Source: Arcobacteraceae bacterium
GTDB lineage: Bacteria; Campylobacterota; Campylobacteria; Campylobacterales; Arcobacteraceae
DNA length: 64,000 nucleotides
Direction: 5' to 3'
Assembly (NCBI GenBank): GCA_963662945.1
Contig: OY759974.1
Span: 2,208,001 to 2,272,000 of the forward strand
Made by a program: the position numbers and the translations under genes. The notes below the pieces were generated by a model. The model was not told the origin of the DNA and made no database searches. It saw nothing but the letters and a program-made list of their open reading frames with translations. Positions 1 through 64,000 of the stretch are shown here, piece by piece (the first letter of the stretch is position 1; every line of letters starts with the position of its first letter).

Positions 1-141
1 CATATAGAAAAGATAAGAGGTAAAATAAAAGTTGGTCAACATTTACCTCCTGAGAGATTCGATATGATTATCAAACATTTAGAACAAAGAGGAAGTGATA
101 TAGATAAATTAACTATAAAACAGATGAAGGCAAATATATGA
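1..141 (+). CDS. 3' end of a CDS truncated by the window edge; probably a pyridoxamine 5'-phosphate oxidase-like/FMN-binding protein
   Basis: Frame 1 is open (HIEKIRGKIKVGQHLPPERFDMIIKHLEQRGSDIDKLTIKQMKANI*); its TGA overlaps the next ATG (ATGA). Confidence 0.55.
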   Translation, partial: HIEKIRGKIKVGQHLPPERFDMIIKHLEQRGSDIDKLTIKQMKANI

Positions 142-707
142 AATTAAAAATCGCACAATTAGAGGATATAGCTGATGTTTTAAAACTTCACTATAAGTAT
201 CAAGTTGACTCTATAAAAGAGGAAGACAAAAAAGATGGTTTTGTAACAACACCATTTACAAAAGAGCAACTTACAAAATTGATACAAGAGGAGCAGGGGC
301 TTTTTATAGCAAAAAAAGATAATAAAGTAGTAGCTTATGTGATGGCTGCCTCTTGGCAGTTTTGGTCAGCTTGGCCTATGTTTGCATATATGATTGAACA
401 TCTTGGAGAGTTAGAATATTTAGGTCAAAAATTATGTGTAGATAACTCTTATCAGTATGGACCAATTTGTATCGATAAAAGTGTAAGAGGAATGGGAGTA
501 TTAGAACAAATCTTTGATTTTGCACGAGAAAAGATGTCAAAGAGATACCCAATACTTGTAACTTTTATTAATAAAATAAATACGAGATCTTATGAAGCTC
601 ATACAAGAAAACTAGGACTAGAAGTGATACAAGAGTTTACTTATAACAATAATCATTACTATGAACTTGTTTATGATACTTCTAAGAGTGTAGAATCAAT
701 AGTGTAG
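138..707 (+). CDS. GNAT family acetyltransferase
   Basis: Acetyl-CoA motif ICIDKSVRGMGV and N..S...H.KLG motif. Confidence 0.75.
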   Translation: MKLKIAQLEDIADVLKLHYKYQVDSIKEEDKKDGFVTTPFTKEQLTKLIQEEQGLFIAKKDNKVVAYVMAASWQFWSAWPMFAYMIEHLGELEYLGQKLCVDNSYQYGPICIDKSVRGMGVLEQIFDFAREKMSKRYPILVTFINKINTRSYEAHTRKLGLEVIQEFTYNNNHYYELVYDTSKSVESIV

Positions 708-1837
708 CTAAAAGTACTCCCTTTATTGACTTGTGACTCTACACTTATCTCAATATTATTTTTAACACAGATGTTTTTTACGATACTTAGTCCTATACCA
801 AAACCACCTGTTATTTTGTCACCTCTATAGTATCTATCAAAGATTTTTGTGGTATCTTTTATCCCTATACCTTGATCTTGAAAAGTGAGATGAATCTTAT
901 CTTCTTTTTGTTGAAGAGTGATTGTGATGGTAGATTGTTCTTTTGAATATTTGATTGCATTTGAAAGATTATTATCTATGATTCTATAAAGTTCAATCTC
1001 ATTGAAATTTAGTGTTATATCTGAATGAATATTACCTACGAGGTTGATTTTTTTTGCAGTTGCTAAATCATTGAAAAATTCAACTCTTTTGTCTAAAAAT
1101 AAAGATAAATTAATCTTTTTTTTCTTTTCAATTCCACTAAATCGTTGCATATAATATTCTAAATCTTCATAGATAATACTCATATTTTTTAAAGCAGATT
1201 TTATCCTAAGTAGATGTTTATCCTCTTTAATTCTCATTTGTAGTAAATCAATATTTACCCTTGCTACACCAATAGGAGTTTTAAGTTCATGCATTGCATC
1301 TTTTAAAAAATCATCAAGATAAAGATTGAGTTTTTTATAAGGTTCTGTACTTTGTTTGATAGTAAAAAATGATGAGAGAAAAATTAAAGATATCATAGTT
1401 AAAATCAAAATAATAGTGTTGTATATCACTTGTGAATTGTCAATATTTTTACAAGTAATAATATATTTTGCTCCAAAAATATTATTTTGAAGATATTGTT
1501 TATAACATATTTTTTGTGAGCTTTGAAAAAACTCACTTTGAAATACTAGTTTTTCTTTAGAATCTAAAAGTGAAAAAAGGGCTTTGTCTTTTTCATCAAA
1601 AATAGCAGAAGTAAAAATATTTGAGCGTGGATAGTCAAATAGATTACTATTTTCGTCTTCAAATAATTTCATTTTTAAAATTACTGAAGAACTATAGTTT
1701 TTTAACATCATTTTATCTTTGATATTTTGATTTTCAAAAGAGGCTTTTAGATAGAAATATATAGGAATGAAAGCTATTGCTAAAGTAAGGATAACTTGAA
1801 TAATAATAAACTTAATATCATTGGTTTTATTTATCAA
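671..1837 (-). CDS. Two-component sensor histidine kinase
   Basis: Two TM segments; H box AMHELKTP, N box NNLSNAIKYS, G boxes DQGIGI and GGFGIGLSIV. Confidence 0.95.
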   Translation of the reverse strand: MINKTNDIKFIIIQVILTLAIAFIPIYFYLKASFENQNIKDKMMLKNYSSSVILKMKLFEDENSNLFDYPRSNIFTSAIFDEKDKALFSLLDSKEKLVFQSEFFQSSQKICYKQYLQNNIFGAKYIITCKNIDNSQVIYNTIILILTMISLIFLSSFFTIKQSTEPYKKLNLYLDDFLKDAMHELKTPIGVARVNIDLLQMRIKEDKHLLRIKSALKNMSIIYEDLEYYMQRFSGIEKKKKINLSLFLDKRVEFFNDLATAKKINLVGNIHSDITLNFNEIELYRIIDNNLSNAIKYSKEQSTITITLQQKEDKIHLTFQDQGIGIKDTTKIFDRYYRGDKITGGFGIGLSIVKNICVKNNIEISVESQVNKGSTFSYTIDSTLLEVS

Positions 1838-2486
1838 TTTTATATCCTACAAATCTTTTTGTAATGATAAAGTTTTTGTCAGTTTTGGTACGGATTCTTT
1901 TTATACACATCCGTATATCTGCGTATTGAATATCTTTGTTGTCCCATATATTTTCATGTAAAGATTCAATAGAAACATAAAAACCTCTATTTTGAATAAG
2001 AAAGCTGATGACTTCACTCTCTTTTTGTGTTAAATCAATAGGTTTTTCTTCTCTGTATAATATATTTTTTTGTATATCAAATACAAAGTTGTTGTGTAAA
2101 TATATTTTATTTTCTTCTGATGCGAAACATTTACTTTTGATGAGTTGATCAATTCTATAGCGTAATTCAATTAAATCAAATGGTTTTTTTAAATAATCAT
2201 TACAACCTAGTTCATATCCCTTACTTAGATTTGACATATCTGTTAGTGAAGTTAGTATAATTACAGGTGTTTGTATACCCTGTTCTCTGATATTTTCAAT
2301 AAGAGTGAAGCCATCAGTTCCTGGTACTCTAATATCTAAAAGTAGTAGATTGTATTTATTTTCATAAATGGCATCTAGTGCATCATCTCCATTATCAAAA
2401 TCATCAACGTCAAAATCTAGTTCTTCTAAGAACTCTTTTATTGATATTTTATAAAGGTAGTCATCTTCAAGGAGTAAAATTTTCAT
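1827..2486 (-). CDS. OmpR-family response regulator
   Basis: Receiver motifs LLEDD, LLDI, DYLKKPF, plus a winged-helix C-terminus (RFVGYKI). Confidence 0.95.
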   Translation of the reverse strand: MKILLLEDDYLYKISIKEFLEELDFDVDDFDNGDDALDAIYENKYNLLLLDIRVPGTDGFTLIENIREQGIQTPVIILTSLTDMSNLSKGYELGCNDYLKKPFDLIELRYRIDQLIKSKCFASEENKIYLHNNFVFDIQKNILYREEKPIDLTQKESEVISFLIQNRGFYVSIESLHENIWDNKDIQYADIRMCIKRIRTKTDKNFIITKRFVGYKIDK

Positions 2487-2490
2487 ATTT

Positions 2491-3420
2491 TCACTTTATT
2501 ATAATATTTTGTTTATTTTGTGTTGTTTCTTTAATCGGTATGGTTGTATTGATACTTCCTTTATATTCATAATTTGGTAGATAATTAAAATTTTGATTTG
2601 TATTGTTAAAACTAGCTACTAAGTAACCCATAGTTTCTTTATCCATACTTCCCAAAGATATAAATGTAATGATTGTATCATCTATCTGATAATAAAATTG
2701 TTTTTGAGATAAAATCTCTTTATTATTTAGTAAAATATTATAGAGATTTTCATTGTATTTTTCTTCAATTATTACATAATTATATAGCTTTTTATTGTTT
2801 TGATGGTATTTTGCAATATTGAGAAATTTACTATCAAGTAATGGTATGACATCAATTCCAGCTAATTGTAATCTTTCTTTTATAGTTGAATAGTCTATTA
2901 TCACTTCTAGTGAGCCAATATATTTTTCTTTATCAAAAATTGGAGAGATAGCTTTGATATTAAATCTTTTACCAAGTTCATTTGATACAAAAGGTTGTTT
3001 TGATTGTTTTACTTTGACTAAACCTTTTCTAAAATTTGAAAGATTGAGTCCAACATCTTTATCTTCCCAACTTCTTACAAATACTTTTAAATCTTTTGTA
3101 TGTACTTGAATTTGGATATTTTGTTGTTTTGTGTATTGAGATATGGAAGCCAACAATGTATTGAGTTCATCTTTTAACTGTTTTGGATTATTGTTTTTTA
3201 AATTATCAATAATATATTGATTTTTTGAAAAAAGTATTGCTAGTGATAAAGCATATTTTTTTTGATTTGAGATTTCACTTTGTATAAGCTCAACATTATT
3301 GGAAACAAGTATGTCTATTTGGTTTTGTTGTATAATGTCGTTATATTTTTTGAGAAAAAAGAGTAGTATAAAAATTATAATGAGAAAGAAGATTACAAAG
3401 TTTTTATATGTTTTTATCAT
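2491..3420 (-). CDS. Membrane-anchored Cache (dCache_3-like) domain protein with no output domain
   Basis: One N-terminal TM helix, then FVRSW...NLSNFRKGL...FVSNELGK...IGSLEV, resembling the sensor domain of the diguanylate cyclase at 18938. ATG at 3420 preferred over TTG at 3471. Confidence 0.75.
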   Translation of the reverse strand: MIKTYKNFVIFFLIIIFILLFFLKKYNDIIQQNQIDILVSNNVELIQSEISNQKKYALSLAILFSKNQYIIDNLKNNNPKQLKDELNTLLASISQYTKQQNIQIQVHTKDLKVFVRSWEDKDVGLNLSNFRKGLVKVKQSKQPFVSNELGKRFNIKAISPIFDKEKYIGSLEVIIDYSTIKERLQLAGIDVIPLLDSKFLNIAKYHQNNKKLYNYVIIEEKYNENLYNILLNNKEILSQKQFYYQIDDTIITFISLGSMDKETMGYLVASFNNTNQNFNYLPNYEYKGSINTTIPIKETTQNKQNIIIK

Positions 3421-3480
3421 AGACTCATTGTAACCAAAAAAACTTGGAAATATCCTTTTTGGATATTTCAAGTGTTTTTA

Positions 3481-4422
3481 TTATTTGATTAGCTTATCGC
3501 CTCTAATTACATCTATGTCAAGACCTAATGCTTTGAAGTTACTTCTTACAGAATGTTTTTCTTTTAAAACATTTGAGTGATAAATCCCACCTTTTCCATC
3601 TGGTAATAAACCTTTATCTAAATCAAAATCAGCTCTCTCTTGAGCATTTACATAAAGCATAACATCCGCAGCATCTTGATCACTTAAACTTCCACCTTGA
3701 CCTAAAGGCATTTTTAGTTTAACCCAAGCAGCACCTTTATCTAGTTTACTCATACCAGCACCAGTATTGTAAGATAACCATTTACCATTTGCATCTTTTC
3801 CCCAAAGTGGTGGAAACTCTCCCATCCCTTCTCCATTTGCATTGTGACACATTGCACATTGGTTTTCATATACTTTTTGACCATTTACATAGTTTGCATG
3901 TGTAGCTTTTTTTTGTATTGGATTGAAGTGTTTTATCCCTGCTGGCCATAATTTTTTATTTGTAGGACCCCAAGGACCTTTGTCATTTAAATGCATCGGT
4001 TTCCCATCTGCTAACCAAGTAATATATGTAGCAATAGCCATAGAAGCTTCACTATCATTTACTAGTCTTTTACCATTCATACTTCTCATAAAACAGTTAT
4101 TTGATCTATCTTGTAAAGTTTGAACTGCTTTCTCTCTTTTTGACCATGTTGGGAAAGAAACAGCTGTATCTAACCATGAAGAAAGACCATCAGCTGTTCC
4201 AGGTTTACCATCTTCACCTCTTAAGTGACAAGAAGCACAGTTAAGTTTATTTCCTACAAAATCTTTTGTAAGTGGATGAGTATCAGTATGTAAAGCTATC
4301 TCTTCACCTAGTTTAACTAATTTACCAAGTTCTCCTTCTGGATATGCTTTTGGTGCACTACCAGCAAATAAATATACCGAACAGGCAAGACTCAAAATCG
4401 CAAGTTTATGTAAAGACTTCAT
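3481..4422 (-). CDS. tsdA: Diheme c-type cytochrome, thiosulfate dehydrogenase/tetrathionate reductase TsdA
   Basis: Signal peptide, two CxxCH motifs (CASCH, CAMCH), catalytic-Cys motif RSNNCFMRSMNG, PPLWG...SYNTGAGM and KMPLG. Confidence 0.85.
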   Translation of the reverse strand: MKSLHKLAILSLACSVYLFAGSAPKAYPEGELGKLVKLGEEIALHTDTHPLTKDFVGNKLNCASCHLRGEDGKPGTADGLSSWLDTAVSFPTWSKREKAVQTLQDRSNNCFMRSMNGKRLVNDSEASMAIATYITWLADGKPMHLNDKGPWGPTNKKLWPAGIKHFNPIQKKATHANYVNGQKVYENQCAMCHNANGEGMGEFPPLWGKDANGKWLSYNTGAGMSKLDKGAAWVKLKMPLGQGGSLSDQDAADVMLYVNAQERADFDLDKGLLPDGKGGIYHSNVLKEKHSVRSNFKALGLDIDVIRGDKLIK

Positions 4423-4455
4423 TTATTACTCCTATTAATAAGTTTTCATAAGGTA

Positions 4456-4487
4456 ATAATAAAGTAACAATGTAACTCGAAAATAAC
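4456..4487 (-). promoter_or_regulatory. Putative tsdA promoter with an OmpR-type direct repeat
   Basis: Minus strand reads GTTATT-N5-GTTACA (11-bp period), N9, then TATTAT as -10. Confidence 0.35.
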
Positions 4488-4574
4488 AAATACTTATTTT
4501 TGTAATTTAGGAGATTGGATAAATATAAAAATTGCGTTTAAATTTTATTTTATAACTTTTAGGGTAGAATTTTA

Positions 4575-4590
4575 CCAAACAATCGTTTGG
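4575..4590. promoter_or_regulatory. Putative TetR operator (palindrome CCAAAC-N4-GTTTGG)
   Basis: Just downstream of a TAGAAT -10 and upstream of the TetR start; the same 15-mer recurs at 5177-5191. Confidence 0.75.
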
Positions 4591-4598
4591 ATAAATGT

Positions 4599-5153
4599 AT
4601 GGCAATAAAAAAAACATCAAGAGAAGAGATACTTAAAGAGTCAATTAAACTTTTTAAAATACGAGGATATTATAATACTTCTATGGCAAACATTGCTGAG
4701 GCGTGTGGACTTATAAAAGGGAGTATTTATCATCATTTTAAAAGTAAAGATGAGATAGGTTTAGAATCATTAAAATATATTCACTTATATTTTGAAAAAC
4801 ATATTTACTCTTTAGTTGATAGAAAAGATTTAACAGATAAAGAAAAGCTTACCCTTTTTGTACAAAAAACTGATGAATATTTCTTGCATAGTGAAGGTGG
4901 TTGTTTACTTGGAAATCTTGCGCTAGAGGTTTCACATGAAAATTTAGAATTTAAAGAAGAGATTAAATCATATTTTATGGCTTGGGAAAATGCGTTAGCA
5001 AAAATATTAAAGGCAAAATATGGTGAAAATGAATCTCTTTCATTGGCAAGAGAATATATTGCACTCACGCAAGGTGCTATAATGATGATGAATTTATATA
5101 ATTCACCAGAAAATTATCTGAAAGTTGGTAAAAAAATCACTAATTTACTTTAG
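4599..5153 (+). CDS. TetR/AcrR family regulator, NemR-like
   Basis: TetR HTH (GYYNTSMANIAEACGLIKGSIYHHFKSK) and C-terminal GCLLGNL motif; ATG at 4599. Confidence 0.9.
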   Translation: MAIKKTSREEILKESIKLFKIRGYYNTSMANIAEACGLIKGSIYHHFKSKDEIGLESLKYIHLYFEKHIYSLVDRKDLTDKEKLTLFVQKTDEYFLHSEGGCLLGNLALEVSHENLEFKEEIKSYFMAWENALAKILKAKYGENESLSLAREYIALTQGAIMMMNLYNSPENYLKVGKKITNLL

Positions 5154-5176
5154 TGTTTTTTTTTACTCTATTTATA

Positions 5177-5191
5177 CAAACAATCGTTTGG
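5177..5191. promoter_or_regulatory. Second copy of the putative TetR operator
   Basis: CAAACAATCGTTTGG, identical to 4576-4590, located upstream of the PNPOx gene RBS. Confidence 0.75.
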
Positions 5192-5207
5192 TTGAAAAAG
5201 GAAAAAA

Positions 5208-5732
5208 ATGAATATATTTACACAAGAACATCTTGATATAAGGGATAAATATGGTACAACACAAAAAGCAAATTATTGGTTAAATACTTTAGATACAGAG
5301 AAGTTAGATACAAGAATGATAAAACTGATTGAAAGTATTGGTTATTTCTTTTTTGCTACTTCAAGTAAAGATGGAAGAGTAAATGTAAATTTTAAAGGGA
5401 GTGATAACAAAAAACTTTTAAAAGTTTTAGACCCAAATACAATGATTTTTCCTGATTATACAGGAAATGGAATCTTACACTCTATAGGAGATATACAAAC
5501 AAATCCTCATGTAGGATTATTGATTATTGATTTTTCAAGAGATGTACGAATCAAAATAAATGGTCGGGCTACAATTATAGATGATAAAAGTGAGATAGTA
5601 AAATATCTTGATATATTTGATTCTTTTGAATTTGAAAGATTGATAAAAATTGATATTGATTATGTATTGCCAAATTGTTCAAACAAATTGCATGTTGTGA
5701 GAGATGATATTTTAGCAAAGGAGATAAGATGA
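5208..5732 (+). CDS. Pyridoxamine 5'-phosphate oxidase family (FMN-binding split barrel) protein
   Basis: FFFATSSKDG..NVNFKG, FPDYTGNG...SIGDI..NPHVGLLIIDF, INGRA motifs. Confidence 0.85.
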   Translation: MNIFTQEHLDIRDKYGTTQKANYWLNTLDTEKLDTRMIKLIESIGYFFFATSSKDGRVNVNFKGSDNKKLLKVLDPNTMIFPDYTGNGILHSIGDIQTNPHVGLLIIDFSRDVRIKINGRATIIDDKSEIVKYLDIFDSFEFERLIKIDIDYVLPNCSNKLHVVRDDILAKEIR

Positions 5733-6238
5733 ATTATTTTCAAAAGTTTCAAGGGCAGGGTGTCGCATTGCCTCCAAAGTCAAGTGTGAGTGACATTCTT
5801 TTTGCATGGATTGGTGGATTTATAGCTATTGCAATGATAGGTTATCTTACAAAAAATTATGATAACTTACTCGTAATGGGTTCTTTTGGAGCCTCCTGTG
5901 TTTTATTATTTGGTTATCCCAAAAGTCCATTTTCTCAACCAAGAAATGTCATATTTGGACATTTTTTTTCAACGTTGATAGGATTGTCTTTTTTACATTT
6001 GATAGGAAATGAGTGGTGGAGTATGGCATTGGCTTTAGCTACAGCAATTGCTGTAATGATAGCTACAAGAACTGTTCATCCACCAGCTGGTTCAAATCCT
6101 TTAATTGTATTTTTACTTGGAAGTAATTGGGATTATCTTATTTTTCCTAGTTTGTTGGGCTCTATTATCTTAGTTGTAGTTGCAGTTTTTTATAATAATT
6201 TAGATAAAAAAAGAGCTTATCCTGAATATTGGTATTGA
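5729..6238 (+). CDS. HPP family membrane protein
   Basis: GSFGAS.VLLF..P.SPFSQPRN and the HPPAG motif. Confidence 0.92.
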   Translation: MNYFQKFQGQGVALPPKSSVSDILFAWIGGFIAIAMIGYLTKNYDNLLVMGSFGASCVLLFGYPKSPFSQPRNVIFGHFFSTLIGLSFLHLIGNEWWSMALALATAIAVMIATRTVHPPAGSNPLIVFLLGSNWDYLIFPSLLGSIILVVVAVFYNNLDKKRAYPEYWY

Positions 6239-6247
6239 ATGATTTAT

Positions 6248-6274
6248 ACCTTAACTCTTTAAAGGAGTTAAGGT
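6248..6274. terminator. Hairpin between the convergent HPP and ribB genes
   Basis: ACCTTAACTC-N7-GAGTTAAGGT, a perfect 10-bp stem. Confidence 0.6.
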
Positions 6275-6286
6275 GTGTTGTCCTTC

Positions 6287-6922
6287 TTAGAGAGTATAGA
6301 GTTTACGATAGTTTATAATATCTTGTACACTTAGTATTGGCATAGAGTATTTTTTTGAAAATTGGATTACTTCTTCCCCTTGTGTCATAGTTCCATCTTC
6401 ATTTGTGAGTTCACATAAAATAGCACTAGGTTCTAAGTTTGAAAGTTTCATCAAATCTATACTAGCTTCAGTATGTCCTTCTCTTTCTAAAACACCGCCA
6501 TCTTTTGCACGTAAAGGAAAAATATGACCAGGAGAAACAATGTGATTTATCCCATCTTTTTTAATAGCTGCTTGTATAGTTGTAACTCTATCTTGCGCTG
6601 AAACACCTGTAGTTACATTTTCTTTTGCTTCAATTGAGATTGTAAAAGGTGTTTGATATTTTGAGTTATTTGTTTGTACCATCATTGGAAGTTGGAGTTC
6701 TTTTACTTTTTGAGAAGTTAAACAAAGACACACGATGCCACTGCACTCTCGTATAAGGAGTGCCATTTGTTCTTTAGTGATATTTTGAGCACTGAAAATT
6801 ATATCAGCTTCATTTTCTCTATTTTTATCATCTGTTACAATGACACCAGTTCCTGATTGTAATGCTTTGATAGCATTTTGTACGTTTAATTCAAAGTCTA
6901 AATTAGACATTTTTTGATTCAT
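6287..6922 (-). CDS. ribB: 3,4-dihydroxy-2-butanone-4-phosphate synthase (stand-alone)
   Basis: [42 protein letters not shown] motifs. Confidence 0.97.
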
Positions 6923-7013
6923 TAGTTAACCTTTATTATTGAGTAAACTTATTGAATCAGGGCTAATATTTAAGTAATATAATCCTAATGTATGAACAGT
7001 AGTAAAACTTTTT

Positions 7014-7155
7014 ATATTCTCTTTCATCCAGACTATGACTGTTGGTTTTGGATTTGCACCAAATCTGCTTGACCCTTACAAAAGTAAGGCGCTCGTGGAC
7101 TTCTATAAAGTATAGTTACCACCAGTAAGGAATTTCACCTTGCCCTGAGAAATAA
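7014..7155 (-). ncRNA. FMN riboswitch (RFN element) upstream of ribB
   Basis: Minus strand reads TCTCAGGGCAAGGTGAAATTCCTTACTGGTGGT...AGTCCACGAGCG...AGCAGATTTGGTGCAAATCCAAAACCAACAGTCATAGTCTGGATGAAAGAGAA, matching the RFN consensus. Confidence 0.95.
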
Positions 7156-7324
7156 ATTTGGAAAAATAGTAACTAAATTTTGCTTATAAAATGAAGAAAT
7201 AGAAAGTTCAAGAAAATGAAGATAAAATTTAAAATTAAAAAAATTATTTATAAAATGGTATGACAATTTAAATCTTAGAAACAGAAATTTATTGTAATAG
7301 TAATTACTCGACAAGGGATAGTTA

Positions 7325-8206
7325 ATGACCCAAAATATAAAAGCACATCTTTTAGTTTTAGTTGCAACTTTTTTAATAGCTGGCTCTTTTATAGCTTCAC
7401 AAAAACTATCAGGTGTTATTGATCCTATATCTCTTACCCTTTGTCGGTTTGTATTTGCTTCTTTAATATTAGCACCATTTATCGTATTTAATAAAAAGTA
7501 TCGAATTAAAGTTCTTACAACATTACCAAGAGGTATGATAATAGGGTTGTTTTATTCTCTTTATTTTATAGGACTGTTTAAAGCCTTGGAGAGTACAACA
7601 GCTTTAAATACTGGTACACTCTTTACTCTTGTACCTTTGCTTACAGCTATTTTATCAATCTTTTTTCTCAAGCAAAAATTTTATTTAGTACAGTTGATTA
7701 CTTATATTGTAGGTATTTTAGGAACTTGTATCGTTATATTTAAAGGTGATTTAGAACTCTTTTTAAATTTTCAATTAAATCAGGGTGATATTATATTTTT
7801 ATTTGCCATTATTGCAATGGCTTTATATTCAATTAGTACAAAACTACTACATAGAAAAGGTGATGAGCTGATTGTTTTAGTTTTTACTACATTATTGAGT
7901 GGAATTCTTTGGATGTTTTTATCAGTTGTAATTATGGATATAGCTTTACAGTGGGAGAAGTTAACAGGTAGTTTGATTTACTATATGATATATTTGATTA
8001 TAGGAGCAACACTTGTAACTGTTTATTTGTATCAACAAGCGGCTATAAGTATTGGACCTAAAAAAGTGATGGCTTATGTGTATTTAAACCCTGTTGCTAT
8101 TGCTTTTTTGCTTTTTTTACTCGAAGGAAAAACTATAGGAATATGGGTAGCAATTGGGATTGTAATCTCTTCTTTTGCTACAATAATACTATTATCAAAG
8201 GAATAA
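7325..8206 (+). CDS. DMT/EamA family transporter
   Basis: About 10 TM helices in two EamA repeats. Confidence 0.88.
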   Translation: MTQNIKAHLLVLVATFLIAGSFIASQKLSGVIDPISLTLCRFVFASLILAPFIVFNKKYRIKVLTTLPRGMIIGLFYSLYFIGLFKALESTTALNTGTLFTLVPLLTAILSIFFLKQKFYLVQLITYIVGILGTCIVIFKGDLELFLNFQLNQGDIIFLFAIIAMALYSISTKLLHRKGDELIVLVFTTLLSGILWMFLSVVIMDIALQWEKLTGSLIYYMIYLIIGATLVTVYLYQQAAISIGPKKVMAYVYLNPVAIAFLLFLLEGKTIGIWVAIGIVISSFATIILLSKE

Positions 8207-8259
8207 ATACTAATAGAGAATAGGCTATAATATTTTTTATAAAATACAAAAGAAAGCTA

Positions 8260-9333
8260 ATGGAACCTTTTAAAAATATATACAATAAAACAGAAATAGT
8301 AAAATTAGCAAATGAAATTGCTGCTGCTTATCCTCCTTTTGAACGAGAACAATTTATAAGTTATATTATAGATGATCTATGGGAACAAAAAGAGTTAAAG
8401 GAAAGATTGCGAACTATTACTTTGGGTTTAGGAAAATTTTTACCTACAAATTATCTTGAATCTCTTGAAATCTTAAAAAAGGTACACCATAAGTTTAACG
8501 GACTTTTTCATTTGATATTTCCAGATTTTATTGAAGTTTATGGTTTAGAGTATTATGATGATTCTATTGAAGCTTTAAAGCTTTTTACTCAAAATTGTTC
8601 AAGTGAGTTTGCTATACGACCTTTTTTAGTGAAGTATCCACAACTTATTGAAACTTTAAAAGAGTGGACACAAGATAAGAATGAACATATCCGAAGATTA
8701 GCAAGTGAAGGTTCAAGACCTAGACTTCCTTGGGGAATGGCACTTCAAAAATATAAAAAAGAACCAATAAAAGTAATCGAAGTATTGGAACTTTTAAAAG
8801 ATGATGAGAGTGAATATGTACGAAAAAGTGTAGCAAACAATCTTAATGATATTTCAAAAGATAATCCAAAACTTGTGAAAGAATTATTTAAAAAGTGGTA
8901 TGGGAGTTCTAAAAATACAAACTGGATAGTCAAACATGCATCAAGAACACTTTTAAAAGCTGGAGATAAAGAGGTAATGGAGATTTTTGGTTATCATTCA
9001 GATGATATAGAAGTGGTGGATTTACAAGTAAATGAAAGAATAAATATGAATGAATTATTGAATTTTTCATTTGCCATACAATCAAAAAATATTTTAGGTA
9101 AATTACGAATAGAATATAAACTAGGTCTAGTAAGACAAAATAATAAAATGGGATATAAAGTCTTTAAAATCTCTGAAAAAGAGGTGAAAGAAAATAGAGT
9201 TTTTGTAGAAAAAAAACATCATTTTAAATATGTTACTACAAGAAAATATTATGAGGGGATTCATACCCTAACAATCATCATAAATGGAAAAGAATTTTTA
9301 ACAAAAGAGTTTGAGTTAGAAGGTTGTTCTTGA
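8260..9333 (+). CDS. alkC: HEAT-like-repeat DNA alkylation repair glycosylase (AlkC-like, with C-terminal Ig-like domain)
   Basis: SSEFAIRPF, RRLASEGSRPRLPW, YVRKSVANNLNDISKD and TTRKYY.G.H motifs. Confidence 0.75.
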   Translation: MEPFKNIYNKTEIVKLANEIAAAYPPFEREQFISYIIDDLWEQKELKERLRTITLGLGKFLPTNYLESLEILKKVHHKFNGLFHLIFPDFIEVYGLEYYDDSIEALKLFTQNCSSEFAIRPFLVKYPQLIETLKEWTQDKNEHIRRLASEGSRPRLPWGMALQKYKKEPIKVIEVLELLKDDESEYVRKSVANNLNDISKDNPKLVKELFKKWYGSSKNTNWIVKHASRTLLKAGDKEVMEIFGYHSDDIEVVDLQVNERINMNELLNFSFAIQSKNILGKLRIEYKLGLVRQNNKMGYKVFKISEKEVKENRVFVEKKHHFKYVTTRKYYEGIHTLTIIINGKEFLTKEFELEGCS

Positions 9334-9376
9334 AGTATATTCGAAGAAAGAATTAGTTTTATGTTAGAATAATTTT

Positions 9377-9787
9377 ATGAAAAACAAATATACTCTAACA
9401 GCTTTTGAAAAAGATAGTAATTCTCCTCTTGCTGAACTATTTTTACAAACAAGAGATTTCATAAAAATATGTATAGGAAATAGAGTTAAAGAAAAGTATC
9501 GAGAAAATATAACTTCCTATTTTTCTACTGAGGGTGGATTTTGCTATCTCAAAGCTTATGATGAGTATATTCATATTGGTTGGTTTAGAGGTGTAAATAT
9601 AGATGATAAGTATCATCAACTTTTTGGAAATGCTAAAACAATACGAGCTCAAAAAGTATATAAACTTGATAAAATCACAAGAGATACTATTCGATACTAT
9701 GTTGAACAGACGTTAATATTTTTGATAGAACATAATGAGTTGATGAAGATAAAAAAAGGGATAAAAAAATATGATAGAGAGCTTTGA
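9377..9787 (+). CDS. DUF1801-like protein
   Basis: FCYLKAY...HIGWFRGV...D....LFG..KTIR pattern. Confidence 0.6.
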   Translation: MKNKYTLTAFEKDSNSPLAELFLQTRDFIKICIGNRVKEKYRENITSYFSTEGGFCYLKAYDEYIHIGWFRGVNIDDKYHQLFGNAKTIRAQKVYKLDKITRDTIRYYVEQTLIFLIEHNELMKIKKGIKKYDREL

Positions 9788-10520
9788 TTTTACAAAGATG
9801 ACGCTAAAACATGACCAATATGATGGTATTACAATTGATAATACAACAATACCTGATAGTGTGTTAGAATTTGAAAAAGAGTTGTTTTTAATTATAGAAA
9901 AAATTAACAATAAAAAACTTTTATGGATAAAACTCTCTATCGAACAATCTAAATTTATCCCAATGCTTACAAAACATGATTTTGTTTTCCATCATTGTAA
10001 TGAAAGAGATATAACTCTTGTAAAAAAACTTATTGAAAAGCCTGTTATACCAACTGCTACAAATCATACTTTAGGGGTAGGGGCTGTAGTATTTGATGGA
10101 GATCAACTTCTTGTTATCAAAGATAGAATTTGGCAAAAATACAAATTACCAGGAGGACATATAGATGATAGAGAAAATATCTCTTGTGCTTTAAAAAGAG
10201 AAGTGTATGAAGAAACTGGTATTGAAGTTGAGTTTGAATCTATCATAAGTCTTGGACATTTTTCTCCAGCTCAATTTGGGGAATCAAATCTCTATGTCGT
10301 TTGTCGCGCAAATCCTTTAAGTAAAGAGATTAATATTTTAGATAGTGAAGAGATTATGGATGCTAAGTGGATAGATATCCAAGAGTATCTTGCATGTGAA
10401 GATGTTCATAGTTACAATAAAGCAATAGTGAAAAATGCATTAGAAAATAGTGGTTTTAAGATTGATACTCGTACTGATTTGATTACAAGAGAAAATGTAA
10501 GTTATGAGATATTTTTTTAA
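9771..10520 (+). CDS. NUDIX hydrolase (NUDT6-like, with N-terminal domain)
   Basis: Nudix box GGHIDDRENISCALKREVYEETGI; F.FHH and HTLGVGAVV motifs. Confidence 0.9.
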   Translation: MIESFDFTKMTLKHDQYDGITIDNTTIPDSVLEFEKELFLIIEKINNKKLLWIKLSIEQSKFIPMLTKHDFVFHHCNERDITLVKKLIEKPVIPTATNHTLGVGAVVFDGDQLLVIKDRIWQKYKLPGGHIDDRENISCALKREVYEETGIEVEFESIISLGHFSPAQFGESNLYVVCRANPLSKEINILDSEEIMDAKWIDIQEYLACEDVHSYNKAIVKNALENSGFKIDTRTDLITRENVSYEIFF

Positions 10521-10529
10521 GGGATAGAG

Positions 10530-11543
10530 ATGTATGAAGAATATTTAGAAGAGAGTGAGATTATAAACTTTTCCAATCCCAAGATACAAGCTTTAGCAAA
10601 AACTTTAGCACAAGATTGTAAAGATGATGAAGCTATAGCAAAAAACTGTTTTTTGTATGTAAGAGATGAGATACATCATAGTGGAGATTTTAAAGATAAA
10701 ATTACTACACTAAAAGCTAGTGAGGTACTAGAATATAAAACAGGATGGTGCTATGCAAAGTCTCACCTGCTTGCAGCACTTCTAAGAATAAATCATATCC
10801 CCACAGGATTTTGTTATCAAAGATTGAGTTGTGGGGAATATAAAGATGAGGTATATTGTTTACATGGCTTAAATGCCATATTTCTTAAAAAATATGGTTG
10901 GTATAGAATTGATGCTAGAGGAAATAAAGCGGGTGTAGATGCACAGTTTAATCCTACTTTTGAAAACTTAGCTTTTGAATTACAAGACAAAGAATTTGAT
11001 ATTGCAAATATATATTCAAAACCACTAGATGTTGTTGTTAATGCTTTAGAATCTTATGGAACTTATGATGAGATGATTAGACATTTTCCTATAGTAGATG
11101 AGTTTATTTGTAAAGTTACCCTAAAAGATGCACAACAACTTTCCTCTTTGAGTAATAGTTTGTTAAAGTATCTTTTTGAAGAAGAGACTCCAAAGTGGTT
11201 TGAAGATTCTTTTAATGTTGAAGAGTTTGAAAAAAGAATTTTAAGCTCCGAGTACAAACATTTTGGCTATGTGATTGAAAACAAAATAGTTGGATTTATC
11301 GCTATAAAAGAGGATAGTCATCTTTTTCATCTTTTTGTAGATGAAAAATATCATCAACAAAATATTGGAAAAAAACTATGGGAGTTTGTTAAAGAGAATA
11401 TTGATTTTGAAGTTATGAGTACAAATGCTTCTTTATATGCCATAAATGTTTATGAATCATTTGGATTTACAAAAGATAAAGAGATACAAACTTATAAAGA
11501 GTTAGAGTTTTTACCTATGATTTATAAAAGAGAGAAATTATGA
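10530..11543 (+). CDS. Transglutaminase-like domain fused to a GNAT domain
   Basis: Cys-His-Asp triad (GWCYAKSHL, LHGLN, RIDARG), then GNAT motifs (LFVDEKYHQQNIGKKL, YESFGF). Confidence 0.8.
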   Translation: MYEEYLEESEIINFSNPKIQALAKTLAQDCKDDEAIAKNCFLYVRDEIHHSGDFKDKITTLKASEVLEYKTGWCYAKSHLLAALLRINHIPTGFCYQRLSCGEYKDEVYCLHGLNAIFLKKYGWYRIDARGNKAGVDAQFNPTFENLAFELQDKEFDIANIYSKPLDVVVNALESYGTYDEMIRHFPIVDEFICKVTLKDAQQLSSLSNSLLKYLFEEETPKWFEDSFNVEEFEKRILSSEYKHFGYVIENKIVGFIAIKEDSHLFHLFVDEKYHQQNIGKKLWEFVKENIDFEVMSTNASLYAINVYESFGFTKDKEIQTYKELEFLPMIYKREKL

Positions 11544-11956
11544 TCTTTTTTACAATAATAACAATAATACTTCTTGTCATTATGGGATTGTTTCATTTTT
11601 ATTGGGTTGCTGGTGGCAAAATAGGTTTGGATAAAGTTATCCCAACCAAGGAAGATGGAGAAAAGTTTTTTAATCCTAGTAATCTTGCTACAACTATAGT
11701 AGGTGTTGTATTATTGGGATTTCCATATTTGGCTTATTGTTTAGGTTTTGAGATATTAGAAGAGAATAGTATCTGTATCTATTTAGGTAAAGCAGTTTCT
11801 ATATTATTTTTACTTCGTGTTCTTGGAGAGTTTAAAATGGTAGGAATTTTTAAGAAGATAAAAACTACATCATTTGCTCAATATGATACTTTCTTTTTTA
11901 TCCCATTATGTTTATATTTGGGACTATATTTTGGAAAAGAATCTTTATTATTTTAA
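11540..11956 (+). CDS. DUF3995-like membrane protein
   Basis: HFYW..GG, RVLGEF...G.FK, F..YDT....PLCL motifs. Confidence 0.7.
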   Translation: MIFFTIITIILLVIMGLFHFYWVAGGKIGLDKVIPTKEDGEKFFNPSNLATTIVGVVLLGFPYLAYCLGFEILEENSICIYLGKAVSILFLLRVLGEFKMVGIFKKIKTTSFAQYDTFFFIPLCLYLGLYFGKESLLF

Positions 11957-11979
11957 TAATTGTATAACAAGGAGTGCGA

Positions 11980-12819
11980 ATGAATTATATAATTACAAAT
12001 GAAAATATAAAAATGCCTACTATAATCTATGGTACTGCTTGGAAAAAAGAGTATACAGCAGAATTAGTTGAGATGGCACTTTTAAGTGGCTTTAGAGGTA
12101 TTGATACAGCAGGTCAACCAAAACATTATCAAGAAAATCTTGTGGGGGAGGGGCTTTTAAACGCTTATGAAAAAGGAATCAAAAGAGATGAACTCTATAT
12201 TCAAACAAAATTTACCCCAATAGATGGGCAAGATCAAAGTAATATGCCATATTTAAAAGAAGATTCTCTTGATATTCAGATAATTAAATCCTTTGAAAAT
12301 TCTAAAAAAAATTTACATACAAATTTTATAGATTCTTATGTTCTTCATTCACCAATTTTTCCTGCTACTAAACTGAACATTGCTTGGAATACTATGGAAA
12401 GTTTTTATGACAAAAAAGAGGTGGGACAACTTGGTATTAGTAACTGTTATGATTTAGATGTTTTACAATATATTTATAAAAATAGTAGAATTAAACCAGC
12501 TGTTGTACAAAACCGTTTTTATGCACAAACTTCTTATGATAAAGAGTTAAGAGAATGGTGTAAAGAAAAAGGCATTATTTATCAAAGTTTTTGGTCACTT
12601 ACAGCAAATCCACAGCTTTTAGAAAGTGATATTATTAGCAATTTAGCTCAAAAATATTCAAAAACAAACTCACAGATATTTTATAGATTTTTAAATCATA
12701 TTGAGATTGTACCACTTATTGGTACAACGTCACAAACGCATATGTTAGAAGATATTGCTATTTTTGAGTTTGAACTAGAAAAAAGTGAGATTGAAAAAAT
12801 ATTAACTTTACTAGGATAG
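11980..12819 (+). CDS. Aldo/keto reductase
   Basis: GFRGIDTA...Y, IQTKF, DSYVLHS, LGISN, VVQN motifs. Confidence 0.92.
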   Translation: MNYIITNENIKMPTIIYGTAWKKEYTAELVEMALLSGFRGIDTAGQPKHYQENLVGEGLLNAYEKGIKRDELYIQTKFTPIDGQDQSNMPYLKEDSLDIQIIKSFENSKKNLHTNFIDSYVLHSPIFPATKLNIAWNTMESFYDKKEVGQLGISNCYDLDVLQYIYKNSRIKPAVVQNRFYAQTSYDKELREWCKEKGIIYQSFWSLTANPQLLESDIISNLAQKYSKTNSQIFYRFLNHIEIVPLIGTTSQTHMLEDIAIFEFELEKSEIEKILTLLG

Positions 12820-14664
12820 TTAGTATAAACTATCCATATCAATTGTAGCATTTGCACTTTTGATACTATGAAGAAGGCTTATAAGTTTTGATGGGTTGGA
12901 TGAGCGAAGTAGTAGTTCATATCTATATTTATTTGCTACTTTAAATATACTACTTTCACCAAATCCTATAAGTTCTACATCTTTTTGTGTTGCAAAGAGT
13001 TGTACATATTTATCTAAATCTTGTTTTGCCAATAGATGATTTGTATGACTAAAAACAACACGGGAGAGTTTGAGATATGGTGGATACAGATCAACTCTTT
13101 GTTTAAGCTCATCTCTTAAAAAATCTTCATAATCACTTATTTGAAGATAGTTATTGAAAAATTCTTCATTTTTTGTTTGTATTAAAACTTCTCCAAAACC
13201 TTTTCTTCCACTACGACCTGCAATTTGTATTAAAAGAGACAAAGCTTTTTCTCTCACTTTATAACTAGTCATATTTAAAACTGAATCAATTCCAAGTACA
13301 ACGGCTAGTTTTACATTGTGATAGTCGTGACCTTTTGAAAGCATTTGAGTACCTACAAGTATATCTATTTTGTTTTCATTGAAATCTTTAATTACCCTTT
13401 TGAGTTCTTTGTTTGTTTTGATACTATCTCTATCAAATTTTTGGATTACTTTATCTTTAAAAATATCTTGTAACTCTTCAACAACTTGTGCAGTTCCAAG
13501 TCGGAAACTTTCAATAGTTCCTGTTTTACAATGAGGACAAAATTTGTCAATTGGTTGTGTGTAGTTACAATAATGACATTGTAAAGCATTGTTGTTTTTA
13601 TGAAGACTTAGACTTACTGAACAAAATGGACACTCTATAGATTTTCCACAATCCTTACAGATTTGGTATTTGAAATTTGCACGAGTAGGAAGAAACACTA
13701 TCACTTGATTTTTATTTTCTATTGTTTGTGAAATTTTTTCTATTATTGAAGATGAGAGTTCTAAATTCGAATTTACAAATGATATTTGTTTCTCTGACTC
13801 AAAAAAGGTTTTTTTGAGTCTAAAGTAGGGGATTTTATGAAAGCTACCTAGACTAGGTGTTGCACTTCCCAATATTACTTGAATATTGAATTTTTTCCCC
13901 ATATATATTGACAAATCCTTAATATTTACTCTTGGTTTTTGATCTGATTTATAAGAATCATCATGTTCTTCATCTACGATAATAAGTCCTAAATTATCAT
14001 AGGGTAAAAAAAGTGCAGACCTTGCACCTGCAACGATTTTAACTTTTCCACTAAGCAAGTTCTCTATAATAGTTTGTTTTGTTTTCTTTTGTATTTTAGA
14101 GTGCCAAATAGCAATACTTTCTTTAAATACTTTTTTTAGTCTTTGTTCCATTTGAGGACTGAGTGATATCTCTGGAAGTAAAAGTAAGGCTTGTTTGTTT
14201 TGTGATAAGATATTTTCTATAGCTTTGATATAAATTTCTGTTTTCCCACTTCCTGTATTTGCAAATAGTAAACTTGTAGAGTTTTCTTGTATAAAATTAT
14301 AAGCTTTTTGTTGTTCTTTTGAGAGTTCAATATTACACTCTATTTGTGGTTTTTCATCAGTTTTTTCTATAGTAAAAAAAGGTGTGTAAACACTTAAAGC
14401 TTCGCCCAAACTACATACATAGTATTTTGAGACAAATGAAGCTGTTTGTAACATCATCTGATCATAATAAAAGTTCAATATATTTGTAATATTTACACAT
14501 TTAAAAGAGGGTTTTTCTACTTCCTTTACAATTACACCTTTTAAAAGTTTTTCACGATTACGAAGTTGTACCTCTACAAGAGTACCTATTTTTATCTCGT
14601 TTTCATATTGAAAAGTAAGTGGTTCTAAAGGAGATTTTAATAGGGCTATTTCATAATAAAACAT
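12820..14664 (-). CDS. priA: Primosomal protein N'
   Basis: TGSGKTE, DEEHD, Cys-rich zinc region and QIAGRSGR; ATG at 14664 (MFYYE) preferred. Confidence 0.95.
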   Translation of the reverse strand: MFYYEIALLKSPLEPLTFQYENEIKIGTLVEVQLRNREKLLKGVIVKEVEKPSFKCVNITNILNFYYDQMMLQTASFVSKYYVCSLGEALSVYTPFFTIEKTDEKPQIECNIELSKEQQKAYNFIQENSTSLLFANTGSGKTEIYIKAIENILSQNKQALLLLPEISLSPQMEQRLKKVFKESIAIWHSKIQKKTKQTIIENLLSGKVKIVAGARSALFLPYDNLGLIIVDEEHDDSYKSDQKPRVNIKDLSIYMGKKFNIQVILGSATPSLGSFHKIPYFRLKKTFFESEKQISFVNSNLELSSSIIEKISQTIENKNQVIVFLPTRANFKYQICKDCGKSIECPFCSVSLSLHKNNNALQCHYCNYTQPIDKFCPHCKTGTIESFRLGTAQVVEELQDIFKDKVIQKFDRDSIKTNKELKRVIKDFNENKIDILVGTQMLSKGHDYHNVKLAVVLGIDSVLNMTSYKVREKALSLLIQIAGRSGRKGFGEVLIQTKNEEFFNNYLQISDYEDFLRDELKQRVDLYPPYLKLSRVVFSHTNHLLAKQDLDKYVQLFATQKDVELIGFGESSIFKVANKYRYELLLRSSNPSKLISLLHSIKSANATIDMDSLY

Positions 14665-15098
14665 TACTGGGTTAACTCTTGACAAAGTAAATTATCAGAA
14701 TCACATTCAAAGCTATAATCATCATTGTCATAGATAAACTCTACACTATTTTGATTATCTAAATACACTTTGTATGTGTCAAAAGATACTTTAGACCAAG
14801 CGCCTATTTTAGGTTCACTTGAAGCTTTGATGGGATTTTGCAATATTGTACAAAAAAGATATTCATCATTGTCATCAAGAGTTACTAAACAATTTGTTTG
14901 TCCCTGCAGTATCATCTTATTTTTATAATTATTGATAGCTTCTCGAATAAGAAGAATGTCACTTTTTATTTTAGTTATATTAGCACTTTGAAGTGTATTA
15001 TTTAATTTAGGAATAGCAACAACTAAAATAATAGAGATAATAGCAATTGTAAAGATTATCTCTATAAGTGAAAAAGACTTCTTATTTCGAGGTGTCAT
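14664..15098 (-). CDS. Prepilin-type N-terminal methylation (type II secretion/competence pseudopilin) protein
   Basis: KKSFSLIEIIFTIAIISII type III signal peptide. Confidence 0.85.
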   Translation of the reverse strand: MTPRNKKSFSLIEIIFTIAIISIILVVAIPKLNNTLQSANITKIKSDILLIREAINNYKNKMILQGQTNCLVTLDDNDEYLFCTILQNPIKASSEPKIGAWSKVSFDTYKVYLDNQNSVEFIYDNDDYSFECDSDNLLCQELTQ

Positions 15099-16978
15099 TT
15101 TATATAATTCTCTTTTTTATCAGTGGTATCAAGTTCTTGACCAATCTCTTTGTATCTATTAAAATAATATTGTACAAAATTATCTATATTTGTATCACTT
15201 GAAGTGAAATATTTACCATTTTTGATTGCATACTCTTTTAAAAATTGTGTTGCATCTTTCTTACTTAAGTAGTGAGATGCAAGTTTTTTATAAGTAGATA
15301 TATACCATTGTTTTAAATTTTCTAAAGTTTTTTCATCAAGATTGATAGCTAGTTTTGAATTTATCTCATCCCACATTAGAGTTTTTGTTTCAAAAAGTCC
15401 AAAGAGATGAATAAGTCCTTCACAATAATATGGTAATACTTCATCAACTTCCATCCAACCTATTAAAGAGATAGCTCTTTTTACAGTGTCACTTATTACA
15501 AACTCTTCAAGCTCTTTTTCATCGGAAAGTTTATCCATAAAGAAACTCACCAAGCCACCTGTTGTAGCTTTAAATTCTTCTATATTTTTAAAGTTTCCTG
15601 TTTTATTCATAACAGATTCTGTTTCTTCATCACACCATAAGATATGACCAAACTCATGACCAATAGTGGTGATATCATATACTTGGTGCCACTTTTTATC
15701 TTCTTGGAATAAAAATTTTCTCTCATTCGTTAAAAATTCTTGTCCTAAAATTTCTTGAGACAATTTTAAAAATGGTTTTGCTCTTTGTCCTTGAAGTATC
15801 TCATCACTGAAAGCAAATATCTTTTTTCCCTCTTTTTGTGATACAACTTCATCATTTGGTACAACTTGTGCTGAAAAAAGTCCATTAAATTCTGCTGCAA
15901 AAAACAAAGCGGGTCGTCCGAGATAAAGTTGCACTTTATCCAAACTTTTGAGTGAAAAATCATAAATGTTTTTTTCATCATTGTTTTGTTGAATATTTTT
16001 AAAAAGTTCACTAAACATTGCTTTGATTTTTTCTACCCTTTGGTTATTATTTTGGATAGATGGATTGACAAGTCTTATATCCCATTCTAATGCAACAGCT
16101 TTTCTAAAATGATCTTCATAATATTCAAGGGGATGACCAATTTGTATTGGTGTTGTTATTTTCATCCACGCAGTATCTACATCTGCCCATTTTGATACTA
16201 ACATTTCAGTTCGTCTTTCACTAAATGCTGTGATGATTGCTTGAAGATATTGGATATATTCCCATTTTTGATTATAAACTTCATCTTCTAGTTCTATTAA
16301 ACTATCGACAAACTCTTCAAGTGCATCAATAACGGCTGTCACTTCTTTCTTAAAAGCTGTAATATAAGCAGCACTTTTATAGGTATCATCCTCTTTTACA
16401 AGCATAGAATAACTTCTATCAGCTATAAGTCCCTCATGTCCTTTGTCAAATAAATTATTTTCTTCAAGATAGTTCATAACTTTTTCATCATCATTATCAA
16501 ACTTTTCAAGTAGTTCTTTATTAACACCATTTATAATAAGTTTAGTCCAAGATGATTGCCAAACTGACATAGCAATACCTACACCATAAACACCTTTAAA
16601 AATTTCTCTATAAAAAGGAGTTAAAAGATTGTTTTTTGTAATAAAGTCAACTCTTTGATGTTGTATATCAAGCCAGTATTCTTTTACAAACTGATATGCT
16701 TGTTCTTGAAGTTCTATAATTTGATTATCATCATAACCAGCTTTTTTTAATACTTGTACTAAACTATCATCCCTTAAATTTACAAGACGAGTAAGTAATG
16801 CTAGCTTTAAATCATCATTAAGTGTAAGATTTAAAGAATTTGCAAATACTTTAATAATCTCTAATTTTTCATCTTCATTATTTTCTAAATATTCATATAG
16901 TTTATTTATATCATCTTTTTGTGTACTAATAAAATCATATAGTTTTTGGATATCTTCTAAAAATTTTTCTTGTGTCAT
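15095..16978 (-). CDS. ciaB: Invasion antigen CiaB family protein
   Basis: QIGHPLEYYEDHFRKAVALEWDIR, GLFSAQVVPNDE, TIGHEFGH (HExxH) and FKNIEEFKATTGG motifs. Confidence 0.92.
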   Translation of the reverse strand: MTQEKFLEDIQKLYDFISTQKDDINKLYEYLENNEDEKLEIIKVFANSLNLTLNDDLKLALLTRLVNLRDDSLVQVLKKAGYDDNQIIELQEQAYQFVKEYWLDIQHQRVDFITKNNLLTPFYREIFKGVYGVGIAMSVWQSSWTKLIINGVNKELLEKFDNDDEKVMNYLEENNLFDKGHEGLIADRSYSMLVKEDDTYKSAAYITAFKKEVTAVIDALEEFVDSLIELEDEVYNQKWEYIQYLQAIITAFSERRTEMLVSKWADVDTAWMKITTPIQIGHPLEYYEDHFRKAVALEWDIRLVNPSIQNNNQRVEKIKAMFSELFKNIQQNNDEKNIYDFSLKSLDKVQLYLGRPALFFAAEFNGLFSAQVVPNDEVVSQKEGKKIFAFSDEILQGQRAKPFLKLSQEILGQEFLTNERKFLFQEDKKWHQVYDITTIGHEFGHILWCDEETESVMNKTGNFKNIEEFKATTGGLVSFFMDKLSDEKELEEFVISDTVKRAISLIGWMEVDEVLPYYCEGLIHLFGLFETKTLMWDEINSKLAINLDEKTLENLKQWYISTYKKLASHYLSKKDATQFLKEYAIKNGKYFTSSDTNIDNFVQYYFNRYKEIGQELDTTDKKENYIK

Positions 16979-17093
16979 CCTATATTACCTTTAAGGTTTG
17001 AATTTTATTTTATCATACCAAAATATATATGAAAAATATATAATTTAAGCTTTATTTTATCATAAATTAGAGATAATTCCGTCTCTAAAATAT

Positions 17094-17169
17094 GGAGTCA
17101 TAGCAAAACGGCTAATGTACGGGATTGCAAATCCTTGAGGTCTCGGTTCGAATCCGAGTGACTCCTCCA
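17094..17169 (+). tRNA. tRNA-Cys (GCA)
   Basis: Acceptor stem GGAGTCA/TGACTCC, U73 discriminator, encoded CCA, anticodon loop TTGCAAA, T-loop TTCGAAT. Confidence 0.93.
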
Positions 17170-17261
17170 TAAAATCAGAATACTTTTATCATTATAAATA
17201 TTATACAATATCAAAATTTATTTCGCTATACTTCTAAAAAATTAATTATTAAAGTAGCCAT

Positions 17262-18878
17262 ATGAACCTTTTATCAAAAAATAGTTCTCTTGAAGAATCA
17301 ATAACAAAAATGAGAGCTGTATTAGCAGATGTAGGTTCTCAAATAACTTTCTCTACAGAAAAACATCCTTTAAAAAACTGTTACTCAGTAAATCTGACTT
17401 ATGATGGTGCGCCACAGCATATTTTTTCAAATGGCAAAGGGATATTATCTCTTGCAAGTACAGCAAGTGCTTTGGGTGAGTTTATTGAGAGATTACAAAC
17501 AAATAATTTCTTTACAGAGTTTTATTTGCCAGAACGAAAATACTATCCAGATGAGAAAGTTTTTGGATTTGATGAAGAATTTATTGACAAAGATTTAAAA
17601 ACTTTTTATGATCCACATAATGAATTAATGCCAGAAGATTTTGTAGATTATAATAGCGATTATATAGATAAAGTTGTATCCCTTCCTTTTGTAAATTTAT
17701 CTCATAATGAAACTGCATATATACCTATTAATATTTTGAATAATCTTTACGTAAGCAATGGTCTTGCAACAGGAAATACTCCAAAAGAAGCCCAAGTTCA
17801 AGCATTAAGTGAAATTTTTGAAAGATATGTAAAAATTCAAATTATTAAAAATGGTTATTCTTTACCCAAGTTTCCAGAGCATATTTTAGCGTCTTATGAA
17901 AAACTTTATAATGATATTCAAGAGTTACGAGACTTAGGTTATATAGTGGAAGTTCTTGACGCGTCACTTGGTGGAGAGTTCCCTGTGACTGCTATATCAT
18001 TAATAAATCCAAAAAATTCAACTTTATTTGTCTCTTTTGGGGCTCATCCTATTTTAGAAGTGTCACTAGAAAGAACTATGACAGAATTAATGCAAGGTAG
18101 AAATACAAATGAAATGGATAGTTTTGAAGTACCTACTTTTGATATGAGTTTAGTAAGTGATAACTTTAATATAGAATCGCATTTTATTGATTCAAACGGG
18201 AAAATTGGATTTAGTTTTTTAAAAGCAAAAAGCGATTTTGAATATAAAAGTTGGGAATACAATGGGAATAATACAGATGATGAATATGAGTTTTTAGTGA
18301 ATATTACAAAAAAACTTGATAAAGAGATTTATATACGAGAATATAATTATCTAGGATTTTATTCATGTCAAATTATAGTTCCTAGTATATCTGAAATATA
18401 CCCGATAGAAGATATGATTTATCATAATACAAACAAAGGAAAATTTGTAAGAGATATGATTTTAAATTTTGAAGATTATGATCCACAAGATGTTCTTGAT
18501 GCTGTTGAAGAGTTGGATAATAATTTAAATATCGAAAAACATATAGGGGTAATTTTTAAAACCAATTTTACATTACTTGAATTGAAAATACAACTATACC
18601 TTATATTGGGTAACTTTCAAGAAGCAATAGGATTACTTGAAATTTCAAATCATCCTATGGGATATATATTGGCACAACTTTGTCGTATCTATGAAGATGA
18701 ATTAGAATGGTCAGAATATGAAGATGCTCTATATAACATCTTTTCAAAAGAAAAAGTTGATAAAGCGGTTAGTATTTTTAATGGGGAAACAAATTTTATT
18801 GACATAAATCTTCATGAAGATTATAACAATATACTAAAATTATATGATAAATTAGAGATAAAAAAATATCAATATTAG
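17262..18878 (+). CDS. ycaO: YcaO-like family protein
   Basis: SNGKG...ASALGEFIERL, SNGLATGN, ALSEIFERY, SLERTMTELMQGR motifs, as in the E. coli-type YcaO. Confidence 0.88.
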   Translation: MNLLSKNSSLEESITKMRAVLADVGSQITFSTEKHPLKNCYSVNLTYDGAPQHIFSNGKGILSLASTASALGEFIERLQTNNFFTEFYLPERKYYPDEKVFGFDEEFIDKDLKTFYDPHNELMPEDFVDYNSDYIDKVVSLPFVNLSHNETAYIPINILNNLYVSNGLATGNTPKEAQVQALSEIFERYVKIQIIKNGYSLPKFPEHILASYEKLYNDIQELRDLGYIVEVLDASLGGEFPVTAISLINPKNSTLFVSFGAHPILEVSLERTMTELMQGRNTNEMDSFEVPTFDMSLVSDNFNIESHFIDSNGKIGFSFLKAKSDFEYKSWEYNGNNTDDEYEFLVNITKKLDKEIYIREYNYLGFYSCQIIVPSISEIYPIEDMIYHNTNKGKFVRDMILNFEDYDPQDVLDAVEELDNNLNIEKHIGVIFKTNFTLLELKIQLYLILGNFQEAIGLLEISNHPMGYILAQLCRIYEDELEWSEYEDALYNIFSKEKVDKAVSIFNGETNFIDINLHEDYNNILKLYDKLEIKKYQY

Positions 18879-18937
18879 CCTAGATTTAATCAAAAATTGT
18901 TGCAATTTTTGCTATTATAAAAAAAATAGGAATTGTT

Positions 18938-20752
18938 ATGAAACAAAGCTACGATAGTTATAAAAATAAGATTTTATTATATATTTTTCTTATAGGAATT
19001 ATGATGCTTTCTATAATGTCATATATATTGTCTTATAATTTTCATTCAAAAATGGATGATAAATTTGTAACGTTATCAAAATCACTTACAACAGTAATAA
19101 GTCAAGAAGAGCTGCGAATAGTACAACTTTACCAATCTAGATTAATTAAAAACTTAAAATCGTACGGTGTTATAGAGGCTATCAGAAAAAAAGATAGAAA
19201 AACTTTATATAAGTTAATAAAACCACGTTATGAAGAACTTATAAAAGAGAATAAGAATTTCGTAGTAATGCATTTTCATACGGCAGATAATAAAACATTA
19301 TTACGGATGCATGATGTAGATTATTATGATGATGATTTATCGAGTTTTAGAGATATTGTTGTTGATACAAATACAAATAAGCATGCTCACTTTGGCTTTG
19401 AAAAAGGAAAACATGGGTATTTTTATAGAATTATAGTACCAATTATTGATAATAATGAACATTTAGGAAGTGTAGAGTTTGGATTAAAACTGGAGTATTT
19501 CACAGATAATATTAAAAGATTATTACCTGATATGAATTTTGGTTTGATGTTTTTAACTGAAAATTTAAAAGATAAGAACTATAAAACTCTTGATAAATAT
19601 TCGTTAATATATGATGAAGATAATTTTTTTAAACCATTATTAGAGAAAATTAATTTGCATAAAAACTATAATATTTTACAAGAAGGAAAACATTATTATA
19701 TTCTAAGCAGTAATATTTATATTAAAGATTATCATGATAATGATGCTATTAATATTTTATTTGCTATAGATATCACTAAATTTAGAAATAGTTTAATAAA
19801 TCAGTACCTTATTTTACTTTTTATTGGTGTTTTGACTTATGCACTTTCATTTATCATTATTAATATGGGATTTAAGAAATATATAAGTTCTTTACAAAAG
19901 CAATCAAAAAAACTTCAAGAATATGCAAAAATAGTTGATGAGTATGTGATAGTTTCTTCTACAGATTTAAAGGGTTATATTACTTATGCAAGTGAGGCTT
20001 TTTGTAAAATAAGTGGATACACCAAAAAGGAATTATTAGGTTCTTCTCACAATGTAGTAAAACATCCAGATATGCCACAATCTGTTTATAAAGAGATGTG
20101 GAATACTCTGATTCGAGAAAAAGTTTGGCATGGGGAATTAAAAAATCAAAAAAAAGATGGAACACATTATTGGGTTGATGCTGTTATATCCCCTGTATAT
20201 AATGTAGAGGGTATTTTAAAAGGGTATACTTCAGTAAGACAAGATATTACAGATAAAAAAAAGATTGAAGAGATTTCCCAAAAAGATAAATTGACACAGA
20301 TTTACAATAGATTAAAGCTTGATGAGATATTGGAATCAGAGATAGATAGAGCTAAGAGATATAATACTGTTTTTTGTGTTATTTTAATGGATATTGATAA
20401 ATTTAAAATAGTAAATGATACTTTTGGACATCAAGCAGGGGATAGTGTATTGATTGAAATTGCTCAAATATTATCTAATTCTTTACGAAAAACAGATACT
20501 CTTGGAAGATGGGGTGGAGAAGAATTTATGATTATTTGTCCAGGTATAACTATTGATGGTGCCGTTATCTTAGCAGAAAATATAAGACAACGAATAGAAA
20601 ACTATGATTTTAAAATAGTTGGAAAACTAACTGGAAGTTTTGGAATAAGCCAGTATGAAAAAGGTGAAAATGAAGAAGTTATTGTAAAAAGATGTGATGA
20701 AGCTTTATATGATTCAAAACATACTGGAAGAAATAAAGTGACATATAAGTAG
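18938..20752 (+). CDS. Cache-PAS-GGDEF diguanylate cyclase
   Basis: TM-Cache-TM, then PAS/PAC, DIDKFK..ND.FGH..GD and RWGGEEF. Confidence 0.93.
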   Translation: MKQSYDSYKNKILLYIFLIGIMMLSIMSYILSYNFHSKMDDKFVTLSKSLTTVISQEELRIVQLYQSRLIKNLKSYGVIEAIRKKDRKTLYKLIKPRYEELIKENKNFVVMHFHTADNKTLLRMHDVDYYDDDLSSFRDIVVDTNTNKHAHFGFEKGKHGYFYRIIVPIIDNNEHLGSVEFGLKLEYFTDNIKRLLPDMNFGLMFLTENLKDKNYKTLDKYSLIYDEDNFFKPLLEKINLHKNYNILQEGKHYYILSSNIYIKDYHDNDAINILFAIDITKFRNSLINQYLILLFIGVLTYALSFIIINMGFKKYISSLQKQSKKLQEYAKIVDEYVIVSSTDLKGYITYASEAFCKISGYTKKELLGSSHNVVKHPDMPQSVYKEMWNTLIREKVWHGELKNQKKDGTHYWVDAVISPVYNVEGILKGYTSVRQDITDKKKIEEISQKDKLTQIYNRLKLDEILESEIDRAKRYNTVFCVILMDIDKFKIVNDTFGHQAGDSVLIEIAQILSNSLRKTDTLGRWGGEEFMIICPGITIDGAVILAENIRQRIENYDFKIVGKLTGSFGISQYEKGENEEVIVKRCDEALYDSKHTGRNKVTYK

Positions 20753-20800
20753 TAAATAGAATTTACTTAGCTATAATAAACAACTAGATACAATCGTAGC

Positions 20801-21313
20801 ATGGAAATAAATCAAATACTAGATAAGTACCTTAGCAAAGAAAGATTGTCAGATATTATTTGTAAGTATCAATTATATTATCAAATTGGTCTTGGAAATG
20901 TAGCTTTAGAATCATTACAAGATTTGAAAGAAACTGTCGATAAAATAAATCAATTAAACCTGCAAGTACGTTCAGAGGTAATAATTGACTCTTTAAGTCA
21001 AATAATATCTTCACATCAGGATGATTCAAATTTTGATTTAAATTTTGAATATTATTTACGATATACAGCTTTAGTACATATGTTAGATGATTTTATAAAA
21101 GCAGACAAAGATTTAATCCATCCTGAACCATTTCGTGATTTGATGTATGAACAGATTCAAGATGATGTTTTTTTTACAAAAACAATGCAACAACAATTTG
21201 AAGCTGACTATAAAGCAATATTGCCTTCAATTGCAGCAACAATAACAGTTGATATTGCAAAAGATGTAAAAAAAATTATAGAAGAGATGATAAATACAAA
21301 TAGCATATCATAG
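20801..21313 (+). CDS. Hypothetical protein
   Basis: 170-aa ORF filling the gap between genes, with a TATAAT upstream; no motif recognised. Confidence 0.7.
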   Translation: MEINQILDKYLSKERLSDIICKYQLYYQIGLGNVALESLQDLKETVDKINQLNLQVRSEVIIDSLSQIISSHQDDSNFDLNFEYYLRYTALVHMLDDFIKADKDLIHPEPFRDLMYEQIQDDVFFTKTMQQQFEADYKAILPSIAATITVDIAKDVKKIIEEMINTNSIS

Positions 21314-21453
21314 AAGAAAAGATTAAGTTATAGTTTAATATAATTAGTGTAACAAAATTGATACATCTTAGTTGTATCACAAAATCTCAAGATGAATTAT
21401 TGGATATTTTGCCAATAAACTACTCAAACAAAATCAAAAGGCAACACAATTTA

Positions 21454-22815
21454 ATGGAAGAAACAACTCAGCCAGAAACACAAAACACAGAAGAAACAAA
21501 AAAGAAACCTACTCGAAAAGCAACAGCATCGAAAAAATCAAGAACACATGTGCCTGTAAAAGGTTTAACAATAGAAGTACTACGAGAAAAAACTACACAA
21601 GAACTTATTGATAGTGCAAATGAACTAGAGATTGAAAATCCACAAGAGTATCAAAGACAAGATTTAATCTTTGCAATCCTTGAATCTCAAACAGAACAAG
21701 GTGGATATATTCTTTTTACTGGTATCTTAGATATAAAAGAGGCAGGATTTGGATTTTTAAGACCACTTGATGGAAAATTTAGTGATACATACAGTGATTC
21801 TTATGTAAGTGCTACACAAATTAAAAGATTTGCATTAAGAAGTGGAGATATAGTTTCAGGACAAGTTCGTCCGCCAAGTAAAGAGAGTGAGAAATATTAC
21901 GCACTTTTAAAAATAGAAGCTATTAACTATCTGCCAGTAAACCAATCAAAAAATAGACCATTATTTGACAATCTTACACCATTATATTCAACAGAAAGAT
22001 TTAGATTTGAGTATAATCCAGATAAATTAACAGGTCGGGTAATGGATCTTTTTGCACCTATGGGAAAAGGGCAAAGGGGGCTTATCGTAGCTCAGCCTAA
22101 ATCAGGGAAAACAGAGCTTTTAAAAGAACTTGCCCATGGTATCACAGCAAATCATCCTGATACAACTTTAATGGTATTATTGATTGATGAAAGACCTGAA
22201 GAGGTTACAGATATGCAAAGAAGTGTAAAAGGGGAAGTATATAGTTCTACTTTTGATCTACCTGCTCAAAATCACATTAAAGTTGCCGAAATGGTTATCA
22301 ATAAAGCAAAAAGAGAAGTTGAAATGGGAAAAGATGTAGTAATTCTTCTTGATTCTATTACAAGATTAGCTCGTGCATATAATACCGTAACACCAAGTTC
22401 AGGTAAAGTACTTTCTGGTGGGGTTGATGCAAACGCACTTCATAAGCCAAAAAGATTTTTTGGAGCAGCTAGAAATATAGAAGAGGGTGGTAGTTTAACT
22501 ATTATTGCAACTACTCTTGTAGAAACTGGTTCAAAGATGGATGAAGTTATTTTTGAAGAGTTTAAAGGAACAGGAAACTCAGAAGTAGTTTTAAGTAGAA
22601 AAGCAGCAGAGAGAAGAGTTTATCCAGCAGTTGATGTTGTAAAATCGGGAACTAGAAAAGAAGAGTTACTGCTTCATCCTGATGAGTTACAAAAAATATG
22701 GATACTTAGAAATGCAATGGCTGAAATGGATGAAGTGGAATCATTAAAATTCCTTTACAAAAAAATGAAAGAAACAAAGTCAAATGCTGAGTTTCTAATC
22801 TCAATGAATGGTTAA
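21454..22815 (+). CDS. rho: Transcription termination factor Rho
   Basis: [41 protein letters not shown] motifs; ATG at 21454 preferred. Confidence 0.98.
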
Positions 22816-22823
22816 TAGTTTAT

Positions 22824-23297
22824 ATGAAATTTAATAATTTATCTCATAATGAAAAACTAGAAATTCAAAAAAAAGTTTTAGAAGTATTAGAAGTTGTTGG
22901 TGGGAAAAATCATTTTTTAGGACTTATAGAAGATGTGAAAGAGGCTTCTCAACATCCTTTGTTAAATAAAACTGGAAGATACCATTTCCCAAATGGTACA
23001 ATAACTTGGGGTAAACAGATCTTTAAAGAAAAAGTAATAGCTTTAAAAAATATGCTTATTCAACATGACGATGATAATATTCTTACAATAAAAGATGCAA
23101 AGCTACAAAAAGAGGTAGAAAATAGTATTAAAACTCTTGGTAAATTGTTATTTGTTATAGAAACAAAAGATGGACAAAAATTTGAGTTTCAGCCATTTAT
23201 AACTATTAATGAAACAAATGTAGAAATTAATCCAATATTCCAAATTTTATTTTTTGATAGTATCAATAATACAAAAAGAATTTTAAATTATAAATAG
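22824..23297 (+). CDS. Hypothetical protein
   Basis: 157-aa ORF tightly packed between rho and murI. Confidence 0.75.
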   Translation: MKFNNLSHNEKLEIQKKVLEVLEVVGGKNHFLGLIEDVKEASQHPLLNKTGRYHFPNGTITWGKQIFKEKVIALKNMLIQHDDDNILTIKDAKLQKEVENSIKTLGKLLFVIETKDGQKFEFQPFITINETNVEINPIFQILFFDSINNTKRILNYK

Positions 23298-23309
23298 GAG
23301 TTACTTCAT

Positions 23310-24056
23310 ATGAGGGCAGCTGTATTTGATAGTGGAGTTGGTGGTTTAACAGTTGTCAAATCACTACTAGAAAATAAACTTTTTGAAGAGATTATTTATT
23401 TTGGAGATACTGCACGAGTACCTTATGGAGTTAAAGACAAAAATACTATTGTAAGATATTCACTCGAAGCATTGGAGTTTTTCAAAAACTTTGATGTAGA
23501 TATCTTAATAGTTGCTTGTAATAGTGTAAGTGCATATGCTTTAGATGAACTTCGGGCAAATACTACTATACCTGTTATTGGTGTTATTGAATCTGGTGTT
23601 AAAGCACTAGAAAATAAAATATCTTCAAAAGACTCAAATATTTTAGTTATTGGAACTAATGCGACAATTAATTCTAATAGATATGAAATTGCATTGAAAA
23701 AATTAGAATATAAAAATATCACTTCTATAGCAACAGGTCTTTTTGTACCTATTGTAGAAGAAGGTATTTATACTGGTGAAATACTAAACTCAACTATGCA
23801 TCATTATTTTAAAAAATTACAAAGTGTAGATGCAGTGATTTTAGGATGTACACACTTCCCATTAATTGAGAATGAAATTTCACAATATTTAAATAATGCA
23901 GTTACTATACATAGTGGTGATGCGATTGTTGATTTTTTAAAGTTAGAGTATAACTGTATTAATAGATTTGAGACAACAAATATTAAATTTTTTGCTTCAG
24001 AAAATCCAGATAACTTAAAAAATGTTGCAAAAATTTGGCTAAAAGGTTTATTATAA
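23310..24056 (+). CDS. murI: Glutamate racemase
   Basis: FDSGVGGL, VACNS and LGCTHFP motifs. Confidence 0.97.
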   Translation: MRAAVFDSGVGGLTVVKSLLENKLFEEIIYFGDTARVPYGVKDKNTIVRYSLEALEFFKNFDVDILIVACNSVSAYALDELRANTTIPVIGVIESGVKALENKISSKDSNILVIGTNATINSNRYEIALKKLEYKNITSIATGLFVPIVEEGIYTGEILNSTMHHYFKKLQSVDAVILGCTHFPLIENEISQYLNNAVTIHSGDAIVDFLKLEYNCINRFETTNIKFFASENPDNLKNVAKIWLKGLL

Positions 24057-25780
24057 TGGATAATCAAATGACAAAACAAAGACAAGTATTAGCTTTAAAA
24101 TATAGACCAAAAAGATTTGAGGATTTAATTGGTCAAGATACTATTTCAACTACACTGGCTCTGGCTTTAGATACAAACAGATTATCTCATGCTTATCTTT
24201 TAAGTGGTTTAAGAGGAAGTGGAAAAACAAGTACTGCAAGAATTATGGCAAAAGCACTTGTTTGTGAAAATGCACCTACCTCAAAACCTTGTGAGAATTG
24301 TCAAGGATGTAATAGTGCAAATGAAAATAGACATCTTGATATTATAGAGATGGATGCTGCATCAAATCGTGGAATTGATGATATTAAAGAACTTATAGAA
24401 CATACAAAATATAAACCTACTAGTGCAAAATACAAAGTATTTATCATCGATGAAGTTCATATGCTTACTACTCAAGCATTTAATGCACTTTTAAAAACAC
24501 TTGAAGAACCACCTGATTTTGTAAAATTTATTTTAGCGACTACAGATCCTTTAAAATTACCAGCTACAATATTAAGTAGAACGCAACATTTTAGATTTAA
24601 AAAAATTTCTGATAAAAATATCATACATCATTTAAGTCATATTTTACATATTGAGAACATCAGATATGAAGAAGCAGCATTAGAAATTCTTACTCGTGCT
24701 GGACAAGGAAGTTTACGAGATACATTAACATTATTAGATCAAGCTATTATTTACTCAAAAAGCATTATTACTGTTGCTACAGTAACAGATATGTTAGGTA
24801 TGATAGATCCTTTATTTATGGATAATTTATTTGATGTAATTTTAAAAAAAGGTGATATACGCCCAATAATAGAATCGTTAGAAAACTATGAAGTTGGACA
24901 GGTTTTAGATGAAATAGGTATTCATCTAAGACAAAAAATGCTTTTAAATGATGTAAAGTTTGATATATACGTTTTTGATAGATTTTTTAAAATACTTGCA
25001 GATTCAAAACAATTATTAAGTATGAATAGTGATGGAGGTTTTGTTCTTATTTTAACTTTATCTAAAATGGTTGAAGCTGTAAATCTTAATACTATTGATG
25101 AAGTAATTAAACAAGTTCAGAGTGAGCAATTACCTATAAGGGAAGTAGCCCAACCAACAACAATTATAGAAAAAAATATAGAATCACCAGTTTCTCATGA
25201 AAATCTAATAACAGAAGAGAGTTCAAATACTCAATTATCAGAATCTATAATTAATGAAAAAGAAAATGAAATAAACGTAGTTGAACAAGATAACTCACAA
25301 TTATTATTTAAAAAACTTATTGATAATATTTATAATAAAAGTTATGAATTAGGTGAATGTTTCGAAAAAAGTTTTACATATTCATCATATGAAAATAATA
25401 TATTGAAGATAAATAGTGTTGCACAAGGGGATTGTAAAACATTGTTATATAAAAATTTTGCTCATATAAAAATATTTGTTGCAGAAGTTTTTGGAGATGA
25501 AACAGAATTAGAATTTGAAAAAATCCAAAAAGAAGCTACAAAGGAAACAGCCCGGATAGTTCAACCATCTTTTAATAATTCTGTTGGCTCAATGATAGAA
25601 GATATAGAATTGCACGAAGACACTCCTTCAAGTTGTGTTGCAAGTATGAGTGCTATGAAAGAACCAAATTTATCTCAAGTAGAGTTAAATATAGATGATG
25701 TTCTTAACTCAAAAATGGTAAATAGTGCCATTCAACTTTTCCAACCGCGAAATCCGCCAAAAATAAAATCTAAATTATAA
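24056..25780 (+). CDS. dnaX: DNA polymerase III subunit gamma/tau
   Basis: LALKYRP, GLRGSGKT, IEMDAAS, IIDEVHML, LLKTLEEPP motifs; exact start uncertain (24056 or 24068). Confidence 0.96.
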   Translation: MDNQMTKQRQVLALKYRPKRFEDLIGQDTISTTLALALDTNRLSHAYLLSGLRGSGKTSTARIMAKALVCENAPTSKPCENCQGCNSANENRHLDIIEMDAASNRGIDDIKELIEHTKYKPTSAKYKVFIIDEVHMLTTQAFNALLKTLEEPPDFVKFILATTDPLKLPATILSRTQHFRFKKISDKNIIHHLSHILHIENIRYEEAALEILTRAGQGSLRDTLTLLDQAIIYSKSIITVATVTDMLGMIDPLFMDNLFDVILKKGDIRPIIESLENYEVGQVLDEIGIHLRQKMLLNDVKFDIYVFDRFFKILADSKQLLSMNSDGGFVLILTLSKMVEAVNLNTIDEVIKQVQSEQLPIREVAQPTTIIEKNIESPVSHENLITEESSNTQLSESIINEKENEINVVEQDNSQLLFKKLIDNIYNKSYELGECFEKSFTYSSYENNILKINSVAQGDCKTLLYKNFAHIKIFVAEVFGDETELEFEKIQKEATKETARIVQPSFNNSVGSMIEDIELHEDTPSSCVASMSAMKEPNLSQVELNIDDVLNSKMVNSAIQLFQPRNPPKIKSKL

Positions 25781-25784
25781 AGTT

Positions 25785-25812
25785 AAAAAAGCCCTTGAAA
25801 AAGGGCTTTTTT
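25785..25812 (+). terminator. Rho-independent terminator after dnaX
   Basis: AAAAAAGCCCTT-GAAA-AAGGGCTTTTTT. Confidence 0.9.
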
Positions 25813-25875
25813 CATATATGTAAATAGCAGTAAAAAAAGAATTTCAAAATTTCAGCCACACTTAAGCTGTAGCTC

Positions 25876-25904
25876 TTGACAAAGCCAAAAAATTTTATTA
25901 TAAT
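25876..25904 (+). promoter_or_regulatory. sigma70 promoter of the rrn operon
   Basis: Perfect TTGACA-N17-TATAAT followed by a GC-rich discriminator (TCGCGTCC). Confidence 0.92.
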
Positions 25905-25999
25905 TCGCGTCCAATTAAAGTAAGACACTTTAAGAAGAGAGTATAAACGGGTTGTTTAGATTCAATAACTTCAAGAAGAGAGAAAAATTAATTAGGAAA

Positions 26000-26010
26000 A
26001 GTTCTTTAAA
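26000..26010 (+). promoter_or_regulatory. BoxA-like antitermination element in the rrn leader
   Basis: AGTTCTTTAAA; a similar AGTTCTTTAAT occurs in the 16S-23S spacer near 27879. Confidence 0.5.
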
Positions 26011-26059
26011 AAAAATAATGTTAATAAATAAAATCAAGTTTATTTAAATTACTGAGAAG

Positions 26060-26084
26060 TAATCTTTATAAACTAGATACAAGA
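26060..26084 (+). other. 5' arm of the 16S pre-rRNA processing stem
   Basis: TAATCTTTATAAACTAGATACAAGA is complementary to TCTTGCTATCTAGTTTATAAAGATTA at 27902-27927. Confidence 0.8.
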
Positions 26085-26257
26085 AGAATTAAATATAGAG
26101 TAATTTATATTTGATAAACTTCGTCTATAAACTTTATGAGTTTTAGTTTTAAAACTAAAAACAAATAAATATAATTGAATCTTTAAAAAGATTCAGTGAT
26201 TTTTAGGTAAAAACTTAAAAGTCAAGATTAAACAAACCAAACTAAGAGATTAGTTTT

Positions 26258-27774
<1,517 letters not shown>

Positions 27775-28023
27775 CAAAGATATAACTTAACTATTCGTTT
27801 AGTTGAGTTCAATGAATAAAAAGTTATATAATAAGATATAACAAATTGATGTAAAAAATAGTACAACATCGAGACGAAAGTTCTTTAATCTCATAAAGAC
27901 ATCTTGCTATCTAGTTTATAAAGATTATATGAATAATCTTAAAAGAACAGAACATTATTTATTAACAAAGATGTTAAAACATCCTAGTCAATAATGAGAG
28001 ATCATTATTAACTAAGTATTCAT

Positions 28024-28100
28024 GGGCCTATAGCTCAGCTGGCTAGAGCGCTCGACTGATAATCGTGAGGTCACAGGTTCAAGTCCTGTTAGGCCCACCA
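28024..28100 (+). tRNA. tRNA-Ile (GAT)
   Basis: GGGCCTA...TAGGCCC-ACCA, anticodon loop CTGATAA. Confidence 0.97.
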
Positions 28101-28101
28101 T

Positions 28102-28177
28102 GGGGAATTAGCTCAGCTGGGAGAGCGCCTGCCTTGCACGTAGGAGGTCAGCGGTTCGATCCCGCTATTCTCCACCA
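28102..28177 (+). tRNA. tRNA-Ala (TGC)
   Basis: GGGGAAT...ATTCTCC-ACCA, anticodon loop TTGCAC, G3-U70 pair. Confidence 0.97.
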
Positions 28178-28425
28178 TAGGAAAGAGATACAGAAGAAGT
28201 TAAATATTAGTTCTAATTGTAGAATTAATATTTGATTTCAAAAGAGATCAAAGAGTTATTTAAAAACATACTGTTAAAGTCTTTATTTTTCTAAAGAAAA
28301 TAAAAATACAATTTTAAATATTATTTTATTGAAGTTACATTTAATAAGATAGTAGCTAAAGAATAATCATAACAAAGCAAAAAAGAACTGTATTAGCAAT
28401 AATACAAATTCTTCTTTAATTTATC

Positions 28426-31307
<2,882 letters not shown>

Positions 31308-31433
31308 ATAAGATTATCTTTAGTTTACTATCTTATTAAATGTAATAAGATATATTTAGAATGTATTTTTACTTTAGAACAAAGACTTTAACTGTATTAC
31401 TTTATACACAACTTTTAAATGAGACATTTTAAA

Positions 31434-31550
31434 TGTTGGTGGTTATAGAGGAGAGGAAATACCCAGCCCCATTTCGAACCTGGTAGTCAAGCTCTCCATC
31501 GCCGATAATACTGCCGGGTCCCCTGGTGGAAACGTAGGTCGCTGCCAACT
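31434..31550 (+). rRNA. rrf: 5S rRNA
   Basis: GTTGGTGG...CCCATTTCGAAC...GTAGGTCGCTGCCAAC, about 116 nt. Confidence 0.96.
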
Positions 31551-31694
31551 TTTAAGGTGTCTCTTTTTTTTACTTCTTTTTGGAAGCTTTTATGCCTCCT
31601 TTTGCTTTTTTCTATTCTTTTTCTTTTTAAATTTATTACAATTTTGTTATTTTTACTTTTTATTTTTTCTTCAAACTTAATAACTTTACTAATA

Positions 31695-31829
31695 TTATTT
31701 TATATTTTGTAATAATATCTTTTTGTATTGTTTTTTCAATTTTTGTTTTTGCATTACTATACATTGCTTTTGAAGTTTAATAAGACTTTTATATTCTATG
31801 ATTTCTTTTTCTAATTCAATAGCATTCAT
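31695..31829 (-). CDS. Possible small basic coiled-coil protein (44 aa)
   Basis: Hand-translated as MNAIELEKEIIEYKSLIKLQKQCIVMQKQKLKKQYKKILLQNIK*; weak RBS. Confidence 0.3.
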   Translation of the reverse strand: MNAIELEKEIIEYKSLIKLQKQCIVMQKQKLKKQYKKILLQNIK

Positions 31830-31874
31830 TAAATATTCTTTGTTATATTACAAAAAATTTTATTAATTGTATAC

Positions 31875-33074
31875 TTATTGATTTGATATATCAATAATAA
31901 TTATATTATATTTATTTTCATAATATTGCATTAAAAGCTTTTGAAGAGTAGGTTGGTGAGATGGAGTGAACCAAGCATTATTTGATATAGCGATTGCATA
32001 TGGAGTATCCAAATTGTTATAAATTTTATCTGTCGTTGCTTCATAACATATTGCATTTCGAAACTTTGTTCCTTTTATACTAAAAGTTGTTGGTATAGCT
32101 GCTGTAACATAATCTTTTGCACCATTATAAAAAGTGTCATTTACCCAGTTTCTTAATTTTTCAGGAAGTGGTACAGCTTCGCCAAAAGGTACTAATACAA
32201 CTTTATTTGCAACTTCTAAATGTCCATTTTGGAATAGATAAGATGAATTATACAAAAGATTGTCTTTTTCATAGAGTGAACCTGTAAGTATTGATATTTG
32301 TTCTGAATATCGTAAAAGTTTATGGAGTAGTGTATTTTGATGATTTAAAATTAATGGAAAAGCTGTTTCTGGTAATACAATCAAGTCATTTTTATTTTTA
32401 ATGGCAGTTTCTATTGCTTGAAAATTATTGTTTATAATCTCTTGTTTAAACTTTTTATCCCATTTATGTTCTTGTGGTATTTTGGTTTCATATTTGTATA
32501 TTTTAATATTAGGCTGTTCAACAGAATTTTTAGTAATATGATACTTATTGATAAAGAAAAGTATAATAATAACAATAGCATAACATATAGGGATAGTTGT
32601 TTTATATTTATCTTTATATTTTATAAAAAGTCCAGAGATAATAAGTATTACTAGAAATTCTATTTTTGAGGTACCAAGATAGCTATTTATAAATGGAAGT
32701 TCTATTTTAAACCAATTAAATCCAAAAGGCTCTATATAACTTAATAAAAAGATATAGGATATTTTATAATATATATTATTGACTATTCCTATAAAATAGA
32801 AAAGTATAGCATAGAGTAAACCTATACCTATTAGTACAAATGGTATCATAAAAGATAATTCATAATATATAAAACTGTAACTAAGCCACCAGAACCATAA
32901 TATTCCTACAAAAAAACCACTGGCAAATAATTCTTTTTTATTTAGTTGAAATATAAGTAAAAATGCATAAAGTGCAAAGAGTGTATTTATAAGTTTTAGT
33001 GATAGACCAAAATATTCTAAATATACAAATAGCGTTAATAATATGGGTGTAAGGACTGATTTATATGTAAACAT
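31875..33074 (-). CDS. lnt: Apolipoprotein N-acyltransferase
   Basis: TM N-terminus and nitrilase triad (LPETAFP, KVVLVPFGE, AICYE). Confidence 0.93.
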   Translation of the reverse strand: MFTYKSVLTPILLTLFVYLEYFGLSLKLINTLFALYAFLLIFQLNKKELFASGFFVGILWFWWLSYSFIYYELSFMIPFVLIGIGLLYAILFYFIGIVNNIYYKISYIFLLSYIEPFGFNWFKIELPFINSYLGTSKIEFLVILIISGLFIKYKDKYKTTIPICYAIVIIILFFINKYHITKNSVEQPNIKIYKYETKIPQEHKWDKKFKQEIINNNFQAIETAIKNKNDLIVLPETAFPLILNHQNTLLHKLLRYSEQISILTGSLYEKDNLLYNSSYLFQNGHLEVANKVVLVPFGEAVPLPEKLRNWVNDTFYNGAKDYVTAAIPTTFSIKGTKFRNAICYEATTDKIYNNLDTPYAIAISNNAWFTPSHQPTLQKLLMQYYENKYNIIIIDISNQ

Positions 33075-33187
33075 AACTTTATTTTAGCATAATTTATAAA
33101 AAAACAATAAATTATTAAGTTTTTAAATATTAATTAATGTTAGTTTTGTTATGATTTGTCAAATTAAGACAAATAGGAGATTTAGGT

Positions 33188-33460
33188 ATGAACAAAAGTG
33201 AATTAATTGCAGCAGTTGCAGACAAAGCGGGTTTAACAAAAAAAGATGCTGGTGCAGCTTTAGAGGCTACATTAGAAACTATTACAGAAACATTAGCTAA
33301 AGGTGATTCAGTAGCTTTTATTGGTTTTGGTACTTTCAGCACATCTAAAAGAGCTGCTAGAGAAGGTGTTAATCCATCAACTGGTGCTAAAATTAAAATT
33401 GCAGAATCAACTGTTGCAAAATTTAAAGTTGGTGCTAAATTAAAAGAAGCAGTAAAATAG
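33188..33460 (+). CDS. hup: DNA-binding protein HU
   Basis: MNKSELI...GFGTF...RAAREGVNPSTG. Confidence 0.97.
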   Translation: MNKSELIAAVADKAGLTKKDAGAALEATLETITETLAKGDSVAFIGFGTFSTSKRAAREGVNPSTGAKIKIAESTVAKFKVGAKLKEAVK

Positions 33461-33477
33461 TTTTATTATTTATTGTA

Positions 33478-33511
33478 AAAAAAAGGGAAGATGAAAATCT
33501 TCCCTTTTTTT
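33478..33511. terminator. Bidirectional terminator between hup and der
   Basis: A7-GGGAAGAT-GAAA-ATCTTCCC-T7. Confidence 0.92.
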
Positions 33512-33531
33512 ATTTCTCTGAAGAGTAGTGA

Positions 33532-35070
33532 CTAATCCTCATACTCTTCATCATAATATTCAAAATCACCATCCTCTTCTACAAAGTGAGGAAGTACATA
33601 ATCACTCGGAAGTTTAAATTCTTGATATGTAGCTTCAAATTGTTCTTGTTCTGCACTTCGTTCACCTCTACCACGTGCTACAACCCTTAATGGTACCCCT
33701 TCAAAATCAAAAGTATCTCTTAGGAAGTTAATTAAATATCTTTTATATGAAAAGTGCAGTAATTTTGGTTTATTCATAATTACAGCAATTGTTGGTGGGT
33801 TTGTATCAAACTGTGTTGCAAAATATATTCTCAATCGGTTACCATTTGGACTTGGAAGAGAATGTCTTCTTACTGCAAGTTCAATAGTTTTGTTAAGATC
33901 TGATGTTGAAATTCTTCTATGGTAGTTTTCAAATATAGTGAGAAGTTTTTCTTCTAGTTTTTTGATGTTTCTTCCTGTTTTAGCTGAAACTGCTATGATT
34001 GACGCATAGTATAAAAATTTAAATCTTCTTCTTATTTCTTCAACTATTTTCTCATAAGTATCCATATTCTCATCCCATTTATTTAGAACAATAATAGTAC
34101 CTAGTCCAAATTGATCAACAAGTCCAGATATCTTTTCATCTTGATCACTTAAAGGTTGTGAAGCATCTAAAACAACTAAAGCAATGTTTGCCTGAGCTAA
34201 CATATCTTCTGTTCTCATAAGAGCAAACTTTTCAATCCCTTGAATTTTCCCTCTTCTTCGTAATCCAGCTGTATCAATAAAAGTAATTTTTTTATCACCA
34301 ATTTCATAAGTTTCATCTACAGGGTCAATAGTTGTACCAGCTATTGGGCTTACAACTGATCTTTCCTCTCCAATGAGTGCATTTAAAATAGAACTTTTTC
34401 CAACATTTGGTTTTCCAATAATCGCAACTTTAATATGGTTTGGATCAATTTCAACTTTATCTTCTACCTCTACAGTAGGTTCTATTAAGTCCTCTAATTC
34501 CTCTTCGCTTAAGTGGCTTCTTCGTTCATCTTCAATTTCTTGAGCACTTGGAGGTAGTTTTTCATACAACCATTCAAAAAGTTTTTTTGTACCTCTGTTA
34601 TGAGAAACTGAGATTCCAAACATTTGATCTTCATTGATACCAAATTCATAAAAATCCCATAGTCTTTCTAATTCTTTATCATTATCAATTTTGTTTACAA
34701 CTAAAGCTAATTGTTTTCCTAAACCTTGTAATTCATAAAAAAGGTTTCTATCTTCATCATCAGGTATATTTTTACCATCAACCATATATAAAATTATGTC
34801 AGCTTCTTTAGCAGTTTCTATTGCTTTTCTTTTTACATTTGTAAAAATCTTAAATTCACTACCATCTTCCATAATCTCATTTTTTGATTTACTAATTCCA
34901 CCTGTGTCTAACATTAAAGCTTGTCGACCACTAATTTCGATTTCTCTTCTTCTTACATCTCTTGTTGTTCCAGATACATCACTAACTATTGCTACTTTTT
35001 TTCTAGCAAGTCTATTAAACAGTGAACTTTTTCCTACGTTTGGTTGTCCTATTAGGGCTATTTTTATCAT
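33532..35070 (-). CDS. der: Ribosome biogenesis GTPase Der (EngA)
   Basis: Tandem G domains (GQPNVGKS, GKPNVGKS, DTGG/DTAG, NKID/NKWD) and a KH-like C-terminus. Confidence 0.97.
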   Translation of the reverse strand: MIKIALIGQPNVGKSSLFNRLARKKVAIVSDVSGTTRDVRRREIEISGRQALMLDTGGISKSKNEIMEDGSEFKIFTNVKRKAIETAKEADIILYMVDGKNIPDDEDRNLFYELQGLGKQLALVVNKIDNDKELERLWDFYEFGINEDQMFGISVSHNRGTKKLFEWLYEKLPPSAQEIEDERRSHLSEEELEDLIEPTVEVEDKVEIDPNHIKVAIIGKPNVGKSSILNALIGEERSVVSPIAGTTIDPVDETYEIGDKKITFIDTAGLRRRGKIQGIEKFALMRTEDMLAQANIALVVLDASQPLSDQDEKISGLVDQFGLGTIIVLNKWDENMDTYEKIVEEIRRRFKFLYYASIIAVSAKTGRNIKKLEEKLLTIFENYHRRISTSDLNKTIELAVRRHSLPSPNGNRLRIYFATQFDTNPPTIAVIMNKPKLLHFSYKRYLINFLRDTFDFEGVPLRVVARGRGERSAEQEQFEATYQEFKLPSDYVLPHFVEEDGDFEYYDEEYED

Positions 35071-35084
35071 ATATTGTTACCTTT

Positions 35085-36134
35085 TTATTCTACTAATTCA
35101 TTATTTGTTTCAATATGAAGTGTTTGTGTTGGAAAAGCAAAACTTGTTCCGTTTTTTTCTATTATTTTCATTATTTCAAGATATGTGGTTTCTCTTACTT
35201 TCATAAACTCACCCCAATTGATAGTTTTTGTGAAGTAATAACAAAAAATATTTAAACTACTTGAAGCAAATTCACTAAAATACACATGAATTGTTTCTTG
35301 ATGAATATCTTCATTGTTTTCTAACATAGTTTTAATATCTTTTATAATATTTTCTAGTACTTCACCTTTTGTACCATAAGTTACACCAATATTCATCATA
35401 ATTCTTCTTTTACCCATAGCCGACCAGTTTAGGATGGCACTATTAGCTAAAGTAGCATTTGGTACAGTTACAAGTGCTTGTGCAAAAGTTCTTACTTTTG
35501 TACTTCTTATTCCAATTGTTTCAATAGTACCTTCAACTTGAGGTGTTTTTATCCAATCACCTATTTTAAAAGGTCTATCCGTAAATATTACTAAAGAACC
35601 AAATAAGTTAGCAGCTGTATCTTTTGCTGCTAATGCAAATGCCATACCAACAAGACCAATTGATGCCAGAAATCCGCTTACATTGTATCCCCATTCTTGA
35701 AGAACTGCTATAAATCCAATTATAAATATAAAAAATCTAATTGATTTGATAATGAAATTTGCAACATCTGTGCTGATTTTATCACCAAATCTATTAGTGA
35801 TTTTATGAAGATTTGTAGATAAATTCGTAAGGATATTTAATATTCCCCAAAAAATAACTATTATAAATCCTGATCTTAAAATTTGATCTATCACTTGTTG
35901 GATATTATTATCAAAATGTAAAATACTTAATGCTAAATTTGCACCAAAAATAATAAACAAAAAATCTATAGGTTTCTCCACAGACTCCAGTAATTCATCA
36001 TCAAATTTTGTTGCTGTTTTTTTCACAATAGCATAAGAAATTTTTCTAAAAATCACTCTAAAAAATTGAAAGAATGAAAATATTAAAATGGCATAAATAT
36101 ATTTATCTGTACTTGGATTAAAAATCTCTATCAT
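35085..36134 (-). CDS. MscS mechanosensitive channel family protein
   Basis: ALAAKDTAANLFG, DRPFKIGDWI, IGIRST and FAFP motifs. Confidence 0.93.
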   Translation of the reverse strand: MIEIFNPSTDKYIYAILIFSFFQFFRVIFRKISYAIVKKTATKFDDELLESVEKPIDFLFIIFGANLALSILHFDNNIQQVIDQILRSGFIIVIFWGILNILTNLSTNLHKITNRFGDKISTDVANFIIKSIRFFIFIIGFIAVLQEWGYNVSGFLASIGLVGMAFALAAKDTAANLFGSLVIFTDRPFKIGDWIKTPQVEGTIETIGIRSTKVRTFAQALVTVPNATLANSAILNWSAMGKRRIMMNIGVTYGTKGEVLENIIKDIKTMLENNEDIHQETIHVYFSEFASSSLNIFCYYFTKTINWGEFMKVRETTYLEIMKIIEKNGTSFAFPTQTLHIETNNELVE

Positions 36135-36196
36135 CTAAATCTAATTCTCCTTAATAATAATGCGATTTTAACTAAAATTGTATTAAAATCCCGATA

Positions 36197-37090
36197 ATGA
36201 ATAACATACAAGAACAAAACAATATAAATCTCGCTGTAAAATATATGCTTTTATCTTCTTTCCTTTTCGCTTTTACAGGAGGATTTGCAAAAGAACTTAG
36301 TGTTTATATGAGTTCTATTGAAGTTGTATTTTTTAGAAATTTAAGTGGTGTGATCATTATTTTATATGCCATTTATAAATCACCATTACGGCAAAAAGGG
36401 GGAAGACCTTTTTTACTTTTCGCTCGTGGTTTTATAGGTTTTACTGCACTTCTGATGTATTTTTATAATATAGCGAATATCCCTTTAGCTGAAGCAATTA
36501 CTTTTAGTAAAGTTTCTCCAATATTTACTGCAATATTTTCTTATCTTTTATTAAAGGAACGATTATCACTTCTTGCTTGGAGTGGAGTATTTGTAGGTTT
36601 TTTTGGTGTTTTATTTATTACAGGATTTGATATAACATCTTTAGATAAAACAGATTGGCTTGGTATTTTAAGTGGTGTGGGTGCTGGACTTGCTTATACT
36701 TCTATACGAGAGCTTAGAAAATATTATGATAATAAAGCAATAGTATTATCTTTTATGTTAGTTGGAACAATAGGGCCCATAGTATTAATGATAATTGGAG
36801 AATATTATACAAGTACGACTTTTGATTGGATGATAGCACCTTTTGTTATGCCATCAGGAATTGCTTGGTTTTATATAATTGGACTTGGGATATTTGCTAC
36901 ATTTTCTCAAATATATATGACGAAAGCATATTCTTTAGCACAAGGTGGAATTGTAGGAACTATTAGTTATACAAATATACTTTTTTCAATTATTATTGGT
37001 ATGTTTTTGGGTGATATGTTTCCAACATCAACAGTACTTATAGGTATTTGTTTTATAGTATTAAGTGGAATACTTGTAACAAAGAAGTGA
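36197..37090 (+). CDS. DMT/EamA family transporter
   Basis: EVVFFRN, PIFT...LKE; about 10 TM helices. Confidence 0.88.
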   Translation: MNNIQEQNNINLAVKYMLLSSFLFAFTGGFAKELSVYMSSIEVVFFRNLSGVIIILYAIYKSPLRQKGGRPFLLFARGFIGFTALLMYFYNIANIPLAEAITFSKVSPIFTAIFSYLLLKERLSLLAWSGVFVGFFGVLFITGFDITSLDKTDWLGILSGVGAGLAYTSIRELRKYYDNKAIVLSFMLVGTIGPIVLMIIGEYYTSTTFDWMIAPFVMPSGIAWFYIIGLGIFATFSQIYMTKAYSLAQGGIVGTISYTNILFSIIIGMFLGDMFPTSTVLIGICFIVLSGILVTKK

Positions 37091-37142
37091 GATGTAAAAC
37101 TATATTAGATATAATTTACATATAAAATTTTGGGAGTGAGTA

Positions 37143-37520
37143 ATGAATTTAGATAAGGTAATTTCTGGTTTTTTTATCATTTTAGCTATGACATTGAATT
37201 TTGGTTTTTTTTATGGAGATGCTTTAGATATAAATATGCATAGTAAATATGAACTATTTGCAGCTATTATAGTAAATATTATTGCCACTGTATTAAAACT
37301 TGGTGATAAAACACAAATGGGTTCAGTTCTTATAGCTACGAGTTTAGTGGCAGATTTACAACTAATAGCGGCTGCTTCAATTTGGACTATATATGGTGTA
37401 GGTGGAACAATTGAACCAGAATTATTTGGTGTTATTATTTCATTAAGTGGTGGAGCATTATTGGCTAATATAACTTCCGTAATACTTTATATTGGTGATA
37501 CTTTAAAATCAAAACGTTAA
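37143..37520 (+). CDS. DUF6394-like membrane protein
   Basis: LAMTLNFGFFYG, LKLGDKTQMG, SLVADLQL; lies upstream of the K+ channel gene. Confidence 0.7.
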   Translation: MNLDKVISGFFIILAMTLNFGFFYGDALDINMHSKYELFAAIIVNIIATVLKLGDKTQMGSVLIATSLVADLQLIAAASIWTIYGVGGTIEPELFGVIISLSGGALLANITSVILYIGDTLKSKR

Positions 37521-37563
37521 TGTTAAAAATTATAAATTAAACATACAATAAAGATATAAAATT

Positions 37564-39261
37564 ATGAATAATAGCTCATTATGGATCATTTTACAAAGGA
37601 TGAGACTCCCTTTTACAATTATAGTTCTAACATATGCTATAGCTATGGTTGGATTACTTATGATTCCTGGCATAGATGACAAAGGCAATATTTATCATCT
37701 CTCTATTTTTGATGCTTTTTATTTTATATCTTACACTGCTACAACAATAGGATTTGGAGAAACGCCATATCCTTTTACTTATGCTCAAAAGATGTGGGTG
37801 TCTGCTTCAATATATCTTACTGTTTTAGGATGGTTTTATGGTATTGGTACATTAGTTTCACTTTTACAAGATAAATTATTTTTAAGTGAGATTGCTAGGG
37901 CAAAGTTTGTGCGATCTGTAAATCGTATCAAAGAAGATTTTGTTATTATCCTTGGATATAATGAAACTACAAGTGAAATTATTCGAAAGATGATTGATGA
38001 TAATATGAGAGTTGTTGTGATTGAAAAAGAACAGCAGAGAGTTGATTATCTTAATCTTGAAGGTTTTATCCCGCATGTACCAGTGCTAGTGGCTGATGTA
38101 CATAGTCCTATTTCTTTAGAATGTGCTGGTATTAAATCAATTCATTGTAAAGCTATCATTTCATTGTTTGAAAGCAATTTGTTGAATATGAGAGTAACTT
38201 TAGCTTCTCGAATACTTAATCCTCATCTGAAAATAGCAGTACGTTCTTCTACCGATATTGAAACAGCAAATTTACTTGATGCTGGTGCAAATATTGTTGA
38301 AAATCCTCTTGAAATCATCTCTTATCAAATAAAAATGGCATTAAATTCTCCTAGTTTATTTAAACTTGAAAATTGGCTTTATAATATTGATACTCTTGAT
38401 TGTAAAACTTTCTCAATACCTAAAGAAAAGATTATGATTTGTGGTTTTGGTAGGCTTGGTAAAAGTGTCTATAATATATTTACAAATAATGGAATACAAC
38501 CAGTTGTTATAGAGATCAATATGGATGTTGTAACAGAATCTATAGCCAAAGGTCTTGATACAATTGTGTGTGGAAATGCAGAAGATAGAATATTATTAGA
38601 AAAGTTAAATATCAAAGATATGAATTTAGTAATTGTAGCTACTAATGATGATACAACAAATCTTTCGATTGTTTCAACAATTAGAAGTGTAAATAGACAT
38701 ACAATGATAATTGCAAGAGAAAATGAGTTATCAGATTTTTCAATATTTTCGAATGCAAGAATTGATCATATATTTTTGCCATCAGAGATATTGATACATA
38801 AAACAACAAATGCTATTATTAATCCTTTAAGTGAGCAATTAATACGACATTTACAATCAAAAGATGAAGAATGGGGACAACAACTTTTATCAAAATTAAT
38901 CAAAAATATTAATATAAATCCAATAACATTTGAATTAAATATAAATAAAAATGAAGCAATAGAATTATTTCACTACCTTTCTAACAGTGAAAATAAAGTA
39001 ACATTAAATGATATAAGAAAATCAAGACGAGATAGAAATCAATTTAATAACATTGTACCATTATTAATAACAAGATGCGGGGAAGATATTCTACTTCCTT
39101 CTTGTGATATAGAGTTACAGATAGGAGATAGAATACTTTTAGCATGTGATGAAAACTCACAAGATGATGTAGAATATATTGTTAATAATGTATATGAATT
39201 TCATTATATTATGACAGGACAAGACAAAAATTATTTAAATAAATTTATCAGTAGGAGTTAA
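37564..39261 (+). CDS. Potassium channel with two RCK/TrkA-N domains
   Basis: Selectivity filter TATTIGFGE; Rossmann motifs ILGYNE and ICGFGRLG. Confidence 0.9.
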   Translation: MNNSSLWIILQRMRLPFTIIVLTYAIAMVGLLMIPGIDDKGNIYHLSIFDAFYFISYTATTIGFGETPYPFTYAQKMWVSASIYLTVLGWFYGIGTLVSLLQDKLFLSEIARAKFVRSVNRIKEDFVIILGYNETTSEIIRKMIDDNMRVVVIEKEQQRVDYLNLEGFIPHVPVLVADVHSPISLECAGIKSIHCKAIISLFESNLLNMRVTLASRILNPHLKIAVRSSTDIETANLLDAGANIVENPLEIISYQIKMALNSPSLFKLENWLYNIDTLDCKTFSIPKEKIMICGFGRLGKSVYNIFTNNGIQPVVIEINMDVVTESIAKGLDTIVCGNAEDRILLEKLNIKDMNLVIVATNDDTTNLSIVSTIRSVNRHTMIIARENELSDFSIFSNARIDHIFLPSEILIHKTTNAIINPLSEQLIRHLQSKDEEWGQQLLSKLIKNININPITFELNINKNEAIELFHYLSNSENKVTLNDIRKSRRDRNQFNNIVPLLITRCGEDILLPSCDIELQIGDRILLACDENSQDDVEYIVNNVYEFHYIMTGQDKNYLNKFISRS

Positions 39262-39262
39262 A

Positions 39263-40060
39263 ATGATAATACTAACGGGACCATGTGTAATAGAAAATAG
39301 AGATAATGTTATGAAAATAGCAGAACAGTTGGCAAAATTAAATGAAAACAAACGAATAGATTTTTACTTTAAAGCAAGTTTTGATAAGGCAAATCGTACA
39401 AGTATAGATAGTTTTAGAGGACCAGGACTTGATGAGGGATTAAAAATTCTTCAAGAGGTAAAAGATACTTTTGGGTATAAACTTGTAACAGATGTACATG
39501 AAACATATCAAGTAGCCCCAACTGCAGAAGTTTGTGATGTGGTTCAAATACCAGCTTTTTTATGTAGACAAACAGATTTACTAATAGCAGCTGGACAAAC
39601 AAATGCAAAAGTAAATATAAAAAAAGGGCAGTTTTTAGCAGCAGCTAGTATGAAACATCCTGTTGCAAAAGTACTTGCAACAAGAGGTGTTCATGAAGTA
39701 AATTATGAAAACAGTAAAGAACATGGTGTATGGCTTTGTGAAAGAGGAAATGTATTTGGATATGGTGCTTTAGTTGTAGATATGAAAAATCTTATAGCTA
39801 TGAGGGAGTATGCACCTGTTATATTTGATGCAACACACTCTGCACAAGTTCCTAGTACGGGTGAAACAACTGGTGGAAATAGTGCAATAGTTCCAAGTCT
39901 TGCTAAAGCTGCTGCAGCAGTTGGTGTGGATGGATTTTTCTTTGAAACACATTTTGATCCAAGTGTAGCATTAAGTGATGGACCAAATATGTTAAAAATT
40001 GATGATTTATATAAAACAATTGATGATATTTTTAAGATTCAGGACGTTTTGGGTTATTAA
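39263..40060 (+). CDS. kdsA: KDO 8-phosphate synthase
   Basis: GPCVIE, KASFDKANRTS, QIPAFLCRQTDL, NIKKGQF motifs. Confidence 0.98.
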   Translation: MIILTGPCVIENRDNVMKIAEQLAKLNENKRIDFYFKASFDKANRTSIDSFRGPGLDEGLKILQEVKDTFGYKLVTDVHETYQVAPTAEVCDVVQIPAFLCRQTDLLIAAGQTNAKVNIKKGQFLAAASMKHPVAKVLATRGVHEVNYENSKEHGVWLCERGNVFGYGALVVDMKNLIAMREYAPVIFDATHSAQVPSTGETTGGNSAIVPSLAKAAAAVGVDGFFFETHFDPSVALSDGPNMLKIDDLYKTIDDIFKIQDVLGY

Positions 40061-40122
40061 TCAATTTTTCGATATAATCCATAACATTTAAGAAAATAGA
40101 ATACTAAAATTTGGGAGAAAAG

Positions 40123-40593
40123 ATGAATATAATAGAGGGTCAATTAAGACTAAAAGGTACTGAAAAAATCGCAATTATCAATGGTAGATTTAATCATATT
40201 ATTACAGATAGACTAGTTGAAGGTGCACAAGATGCATTTAAAAGACATGGTGGAAATGAAGAAAATCTAGACCTTATTTTAGTTCCAGGTGCATTTGAGA
40301 TACCATTTGCACTACAAAAAGCACTTAAAAGTGGAAAATATGATGCTATTTGTTGTGTTGGTGCTGTTATAAGAGGTGCTACGCCACACTTTGACTATAT
40401 ATCAGCAGAAGCTACAAAAGGAATTGCAAGTGCAACAATGCAACACAATATTCCTGTATCAAATGGAGTTCTTACAACAAATACAATAGAACAAGCAATT
40501 GAAAGAGCTGGAAGTAAAGTTGGAAACAAAGGTGCAGAAGCTATGGTAACTATTATTGAGATGTTAGATTTATATTCTCAAATGGATAAGTAA
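40123..40593 (+). CDS. ribH: 6,7-dimethyl-8-ribityllumazine synthase
   Basis: [21 protein letters not shown] and GNKG motifs. Confidence 0.98.
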
Positions 40594-40596
40594 TTT

Positions 40597-40992
40597 ATGG
40601 CGACAAGAACACAAGCTAGAGAGTCAGTAATAGGGTTATTGTACGCTTATGATTTAGGAAATGAAGCTATTGCAAAGTTTTCTGATGAAATTTTAGAAGA
40701 TAAAAAAATAAGAAACAAACAAAAAGATTTTGCTTTAAATTTATTTAATGGAACCATTGAAAATTTACAAGTTGTAGATAAAGAGATAGAAGAACATTTA
40801 AAACAAAGAGAAATAAATGACGTAGGAAGTGTTGAAAAAGCTATTTTAAGACTTTCAATTTATGAGATACTTTTTAGTGATTTAGATAAGCCAATTGTTA
40901 TAAATGAAGCGATTGAGTTATCAAAAAGATTAGCAAGTGATAATGCACCAAAGTTTATCAATGGTGTACTTGATAGTATAGAGAAAAAATAG
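40597..40992 (+). CDS. nusB: Transcription antitermination factor NusB
   Basis: [30 protein letters not shown] motifs. Confidence 0.96.
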
Positions 40993-40993
40993 T

Positions 40994-41677
40994 ATGAAAC
41001 TTTGTATCGCATTAGATAACCATTCAAAAGAAGAAAATCTTGAATTAGCAAAAAAAATTCAAGAGTTTGATATATGGTTAAAAGTTGGTTTTAGAAGTTA
41101 TATTAGAGATGGTAAAGAGTTTTTAGAAGAGTTAAAATCTATTAATCCAAATTTTAAAATATTTTTAGATTTAAAACTTTATGATATCCCAAATACTATG
41201 GCAGATGCAGCAGAGGAAATCTGTAAATTACCTATTGATATGTTTAATGTTCATGCTTCAGCTGGTAAAGCTGCAATGTCTACAGTTATGGAAAGAATTA
41301 AAAATGTACAGAATAGACCACTGGTATTGGCTGTAACAGCACTTACAAGTTTTGATAACGAATCATTTGCTTATATTTACAATGAAGATATAGGTCAAAA
41401 AGCTACAAAATTTGCAAGAGATACTTTTGAAGCTGGACTTGATGGTGTTGTCTGTTCTGCTTTTGAAAGTTTAGATATTAAAAATAATACTTCAAGCAAT
41501 TTTGTTACACTTACTCCTGGTATTCGACCTTTTGGGGAAGATGCAGGGGATCAACAACGAGTAGCAGATATAAATCTTGCAAAAAAAGAATTAGTTGATT
41601 TTATCGTAGTTGGAAGACCAATTTATAAATCAAATAACCCAAAAGAAGTTGTAGAAAAGATTTTAAAAAACATCTAA
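40994..41677 (+). CDS. pyrF: Orotidine-5'-phosphate decarboxylase
   Basis: [18 protein letters not shown] and VVGRPI motifs. Confidence 0.97.
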
Positions 41678-41724
41678 TTTTTAAGGTGTTTTTTAATATA
41701 ACTTCACTATAATTTCATCTCTTA

Positions 41725-41814
41725 GGACGAGTGGGTGAGCGGCTGAAACCACATCCCTGCTAAGGATGCGTACTGGCAACGGTACCGAGAGTTCGAACCT
41801 CTCCTCGTCCGCCA
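41725..41814 (+). tRNA. tRNA-Ser (GCT)
   Basis: GGACGAG/CTCGTCC-GCCA, anticodon loop CTGCTAA, long variable arm. Confidence 0.96.
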
Positions 41815-41959
41815 CTGTAAAAGCTTTATTCAAGGCTTTTTAAATCATCATTTTAATACTGTTCCACAATTAAATTGCAGTTTGTTTTAAACTATTAAAA
41901 TTAGATTTTCAATTTAAAAATATAATGAGAGTATTCATGATATTAAACATTTTAAATTC

Positions 41960-42316
41960 TTACTTTTTCTCTTTAAAATTTGAAATATAATCGGCAAGAA
42001 TTCTTATATCATCTTTGGACAAGTCTTTAATAATACCTGTCATTAAAGAACCAAATCTATGTCTATCTCTTTGACTTTTTTGATAAAGTGTTAGTGCCAT
42101 TTGCAGCTCTTTTTTATTATAGTATGCAATTACATCAGAGATATTTAATGCTGATTTTTCACCTTCTATACCATGACATCTTTGACATTTTTTTTGGAAA
42201 AGTATTTCTGCCTTTTCATTTTCTGCTTGTGTATTTGATACATCACTCTGAATTTTCACTTTGGTGTCACAACCACTGAAGATAACTATAAAGAGTAATA
42301 TTAGAATAAAATGCAT
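41960..42316 (-). CDS. Monoheme c-type cytochrome (c553-like) lipoprotein
   Basis: Lipobox FSGC, CQRCH, distal Met (GSLM). Confidence 0.85.
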   Translation of the reverse strand: MHFILILLFIVIFSGCDTKVKIQSDVSNTQAENEKAEILFQKKCQRCHGIEGEKSALNISDVIAYYNKKELQMALTLYQKSQRDRHRFGSLMTGIIKDLSKDDIRILADYISNFKEKK

Positions 42317-42520
42317 AACACCCTCCTGTCAAGTAATTTATTTTTAAAGATATCATATACACTATAAATATAAGGTAATATTTTTGAAGTAAATATTATT
42401 ACAATAAAATTATGGGAACAAAAATGTTTAAAAGATAGGGACAGCTATTAAGTGAATTAAAATATATCTGGTTAACTAAAGTTATTAGATATTTGAAAAA
42501 AGATAAGAAATGGAACAAGC

Positions 42521-44896
42521 CTAAAAGCTTGCCCATTCTTCGTTATCTATATGAGAATCTTTAATCGGTTCTAATTGTTTAGATGTTTTAAGTTGTGATA
42601 CAGGTTTTTCTGGAGCTTGTTTTGGTGTACCTTGTTTTGAAGTTTTAGTTTTTTGTGTACTACTTGTAGTAGCTGTTTGATGTTTATCCATAGTTTTAGC
42701 TTTTACAGAATCTTTTCCTTTAAATTCTTTTGTATCAGCATCACTTACAACAAGTTTTGCAATCTTATCTGTATCTAATGCAACATCATGAGTTTGAGAA
42801 GCTATCATTGCATTTTGTTGTGTTTGTTGGTCTAAAGAGTTAACTGCATCATTGATTTGTTCAATTCCTGTAAGTTGTTCTTTACTTGCCATCTCTACAT
42901 CTTTGATTAAATCTATTGTTTTAGAGATATTTTCATTAAGTGCTGTATATCCACTTATCATCTCTTCTGCAATTTTCTTTCCACCATTTGCTTTAGATGT
43001 TGCATTTTGAACTAGAGCTTTAATCTCATTTGCTGCATCTGCTGAACGAGATGCTAAGTTTCTAACCTCTTGAGCAACAACTGCAAATCCTTTTCCAGCT
43101 TCACCAGCAGTTGCTGCTTCTACTGCTGCATTTAGACTTAGGATATTTGTTTGGAATGCAATTTGATCAATAACAGTAATTGCTTCATTAATAGCATTTA
43201 CCTCTTTATCAATTTCATTCATAGCTTGTGTAGTTTCATTTGCCAATGCTTCACCTTTTGAAGCTGAATCTGTTACATTAGATGCTAGTTGAGACATCTC
43301 AATAATATTTTGTGTATTACTAGAGATATTTCCTGTAATCTCCTCTAAAGCTGCTGCTGTTTCTTCTAGTGCTGCTGCTGCTTCATTTGAGTTTTGGTTT
43401 AAGATATCTACATTTTTAAGAAGTATATCACTACTTGCATCTAATGTTAATCCATTTGTTTTGTTTTCTATTAACATTGTTGTGATTGCATCACCTAATG
43501 TATTTACACCATTTGCTAATTTTAAAAGATGTTCTTTTATTCCATCAGTTTTAACTTTGTTCATATAGTTACTATTTGAGTATTGTTCTAGTACCTCTAA
43601 AACATTATCAATATTTGCTTCAACATTAGAACCCATTTGATTTAATAATCTTGTTAATTCTTGTAATGCTGGGTTATTACTTGGAGTGCTTACTCTTTGA
43701 CATAGGTCACCTTGTTCAAATTCACTTAAGACTGTGATTGTATCATCGATAACTTGTCTATCTTCATCAACACCTTTTTTTGTTTTTACAATATTCTCAT
43801 TTACTACTTTTGCCATAATACCTATTTCATCATTTGTATCAATATTTATAGGTTGTGCATCTTTTGCTTCTCTATTTAAGTATTTGAAAAATCCTAAAAG
43901 ACCCTCTTGAAATACTGTTATAAGTTTTGATACATTATTTGATATTAGTACACTGATAAATCCAATTAACGCAGCTACTACAACAAATGAGAGAATAAGT
44001 GTTATTGAGAGATTACTTTTAATTTTTTCTCTTTCTGCTTTTTGGTCAGCTCTCATTGCAGTTGCAAGAGTTACAGCTTTTCTTGCAGTATCTTTCATTT
44101 TATCCGATAATACTAAAGATTGCTCTCTGTATTCGATAAATTGACTAAATGATTTATAATACTTGTCAAGTGCAATATTTGTATCATCCATCATTTTTTT
44201 GTTTTCTTCTTTTTTAAAATCTGCTTTCAAATTAGCAGTTACTTCTTTTATATTTTTAATTCTTTTATTTACTTCATCTATATACTTTTGATCTTTTCTT
44301 ATGATATAGTTTTTTTCCGCAATTCGTATCTCTTTTAGATCTTTTACTGTTCTATTAGTTAATGAAGCTTTTTCCATTTTATCAACAATCTTATCTAATG
44401 GTGCATTTGCTTTTATTAAAGTTTCTCTTTGTTTTTTCTGTTCGTTTCTTGCTTTATTGGCTAATTCTTCTACCTCTCTAGCAACTTGTTCCATATCATT
44501 TTGTTCTTTTATAGATTTATCTCGTACAGTTACATAATCCTTAAATGCCTGATGGTACTCTTCAATTGCTCTCCCAGTATTTTTCATTTGCTCTTTATTA
44601 ACTTCTTGAGAAAATTTTGGTATATACTTATTTACTATCTCAAGATTTTCCATTATGGTTTTATCAATTTCATCTACATACTTTTGGTCTTTTCTTCGGA
44701 TATAGTTTTTTTCTGATATTCTAGATTCAAGCATATTTTTTACTATTTTGTTAGCTGCACTTGATTTATCTGCTTTGTCATCTAAATTTGACATTCCATT
44801 TACCACTATTAGATATAAAATTACTAATGATACTACAATAATAGCAGGTATCATCATAAGTTTTGTTCTTATGGTCATATTGTTAAAAAAATTCAT
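42521..44896 (-). CDS. Methyl-accepting chemotaxis protein with an HBM-like duplicated helical sensor
   Basis: [34 protein letters not shown] signalling tip; C-terminal pentapeptide EWASF. Confidence 0.96.
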
Positions 44897-44926
44897 TTTC
44901 CCCTCTTGATTTTTATTTATTTGAAA

Positions 44927-44960
44927 TTTATAACATTGAAAAGTGAAGAAATAGTGAAGA
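44927..44960 (-). promoter_or_regulatory. MCP promoter with response-regulator direct-repeat box
   Basis: Minus strand reads TCTTCACT-ATT-TCTTCACT-N9-TATAAA. Confidence 0.7.
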
Positions 44961-45049
44961 TTTCAGAAAAAATAATAATTTTTTATTATAGTATTTGAAA
45001 TTCTATATATAATAAAAAGTATTGTTTGAAAATAGATAATAATTATAGT

Positions 45050-45733
45050 CTAAGATGTTATTTTAAAACCTGTACCATAAACATTTTGAATTGTATTTTC
45101 TGGAAGTTTTTTTCGAATATTTTTCATCATGGTCTTGAGAGTATCGATACTATAGTTTTCAAAATCATCCCAAACCTCCATAAGTAAAGTATCATAAGAT
45201 ATTGTATTGTTGAGATTTGAGAAAAGAATACGAAGTATTTCTCTCTCTTTAGGTGTTAAATTTATTTCGATAGATCCATTAAAAAGAGTTTTCGTACGAC
45301 AATTCCAAAGGTATTTGTCTTTTAAATGGATAATTTTATTTGGAATGATACTAAAGTTTTGAATCTCTTGCAGCGCAAGTTCTAATGCACCAAATAAATC
45401 TTCTGTACTAAAAGGTTTTACGAGATATTTTGTTAGTTTCAATTCTGTTGAAAGCAAAAGTTTTTCTACGTCAGAACAGGCTGTAGTCATGATAATTCTT
45501 GTTGAATGGTCGTTGTCTCTTAGTTTTTGAGCAAATTCTATACCATTGCAATCAGGCATATTAATATCTAACAGTATAACATCTGGTTTTTTATTTTGAT
45601 AAACTTCATAAGCTTCAAGCCCATTTTTTGCAGAATTAAATTCTTTTACATCATCTTCTAAAATACATTTCATCATTTCTCGAATCTCTTTTTCATCATC
45701 TACATGTAAAAGTTTAATTTGATTTAATTTCAT
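45050..45733 (-). CDS. OmpR-family response regulator
   Basis: VDDE, LLDINMP, YLVKPF and winged-helix NVYGTGF. Confidence 0.95.
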   Translation of the reverse strand: MKLNQIKLLHVDDEKEIREMMKCILEDDVKEFNSAKNGLEAYEVYQNKKPDVILLDINMPDCNGIEFAQKLRDNDHSTRIIMTTACSDVEKLLLSTELKLTKYLVKPFSTEDLFGALELALQEIQNFSIIPNKIIHLKDKYLWNCRTKTLFNGSIEINLTPKEREILRILFSNLNNTISYDTLLMEVWDDFENYSIDTLKTMMKNIRKKLPENTIQNVYGTGFKITS

Positions 45734-47408
45734 TTATTTCCTTTGGAATTATGATAGTACAAAGTACACCATCTTTATAATTTTGAATCTCTAGAGAACC
45801 CTTCATTGATTCTTCAAGAATTATTTTACACATATATAATCCTATCCCTGTACCTTGATTTTGAAATTTTGTTGTGAAGTAAGGTTCAAAGATTCTGCTA
45901 AGAATCTCTTTGTCTATACCACCTGCATTGTCTTCTACAGTTATGACAATATCATCTTGATTGTCCTTAACTTCAATCGTTATTATCCCTTGTGCTATTC
46001 CCTTTAGAAGAACAGCATCTTTTGCATTATTTAAGATATTGAGAATTACCTGAAGTAATTCACCTCTATATCCTGTATAAGAGAAAATTTCTTTTATATT
46101 TAGATTTACTATTATGTTGACTTCCCTAAATGCATTATGTACAATTTGTAGTGCTTCATTTATAAGTTCATTGATATTAAAAAGAGTTTTGTCTTTCGTT
46201 GGTTTAAAAAAATTACTAAAATCTTCAATTGTTTTATTCATATTTTTTATGGTTGAATCTGTATTGTGTATATAATTTTTTAGAAAATCTTCATTTACTT
46301 GATTTTTTTTGAGTTTGATTTCAAGATTTATAATATTCATCGCTAATATTGATAAAGGCTGTCTCCATTGGTGGGCTATATTAGCAATCATCTCTCCCAT
46401 GGCAGCCATTTTTGCTTTTTGTTTTATAATATCATCTTGTTTAAGTTTTAGTTTGTTGAGTTTATCTATTTGCTTTTTGTCTTTTTCAAACCGATTAAAA
46501 ATAACATAGATGATTAAACTGAGTAAAAATATTATAAACATAAAACTTGATATAACGATGATGGCTCGTTTAATATAAAGAGAATGTTCTTTTTTTTGAT
46601 TTTGTTCACTTAGTTGTAATATGAGATAAAGCTTGTTCTCAAAAGGTAGATTTAATTCTTTGAAAGCAAAGCTATCTCCTTTATATAGTTTTTTATCTAA
46701 AAGAGCTAAGTATTTTGTGTCTATTTTAAAAGGTTGTTTTTGGAATTTACTCCATGACTTTTGTGATTCATAATGATGAATAATATATCCATCTTTATCA
46801 ACTATAATAGCATCAAATAAGGTTGAATCAAAAAGTTTTTCAATAATTGCTAATGCATAATAATTTAAAATAACAATTCCTTGAAATTTACCATTTGTTA
46901 TAATTGGTGTAGAGATTCTAAATGTTGGATTAAAAGGAATATCTAATTTACCATTTTCTATGTTTAAATCAAGTTTTGAAAACCATATCATTCCATCTTG
47001 AAGTTCTTTTGTTTTTTGAAAATAATATCGATTTGATTTGTCCTGAAGTGTCGTTATATGCAAAATATTATTTTTTGTATCTCTATCGTATCGTATTTTT
47101 TCTATCCCTTTTGCATCAATAAATCGTATTTGCATGATAGTTTTATCTGACTTTAGAATCGTTTTAAATAACAGTTCTACTTCTTTTTGTTTTTGTTGTT
47201 TTTGTGCATATTGTAGTAAATGAGAATTTTCTTTAACAGCTGTTAAAGTGTCTTTTGCACATGAAAGACGATCTAAAAAAAATGATTCTCTTCTATAAAT
47301 TTTTTTTAATCCATTATCTACAGTGATACTATTTAATTGTTTTTTGAATAGAGTATGATCAATATATGTATATATAATAATAAGGCAAGATGCTAGGAAA
47401 AATGTCAC
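45714..47408 (-). CDS. Cache-domain sensor histidine kinase
   Basis: IAHQWRQPL, NILNNAKDA, DNAGG and GTGIGLY motifs; the start may be a non-canonical ATA at 47444. Confidence 0.93.
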   Translation of the reverse strand: MTFFLASCLIIIYTYIDHTLFKKQLNSITVDNGLKKIYRRESFFLDRLSCAKDTLTAVKENSHLLQYAQKQQKQKEVELLFKTILKSDKTIMQIRFIDAKGIEKIRYDRDTKNNILHITTLQDKSNRYYFQKTKELQDGMIWFSKLDLNIENGKLDIPFNPTFRISTPIITNGKFQGIVILNYYALAIIEKLFDSTLFDAIIVDKDGYIIHHYESQKSWSKFQKQPFKIDTKYLALLDKKLYKGDSFAFKELNLPFENKLYLILQLSEQNQKKEHSLYIKRAIIVISSFMFIIFLLSLIIYVIFNRFEKDKKQIDKLNKLKLKQDDIIKQKAKMAAMGEMIANIAHQWRQPLSILAMNIINLEIKLKKNQVNEDFLKNYIHNTDSTIKNMNKTIEDFSNFFKPTKDKTLFNINELINEALQIVHNAFREVNIIVNLNIKEIFSYTGYRGELLQVILNILNNAKDAVLLKGIAQGIITIEVKDNQDDIVITVEDNAGGIDKEILSRIFEPYFTTKFQNQGTGIGLYMCKIILEESMKGSLEIQNYKDGVLCTIIIPKEINEIKSN

Positions 47409-47496
47409 TAATGGTGCTGTAAATTTTAAATTTCTTGTTTTTATTGTATAACCTTTATTTATATCTAATTTGTAATTATATTCAAATTTTTTAAAA

Positions 47497-47530
47497 TCTT
47501 CACTAAATCTTCACTATTCTATTTTAGAAT
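47497..47530 (+). promoter_or_regulatory. Promoter with the same direct-repeat box
   Basis: TCTTCACT-AAA-TCTTCACT-N9-TAGAAT. Confidence 0.7.
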
Positions 47531-47558
47531 TCGATTATAAAAATATTAAGGAGTTCTC

Positions 47559-47735
47559 ATGACAAATTTTAAACAAACAGTTACAATCTCTACACATACT
47601 ATTGAAAATCTATTGGTTGTATTACCTAAAAAGTGTTCTTGCCATTTATGCGAAAGTACAAAAGATGTGGCTAAAAAAAATCTTGGTGAAAAAAAATACA
47701 AATCACTTTGTACTTCATTGGGGATATTTAACTAA
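47559..47735 (+). CDS. Small Cys-rich hypothetical protein (58 aa), absent from the ORF track
   Basis: AAGGAG RBS; MTNFKQTVTISTHTIENLLVVLPKKCSCHLCESTKDVAKKNLGEKKYKSLCTSLGIFN*. Confidence 0.7.
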   Translation: MTNFKQTVTISTHTIENLLVVLPKKCSCHLCESTKDVAKKNLGEKKYKSLCTSLGIFN

Positions 47736-47753
47736 TCATCACAATCAATTATA

Positions 47754-47777
47754 ATAGTTATCAAATTTGATAACTAT
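47754..47777. repeat. Perfect 24-bp palindrome
   Basis: ATAGTTATCAAATTTGATAACTAT. Confidence 0.8.
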
Positions 47778-47850
47778 AATGTATTTCTAAAAAGCCCATT
47801 GCTCTTTTTTATGAACAAATTTGCTTATCTTAGCTATACTTCTACGCAAT

Positions 47851-48864
47851 ATGGAAAATTTAAAACAACTATTACACAAAATGCTCATCATTGGTTTTGA
47901 TGGGCAAGATATTTCTAATAATGAGACACTAAAAACTCAGATAAAAAATGGTTTAGGTGGAGTGATTTTATTTGATCATTATATCAATGATAAAACAAAA
48001 AGTAAAAATATCTCGACTCCAGAACAACTGAAAAAACTCAACTTTACACTTCAAAGTATTAGTAGTCATCCCTTAATGATTTGTATTGATCAAGAGGGTG
48101 GAAAAGTTGCAAGGTTAAGAGAGCAAAAGGGATTTAAAGAAACAGAATCTGCAAAAACGATTGCATCTTTTTCAGATAGTGAAGCAAAAGAAGCGTATGA
48201 GAGTTTAGCTTTACAGTTATCGCAACTTGGAATTAACTGTGATTTTGCTCCATTAGTTGATTTAGGAATCAATAAAGACTCTAAAATAATCTATGGACTT
48301 GATAGGGCTTATGGAGAAGATACACAAACTGTAGTTAAGTATGCAGAGATTTTTATAGATGCACTTACAAAACATCACGTCATCAATGTTTTGAAACATT
48401 TTCCTGGTCATGGGAGTGCTAAAGGAGATTCTCATGAAGGATTTGTAGATATTACAAAAACTTGGGATGAGTGTGAGCTTTATCCTTATAAAAAATTACT
48501 TCACAAAACCAATATGATTATGAGTGCCCATGTTTATAATGCTAAATTGGATGAAAAATATCCCTCTACACTCTCATATGCTACAAATACTAAACTTTTA
48601 AGAGAACAGTTGGGATATGATGGAGTATTAATTACTGATGATTTGCAAATGTTAGCAATTAAAGAGCATTATAAAAAAGAAGAGGCGATTGAACTTGCTA
48701 TAAACTCAGGCGCAGATATGCTAATGTATTGTAATCAATTAGGCAATGATGATACTAATGAAACTATTGAGATGATGGAATATTTAGTAAAAAGTGGCAA
48801 AATCTCAGAAGAGAGAATACGAGAAGCAAATAGAAGAATAGATAAACTACGACAAGGTATCTAA
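47851..48864 (+). CDS. nagZ: GH3 beta-N-acetylhexosaminidase
   Basis: IDQEGGKVARL, KHFPGHG....DSH and ITDDL.M motifs. Confidence 0.92.
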   Translation: MENLKQLLHKMLIIGFDGQDISNNETLKTQIKNGLGGVILFDHYINDKTKSKNISTPEQLKKLNFTLQSISSHPLMICIDQEGGKVARLREQKGFKETESAKTIASFSDSEAKEAYESLALQLSQLGINCDFAPLVDLGINKDSKIIYGLDRAYGEDTQTVVKYAEIFIDALTKHHVINVLKHFPGHGSAKGDSHEGFVDITKTWDECELYPYKKLLHKTNMIMSAHVYNAKLDEKYPSTLSYATNTKLLREQLGYDGVLITDDLQMLAIKEHYKKEEAIELAINSGADMLMYCNQLGNDDTNETIEMMEYLVKSGKISEERIREANRRIDKLRQGI

Positions 48865-50348
48865 TGCAAGCAGGGTTTTCTTCTATTGATTGGGCGATTT
48901 TTATTGGTTATTTAAGTGTATTACTTGTTACTGCACGTTACCTTGCAAATGCCAATATCACCTCTTCAAGGGAGTTTTTTACTGCAAAAAATTCTATGAT
49001 GGCTTGGACGGTTGCATTATCCTTACTTGCTACTGCCCAATCTGCTGCTACTTTTTTAGGAGCACCTGAATTTTCTTATAGATTTGATTTAACACTTCTT
49101 GGCTACTCTGTTACATCATTACTTGCAATTTATATCGTGGTAAAAGTTTTGATTCCACGACTTTATGCGATGAATGCTGTGAGTGTATATGAACTACTTC
49201 AGGAACGATATGGTGAAAATGCTAGACGAGATGTAGGGATTATGTTCTTAGTAGGAAGATTGTTTGCCAGTGGTGCAAGACTTTACATGGCTGCACTTGC
49301 TTTAAGTATGATACTTTTTTATGATATTAGCTTAGTTCATGTGAGTTTATCTGTAGTGTTACTTGTGATAGGGGCTTTAATTTTTACCTATTTTGGAGGG
49401 ATTAGGTCTGTTATTATTAGTGATATATTACAGATTATTGTTTATTTAGGTGCTGGAATTGCAGTGGCTGTATATTTGTATCTATCAATATCAATGGATT
49501 TTTCGACAATTTATCAAACTTTGAGTGAAGTAGAAAAATTAAAATATATAGATTTTGAACTTAGCTTTACCAATGAGGGGAAATTTAATATGTTTGCACT
49601 TCTTACAGGATATATGCTTTTAAATATTGCAGCCTTTGGACTAGATCAAGACTTAGCTCAAAGGGTACTATCTTGTAAAAATAAAAAAGAGGCTGGATGG
49701 TCACTTTATGGTGCTACACTTTTAAGTATACCAGTATCTATGCTTTTTCTAACTATCGGATTATTACTTTTTTTATACTATCAAGAGCATACAATCAATC
49801 AAAAATTTGCAGGGGAGAGCATCACTATTTTTATGTATTATATTTTAAATGAGATGCCAAATGGTTTAAAAGGTTTTGTAACCATTGGTGCAATTGCAGC
49901 AGCACTTAGTAGTACAAATTCAGTTTTAGGGGCAATGAGTAGCGTAGCTATTGAAGATATTTATAGGCCACATAAAAATAAAAACAGTGTAACAGTAGAT
50001 GAACAACATTTTGTAAAAGTTGCTAAAAGTTTGGTATTGGTTTTTGCCGTAGCATTAGCACTCATGGCGATTGTAAGTTTTATTGTTCATAGCCATAGTA
50101 ACATTCCTCTTATTAGTTTTGCTTTAGGGGTAATGGCATATGCTTATAGTGGATTGCTTGGTGTCTTTGGTAGTGCAATCTTTACTAATCGTGGTAATTC
50201 TAAACTCATCCCTTATGCTCTTATAGTTGGTTTTATAAGTGTTTTTTCGATGCAAGGTTATACTTTTGGTTTAAATATAGGATTTTCATGGCAGTTAGTG
50301 ATAGGAACTGCACTTTCATTTGGAGTGATGCAACTTGGAAAAAAGTAA
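48864..50348 (+). CDS. Sodium:solute symporter
   Basis: SLLATAQSAATFLGAP, GG..SVI.SD..Q, DQDLAQR motifs; multi-TM. Confidence 0.9.
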   Translation: MQAGFSSIDWAIFIGYLSVLLVTARYLANANITSSREFFTAKNSMMAWTVALSLLATAQSAATFLGAPEFSYRFDLTLLGYSVTSLLAIYIVVKVLIPRLYAMNAVSVYELLQERYGENARRDVGIMFLVGRLFASGARLYMAALALSMILFYDISLVHVSLSVVLLVIGALIFTYFGGIRSVIISDILQIIVYLGAGIAVAVYLYLSISMDFSTIYQTLSEVEKLKYIDFELSFTNEGKFNMFALLTGYMLLNIAAFGLDQDLAQRVLSCKNKKEAGWSLYGATLLSIPVSMLFLTIGLLLFLYYQEHTINQKFAGESITIFMYYILNEMPNGLKGFVTIGAIAAALSSTNSVLGAMSSVAIEDIYRPHKNKNSVTVDEQHFVKVAKSLVLVFAVALALMAIVSFIVHSHSNIPLISFALGVMAYAYSGLLGVFGSAIFTNRGNSKLIPYALIVGFISVFSMQGYTFGLNIGFSWQLVIGTALSFGVMQLGKK

Positions 50349-51426
50349 TCTATTTATTGGGGTAATGAGTGGTACAAGCCTTGATGGTATCGATATAGCT
50401 TTATGCTCTATTTGTGAAAATAAAATTGAAACTTTAAGTGCAAAAGAATACAGCTATGATACAAATATAAAAGAAGATGTATTAAACGCTATTGCAAACA
50501 AAGTTTCACTTGAAACTATTGGTACACTACACCATAGATTAGCAGTTATGTATGCTAAAGCGTTAGAAGAATTTTTAACTGAATTTCATATTGATTCTAA
50601 AGATATTGTGGCAATTGGTCTGCATGGTCAAACTCTTTGGCACGCTCCAAATATCCCCTACCCTTTTTCACTGCAATTAGGGGATGGCTCATTGGTAGCA
50701 AAGAGGTTACAAATTGATGTTGTAAATGATTTTAGAAGTGGTGATATAGCAAATGGTGGACAAGGAGCTCCTTTAACTCCTGCTTTTCATAAGGCTTTAT
50801 TTGATGATAAAAATACTGCTGTACTAAATCTTGGAGGTATTGCAAATATCACTATTTTAAGTGATGATTTTATAGGTTTTGATGTGGGGGTAGCTAATAT
50901 CTTATGCGATTATTGGATAGGAAAGCATCAAAATAAGCTTTTTGATAAAGATGGAGTATGGGCAAGTGAAGGGAAAGTACATAAGGAGCTTTTAGATTTA
51001 CTTCTTAGTGATCCATATTTTAAACAACTACCACCTAAAAGTACAGGGCGTGAATATTTTAATGCTGCATGGTTAGAAAAACAACTAGAATCATTTAGTA
51101 CCATAAGTGCCGTTGATGTTCAAGCAACTTTAATAGAATTTACGGTTCAACCTATTATAGAAGCTTTAAAAAACTACAAAATTAATAGATTGATTGTATG
51201 TGGCGGTGGAGCACACAATAGTTTTCTAATGAAAAAACTTTCACAAAACTTAGACAAAGTGGCAGTTTTAAAAAGTGACGACATAGGAATTAATAGCACT
51301 TTTTTAGAAGCAATAGCTTTTGCATGGTTAGCATATAAAAGAATGAATCATCAAGCTATTGATTTACAAACAATTACAGGGGCAAATAAACCATCAATTC
51401 TAGGAGCAATACATGCAAAAGATTAA
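50335..51426 (+). CDS. anmK: Anhydro-N-acetylmuramic acid kinase
   Basis: GVMSGTSLDGID, HGQT, DFR..D...GGQGAPL, PKSTGRE, EAIAFAWLA motifs. Confidence 0.96.
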   Translation: MEKSNLFIGVMSGTSLDGIDIALCSICENKIETLSAKEYSYDTNIKEDVLNAIANKVSLETIGTLHHRLAVMYAKALEEFLTEFHIDSKDIVAIGLHGQTLWHAPNIPYPFSLQLGDGSLVAKRLQIDVVNDFRSGDIANGGQGAPLTPAFHKALFDDKNTAVLNLGGIANITILSDDFIGFDVGVANILCDYWIGKHQNKLFDKDGVWASEGKVHKELLDLLLSDPYFKQLPPKSTGREYFNAAWLEKQLESFSTISAVDVQATLIEFTVQPIIEALKNYKINRLIVCGGGAHNSFLMKKLSQNLDKVAVLKSDDIGINSTFLEAIAFAWLAYKRMNHQAIDLQTITGANKPSILGAIHAKD

Positions 51427-52351
51427 AGAATTTTTAGAAGGTACTCCTTATGCGGATTTTACCATTGAAGTTGCTTCAAGTGATGCAAGTTTTAGACGAT
51501 ATTTTAGATTGTACAAAGGAGATGAAACTTTAGTCCTTATGGATTCATCTTTAGAAAAAACATCGCTAGAGCCTTTTATAAATGTTACTAATCGTTTGCA
51601 AAGTGCAAATCTTCATGCTCCAAAAATTTTTCATGAAGATAGAGAAAAAGGGTTTTTAATTATAGAAGATCTTGGAGTAAAAAATCTTCTTGATGCTCTA
51701 AGTCAAGATAATTTTAAGTCTCTTTATAAAAAGTGTATTGATGAGATTATCACTATGCAAAAAGTTGATGCAACTGCATTGCCTCTTTATGATGAGGCTT
51801 TTTTAAAGCTAGAGATGAACTTAATGCCAGAGTGGTTTTTAAACAAATATTTAGAGCAAAATTTAAATGAACAAGAGATTGCCATCATAGAAAATACTAT
51901 TGATTTGGTTGCAAAAAAAGTGCTTTCTCATCCTCAAGAATGTTTTGTTCATCGTGATTTTCACTCAAGAAATATTATGCACTGTGAACCACTTGGAATT
52001 ATAGATTACCAAGATGCTATGAATGGTTCTATTGTTTATGATTTAGTTTCACTACTCAAAGATTTATATATCCAGTTTGATCCACAAGATATGGCTGAGT
52101 TAGCACTTTATTTTAAAGAGCAAAAAAAACTACAAGTAAGTGATGAAGAGTTTTTAGAGTGGTTTGATTTTATGGGACTACAGCGTCATTTAAAAGTACT
52201 TGGTATTTTTGCGAGATTATACTTACGAGATAATAAAGATGGGTATTTAAAAGACCTACCTCTTACTTTAGATTATGTACTACAAGTGTGTAAAAAATAC
52301 TCTGAACTTGACGCCTTACATCAATTACTCTCTAAAGTAACATTACCATGA
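51413..52351 (+). CDS. amgK: MurNAc/GlcNAc anomeric kinase (APH-fold phosphotransferase)
   Basis: SDASFRRYFR, HRDFHSRN, IDYQDA, QRHLKVLGIFARL..RD.K..Y motifs. Confidence 0.9.
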   Translation: MQKIKEFLEGTPYADFTIEVASSDASFRRYFRLYKGDETLVLMDSSLEKTSLEPFINVTNRLQSANLHAPKIFHEDREKGFLIIEDLGVKNLLDALSQDNFKSLYKKCIDEIITMQKVDATALPLYDEAFLKLEMNLMPEWFLNKYLEQNLNEQEIAIIENTIDLVAKKVLSHPQECFVHRDFHSRNIMHCEPLGIIDYQDAMNGSIVYDLVSLLKDLYIQFDPQDMAELALYFKEQKKLQVSDEEFLEWFDFMGLQRHLKVLGIFARLYLRDNKDGYLKDLPLTLDYVLQVCKKYSELDALHQLLSKVTLP

Positions 52352-52977
52352 TAGCTATGATACTTGCTGCTGGACGAGGGGAGAGGATGCGACCCCTTAC
52401 CGATAATACCCCAAAACCCTTGCTTGAAGTTAAAGGGAAACCACTTATAGTGTGGCATATAGAAAAGCTAGTAGATAAAGGGTTTAAAACTATTATTATA
52501 AATATTGACCATTTAGGTGAGCAGATACTACAAAGTTTAGGTGATGGCTCAATTTGGGGCATTAAAATCATCTATAGTGATGAGAGAGAAACTGGTGCTT
52601 TAGAAACAGCTGGGGCTATTATCAAAGCATTACCCTTTTTAAGTGAAATATTTTTAGTAGTAAATGGTGATATTTGGTGTGATTATGATTTTCAATTAGA
52701 TTTTCATTTGGATAATAAGTTGGCACATCTTGTCTTAGTGCCAAATCCAGAACATAATCCAAATGGGGATTTTCAATACTTAGAATCATATTATACATTT
52801 AGTGGTATTGGTTATTATAGTAAAAAGATTTTTGAAAATTTAAGTGCAGGTAAACGTCCACTAGCTCCAATTTTAAAAGAGTTAATTAGTGAAGAAAAAA
52901 TCAGCTTTGAACTTCATAGTGGAGTTTGGAGTGATATAGGAACACCAGAGCGTTTAAATGAGGTGAATGCTCTGTAA
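52348..52977 (+). CDS. murU: MurNAc-alpha-1-phosphate uridylyltransferase
   Basis: AMILAAGRGERMRPLTD..PKPL, LETAG, NPEHNP.GDF, W.DIGTPERL; directly follows amgK. Confidence 0.9.
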   Translation: MIAMILAAGRGERMRPLTDNTPKPLLEVKGKPLIVWHIEKLVDKGFKTIIINIDHLGEQILQSLGDGSIWGIKIIYSDERETGALETAGAIIKALPFLSEIFLVVNGDIWCDYDFQLDFHLDNKLAHLVLVPNPEHNPNGDFQYLESYYTFSGIGYYSKKIFENLSAGKRPLAPILKELISEEKISFELHSGVWSDIGTPERLNEVNAL

Positions 52978-53781
52978 ATATTTAGCTACCGCATCTTCAT
53001 TATTACTAAACTCAGAAACAAAAGTAGCAAGTTCTTTTAACTCTTTGTGTGCATTGGCAACAGCAACTGATGTATGAGCTAGTTTAAACATCCCAACATC
53101 ATTAAGATTGTCTCCAAAAACAGTAAACTCTTTATAGTCTATCTGTGTTATTTCATGAACTTTTTGTAAGCCATGTGCCTTATCTGCATCTTTATGCAGA
53201 AGCGTTAAAAAATAACATCCAAGATACGCTTCTGGTGCTAAGATATATTTTATCTCATCTTTAAAAATAGATTGTAAGTTATCTTGTAACTCCTCTAATT
53301 GTTCTTTTTCTCCAAAATAAACTAGTTTAAAATTATCCTTCATTGCTTTTATATTAGAACACTCTTGAAGATTATCATCACCTTTATATCTTTTTAAAAG
53401 CTCTTTTTGATGGCTATTTGTTTGAGTTGGATATAAAAAAGCCTCATTAAGATGTTGGTCTTTTAATGCTAAAACAAAAGGATAAATACCAAGCTTTACC
53501 CCACACTCTATAATCTCATTACCCATCTCATTTGATAAAGTTTTCATATCTAAAATCTTTTTTTCAGGTGAAATAATAAGTGAACCATCAAGTAAAATCA
53601 TAGGGGTATTTATGTGAAGACCTTGTAAAAATTGTTCACTTTTTTTATATGTTCTTGCTGTTGCAATACCCATAATATGATTTTGTGCCATAGTATTCCA
53701 TGTTGTTTTACTATGGTCGCTTATAGTAAGATCATTACGTAAAAAAGTATGATCAAGGTCTGTTAAAAAAAGTTTGGACAT
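52954..53781 (-). CDS. Cof-type HAD-IIB hydrolase
   Basis: TDLDHT, ATAR, K, FGDNLND motifs. Confidence 0.9.
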   Translation of the reverse strand: MSKLFLTDLDHTFLRNDLTISDHSKTTWNTMAQNHIMGIATARTYKKSEQFLQGLHINTPMILLDGSLIISPEKKILDMKTLSNEMGNEIIECGVKLGIYPFVLALKDQHLNEAFLYPTQTNSHQKELLKRYKGDDNLQECSNIKAMKDNFKLVYFGEKEQLEELQDNLQSIFKDEIKYILAPEAYLGCYFLTLLHKDADKAHGLQKVHEITQIDYKEFTVFGDNLNDVGMFKLAHTSVAVANAHKELKELATFVSEFSNNEDAVAKYLQSIHLI

Positions 53782-53814
53782 TCGTAGCCTTTAAGTATTT
53801 TTTAGTCAAGATTA

Positions 53815-55332
53815 TTAAAAAGCCCAGTGGTCTCTTTTATTTCTCCATGGGCTGTATGGCTTGTTCCAATAGCTTGGGAGTTCTTGCCCATCATTTATAT
53901 TTTGATAATACTCTTTTTCATGAGCTTTTATCTCTTCTCTGATTTTACTTACATATTGTTTTTGTTCATTTTCATCAATTTTACTTTGAGGAAGAGTCGC
54001 TTCTAATAATTCTTCTTCAAATTTTGCTAAATTAAAATTTTTATTTAAAAATTTAGTAATATTAATAACATCTCTTTTTGCATTTCCTAAACAGCTCGTT
54101 GCACCAGGTGAAGGGGTCATATTAAATACTATTCCATCTCCAGTGTTTATAGATGCTTCCCCCAACATTAGTTTTCCCTCTGTTTTATTTAGAACCTGTG
54201 GTCGTACACCACCAAAACCATCTGCATATCGTATATCATCTGTTTTGAGTGATGGGATGATTTTTCTTGCATTTTTTACAAAAAGTTTTTTATTGATATA
54301 TGGTATTTCAAATAAAAAGTTTCTAAAGATATAGTTTCGTATATCACTATCTTTTAAAAGGTCGTAGAATATTTTGATAATTTTTTTATCAAATCGAAGT
54401 GTTGTCCAAAAATCTTTGTATGTTCCACTTTTATATCTTTCTAACTTTGGTAATACAAGGGCCGTTGGTCCAAATCGTGTAAGTCCATCTTCTAAAATAT
54501 CTGGATCTCCATGTAAGGCCGCAAATGGAAGTTTTGGATTTTGTACCATATACACTTTTCCATTAAGAATTTTTTGGTTTGTCATATAGAAGCTTCCTGC
54601 AACTGGTAGACAACTATATTCAAGTCCATATCCCATTTTATGTGCTAAAAATAGTGAATGAGCACCGGCATTTACTACAACAAAATCAGCTTCATAGGTT
54701 TCATTTGCTGTTTTTACTTTGTAAGTATCATTTTCTTTTTGGATATCTAAAACTTGTGAATTTACAAATAAATCTACAGTTTTCCCATCCTCTTTTTGTG
54801 CATTTTCTATCAAACTTACAGACATTTTTTTATAATCTACTGTAGTCCACTCTCCAATGGAACCCACTCCAACAATTGTTTCTGGTCGCTCTTTTCCATT
54901 TTCATCAAATATAAGTTTTGGTTCTATAGTTTTAAGATGCTCTTTATCCCATACTTGAAGATTTGGGAAAAGTTCTTTGAACTCTTCATATCTTTCAAGC
55001 ATAAATTCAACCTCTTTATCTCCTACACCCAAAGCCATTTTTTGATGAGAGAAGATAACTTCATTTTCTAGCTTGTGTTGCAGACAATATTTTTCAACCA
55101 TTTTGGCTGTTTGTTTAGTAATTGAAGCTTTTGCAAGAGTATAGTTTGTTTCAATATCCCCAAAATGGATAGTTTGAGAGTTTGCTTTTCCTGAACTATT
55201 AAGGGTAGAAACCCCTTCATACTTTTCTAAAATACAAATAGATTTTATATCTGTATATCTTGCCAATTCATACGCTAAAGCAGCTCCTGAAATACCTGCA
55301 CCTACAATTACAACTTCATACTTTTTACCCAC
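53815..55332 (-). CDS. mqo: Malate:quinone oxidoreductase (Campylobacterota type)
   Basis: GAGISG, NSQTIH.GDIETNY, NPKLPFAALHGD, FNMTPSPGATSCL motifs. Confidence 0.9.
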   Translation of the reverse strand: MGKKYEVVIVGAGISGAALAYELARYTDIKSICILEKYEGVSTLNSSGKANSQTIHFGDIETNYTLAKASITKQTAKMVEKYCLQHKLENEVIFSHQKMALGVGDKEVEFMLERYEEFKELFPNLQVWDKEHLKTIEPKLIFDENGKERPETIVGVGSIGEWTTVDYKKMSVSLIENAQKEDGKTVDLFVNSQVLDIQKENDTYKVKTANETYEADFVVVNAGAHSLFLAHKMGYGLEYSCLPVAGSFYMTNQKILNGKVYMVQNPKLPFAALHGDPDILEDGLTRFGPTALVLPKLERYKSGTYKDFWTTLRFDKKIIKIFYDLLKDSDIRNYIFRNFLFEIPYINKKLFVKNARKIIPSLKTDDIRYADGFGGVRPQVLNKTEGKLMLGEASINTGDGIVFNMTPSPGATSCLGNAKRDVINITKFLNKNFNLAKFEEELLEATLPQSKIDENEQKQYVSKIREEIKAHEKEYYQNINDGQELPSYWNKPYSPWRNKRDHWAF

Positions 55333-55378
55333 AATTACACCTTATTTAGTTAATAGAGATATTGTATCTAAAATTCAA

Positions 55379-56095
55379 TTATGATAGTAAATTGGAAGCG
55401 AGTTTTTCCAACCCTTTTTTTTGTAAGATGTGTAAATTGCTCATTTGTGTATATTCAAAAGTTTTTTCTTTGTAATATTCTAAGATTATTTTATCAATTT
55501 GTTCTTTTTGAGAGATGATAGTTTCTAGAAAACTTTTCATCTCACTTGTTTCAAACTCATCAAAATTTTGAAGTTTTAAAAAAAGTGCTTCTAAAAGCTC
55601 TTCATTTATGAAGTTTTGTGCTTTGTTTAGAAATTTTGTGGCTTCTGCTTCTACAGCGTAAATTTCATCATTCCATTTTCTTCCGTGTATTAGTTGGTCT
55701 ACTGCAACATCAATGAAAACAGGGACAATATCTAAAACTTGATTGAGTTCTGTAAAATCATTATCAACCAAATCCCGAAATAACATTCGTGTTCTATTGC
55801 GTATTTTTTTTCGTAATTCTTCATTTTCTATAACTTGTGGATTAAGTATTTTAAATCGTTCCAATGCTCCTAATCGTGAGTGATTAAATGCCATAATAGA
55901 AACAAGTGGATGAGGGTCTTTGATTTGGTCTGGATGGGAACCAGATGGTCTACAAAATGCCCAGTAGAGTCTTGCTTCCATATCTTTATGGTTTATATAT
56001 TTTTTATCTCCAAGTGCTTCAAAGTTCTCTTCATCTTTAAGTGCTTCCACTTCCTCTTTATAGGTTAAATTGAATAACTCTTCCATAACTTTCAA
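55379..56095 (-). CDS. Hypothetical helical protein overlapping the vWA gene
   Basis: 238-aa ORF whose start overlaps the end of 56058-57284; no family recognised. Confidence 0.75.
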   Translation of the reverse strand: MKVMEELFNLTYKEEVEALKDEENFEALGDKKYINHKDMEARLYWAFCRPSGSHPDQIKDPHPLVSIMAFNHSRLGALERFKILNPQVIENEELRKKIRNRTRMLFRDLVDNDFTELNQVLDIVPVFIDVAVDQLIHGRKWNDEIYAVEAEATKFLNKAQNFINEELLEALFLKLQNFDEFETSEMKSFLETIISQKEQIDKIILEYYKEKTFEYTQMSNLHILQKKGLEKLASNLLS

Positions 56096-57284
56096 ACTTT
56101 GTTAAATTTTTTTTATCACTTATGATAAAGAGGGTTTTTGACACTAATGGATGGGTAATATCAAATTCTCCATCACTTAAAACCATCAAAAGGTTCTCAC
56201 TTCGTATATCTGTATTTTTAAGATATCGTAATACTTCGTTGAAGTTTGTACCTCCATCACTTTTAGGAATATATAAATCTTTCTCTTGCAAAGGATTAAA
56301 ACTATCAAAACTAATGATATGGTCACTTTTTACAAACCTGTCAAAAGGCAAAATTGTTACTTTGTATTCATAAAATCCTTCACATATATCTTGAATGATA
56401 CCTAGAAATTTTTTATACTCTTCAAGTGTAACAGAACTACTACTATCTAAAGCTATATAAACCTCAATAAGCTCATCACTTTTTTTTGTCCCTGGTAGAT
56501 AAAGTCCAGTATGTATATATCTTTTATTTGGTCTAGAAAATGTTGTTTGCTTTTCAAATAAAGATGCTGTAAGATACTCTTTAAGTACATCTTGTAAATT
56601 AATATCAGGACGAATAAGTGTATCTATTTCTATTTGAAGTCCACCATATTTATGTGAAGTTTTTTTTGCAATAGTGAGTGCTTGTATAATAATACCATCT
56701 AGTTTTTCTTGGTCACCTTGAGAAGTTTTTTCATCTGGAACTTCTTCTAAGTCTAATTTTGAATTATCATAGATGTAAGCATTTTTATCCCCATCTGGAT
56801 CAGGTGCTACTTTTGCCTCACTGCTTTGTTCTTCATCACTATTTGAGTCTTGATTTTGTTCCTCTTCCTCTTTTTGATAGAGTATCTCATAGACCTCTTC
56901 AACACATTTATCTTTTAAGTCCAAGTCAAGTATCTCATCAGTTGGTTTTATTCCAACATTTTCAAAGGTATCAAGAATATTATTGATAACCAAATCACAC
57001 GCTTGATTCCAGATATACATATCTCTTGTTTTTTGTCGATAGGGATGTTTTAGGACAATATGAAGAAGGGTGTGTGCATAAAGGTAAGTGATATTTTCAT
57101 CACTATATTTTTCTAACTTTTCTAAATCAATAGTTATTTTTGCCCCATTTGTTTGAAAAGCACTATTTGTATTTTGTTCAAAAGTTGTAGGGATTGATAA
57201 TGCAAGGACTGATAAAAAAGGGTGGTTAAATAAAAAATTTACCCTTAATTTTGCAAATAATTCTTCATAATTTTTATCAGTCAT
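56058..57284 (-). CDS. DUF2201 putative metallopeptidase plus vWA-like domain protein
   Basis: TNG, AHTLLHIVLKH..R, WN.ACD..IN, acidic linker, MIDAS DSSSS, GGTNF and SDG. Confidence 0.85.
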   Translation of the reverse strand: MTDKNYEELFAKLRVNFLFNHPFLSVLALSIPTTFEQNTNSAFQTNGAKITIDLEKLEKYSDENITYLYAHTLLHIVLKHPYRQKTRDMYIWNQACDLVINNILDTFENVGIKPTDEILDLDLKDKCVEEVYEILYQKEEEEQNQDSNSDEEQSSEAKVAPDPDGDKNAYIYDNSKLDLEEVPDEKTSQGDQEKLDGIIIQALTIAKKTSHKYGGLQIEIDTLIRPDINLQDVLKEYLTASLFEKQTTFSRPNKRYIHTGLYLPGTKKSDELIEVYIALDSSSSVTLEEYKKFLGIIQDICEGFYEYKVTILPFDRFVKSDHIISFDSFNPLQEKDLYIPKSDGGTNFNEVLRYLKNTDIRSENLLMVLSDGEFDITHPLVSKTLFIISDKKNLTKFESYGRVIQFNL

Positions 57285-57315
57285 AGTATCACTTTTATTG
57301 GTTTACTTTATAGTA

Positions 57316-57331
57316 TGCAATAAATGTGCCG
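57316..57331 (-). promoter_or_regulatory. Putative sigma54 (-24/-12) promoter for the vWA gene
   Basis: Minus strand reads CGGCACATTTATTGCA, with GG-N10-GC spacing. Confidence 0.5.
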
Positions 57332-57341
57332 ACTATAAAGT

Positions 57342-59888
57342 TTAAGAAAGTAAATCCATTAATTCCTCATTTTTATTAAATTCCGCATAATCATATGCTC
57401 TCTTATTCTGAATAGTATAATAATCTATATTTGCACCTTTTCCCAATAATCTTTTTACTAAATATGTATCATTAATTTCCGTTGCAAAAACTAAAGGTGT
57501 AAATCCATTTCTTTCTCTAATATCAACATTGACTAAATTATCTAACAATAAATCAAAAATTTTATAATAATTGTCTTTTTTTTGTTTATAGCTAAAATTG
57601 TGAAATTCTTTTCTAAAAAATTTTTGAAACTCTTTTTTATCTAGACCTACATTATCAAAATCTAAAGTTATCTCATTGTCAAAAATATTATTGATTAGTG
57701 GATTAGCTTTAATGATTTTACTTAATTCTTCTTTTGATGAAGATACACTTCTCGATGCATATTCTAAAAAATTTGAATAATCTTCTGAATTTAAATTTGA
57801 TAATCTTATGAGTTGAATACAATAATATAAATATGAAACTTCATCCAAAGTACATTTCTCATTTAAATCTACATTATTATCAAGAAGTAGTTTAACAATA
57901 TTTACAAAACCTTTTTCAATGGCATAGGACATTGCAGTCTCTTTCTTTTTTACTAATTTGGCATTCAGTGCTTCTATAGACATTTTAGGAATTAACAGTT
58001 CCATTATCTCTATTTGTTTTTCTGTAGTATGATAAGTGCTTCCAAAAGAATATATTAATGCAGTACAGTTATCATTTAGTTTTTGTTCATTTACATCTAC
58101 ATTAGCCTTTAAAAGTTTTTTAACATCATCTATTTTAGATAATTGACAACAATGCATAAGTTGAGTAATTTTGTTAGGTAAGCCTTTTTTTATCCATTTG
58201 TTAGGATTATCAAAATCAATTTTTATATTTTCCAAATCTTTTGTATTTACTGCTGCAAAATTAGAAGAAATAAAAAGATTAGATGATTCTTTAGACCCTG
58301 GAAATAAATTTTTAAAATAAATATCAAATTGTTTTTGCATATCTAAAAGAAAATGTTGATTAATTTTTTCTGGTAAACTTTCTAAAAGTTTGTAAAAGTA
58401 TGCTTGGTTATAAAATTTTCTAAAAGGACTACTTGCTTTATCTAAGTCAATCTGTACATTTCTTGTACTTTGTGATGAAACGAATAAACCTTCTCTAATA
58501 ATATCTTTCATATTTATACCAACAACATTTTTACCATATTTAAGTGCTTCTAAATAATATTCAGTAGATTTCTTATATTCTCTTTTTTGTGCATAAAATC
58601 TAGCTTTCATAAATAGACAATAGGGATTGTATTCAATATCAAACCTCTCTTCTACTTCTTTTAAAGCTTTAAAAAATTTAGATTCTGTATGTTCATCTTT
58701 TTTATTAGTAGGTGCAACACATTCATATAATTTTGAAGTAAGTTGTGCGTATTCAAAAAATGTTTTATCTATATCCTTTTCATCTATACTTATAACAGTA
58801 GATAAATCAAAATCTTTATAAAAAAAGTCGATAGGTAAAAATGAGCTAATTTTAGCGATAAATGACTCTTCTTCCATTTTATACAATATATCAAATTTAT
58901 TTCTATTATTTAAAATATATTCTTGCATCTCTTTTGCTTTATTAGAAGAATCACTATTTTTAACAAAATAGTCTAACATATAGAATAAATCAAAATTATT
59001 GTAATAATATTGTTGTAGATACAATTCTAATAAGTCAGATTCTTTTGTTTGCAGGTTTTGTTTAAACATTTCAAGTTTATTAGTTATCTCTAAATAACTA
59101 AGCATTGTAATTGTTTTATAATGTTTAACTAATAAGTTTGTTAGTTCAGTACCAAAATATTCTTTTGATTTTGAATATAGGTATTGAATAATTTTGGCAA
59201 TTTTAAATAATGTATTTAAATCAATTTCAGAAAATTTATTTGAAAACTTTGCTAATCGTGAAAGTATATTGATATGTTCTCGATTAGGAAGATTTTTACC
59301 ATTAATCCAATTATTATAATCCTCTTTTTTTAAATTATAGTCTTTGTAATTATCATCTAAAATTTTATATATTTCATCTTTTAAACTAATATTTTCTTCA
59401 AAAGTAGATTCTAGTAGCTTAAAAAGTTTTTGTATAGAATTTTCTTTTTCATCTGGCAAAATCGAATCTATCAAAGTTAATTCTCTTTTTTGTTTTAATA
59501 ATCTATCAAAGACTAAATGACTTAAAAAAGGAATAAATAAATTAATTGCAATTAGAAAATCTAATTGTTTTTGGGATGTAGCTAATGTTTCATTATGAAG
59601 TTTATAAAGATTATAAAATGAAAGAAATTCATTTATTAGCTTTTCATAATATTCATACTCTTTATTATTTGAACTATTAAAAAAAGTATATAAAACATCT
59701 TCAATAATTTTATTTTGAGTATCAAAATATTCTTGTGCAGATATTTCATCTTCTTTTATAAATCTCTGATAAGTTTTTGTATCATCTTTTTGATATATAT
59801 CTAAGCTCTTAATTAAAAAGTCTAATATAAAACCATTAGTTCTATGTTTTGAAAATTCTATTCTTATTTTTTGCACTCTCTTGTCCAA
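57342..59888 (-). CDS. Large ankyrin-repeat protein with TPR-like and Xre-HTH-like segments; possibly interrupted at codon 11
   Basis: Ankyrin repeats (ETAMSYAIEKGFVNIVKLLLDNNVDLN; GFTPLVFATEINDTYLVKRLLGKGANID), TPR-like KARFYAQKREYKKSTEYYLEAL and HTH-like NNWINGKNLP. Confidence 0.85.
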   Translation of the reverse strand: MDKRVQKIRIEFSKHRTNGFILDFLIKSLDIYQKDDTKTYQRFIKEDEISAQEYFDTQNKIIEDVLYTFFNSSNNKEYEYYEKLINEFLSFYNLYKLHNETLATSQKQLDFLIAINLFIPFLSHLVFDRLLKQKRELTLIDSILPDEKENSIQKLFKLLESTFEENISLKDEIYKILDDNYKDYNLKKEDYNNWINGKNLPNREHINILSRLAKFSNKFSEIDLNTLFKIAKIIQYLYSKSKEYFGTELTNLLVKHYKTITMLSYLEITNKLEMFKQNLQTKESDLLELYLQQYYYNNFDLFYMLDYFVKNSDSSNKAKEMQEYILNNRNKFDILYKMEEESFIAKISSFLPIDFFYKDFDLSTVISIDEKDIDKTFFEYAQLTSKLYECVAPTNKKDEHTESKFFKALKEVEERFDIEYNPYCLFMKARFYAQKREYKKSTEYYLEALKYGKNVVGINMKDIIREGLFVSSQSTRNVQIDLDKASSPFRKFYNQAYFYKLLESLPEKINQHFLLDMQKQFDIYFKNLFPGSKESSNLFISSNFAAVNTKDLENIKIDFDNPNKWIKKGLPNKITQLMHCCQLSKIDDVKKLLKANVDVNEQKLNDNCTALIYSFGSTYHTTEKQIEIMELLIPKMSIEALNAKLVKKKETAMSYAIEKGFVNIVKLLLDNNVDLNEKCTLDEVSYLYYCIQLIRLSNLNSEDYSNFLEYASRSVSSSKEELSKIIKANPLINNIFDNEITLDFDNVGLDKKEFQKFFRKEFHNFSYKQKKDNYYKIFDLLLDNLVNVDIRERNGFTPLVFATEINDTYLVKRLLGKGANIDYYTIQNKRAYDYAEFNKNEELMDLLS

Positions 59889-59952
59889 TCAATTTTCTAT
59901 ATTAAATTTTGCATAAATCATAAAATTCCTCAAATACAATAAAGGAGTGAAG

Positions 59953-60786
59953 ATGAATGAAATAACAGTTAATTGGCACATTATACAAAAGTGTAACTAT
60001 AAATGTTATTACTGTTTTGCAAAATATGATAATTATGAAAAAAAAGAAGTTCATAATTCAAAAAAAGAAATCGAAGGTCTATTAAGAAAAGTTTATCAAT
60101 CTTTCAAAAAAGAGTTTAAAGATCATAGTATCAGATTAAATATTGCTGGAGGTGAACCAACATTATCTAAAAATTTAGATTTTATTATTAAATCTGCATA
60201 TAAAATTGGATTCAATATATCTATAATAACTAATTCTTCAGTTTTAACAACAAGATTTATAAGTGAAAATGCAAAACATATATCTATGTTTGCAATAAGT
60301 ATTGATAGTTTAAATAAAAATACAAATTTAAAAATCGGAAGAATAAGTAATAAAAACTTTTTAGAAATTTATCAGGTTTTAAAAAATATCAGTCTTTTAA
60401 GAAAATATAACCGTTCTATTAAAATTAAAATCAATACAGTAGTCAATAACTATAATTATTCGGAGTATATAGGTGATTTTATTAGTCTTGTAAAACCTGA
60501 CAAATGGAAAGTATTTCAAGCATTAAGTATTAATAGTAATGAAGAATATTGTTCAAAAGAGCAATTTAAAACCTTTATATACAATCACAAGAACTTGAAT
60601 ATTAATACATTTTCTGAAACAAATGATGAGATGATAGATTCATATATTATGATAGACCCTTATGGAAGATTTTATCAAAATAGCGGGGTAATATATCAAT
60701 ATTCTAAATCCATACTTGAATTAGAATCAGATGAAATTATAAATCATGTTAAATTTGATTTAAAAAAATATAAAAATAGATATTAG
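59953..60786 (+). CDS. Prokaryotic viperin (antiviral radical SAM ddhNTP synthase)
   Basis: VNWHI...CNYKCYYCF, RLNIAGGEP, ITN.S, ISIDS, KINTVV, WKVFQ, M.DSYIMIDP.GRFYQN; AAGGAG RBS before ATG 59953. Confidence 0.9.
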   Translation: MNEITVNWHIIQKCNYKCYYCFAKYDNYEKKEVHNSKKEIEGLLRKVYQSFKKEFKDHSIRLNIAGGEPTLSKNLDFIIKSAYKIGFNISIITNSSVLTTRFISENAKHISMFAISIDSLNKNTNLKIGRISNKNFLEIYQVLKNISLLRKYNRSIKIKINTVVNNYNYSEYIGDFISLVKPDKWKVFQALSINSNEEYCSKEQFKTFIYNHKNLNINTFSETNDEMIDSYIMIDPYGRFYQNSGVIYQYSKSILELESDEIINHVKFDLKKYKNRY

Positions 60787-60795
60787 GAGTTAGAA

Positions 60796-61485
60796 ATGAA
60801 AGACGAAAAAATAGCAGTATTTTTTGACTGTGAGAATATATCAGCTAGTTATGTAGATTCAATTTTTGGTGAATTAGCAAAATATGGAGATGTGATTATA
60901 AAACAATCTTTTAAAGATTGGGGAAATTCTAACAATAAATCATGGAATAGAGAGCTACATGAAGAGTTTGCCATTGAGGCTATTCAAGTTTTTTCTGCAA
61001 GAGGTGCTAAAAATAGTTGTGATATGAGGATTCAAAGAGCTATAAATGAAACAATTAATCATAAAAAAATAGATATTATTGTTTTAGTATCGAGTGATAG
61101 TGACTTTAGAGATTTAATCATAAATGTTAAAGCTAATGGTTTTAAAACTATTGGCTTTGGAGAATCAAAGACTTCATTATCTTTAAAAAGTGCATATTCC
61201 ACTTTTATAGAACTTCCTATAAAAGAACATTATGAAAAAAAGAATGATAAAGAAGTAATTAAATTATTAAAAGAAGCTATACAAAAAACAATTAAGGAAG
61301 GTGACTATTCTTTAGTTTCTCAAATGGGTAACTACTTAAAAAATAAAAATTCTTCATATAATCCAAAAAACTTAGGTGCTACTACTTGGGGAAATATAAT
61401 TAAAAAATTTCCTAATTACTTTGAATGGAGTCATCTAGATAAAGAGAAAAGTCAGATGATTGTAAAGTTAAAAAAAATATTTTAG
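60796..61485 (+). CDS. NYN (LabA/DUF88, PIN-like) nuclease with C-terminal LOTUS/OST-HTH domain
   Basis: FFDCENI, KNSCD, LVSSDSDF, IGFG, then SQMGNYL......NPKNLG. Confidence 0.9.
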   Translation: MKDEKIAVFFDCENISASYVDSIFGELAKYGDVIIKQSFKDWGNSNNKSWNRELHEEFAIEAIQVFSARGAKNSCDMRIQRAINETINHKKIDIIVLVSSDSDFRDLIINVKANGFKTIGFGESKTSLSLKSAYSTFIELPIKEHYEKKNDKEVIKLLKEAIQKTIKEGDYSLVSQMGNYLKNKNSSYNPKNLGATTWGNIIKKFPNYFEWSHLDKEKSQMIVKLKKIF

Positions 61486-61489
61486 TACT

Positions 61490-61530
61490 AAATAGGGGAT
61501 AATATATTAAATAATATACTCCCCATATTT
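61490..61530. terminator. Imperfect hairpin between the convergent NYN and AAA genes
   Basis: AAATAGGGGA...TCCCCATATTT. Confidence 0.4.
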
Positions 61531-62514
61531 CTCCAACCACTCCTCAAATTCTTCTAATTCCGCTATTGCCTCATCTTTGATAATCAAATCTTTTATTAAC
61601 ATTACAGAAAATTCTACTGGAAGTCCTTTTGAATATGCAAAAAGGTTTTTTGCTTGATTTGTATTGTTATATTTTTCAATAAGTGCAGCAGTTAGAGCAT
61701 AAAGACTACTTGGTTCTGTTGGTACATCAGAAGAAAGCCCCTCTAAAATAGCATCTATATCAGGCAAGGTTTTATACACTTTTACAAATGAGGTAAACTC
61801 AATTCCTGCTCCATATCCAACAGTTCCGTATACTATTGGAGAGATTTTACCAATCTCATTTGTATTTTTTAATATGTTAGATAACATAGCCCAAGCTCTT
61901 GGTGTACAAAATGCTGGATTAGTTTCACTTGAACTAGGAACTTCGCTACTTAGTAAATCTGGGCGAAATCCTAAAAAACCTATGATAAAAGGATGAATTT
62001 CATTTTTGATAGCCCAAGCTTTAAAGTCATCAAACTTTGCTTCTAAAACTATATGTACCATTCTATTTATAAGTGGACTTGGAAGTTTAAAAACAATCCC
62101 TTTGTCATCTATTTTATTCCCTGCACATACAATTGCCCAATTTTTCGGCATAGTATATTCACCTATTTTTCTATCAAGTACAAGTTGATAAATTGCAGCT
62201 TGTACTGAAAGTGGAGCAGAGTTTAATTCATCTAAAAAAAGTATCCCAGAAGAGTCTTCATCACTTGGTAAAAATACTGGTGGCATCCATATTGTTTGAT
62301 TATTTTGTATAGTTGGAATACCTCGTAAATCTACAGCATCAAGTTGAGAAAGTCGTACATCTATTATCTCTAGGTCATTTTTCTTTGCTATATCATTGAC
62401 TATATATGATTTTCCAATCCCTGGACTTCCGTGTATAAATACTGGTGTATCTGTTTGAAGTAAGATATCAAGTTGATTGTATAGTTCAGCAGTTCCAATT
62501 GCAGGTGTTATCAT
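61507..62514 (-). CDS. MoxR-like AAA+ ATPase of the type associated with DUF2201/vWA genes
   Basis: Walker A GSPGIGKS, DLRGIP, Walker B LFLDE, AGN, PL.NR and TPRAW. Confidence 0.9.
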   Translation of the reverse strand: MITPAIGTAELYNQLDILLQTDTPVFIHGSPGIGKSYIVNDIAKKNDLEIIDVRLSQLDAVDLRGIPTIQNNQTIWMPPVFLPSDEDSSGILFLDELNSAPLSVQAAIYQLVLDRKIGEYTMPKNWAIVCAGNKIDDKGIVFKLPSPLINRMVHIVLEAKFDDFKAWAIKNEIHPFIIGFLGFRPDLLSSEVPSSSETNPAFCTPRAWAMLSNILKNTNEIGKISPIVYGTVGYGAGIEFTSFVKVYKTLPDIDAILEGLSSDVPTEPSSLYALTAALIEKYNNTNQAKNLFAYSKGLPVEFSVMLIKDLIIKDEAIAELEEFEEWLEKYGEYII

Positions 62515-62608
62515 AATAGGCTATCCTTGGTATAATTTGGATAATACTTTGCATATTTTATACCACCTAGCTACTACTAAATAAAAAGAAAAGCTTGAAA
62601 ATCTATAA

Positions 62609-63931
62609 TTAAATAATTTTCTTCGGACTAAATCTCCTAAATAAAATTATTGCTATTATAAAAGTAATAGCTTCAGCCATTGGAATCGCTAAAAATATCC
62701 CTTGTGTATCAAATAAATATGGTAATGTAAATATAAAAAATACAGGAAAAATAAAACTTCTTGATAATGCAATAATCATTGAGTATAAAGGCTTGTGAAT
62801 TGCTGTTAAATAAGCAGAAATTATAAGATTAATACCATTAAAAAGAAAAGCTATCCATATAAATGTTGCAAAGTCTAAAACTATTTTTTTTGTTTGATAA
62901 TTTGTATCTTCTAAAAAAATATTTGCTAAAGTATTGGGTACAAATAAGAGTAATAGTATCATTACAATACCAACCAAACTTGTAGTTATAAAAGCTAATT
63001 TTAAAAATTCTTCTATTCTTTTATTCTCTTTTGCACCAAAATTTTTACTAATAATTGGTTGTAAAGAGTCACTTATTCCAAAACTTATCATTATCCCAAT
63101 CATTAAAAGATAATTTATAACTGTAAATGCAGCTATTCCTTCTATACTGAAATTTTTTATCATTACATAGTTAAAAATTAAAGTTGTTATTCCTATTGAA
63201 ATTTCATTCACAAATTCGGAAGCTCCATTGTAAGTAGCTTTGATAATTTGTATATAACTTCCTATTGGTTTTACAAATTTGATTGTTGCTTTTTTTGAGA
63301 AAAAATGAGGTAAAAGAATAACCAATAAAGTAAGTTGAGAGATACCAGTAGCTAATGCTGCTCCAAAAATACCTTTTTGTAAATATACTATCATAAACCA
63401 ATCCAATAACACATTTATAATTGCACTTAAAAGTAGAGCTATAAAAGCAAGATTTGGTCTATTATCAACTCTTACAAAATAATCTAAAACTACTCCAATC
63501 ATCAAAAATGGAATAAAGATTAACATTATAGATAGATATTCAATTGCTATAATTGTCAAATTTTTATCTGCACCAAAAAGATGTAAGATAGTTTCTATAT
63601 TTAAAAATAGAACTATGCAAGTTAAAAAACTAAAAAGAGTGATGCAAAGCATAGTTTTGCTAAAAATAATAGAAGCGTTTTTAGTATCTCCTTCTCCTAT
63701 AAGTTTTCCAGATACAACACTACTCCCAATTGCTAACATTAAAGCAAATCCAAAAAGTAAAGAGAAAATAGGAAAACTTATATTTATAGCTGCAAGTCCA
63801 GAATCTCCAACATAATTTCCTATAAAAAATCCATCTACTATACTTGCTGATGAAATTGCCAACATTCCTAATACTGATGGTATTGAATATTGAAAAAAAA
63901 CAGATAATATTTTATCTTTTGTTACATTCAT
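62609..63931 (-). CDS. MATE family efflux transporter
   Basis: IVDGFFIGNYVG...LAAIN, N..LD...I.....GI.GAALAT and QPIIS.NFGA motifs; 12 TM. Confidence 0.93.
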   Translation of the reverse strand: MNVTKDKILSVFFQYSIPSVLGMLAISSASIVDGFFIGNYVGDSGLAAINISFPIFSLLFGFALMLAIGSSVVSGKLIGEGDTKNASIIFSKTMLCITLFSFLTCIVLFLNIETILHLFGADKNLTIIAIEYLSIMLIFIPFLMIGVVLDYFVRVDNRPNLAFIALLLSAIINVLLDWFMIVYLQKGIFGAALATGISQLTLLVILLPHFFSKKATIKFVKPIGSYIQIIKATYNGASEFVNEISIGITTLIFNYVMIKNFSIEGIAAFTVINYLLMIGIMISFGISDSLQPIISKNFGAKENKRIEEFLKLAFITTSLVGIVMILLLLFVPNTLANIFLEDTNYQTKKIVLDFATFIWIAFLFNGINLIISAYLTAIHKPLYSMIIALSRSFIFPVFFIFTLPYLFDTQGIFLAIPMAEAITFIIAIILFRRFSPKKII

Positions 63932-64000
63932 TTAATTTCTTTTAATTTTTTCTTTTGATCTAAATCACCTTTTATAAATACAGGTGATTATAGAAAGTTA

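Follow-up and report, generated by a model that had tools for sequence, protein, structure and literature searches.

Background

Viperin-family enzymes convert CTP, UTP or GTP into 3'-deoxy-3',4'-didehydro-NTP chain terminators, and in animals viperin is interferon-induced. Bacterial viperins have so far been treated as stand-alone enzymes; the prokaryotic viperin (pVip) is reportedly a single-gene anti-phage system (Bernheim et al. 2021), and the pVips studied are said to act alone. Divergently transcribed regulators of defence operons include CapH of CBASS and BrxR, and RRNPP-type HTH-TPR regulators (PlcR, PrgX, ComR, AimR) are recognised by an N-terminal helix-turn-helix (HTH), a TPR domain and a cognate secreted peptide gene.

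The adjacency of pVip genes to the RNase genes for HicA and RelE has already been published (Gerdes 2024, mBio, PMC10865869, classes 9 and 10). That paper leaves open how the pVip-adjacent RNases are controlled and whether they contribute to defence, and the terms NYN, ankyrin and TPR do not occur in its available text. LabA/NYN + OST-HTH proteins and eukaryotic MARF1 combine a NYN nuclease domain with a LOTUS (OST-HTH) domain, and MARF1 is described as a proven endoribonuclease (PMC6294520, PMC6217404).

Here we analyse a window of 64,000 nucleotides of Arcobacteraceae DNA (contig OY759974.1), in which a pVip gene is flanked by genes for a NYN-LOTUS nuclease and a large multi-domain protein. 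On balance, we lean towards reading this locus, ~4.2 kb in length, as an anti-phage cassette of three genes gained by horizontal transfer, in which the large HTH-TPR-ankyrin protein would serve as a regulator/sensor gating a pVip and RNase effector pair.

Results and discussion

Insertion site and gene content

The open reading frame (ORF) list places three intact genes within positions 57342-61485 (Table 1). When the longest ORFs are taken, the large gene and the pVip gene are divergent with 58 nt between them, while the NYN-LOTUS gene starts 9 nt after the pVip stop on the same strand, which agrees with the initial annotation on both the 9-bp spacing and the head-to-head position of an 848-aa ankyrin protein. 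The same annotation had called the block AT-rich, and the GC content is indeed 0.21-0.26 in all eight 500-nt intervals from 57500 to 61499, versus ~31% in general, with 0.29-0.35 across 48000-56999 and 0.32-0.33 across 61500-62499; the interval 62500-63999, likewise outside the islet, is similarly low (0.25). In blastn comparisons with two close relatives (G006 and G009), homology ends at 57269 and restarts at 61511, and both positions correspond to a single point in L049. The islet splits a MoxR-ATPase/DUF2201 gene pair that is contiguous in both relatives, where the start of DUF2201 overlaps the end of the directly adjoining AAA_5 gene, the orthologues of the latter being 96% identical. Judged from these sequence comparisons, the block is an insertion of foreign, horizontally acquired DNA. 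The islet does not lie within a recognisable defence island.

Table 1 Features of the inserted islet and its flanks (positions in the window)
Feature	Positions	Strand	Basis or remark
Inserted low-GC islet, ~4.24 kb, three genes	57270-61510		blastn to the uninterrupted site of relatives; GC
Host DUF2201 gene (metallopeptidase-like + VWA-like), left flank of insertion	56058-57284	-	Pfam
Large partner protein, 848-aa ORF	57342-59888	-	Probable start GTG 59876, giving 844 aa
Ankyrin-repeat domain, residues 573-848	57345-58172	-	Pfam Ank_2, Ank
Probable TPR domain, residues 373-516	58341-58772	-	Fold match; weak Pfam
Variable helical linker, residues 251-372	58773-59138	-	Mean pairwise identity 0.33
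Probable HigA/Xre-type helix-turn-helix, residues ~144-250	59139-59459	-	Fold similarity only
N-terminal helical domain, residues 1-139	59472-59888	-	AF2 models
Divergent intergenic region, 76 bp, putative back-to-back promoters and operator	59877-59952		Likely starts
Prokaryotic viperin (pVip), radical SAM, 279-aa ORF	59947-60786	+	Probable start ATG 59953
NYN-LOTUS nuclease (predicted), 229 aa	60796-61485	+	Pfam
Host MoxR-like AAA_5 ATPase gene, right flank of insertion	61507-62514	-	Pfam

The radical SAM protein

The second gene is assigned to the prokaryotic viperins by its match to the NCBIfam model NF038283 (301.9 bits; cut-off 180). Its translation contains CNYKCYYC, NIAGGEP and SYIMIDPYGRFYQN, all three quoted in the initial annotation in support of a viperin-type radical SAM gene. 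The first of them carries the cysteine triad C16/C20/C23 (encoded at 59992-60015) of the radical SAM CxxxCxxC motif and the second the SAM-binding GGE motif; we take the CxxxCxxC cluster motif and GGE to be the defining viperin motifs. The nine best PDB matches are viperins or viperin-like enzymes (E 2e-31 to 6e-27; next match 8e-6), MoaA models reach at most 68 bits, and in the tree the protein forms a clade with those pVips that also have the large protein as a linked partner (support 99/97). Whether the protein groups within the viperins had been raised as a test, and the family score, the solved viperins (E ~2e-31) and this clade all place it there. The likely start, ATG 59953, is preceded by AAGGAG.

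Like stand-alone pVips, the protein is a CxxxCxxC radical SAM enzyme above the curated cut-off, with the PADLOC class 'not associated with kinases' as its best model (E 1.1e-87). Unlike them, it is co-inherited with an RNase and a dedicated large partner combining a putative HTH and probable TPR repeats with ankyrin repeats, and it has no nucleotide kinase beside it. The distribution is sporadic, with a pVip above the cut-off in 6 of 184 Arcobacteraceae genomes.

The NYN-LOTUS protein

The product of the third gene is predicted to be a metal-dependent NYN nuclease of the PIN-like type, in which the acidic active site is preserved and to which a putative RNA-binding LOTUS domain is joined. The NYN domain (PF01936, residues 5-140) scores 85.4 bits against a gathering score of 24.2, and its residues D11, N14, D76, D101 and D103 are invariant across 33 homologues. 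The OST-HTH/LOTUS domain (PF12872, residues 149-210) reaches 23.2 bits, slightly below the gathering score of 23.8, with a weak match to PDB 2kzv (E 0.14); precomputed PF12872 matches are present in many NYN-LOTUS homologues. The predicted domain combination is that of MARF1, from which this protein differs in being small and bacterial and in having a single LOTUS domain.

As in the pVip-HicA and pVip-RelE pairs described in the available text of PMC10865869, an RNase gene lies directly beside pVip, and sister cassettes carry HicA; the nuclease of the window, in contrast to those pairs, represents a third, unrelated fold among pVip partners. This lends weight to the view of chain terminator and RNase together as a general two-hit strategy. 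No PADLOC model matches the NYN-LOTUS protein, and literature searches found no published link between NYN-LOTUS and viperin. Within the Arcobacteraceae, 15 genomes that lack pVip have homologues at 39-52% identity, next to varied neighbours, so the nuclease can evidently work outside the cassette.

Architecture of the large partner protein

The first gene probably starts at GTG 59876, which gives the 844 aa of the database copy P0004. Its product divides into five parts. A helical domain at the N terminus is followed by a probable HigA/Xre-like HTH, a linker, probable TPR repeats and, lastly, ankyrin repeats. The ankyrin repeats claimed earlier are clearly recognised by Pfam (Ank_2, 68.9 bits against 27.3, 5.6e-19; Ank, 40.3 bits against 21.1, 2.9e-10) and include a variable insert (residues 691-770, mean identity 0.26), while the mean pairwise identity of the conserved domains is 0.44-0.55. 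The TPR domain is among the most conserved parts (0.54), with invariant residues concentrated at 422-493. VIA-align matches it to 4gcn_B (Z 9.3, 124 aligned of 127, rmsd 3.3, below the caution level for helical repeats) and to the STAND-TPR protein 6mfv_A (Z 8.9), and Pfam TPR_2 is weakly matched in 11 of 31 members (14-15 bits against 27). The N-terminal domain is modelled by AF2 with pLDDT 84-86; a fold search gave no clear match, the best VIA matches being TetR C-terminal-like (Z at most 5.3).

An HTH had also been proposed in the initial annotation, and this claim stands only in part: modest fold similarity to HigA/Xre proteins speaks for it, no sequence model does, and the position is internal (~144-250), not N-terminal. 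In VIA-align, residues 144-250 match 3trb_B (Z 7.7, 86 aligned of 92, rmsd 3.9), 2eby (Z 7.5), 6chv (Z 6.7), 2ict (Z 6.4) and then many Xre-family entries, all below the Z values that helical folds can reach by chance. Each HigA match spans a whole domain, and about half of the 50 matches listed are of the Xre type. W194 and P201 are invariant, and G197 is kept in at least 90% of members. An hhalign comparison with 27 HTH_3 domains gave P 0.005-0.009 in the expected register, as the best of 7 slices and with a probability of only 4-7%. No Pfam HTH family matched any of 31 members at E<=1, an HTH_3 profile search of the genome did not recover the region, and Foldseek searches with the large-protein models returned nothing at E<=1e-3.

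Like RRNPP and HigA/Xre regulators, the large protein combines a putative Xre-like HTH with a following, probable TPR domain, and its fold matches include HigA, PlcR, PrgX, ComR and arbitrium-system entries; unlike them, it has an HTH placed behind a 139-residue domain and an ankyrin region of 276 residues, and no family assignment could be made from its sequence. Membership of RRNPP was rejected on account of the internal HTH, the lack of a recognised candidate peptide gene and a PlcR match of merely Z 7.5 with rmsd 13.4; the protein may nevertheless work like an RRNPP regulator. With CapH and BrxR the locus shares a (here putative) regulator gene head-to-head with an effector operon, and the CapH N-terminal domain (7t5u_A) is among the fold matches of residues 144-250 (Z 4.8), whereas the large protein is much bigger and multi-domain, with neither a partner protease nor a WYL domain.

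The likely starts of the large gene and pVip leave 76 bp between them. Two short non-coding blocks are common to the window, G013, G136 and G092 (protein identity 65%). In the 76-bp region neither an operator nor a palindrome was detected, and a promoter scan (45 sites versus 38.5 expected) was uninformative.

Linkage across genomes

The set of loci with a large-protein homologue comprised 7 genome and 13 metagenome loci (n=20). In 18 of them the homologue adjoins pVip, the exceptions being L118 and the short contig L119. What follows pVip in the 18 loci is NYN-LOTUS in 11, HicA in four (G156, L004, L114 and L115), the contig end in two and neither gene in one; the RNase position is therefore interchangeable. 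These counts answer positively the earlier question of whether the genes co-occur elsewhere. Strong matches to residues 1-565 were found in 5 genomes of 184, all belonging to the 6 pVip genomes and all pVip-adjacent. The layout is head-to-head in 16 of the 18 pVip-linked loci, and the cassette occurs in at least five different genomic contexts. Of 10 neighbouring genes tested at the other loci, 8 had no match in PADLOC; known defence genes are thus a minority there. In L116 and L117 the trio is retained in convergent order, at identities of 31-34% (large protein), 46-47% (pVip) and 37% (NYN); the large gene not being divergent from pVip there, a shared promoter is not obligatory.

From gene order and homology, the large protein, pVip and an RNase gene are seen to move as one unit, the RNase slot being filled by NYN-LOTUS or HicA. 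That they are found together in many genomes points to a controller dedicated to this viperin.

Shorter paralogues of ~530 aa, without ankyrin repeats and 25-27% identical over residues ~15-530, are head-to-head with HicA genes (two loci) or Thg1-like genes (three loci), that is, in all five paralogue loci. In the two HicA loci (L103 and L106) no ORF of at least 70 codons intervenes. The core of the large protein thus pairs repeatedly with a divergent cargo gene.

Proposed mechanism and alternatives

The sensor/regulator role that we favour for the large protein is inferred. Its HigA/Xre-like HTH would bind the 76-bp divergent promoter region and, when bound, hold pVip, the RNase and its own gene off or low. 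The TPR and ankyrin modules would bind an infection cue, upon which release would let pVip poison phage transcription and the RNase destroy phage transcripts, or all transcripts.

A possible, if doubtful, alternative is that the large protein acts mainly after translation, binding and neutralising the toxic RNase (NYN-LOTUS or HicA) in the manner of a HigA-type antitoxin until it is freed or degraded on infection, with autoregulation being secondary. HigA antitoxins are the best fold matches of residues 144-250, the paralogues of L103 and L106 are paired with HicA, and L118 joins an ankyrin-bearing homologue to an 87-aa ORF and HicA without pVip; moreover, pVip-linked HicA and RelE are noted by Gerdes (PMC10865869) to have no evident antitoxin. 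Neither the Thg1-like cargo nor pVip is a classical toxin, though, and the large protein far exceeds any known antitoxin in size.

We regard as unlikely a sensor or scaffold that does not bind DNA. In this reading a phage protein would be recognised through the TPR and ankyrin repeats, which would then activate pVip, the RNase or both directly, or localise them. Both repeat types are protein-binding modules, the linker and the ankyrin insert are the most variable segments, as expected of an arms-race surface, the HTH evidence is weak, and the trio persists in L116 and L117 despite its convergent order. The prevailing head-to-head layout at pVip-linked and paralogue loci, on the other hand, fits shared promoter control, and the pVips studied to date reportedly act alone.

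It is very improbable that three independent genes, or pVip and two unrelated passengers, merely share a mobile islet without joint function. Many genomes do have NYN-LOTUS without pVip, and in G063 a pVip without the large gene lies next to a PDC-S46-like gene, with a decayed NYN remnant; but the linkage holds down to 31-47% identity, through rearrangement of gene order and in at least five contexts, with only L118 and L119 as exceptions and with only 9 nt between pVip and NYN. A non-defence role, such as modified-nucleotide synthesis or control of host RNA turnover, would suit an islet outside any recognisable defence island, but is hardly credible given the equivalog-level viperin match, the sporadic occurrence, the foreign composition, the insertion into a host operon and the TA-type RNases among the alternative partners.

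If the regulator reading is correct, the locus would mirror, in a bacterium, the way in which animals induce viperin. The cassette also offers a concrete, testable answer to the question of RNase control raised by Gerdes (2024). The initial annotation knew of no description of the trio as one system; literature searches likewise found no paper describing NYN-LOTUS as a pVip partner, or the large protein, the pVip-HicA and pVip-RelE pairs being already in print (PMC10865869). Its mention of ankyrin genes beside some pVips could not be traced to any paper searched.

A possible wider family of partner proteins

The dedicated large partner has stayed linked to pVip through deep divergence and rearrangement of the genes, and its core also occurs with HicA and Thg1-like genes. 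We tentatively extend the regulator reading to a family not yet described, whose members would be modular gatekeepers in Campylobacterota that respond to infection. Their HTH-TPR(-ankyrin) core would stand head-to-head with interchangeable RNA- or nucleotide-directed cargo (pVip + NYN-LOTUS, pVip + HicA, HicA alone or a Thg1-like 3'-5' polymerase). In such a family pVip would be an induced effector, like the interferon-induced viperin of animals, and the RNase coupled to it would remove chain-terminated transcripts or make use of them. The large-protein family is narrow, with 53 representatives at E<=1e-3 among 1.84 billion and 47 homologous clusters beyond the window's own copy, and all clusters with a source name belong to Campylobacterota.

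Identification of the cassette genes

The three genes constitute a real, intact and horizontally inserted cassette with a conserved three-part architecture: a large ankyrin-repeat protein with probable HTH and TPR domains (gene 1), a prokaryotic viperin of the radical SAM type (pVip, gene 2) and a NYN-LOTUS putative nuclease (gene 3). Gene 1 is divergent from gene 2, and 9 nt separate gene 2 from gene 3. ORF calling reproduced all three ORF positions of the initial annotation, and the motifs quoted there for pVip are present in the gene 2 translation. Membership of gene 2 in the viperin family, which had been set beforehand as a test of that annotation, was borne out: the protein scored 301.9 bits on the NCBIfam model NF038283 ("viperin family antiviral radical SAM protein"; cut-off 180), and in a comparison with solved structures the top nine hits were viperins or viperin-like enzymes (E 2e-31 to 6e-27). 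The PADLOC pVip model for viperins without kinases was matched at E 1.1e-87. A search of 50,697 phage records gave no pVip match.

Features of the cassette and its flanks (window positions)
Feature	Position	Strand	Description
Gene 1, large protein	57342..59888	-	848-aa ORF
Gene 2, pVip	59947..60786	+	279-aa ORF
Gene 3, NYN-LOTUS	60796..61485	+	229-aa ORF
Small ORF	59889-59925	-	10 codons
DUF2201	56058..57284		metallopeptidase/VWA-like gene, flank of the insertion
AAA_5	61507..62514		MoxR-like ATPase gene, flank of the insertion

In gene 3, the NYN domain scored 85.4 bits (cut-off 24.2) and the OST-HTH/LOTUS domain 23.2 bits, slightly below its cut-off of 23.8. Residues D11, N14, D76, D101 and D103 were invariant in an alignment of 33 homologues, and given this invariance, the predicted nuclease site looks intact. 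Homologues of the NYN-LOTUS protein also occur in Helicobacter pylori (~50% identity) and in 15 Arcobacteraceae genomes without pVip (loci L061-L075; 39-52% identity), where some lie directly behind varied upstream genes (FGE-sulfatase-like, rubrerythrin-like), overlapping or near-abutting, and others are solitary.

The ankyrin repeats of the large protein span residues 573-848. Its matches to PADLOC PDC-M72A and NCBIfam MzaA cover these repeats only and were set aside as repeat similarity.

Insertion site

The block had been described as more AT-rich than its flanks. This holds for GC contents of 0.21-0.26 over 57500-61499 vs ~0.29-0.35 upstream and 0.32-0.33 just downstream, but low GC is not unique to the cassette, since a value of 0.25 was also measured for MatE, the transporter gene on the right-hand side (62500-63999). 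In two relatives (G006 and G009), which encode an AAA_5 protein 96% identical to that of the window, the AAA_5 and DUF2201 genes overlap with nothing between them, and the blastn breakpoints, 57269 and 61511, both map to a single point of this empty site. The short host-gene overlap itself was found, diverged, on both sides of the insert; thus, both host ORFs remain intact. In the close relative G013, this insertion site is occupied by the same insert, and the encoded proteins are 89-97% identical. Inside the insert, we found no integrase or transposase. Because G006 and G009 have the MoxR/DUF2201 pair uninterrupted by any cassette, we rejected these flanking genes as components of the system. 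Three further species of the genus have a 138-aa 4HBT thioesterase gene at this junction, encoded on the opposite strand (L051:6664-7080, L052:7530-7946 and L056:6649-7065), indicating that the junction varies between species.

Linkage of the large protein and pVip across genomes

The large-protein family comprises 47 homologous clusters besides that of the window, with all source-named ones from Campylobacterota, and 53 representatives were found among 1.84 billion proteins at E<=1e-3. Among 184 Arcobacteraceae genomes, pVip exceeded the family cut-off in six, and strong matches to large-protein residues 1-565 occurred in five, all among these six and all adjoining pVip. At E<=1e-8, matches were present in five of the 401 genomes of the order, including G379, a member of another family, in which the adjoining radical SAM gene passes NF038283 with 247 bits. 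A metagenome scan added 13 loci. Pooling seven genome and 13 metagenome loci, pVip adjoins the large-protein homologue in 18 of 20, and the next gene encodes NYN-LOTUS in 11, so that the co-occurrence of the three genes elsewhere, a check that the initial annotation had called for, was indeed observed. A HicA-domain gene takes the place after pVip in four loci (G156, L004, L114 and L115), the contig ends first in two, and G379 has neither. The exceptions to pVip adjacency are L118, with an 87-aa ORF and HicA instead, and L119, whose contig is too short to tell. In two loci (L116 and L117), the trio is kept in a different, convergent order, at identities of 31-34% (large protein), 46-47% (pVip) and 37% (NYN). 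In a tree of 26 pVips, all large-protein-linked copies fell into one clade (support 99/97) except the long-branched copy of G379.

Several loci showed further peculiarities. In G063, which has pVip without the large gene, pVip stands fourth (L002:6020-11124), behind a PDC-S46-like SMC_N ATPase (PADLOC E 1.7e-202) and two genes of unknown family, and is followed by a frameshifted NYN remnant. In G379, where pVip is very diverged, two tiny N/Q/K/G-rich ORFs (~29 and ~48 codons) lie between the large gene and the divergent pVip (L101:9020-9633). At L118:348-3488, which lacks pVip, an 841-aa ankyrin-bearing homologue is divergent from the 87-aa ORF (no known family) and a 79-aa HicA gene, and an AAA-like ATPase gene follows the homologue.

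Paralogues without ankyrin repeats

Five other Arcobacteraceae genomes encode ~530-aa proteins without ankyrin repeats that are 25-27% identical to residues ~15-530 of the large protein; the nearest neighbours in the protein atlas are 16 unnamed clusters of 523-543 aa. These paralogues stand head-to-head with a cargo gene, of the Thg1 family at three loci (L102, L104 and L105) and HicA at two (L103 and L106). One Thg1 locus (L105, identical to L120) is on an Aliarcobacter faecis megaplasmid, near integrase, recombinase and transposase genes. The shared core thus recurs in one and the same arrangement beside potentially toxic genes directed at RNA or nucleotides, as would be expected of a regulator or an antitoxin-like partner. 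As cargo under such gating, the Thg1-like (3'-5' polymerase-like) protein may represent a defence effector not described before. G068 has another copy of the paralogue (L104:7291-8876), in two overlapping pieces with an internal stop, which is probably a pseudogene.

Fold of the large protein and possible mode of action

An important question is what the large protein does beside pVip and the RNase. On balance, we consider it probable, if only just, that an HTH-TPR-ankyrin regulator or sensor restrains the pVip-RNase operon and frees it on an infection cue: the large protein would hold the operon in check, the cue would release it, pVip would then supply chain terminators and the RNase would degrade transcripts. 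Like all functional statements on the cassette, we infer this from homology and gene linkage. An antitoxin-like partner that mainly neutralises the RNase by binding would likewise fit the head-to-head pairs with potentially toxic genes; we give this alternative some, though limited, credence.

Residues 1-565 and 1-260 were each modelled with AF2, giving confident, all-helical structures (pLDDT 84-86, pTM 0.84-0.85), and Foldseek returned no PDB match for either at E<=1e-3. With VIA-align, residues 373-516 matched TPR domains at Z 9.3, a value at which helical folds may match by arrangement alone. Residues 144-250 matched HigA/Xre HTH structures, namely 3trb_B (Z 7.7, 86 of 92 residues), 2eby (Z 7.5), 6chv (a DNA-bound HigA; Z 6.7) and 2ict (Z 6.4), all at levels that helical folds can reach by arrangement alone; further matches included many Xre-family entries, such as CapH, ComR, PrgX and P22 c2. 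None of the 31 family members matched a Pfam HTH. When seven slices of the protein were aligned by hhalign with 27 HTH_3 domains from relatives, the HTH region scored best (P 0.005-0.009) and placed the recognition helix, the G-x-x-x-P turn and the helix after it in the expected register, but with a probability of only 4-7%. Sequence support for the HTH is weak, and we regard the domain as no more than probable. The TPR block is among the most conserved parts of the protein, the most variable being the linker (251-372) and the ankyrin insert (691-770). A role as sensor or scaffold without DNA binding would accord with the Pfam result; we regard it as unlikely. Mere hitch-hiking of adjacent genes seems highly doubtful beside the recurrent adjacency to pVip; the cassette contexts vary from genome to genome. 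Least probable of all is a role other than defence, the viperin assignment pointing to an antiviral one.

Relation to known systems

Genes for hicA and relE beside pVip genes were reported by Gerdes (mBio 2024; PMC10865869), who asked how these RNases are regulated; the terms NYN, ankyrin and TPR do not occur in that article. A preprint on viperin evolution (10.1101/2023.09.13.557418) describes kinases as partners and reports that 12% of bacterial viperins have one nearby. Full-text literature searches found no paper linking pVip with NYN, and no link of viperin with NYN or LOTUS among the matches listed. "Prokaryotic viperin" with ankyrin returned only an interferon-stimulated-gene review and an overview of defensomes, neither of them relevant by title and abstract, and broader searches gave nothing relevant among the matches listed; supplementary tables of the viperin and HicA papers could name such neighbours. 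The pairing of pVip with an RNase is already known; what appears new is that NYN-LOTUS fills the RNase role and that a dedicated large partner protein is added.

Gene starts and transcription signals

The probable start of gene 1 is GTG 59876, as indicated by the 844-aa database copy and a GGAGG-type site in relatives, and that of gene 2 is ATG 59953, behind AAGGAG, leaving a divergent intergenic region of 76 bp. A repeat search there gave no convincing operator, and a promoter/terminator scan yielded 45 promoter-like sites vs 38.5 expected, which is uninformative in such AT-rich DNA. The 10-codon ORF opens with an in-frame ATG, has its own GAGGA site and closes with a TGA directly ahead of the large ORF's TTG; G013, G136 and G092 share its length and last five residues, whereas G156 and L004 do not. 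We considered TGA read-through or a leader peptide and rejected the small ORF as a feature of the large gene, because that gene probably starts at the GTG, which a Shine-Dalgarno-like sequence precedes, and because G156 and L004 have not retained the ORF. It could encode a leader peptide or simply be conserved promoter DNA.

A hairpin 3' of the NYN stop has a z of -1.66, with 13 of 200 shuffles folding equally well, and a 10-bp hairpin between the large gene and DUF2201 has a z of -2.9 (2 of 200 shuffles); no clear U-run follows in either case. Through the insertion, DUF2201 has lost AAA_5 as its upstream neighbour and now follows the large gene in the same orientation at a distance of 57 nt (gap 57285-57341), so this host gene may now be transcribed from the cassette.
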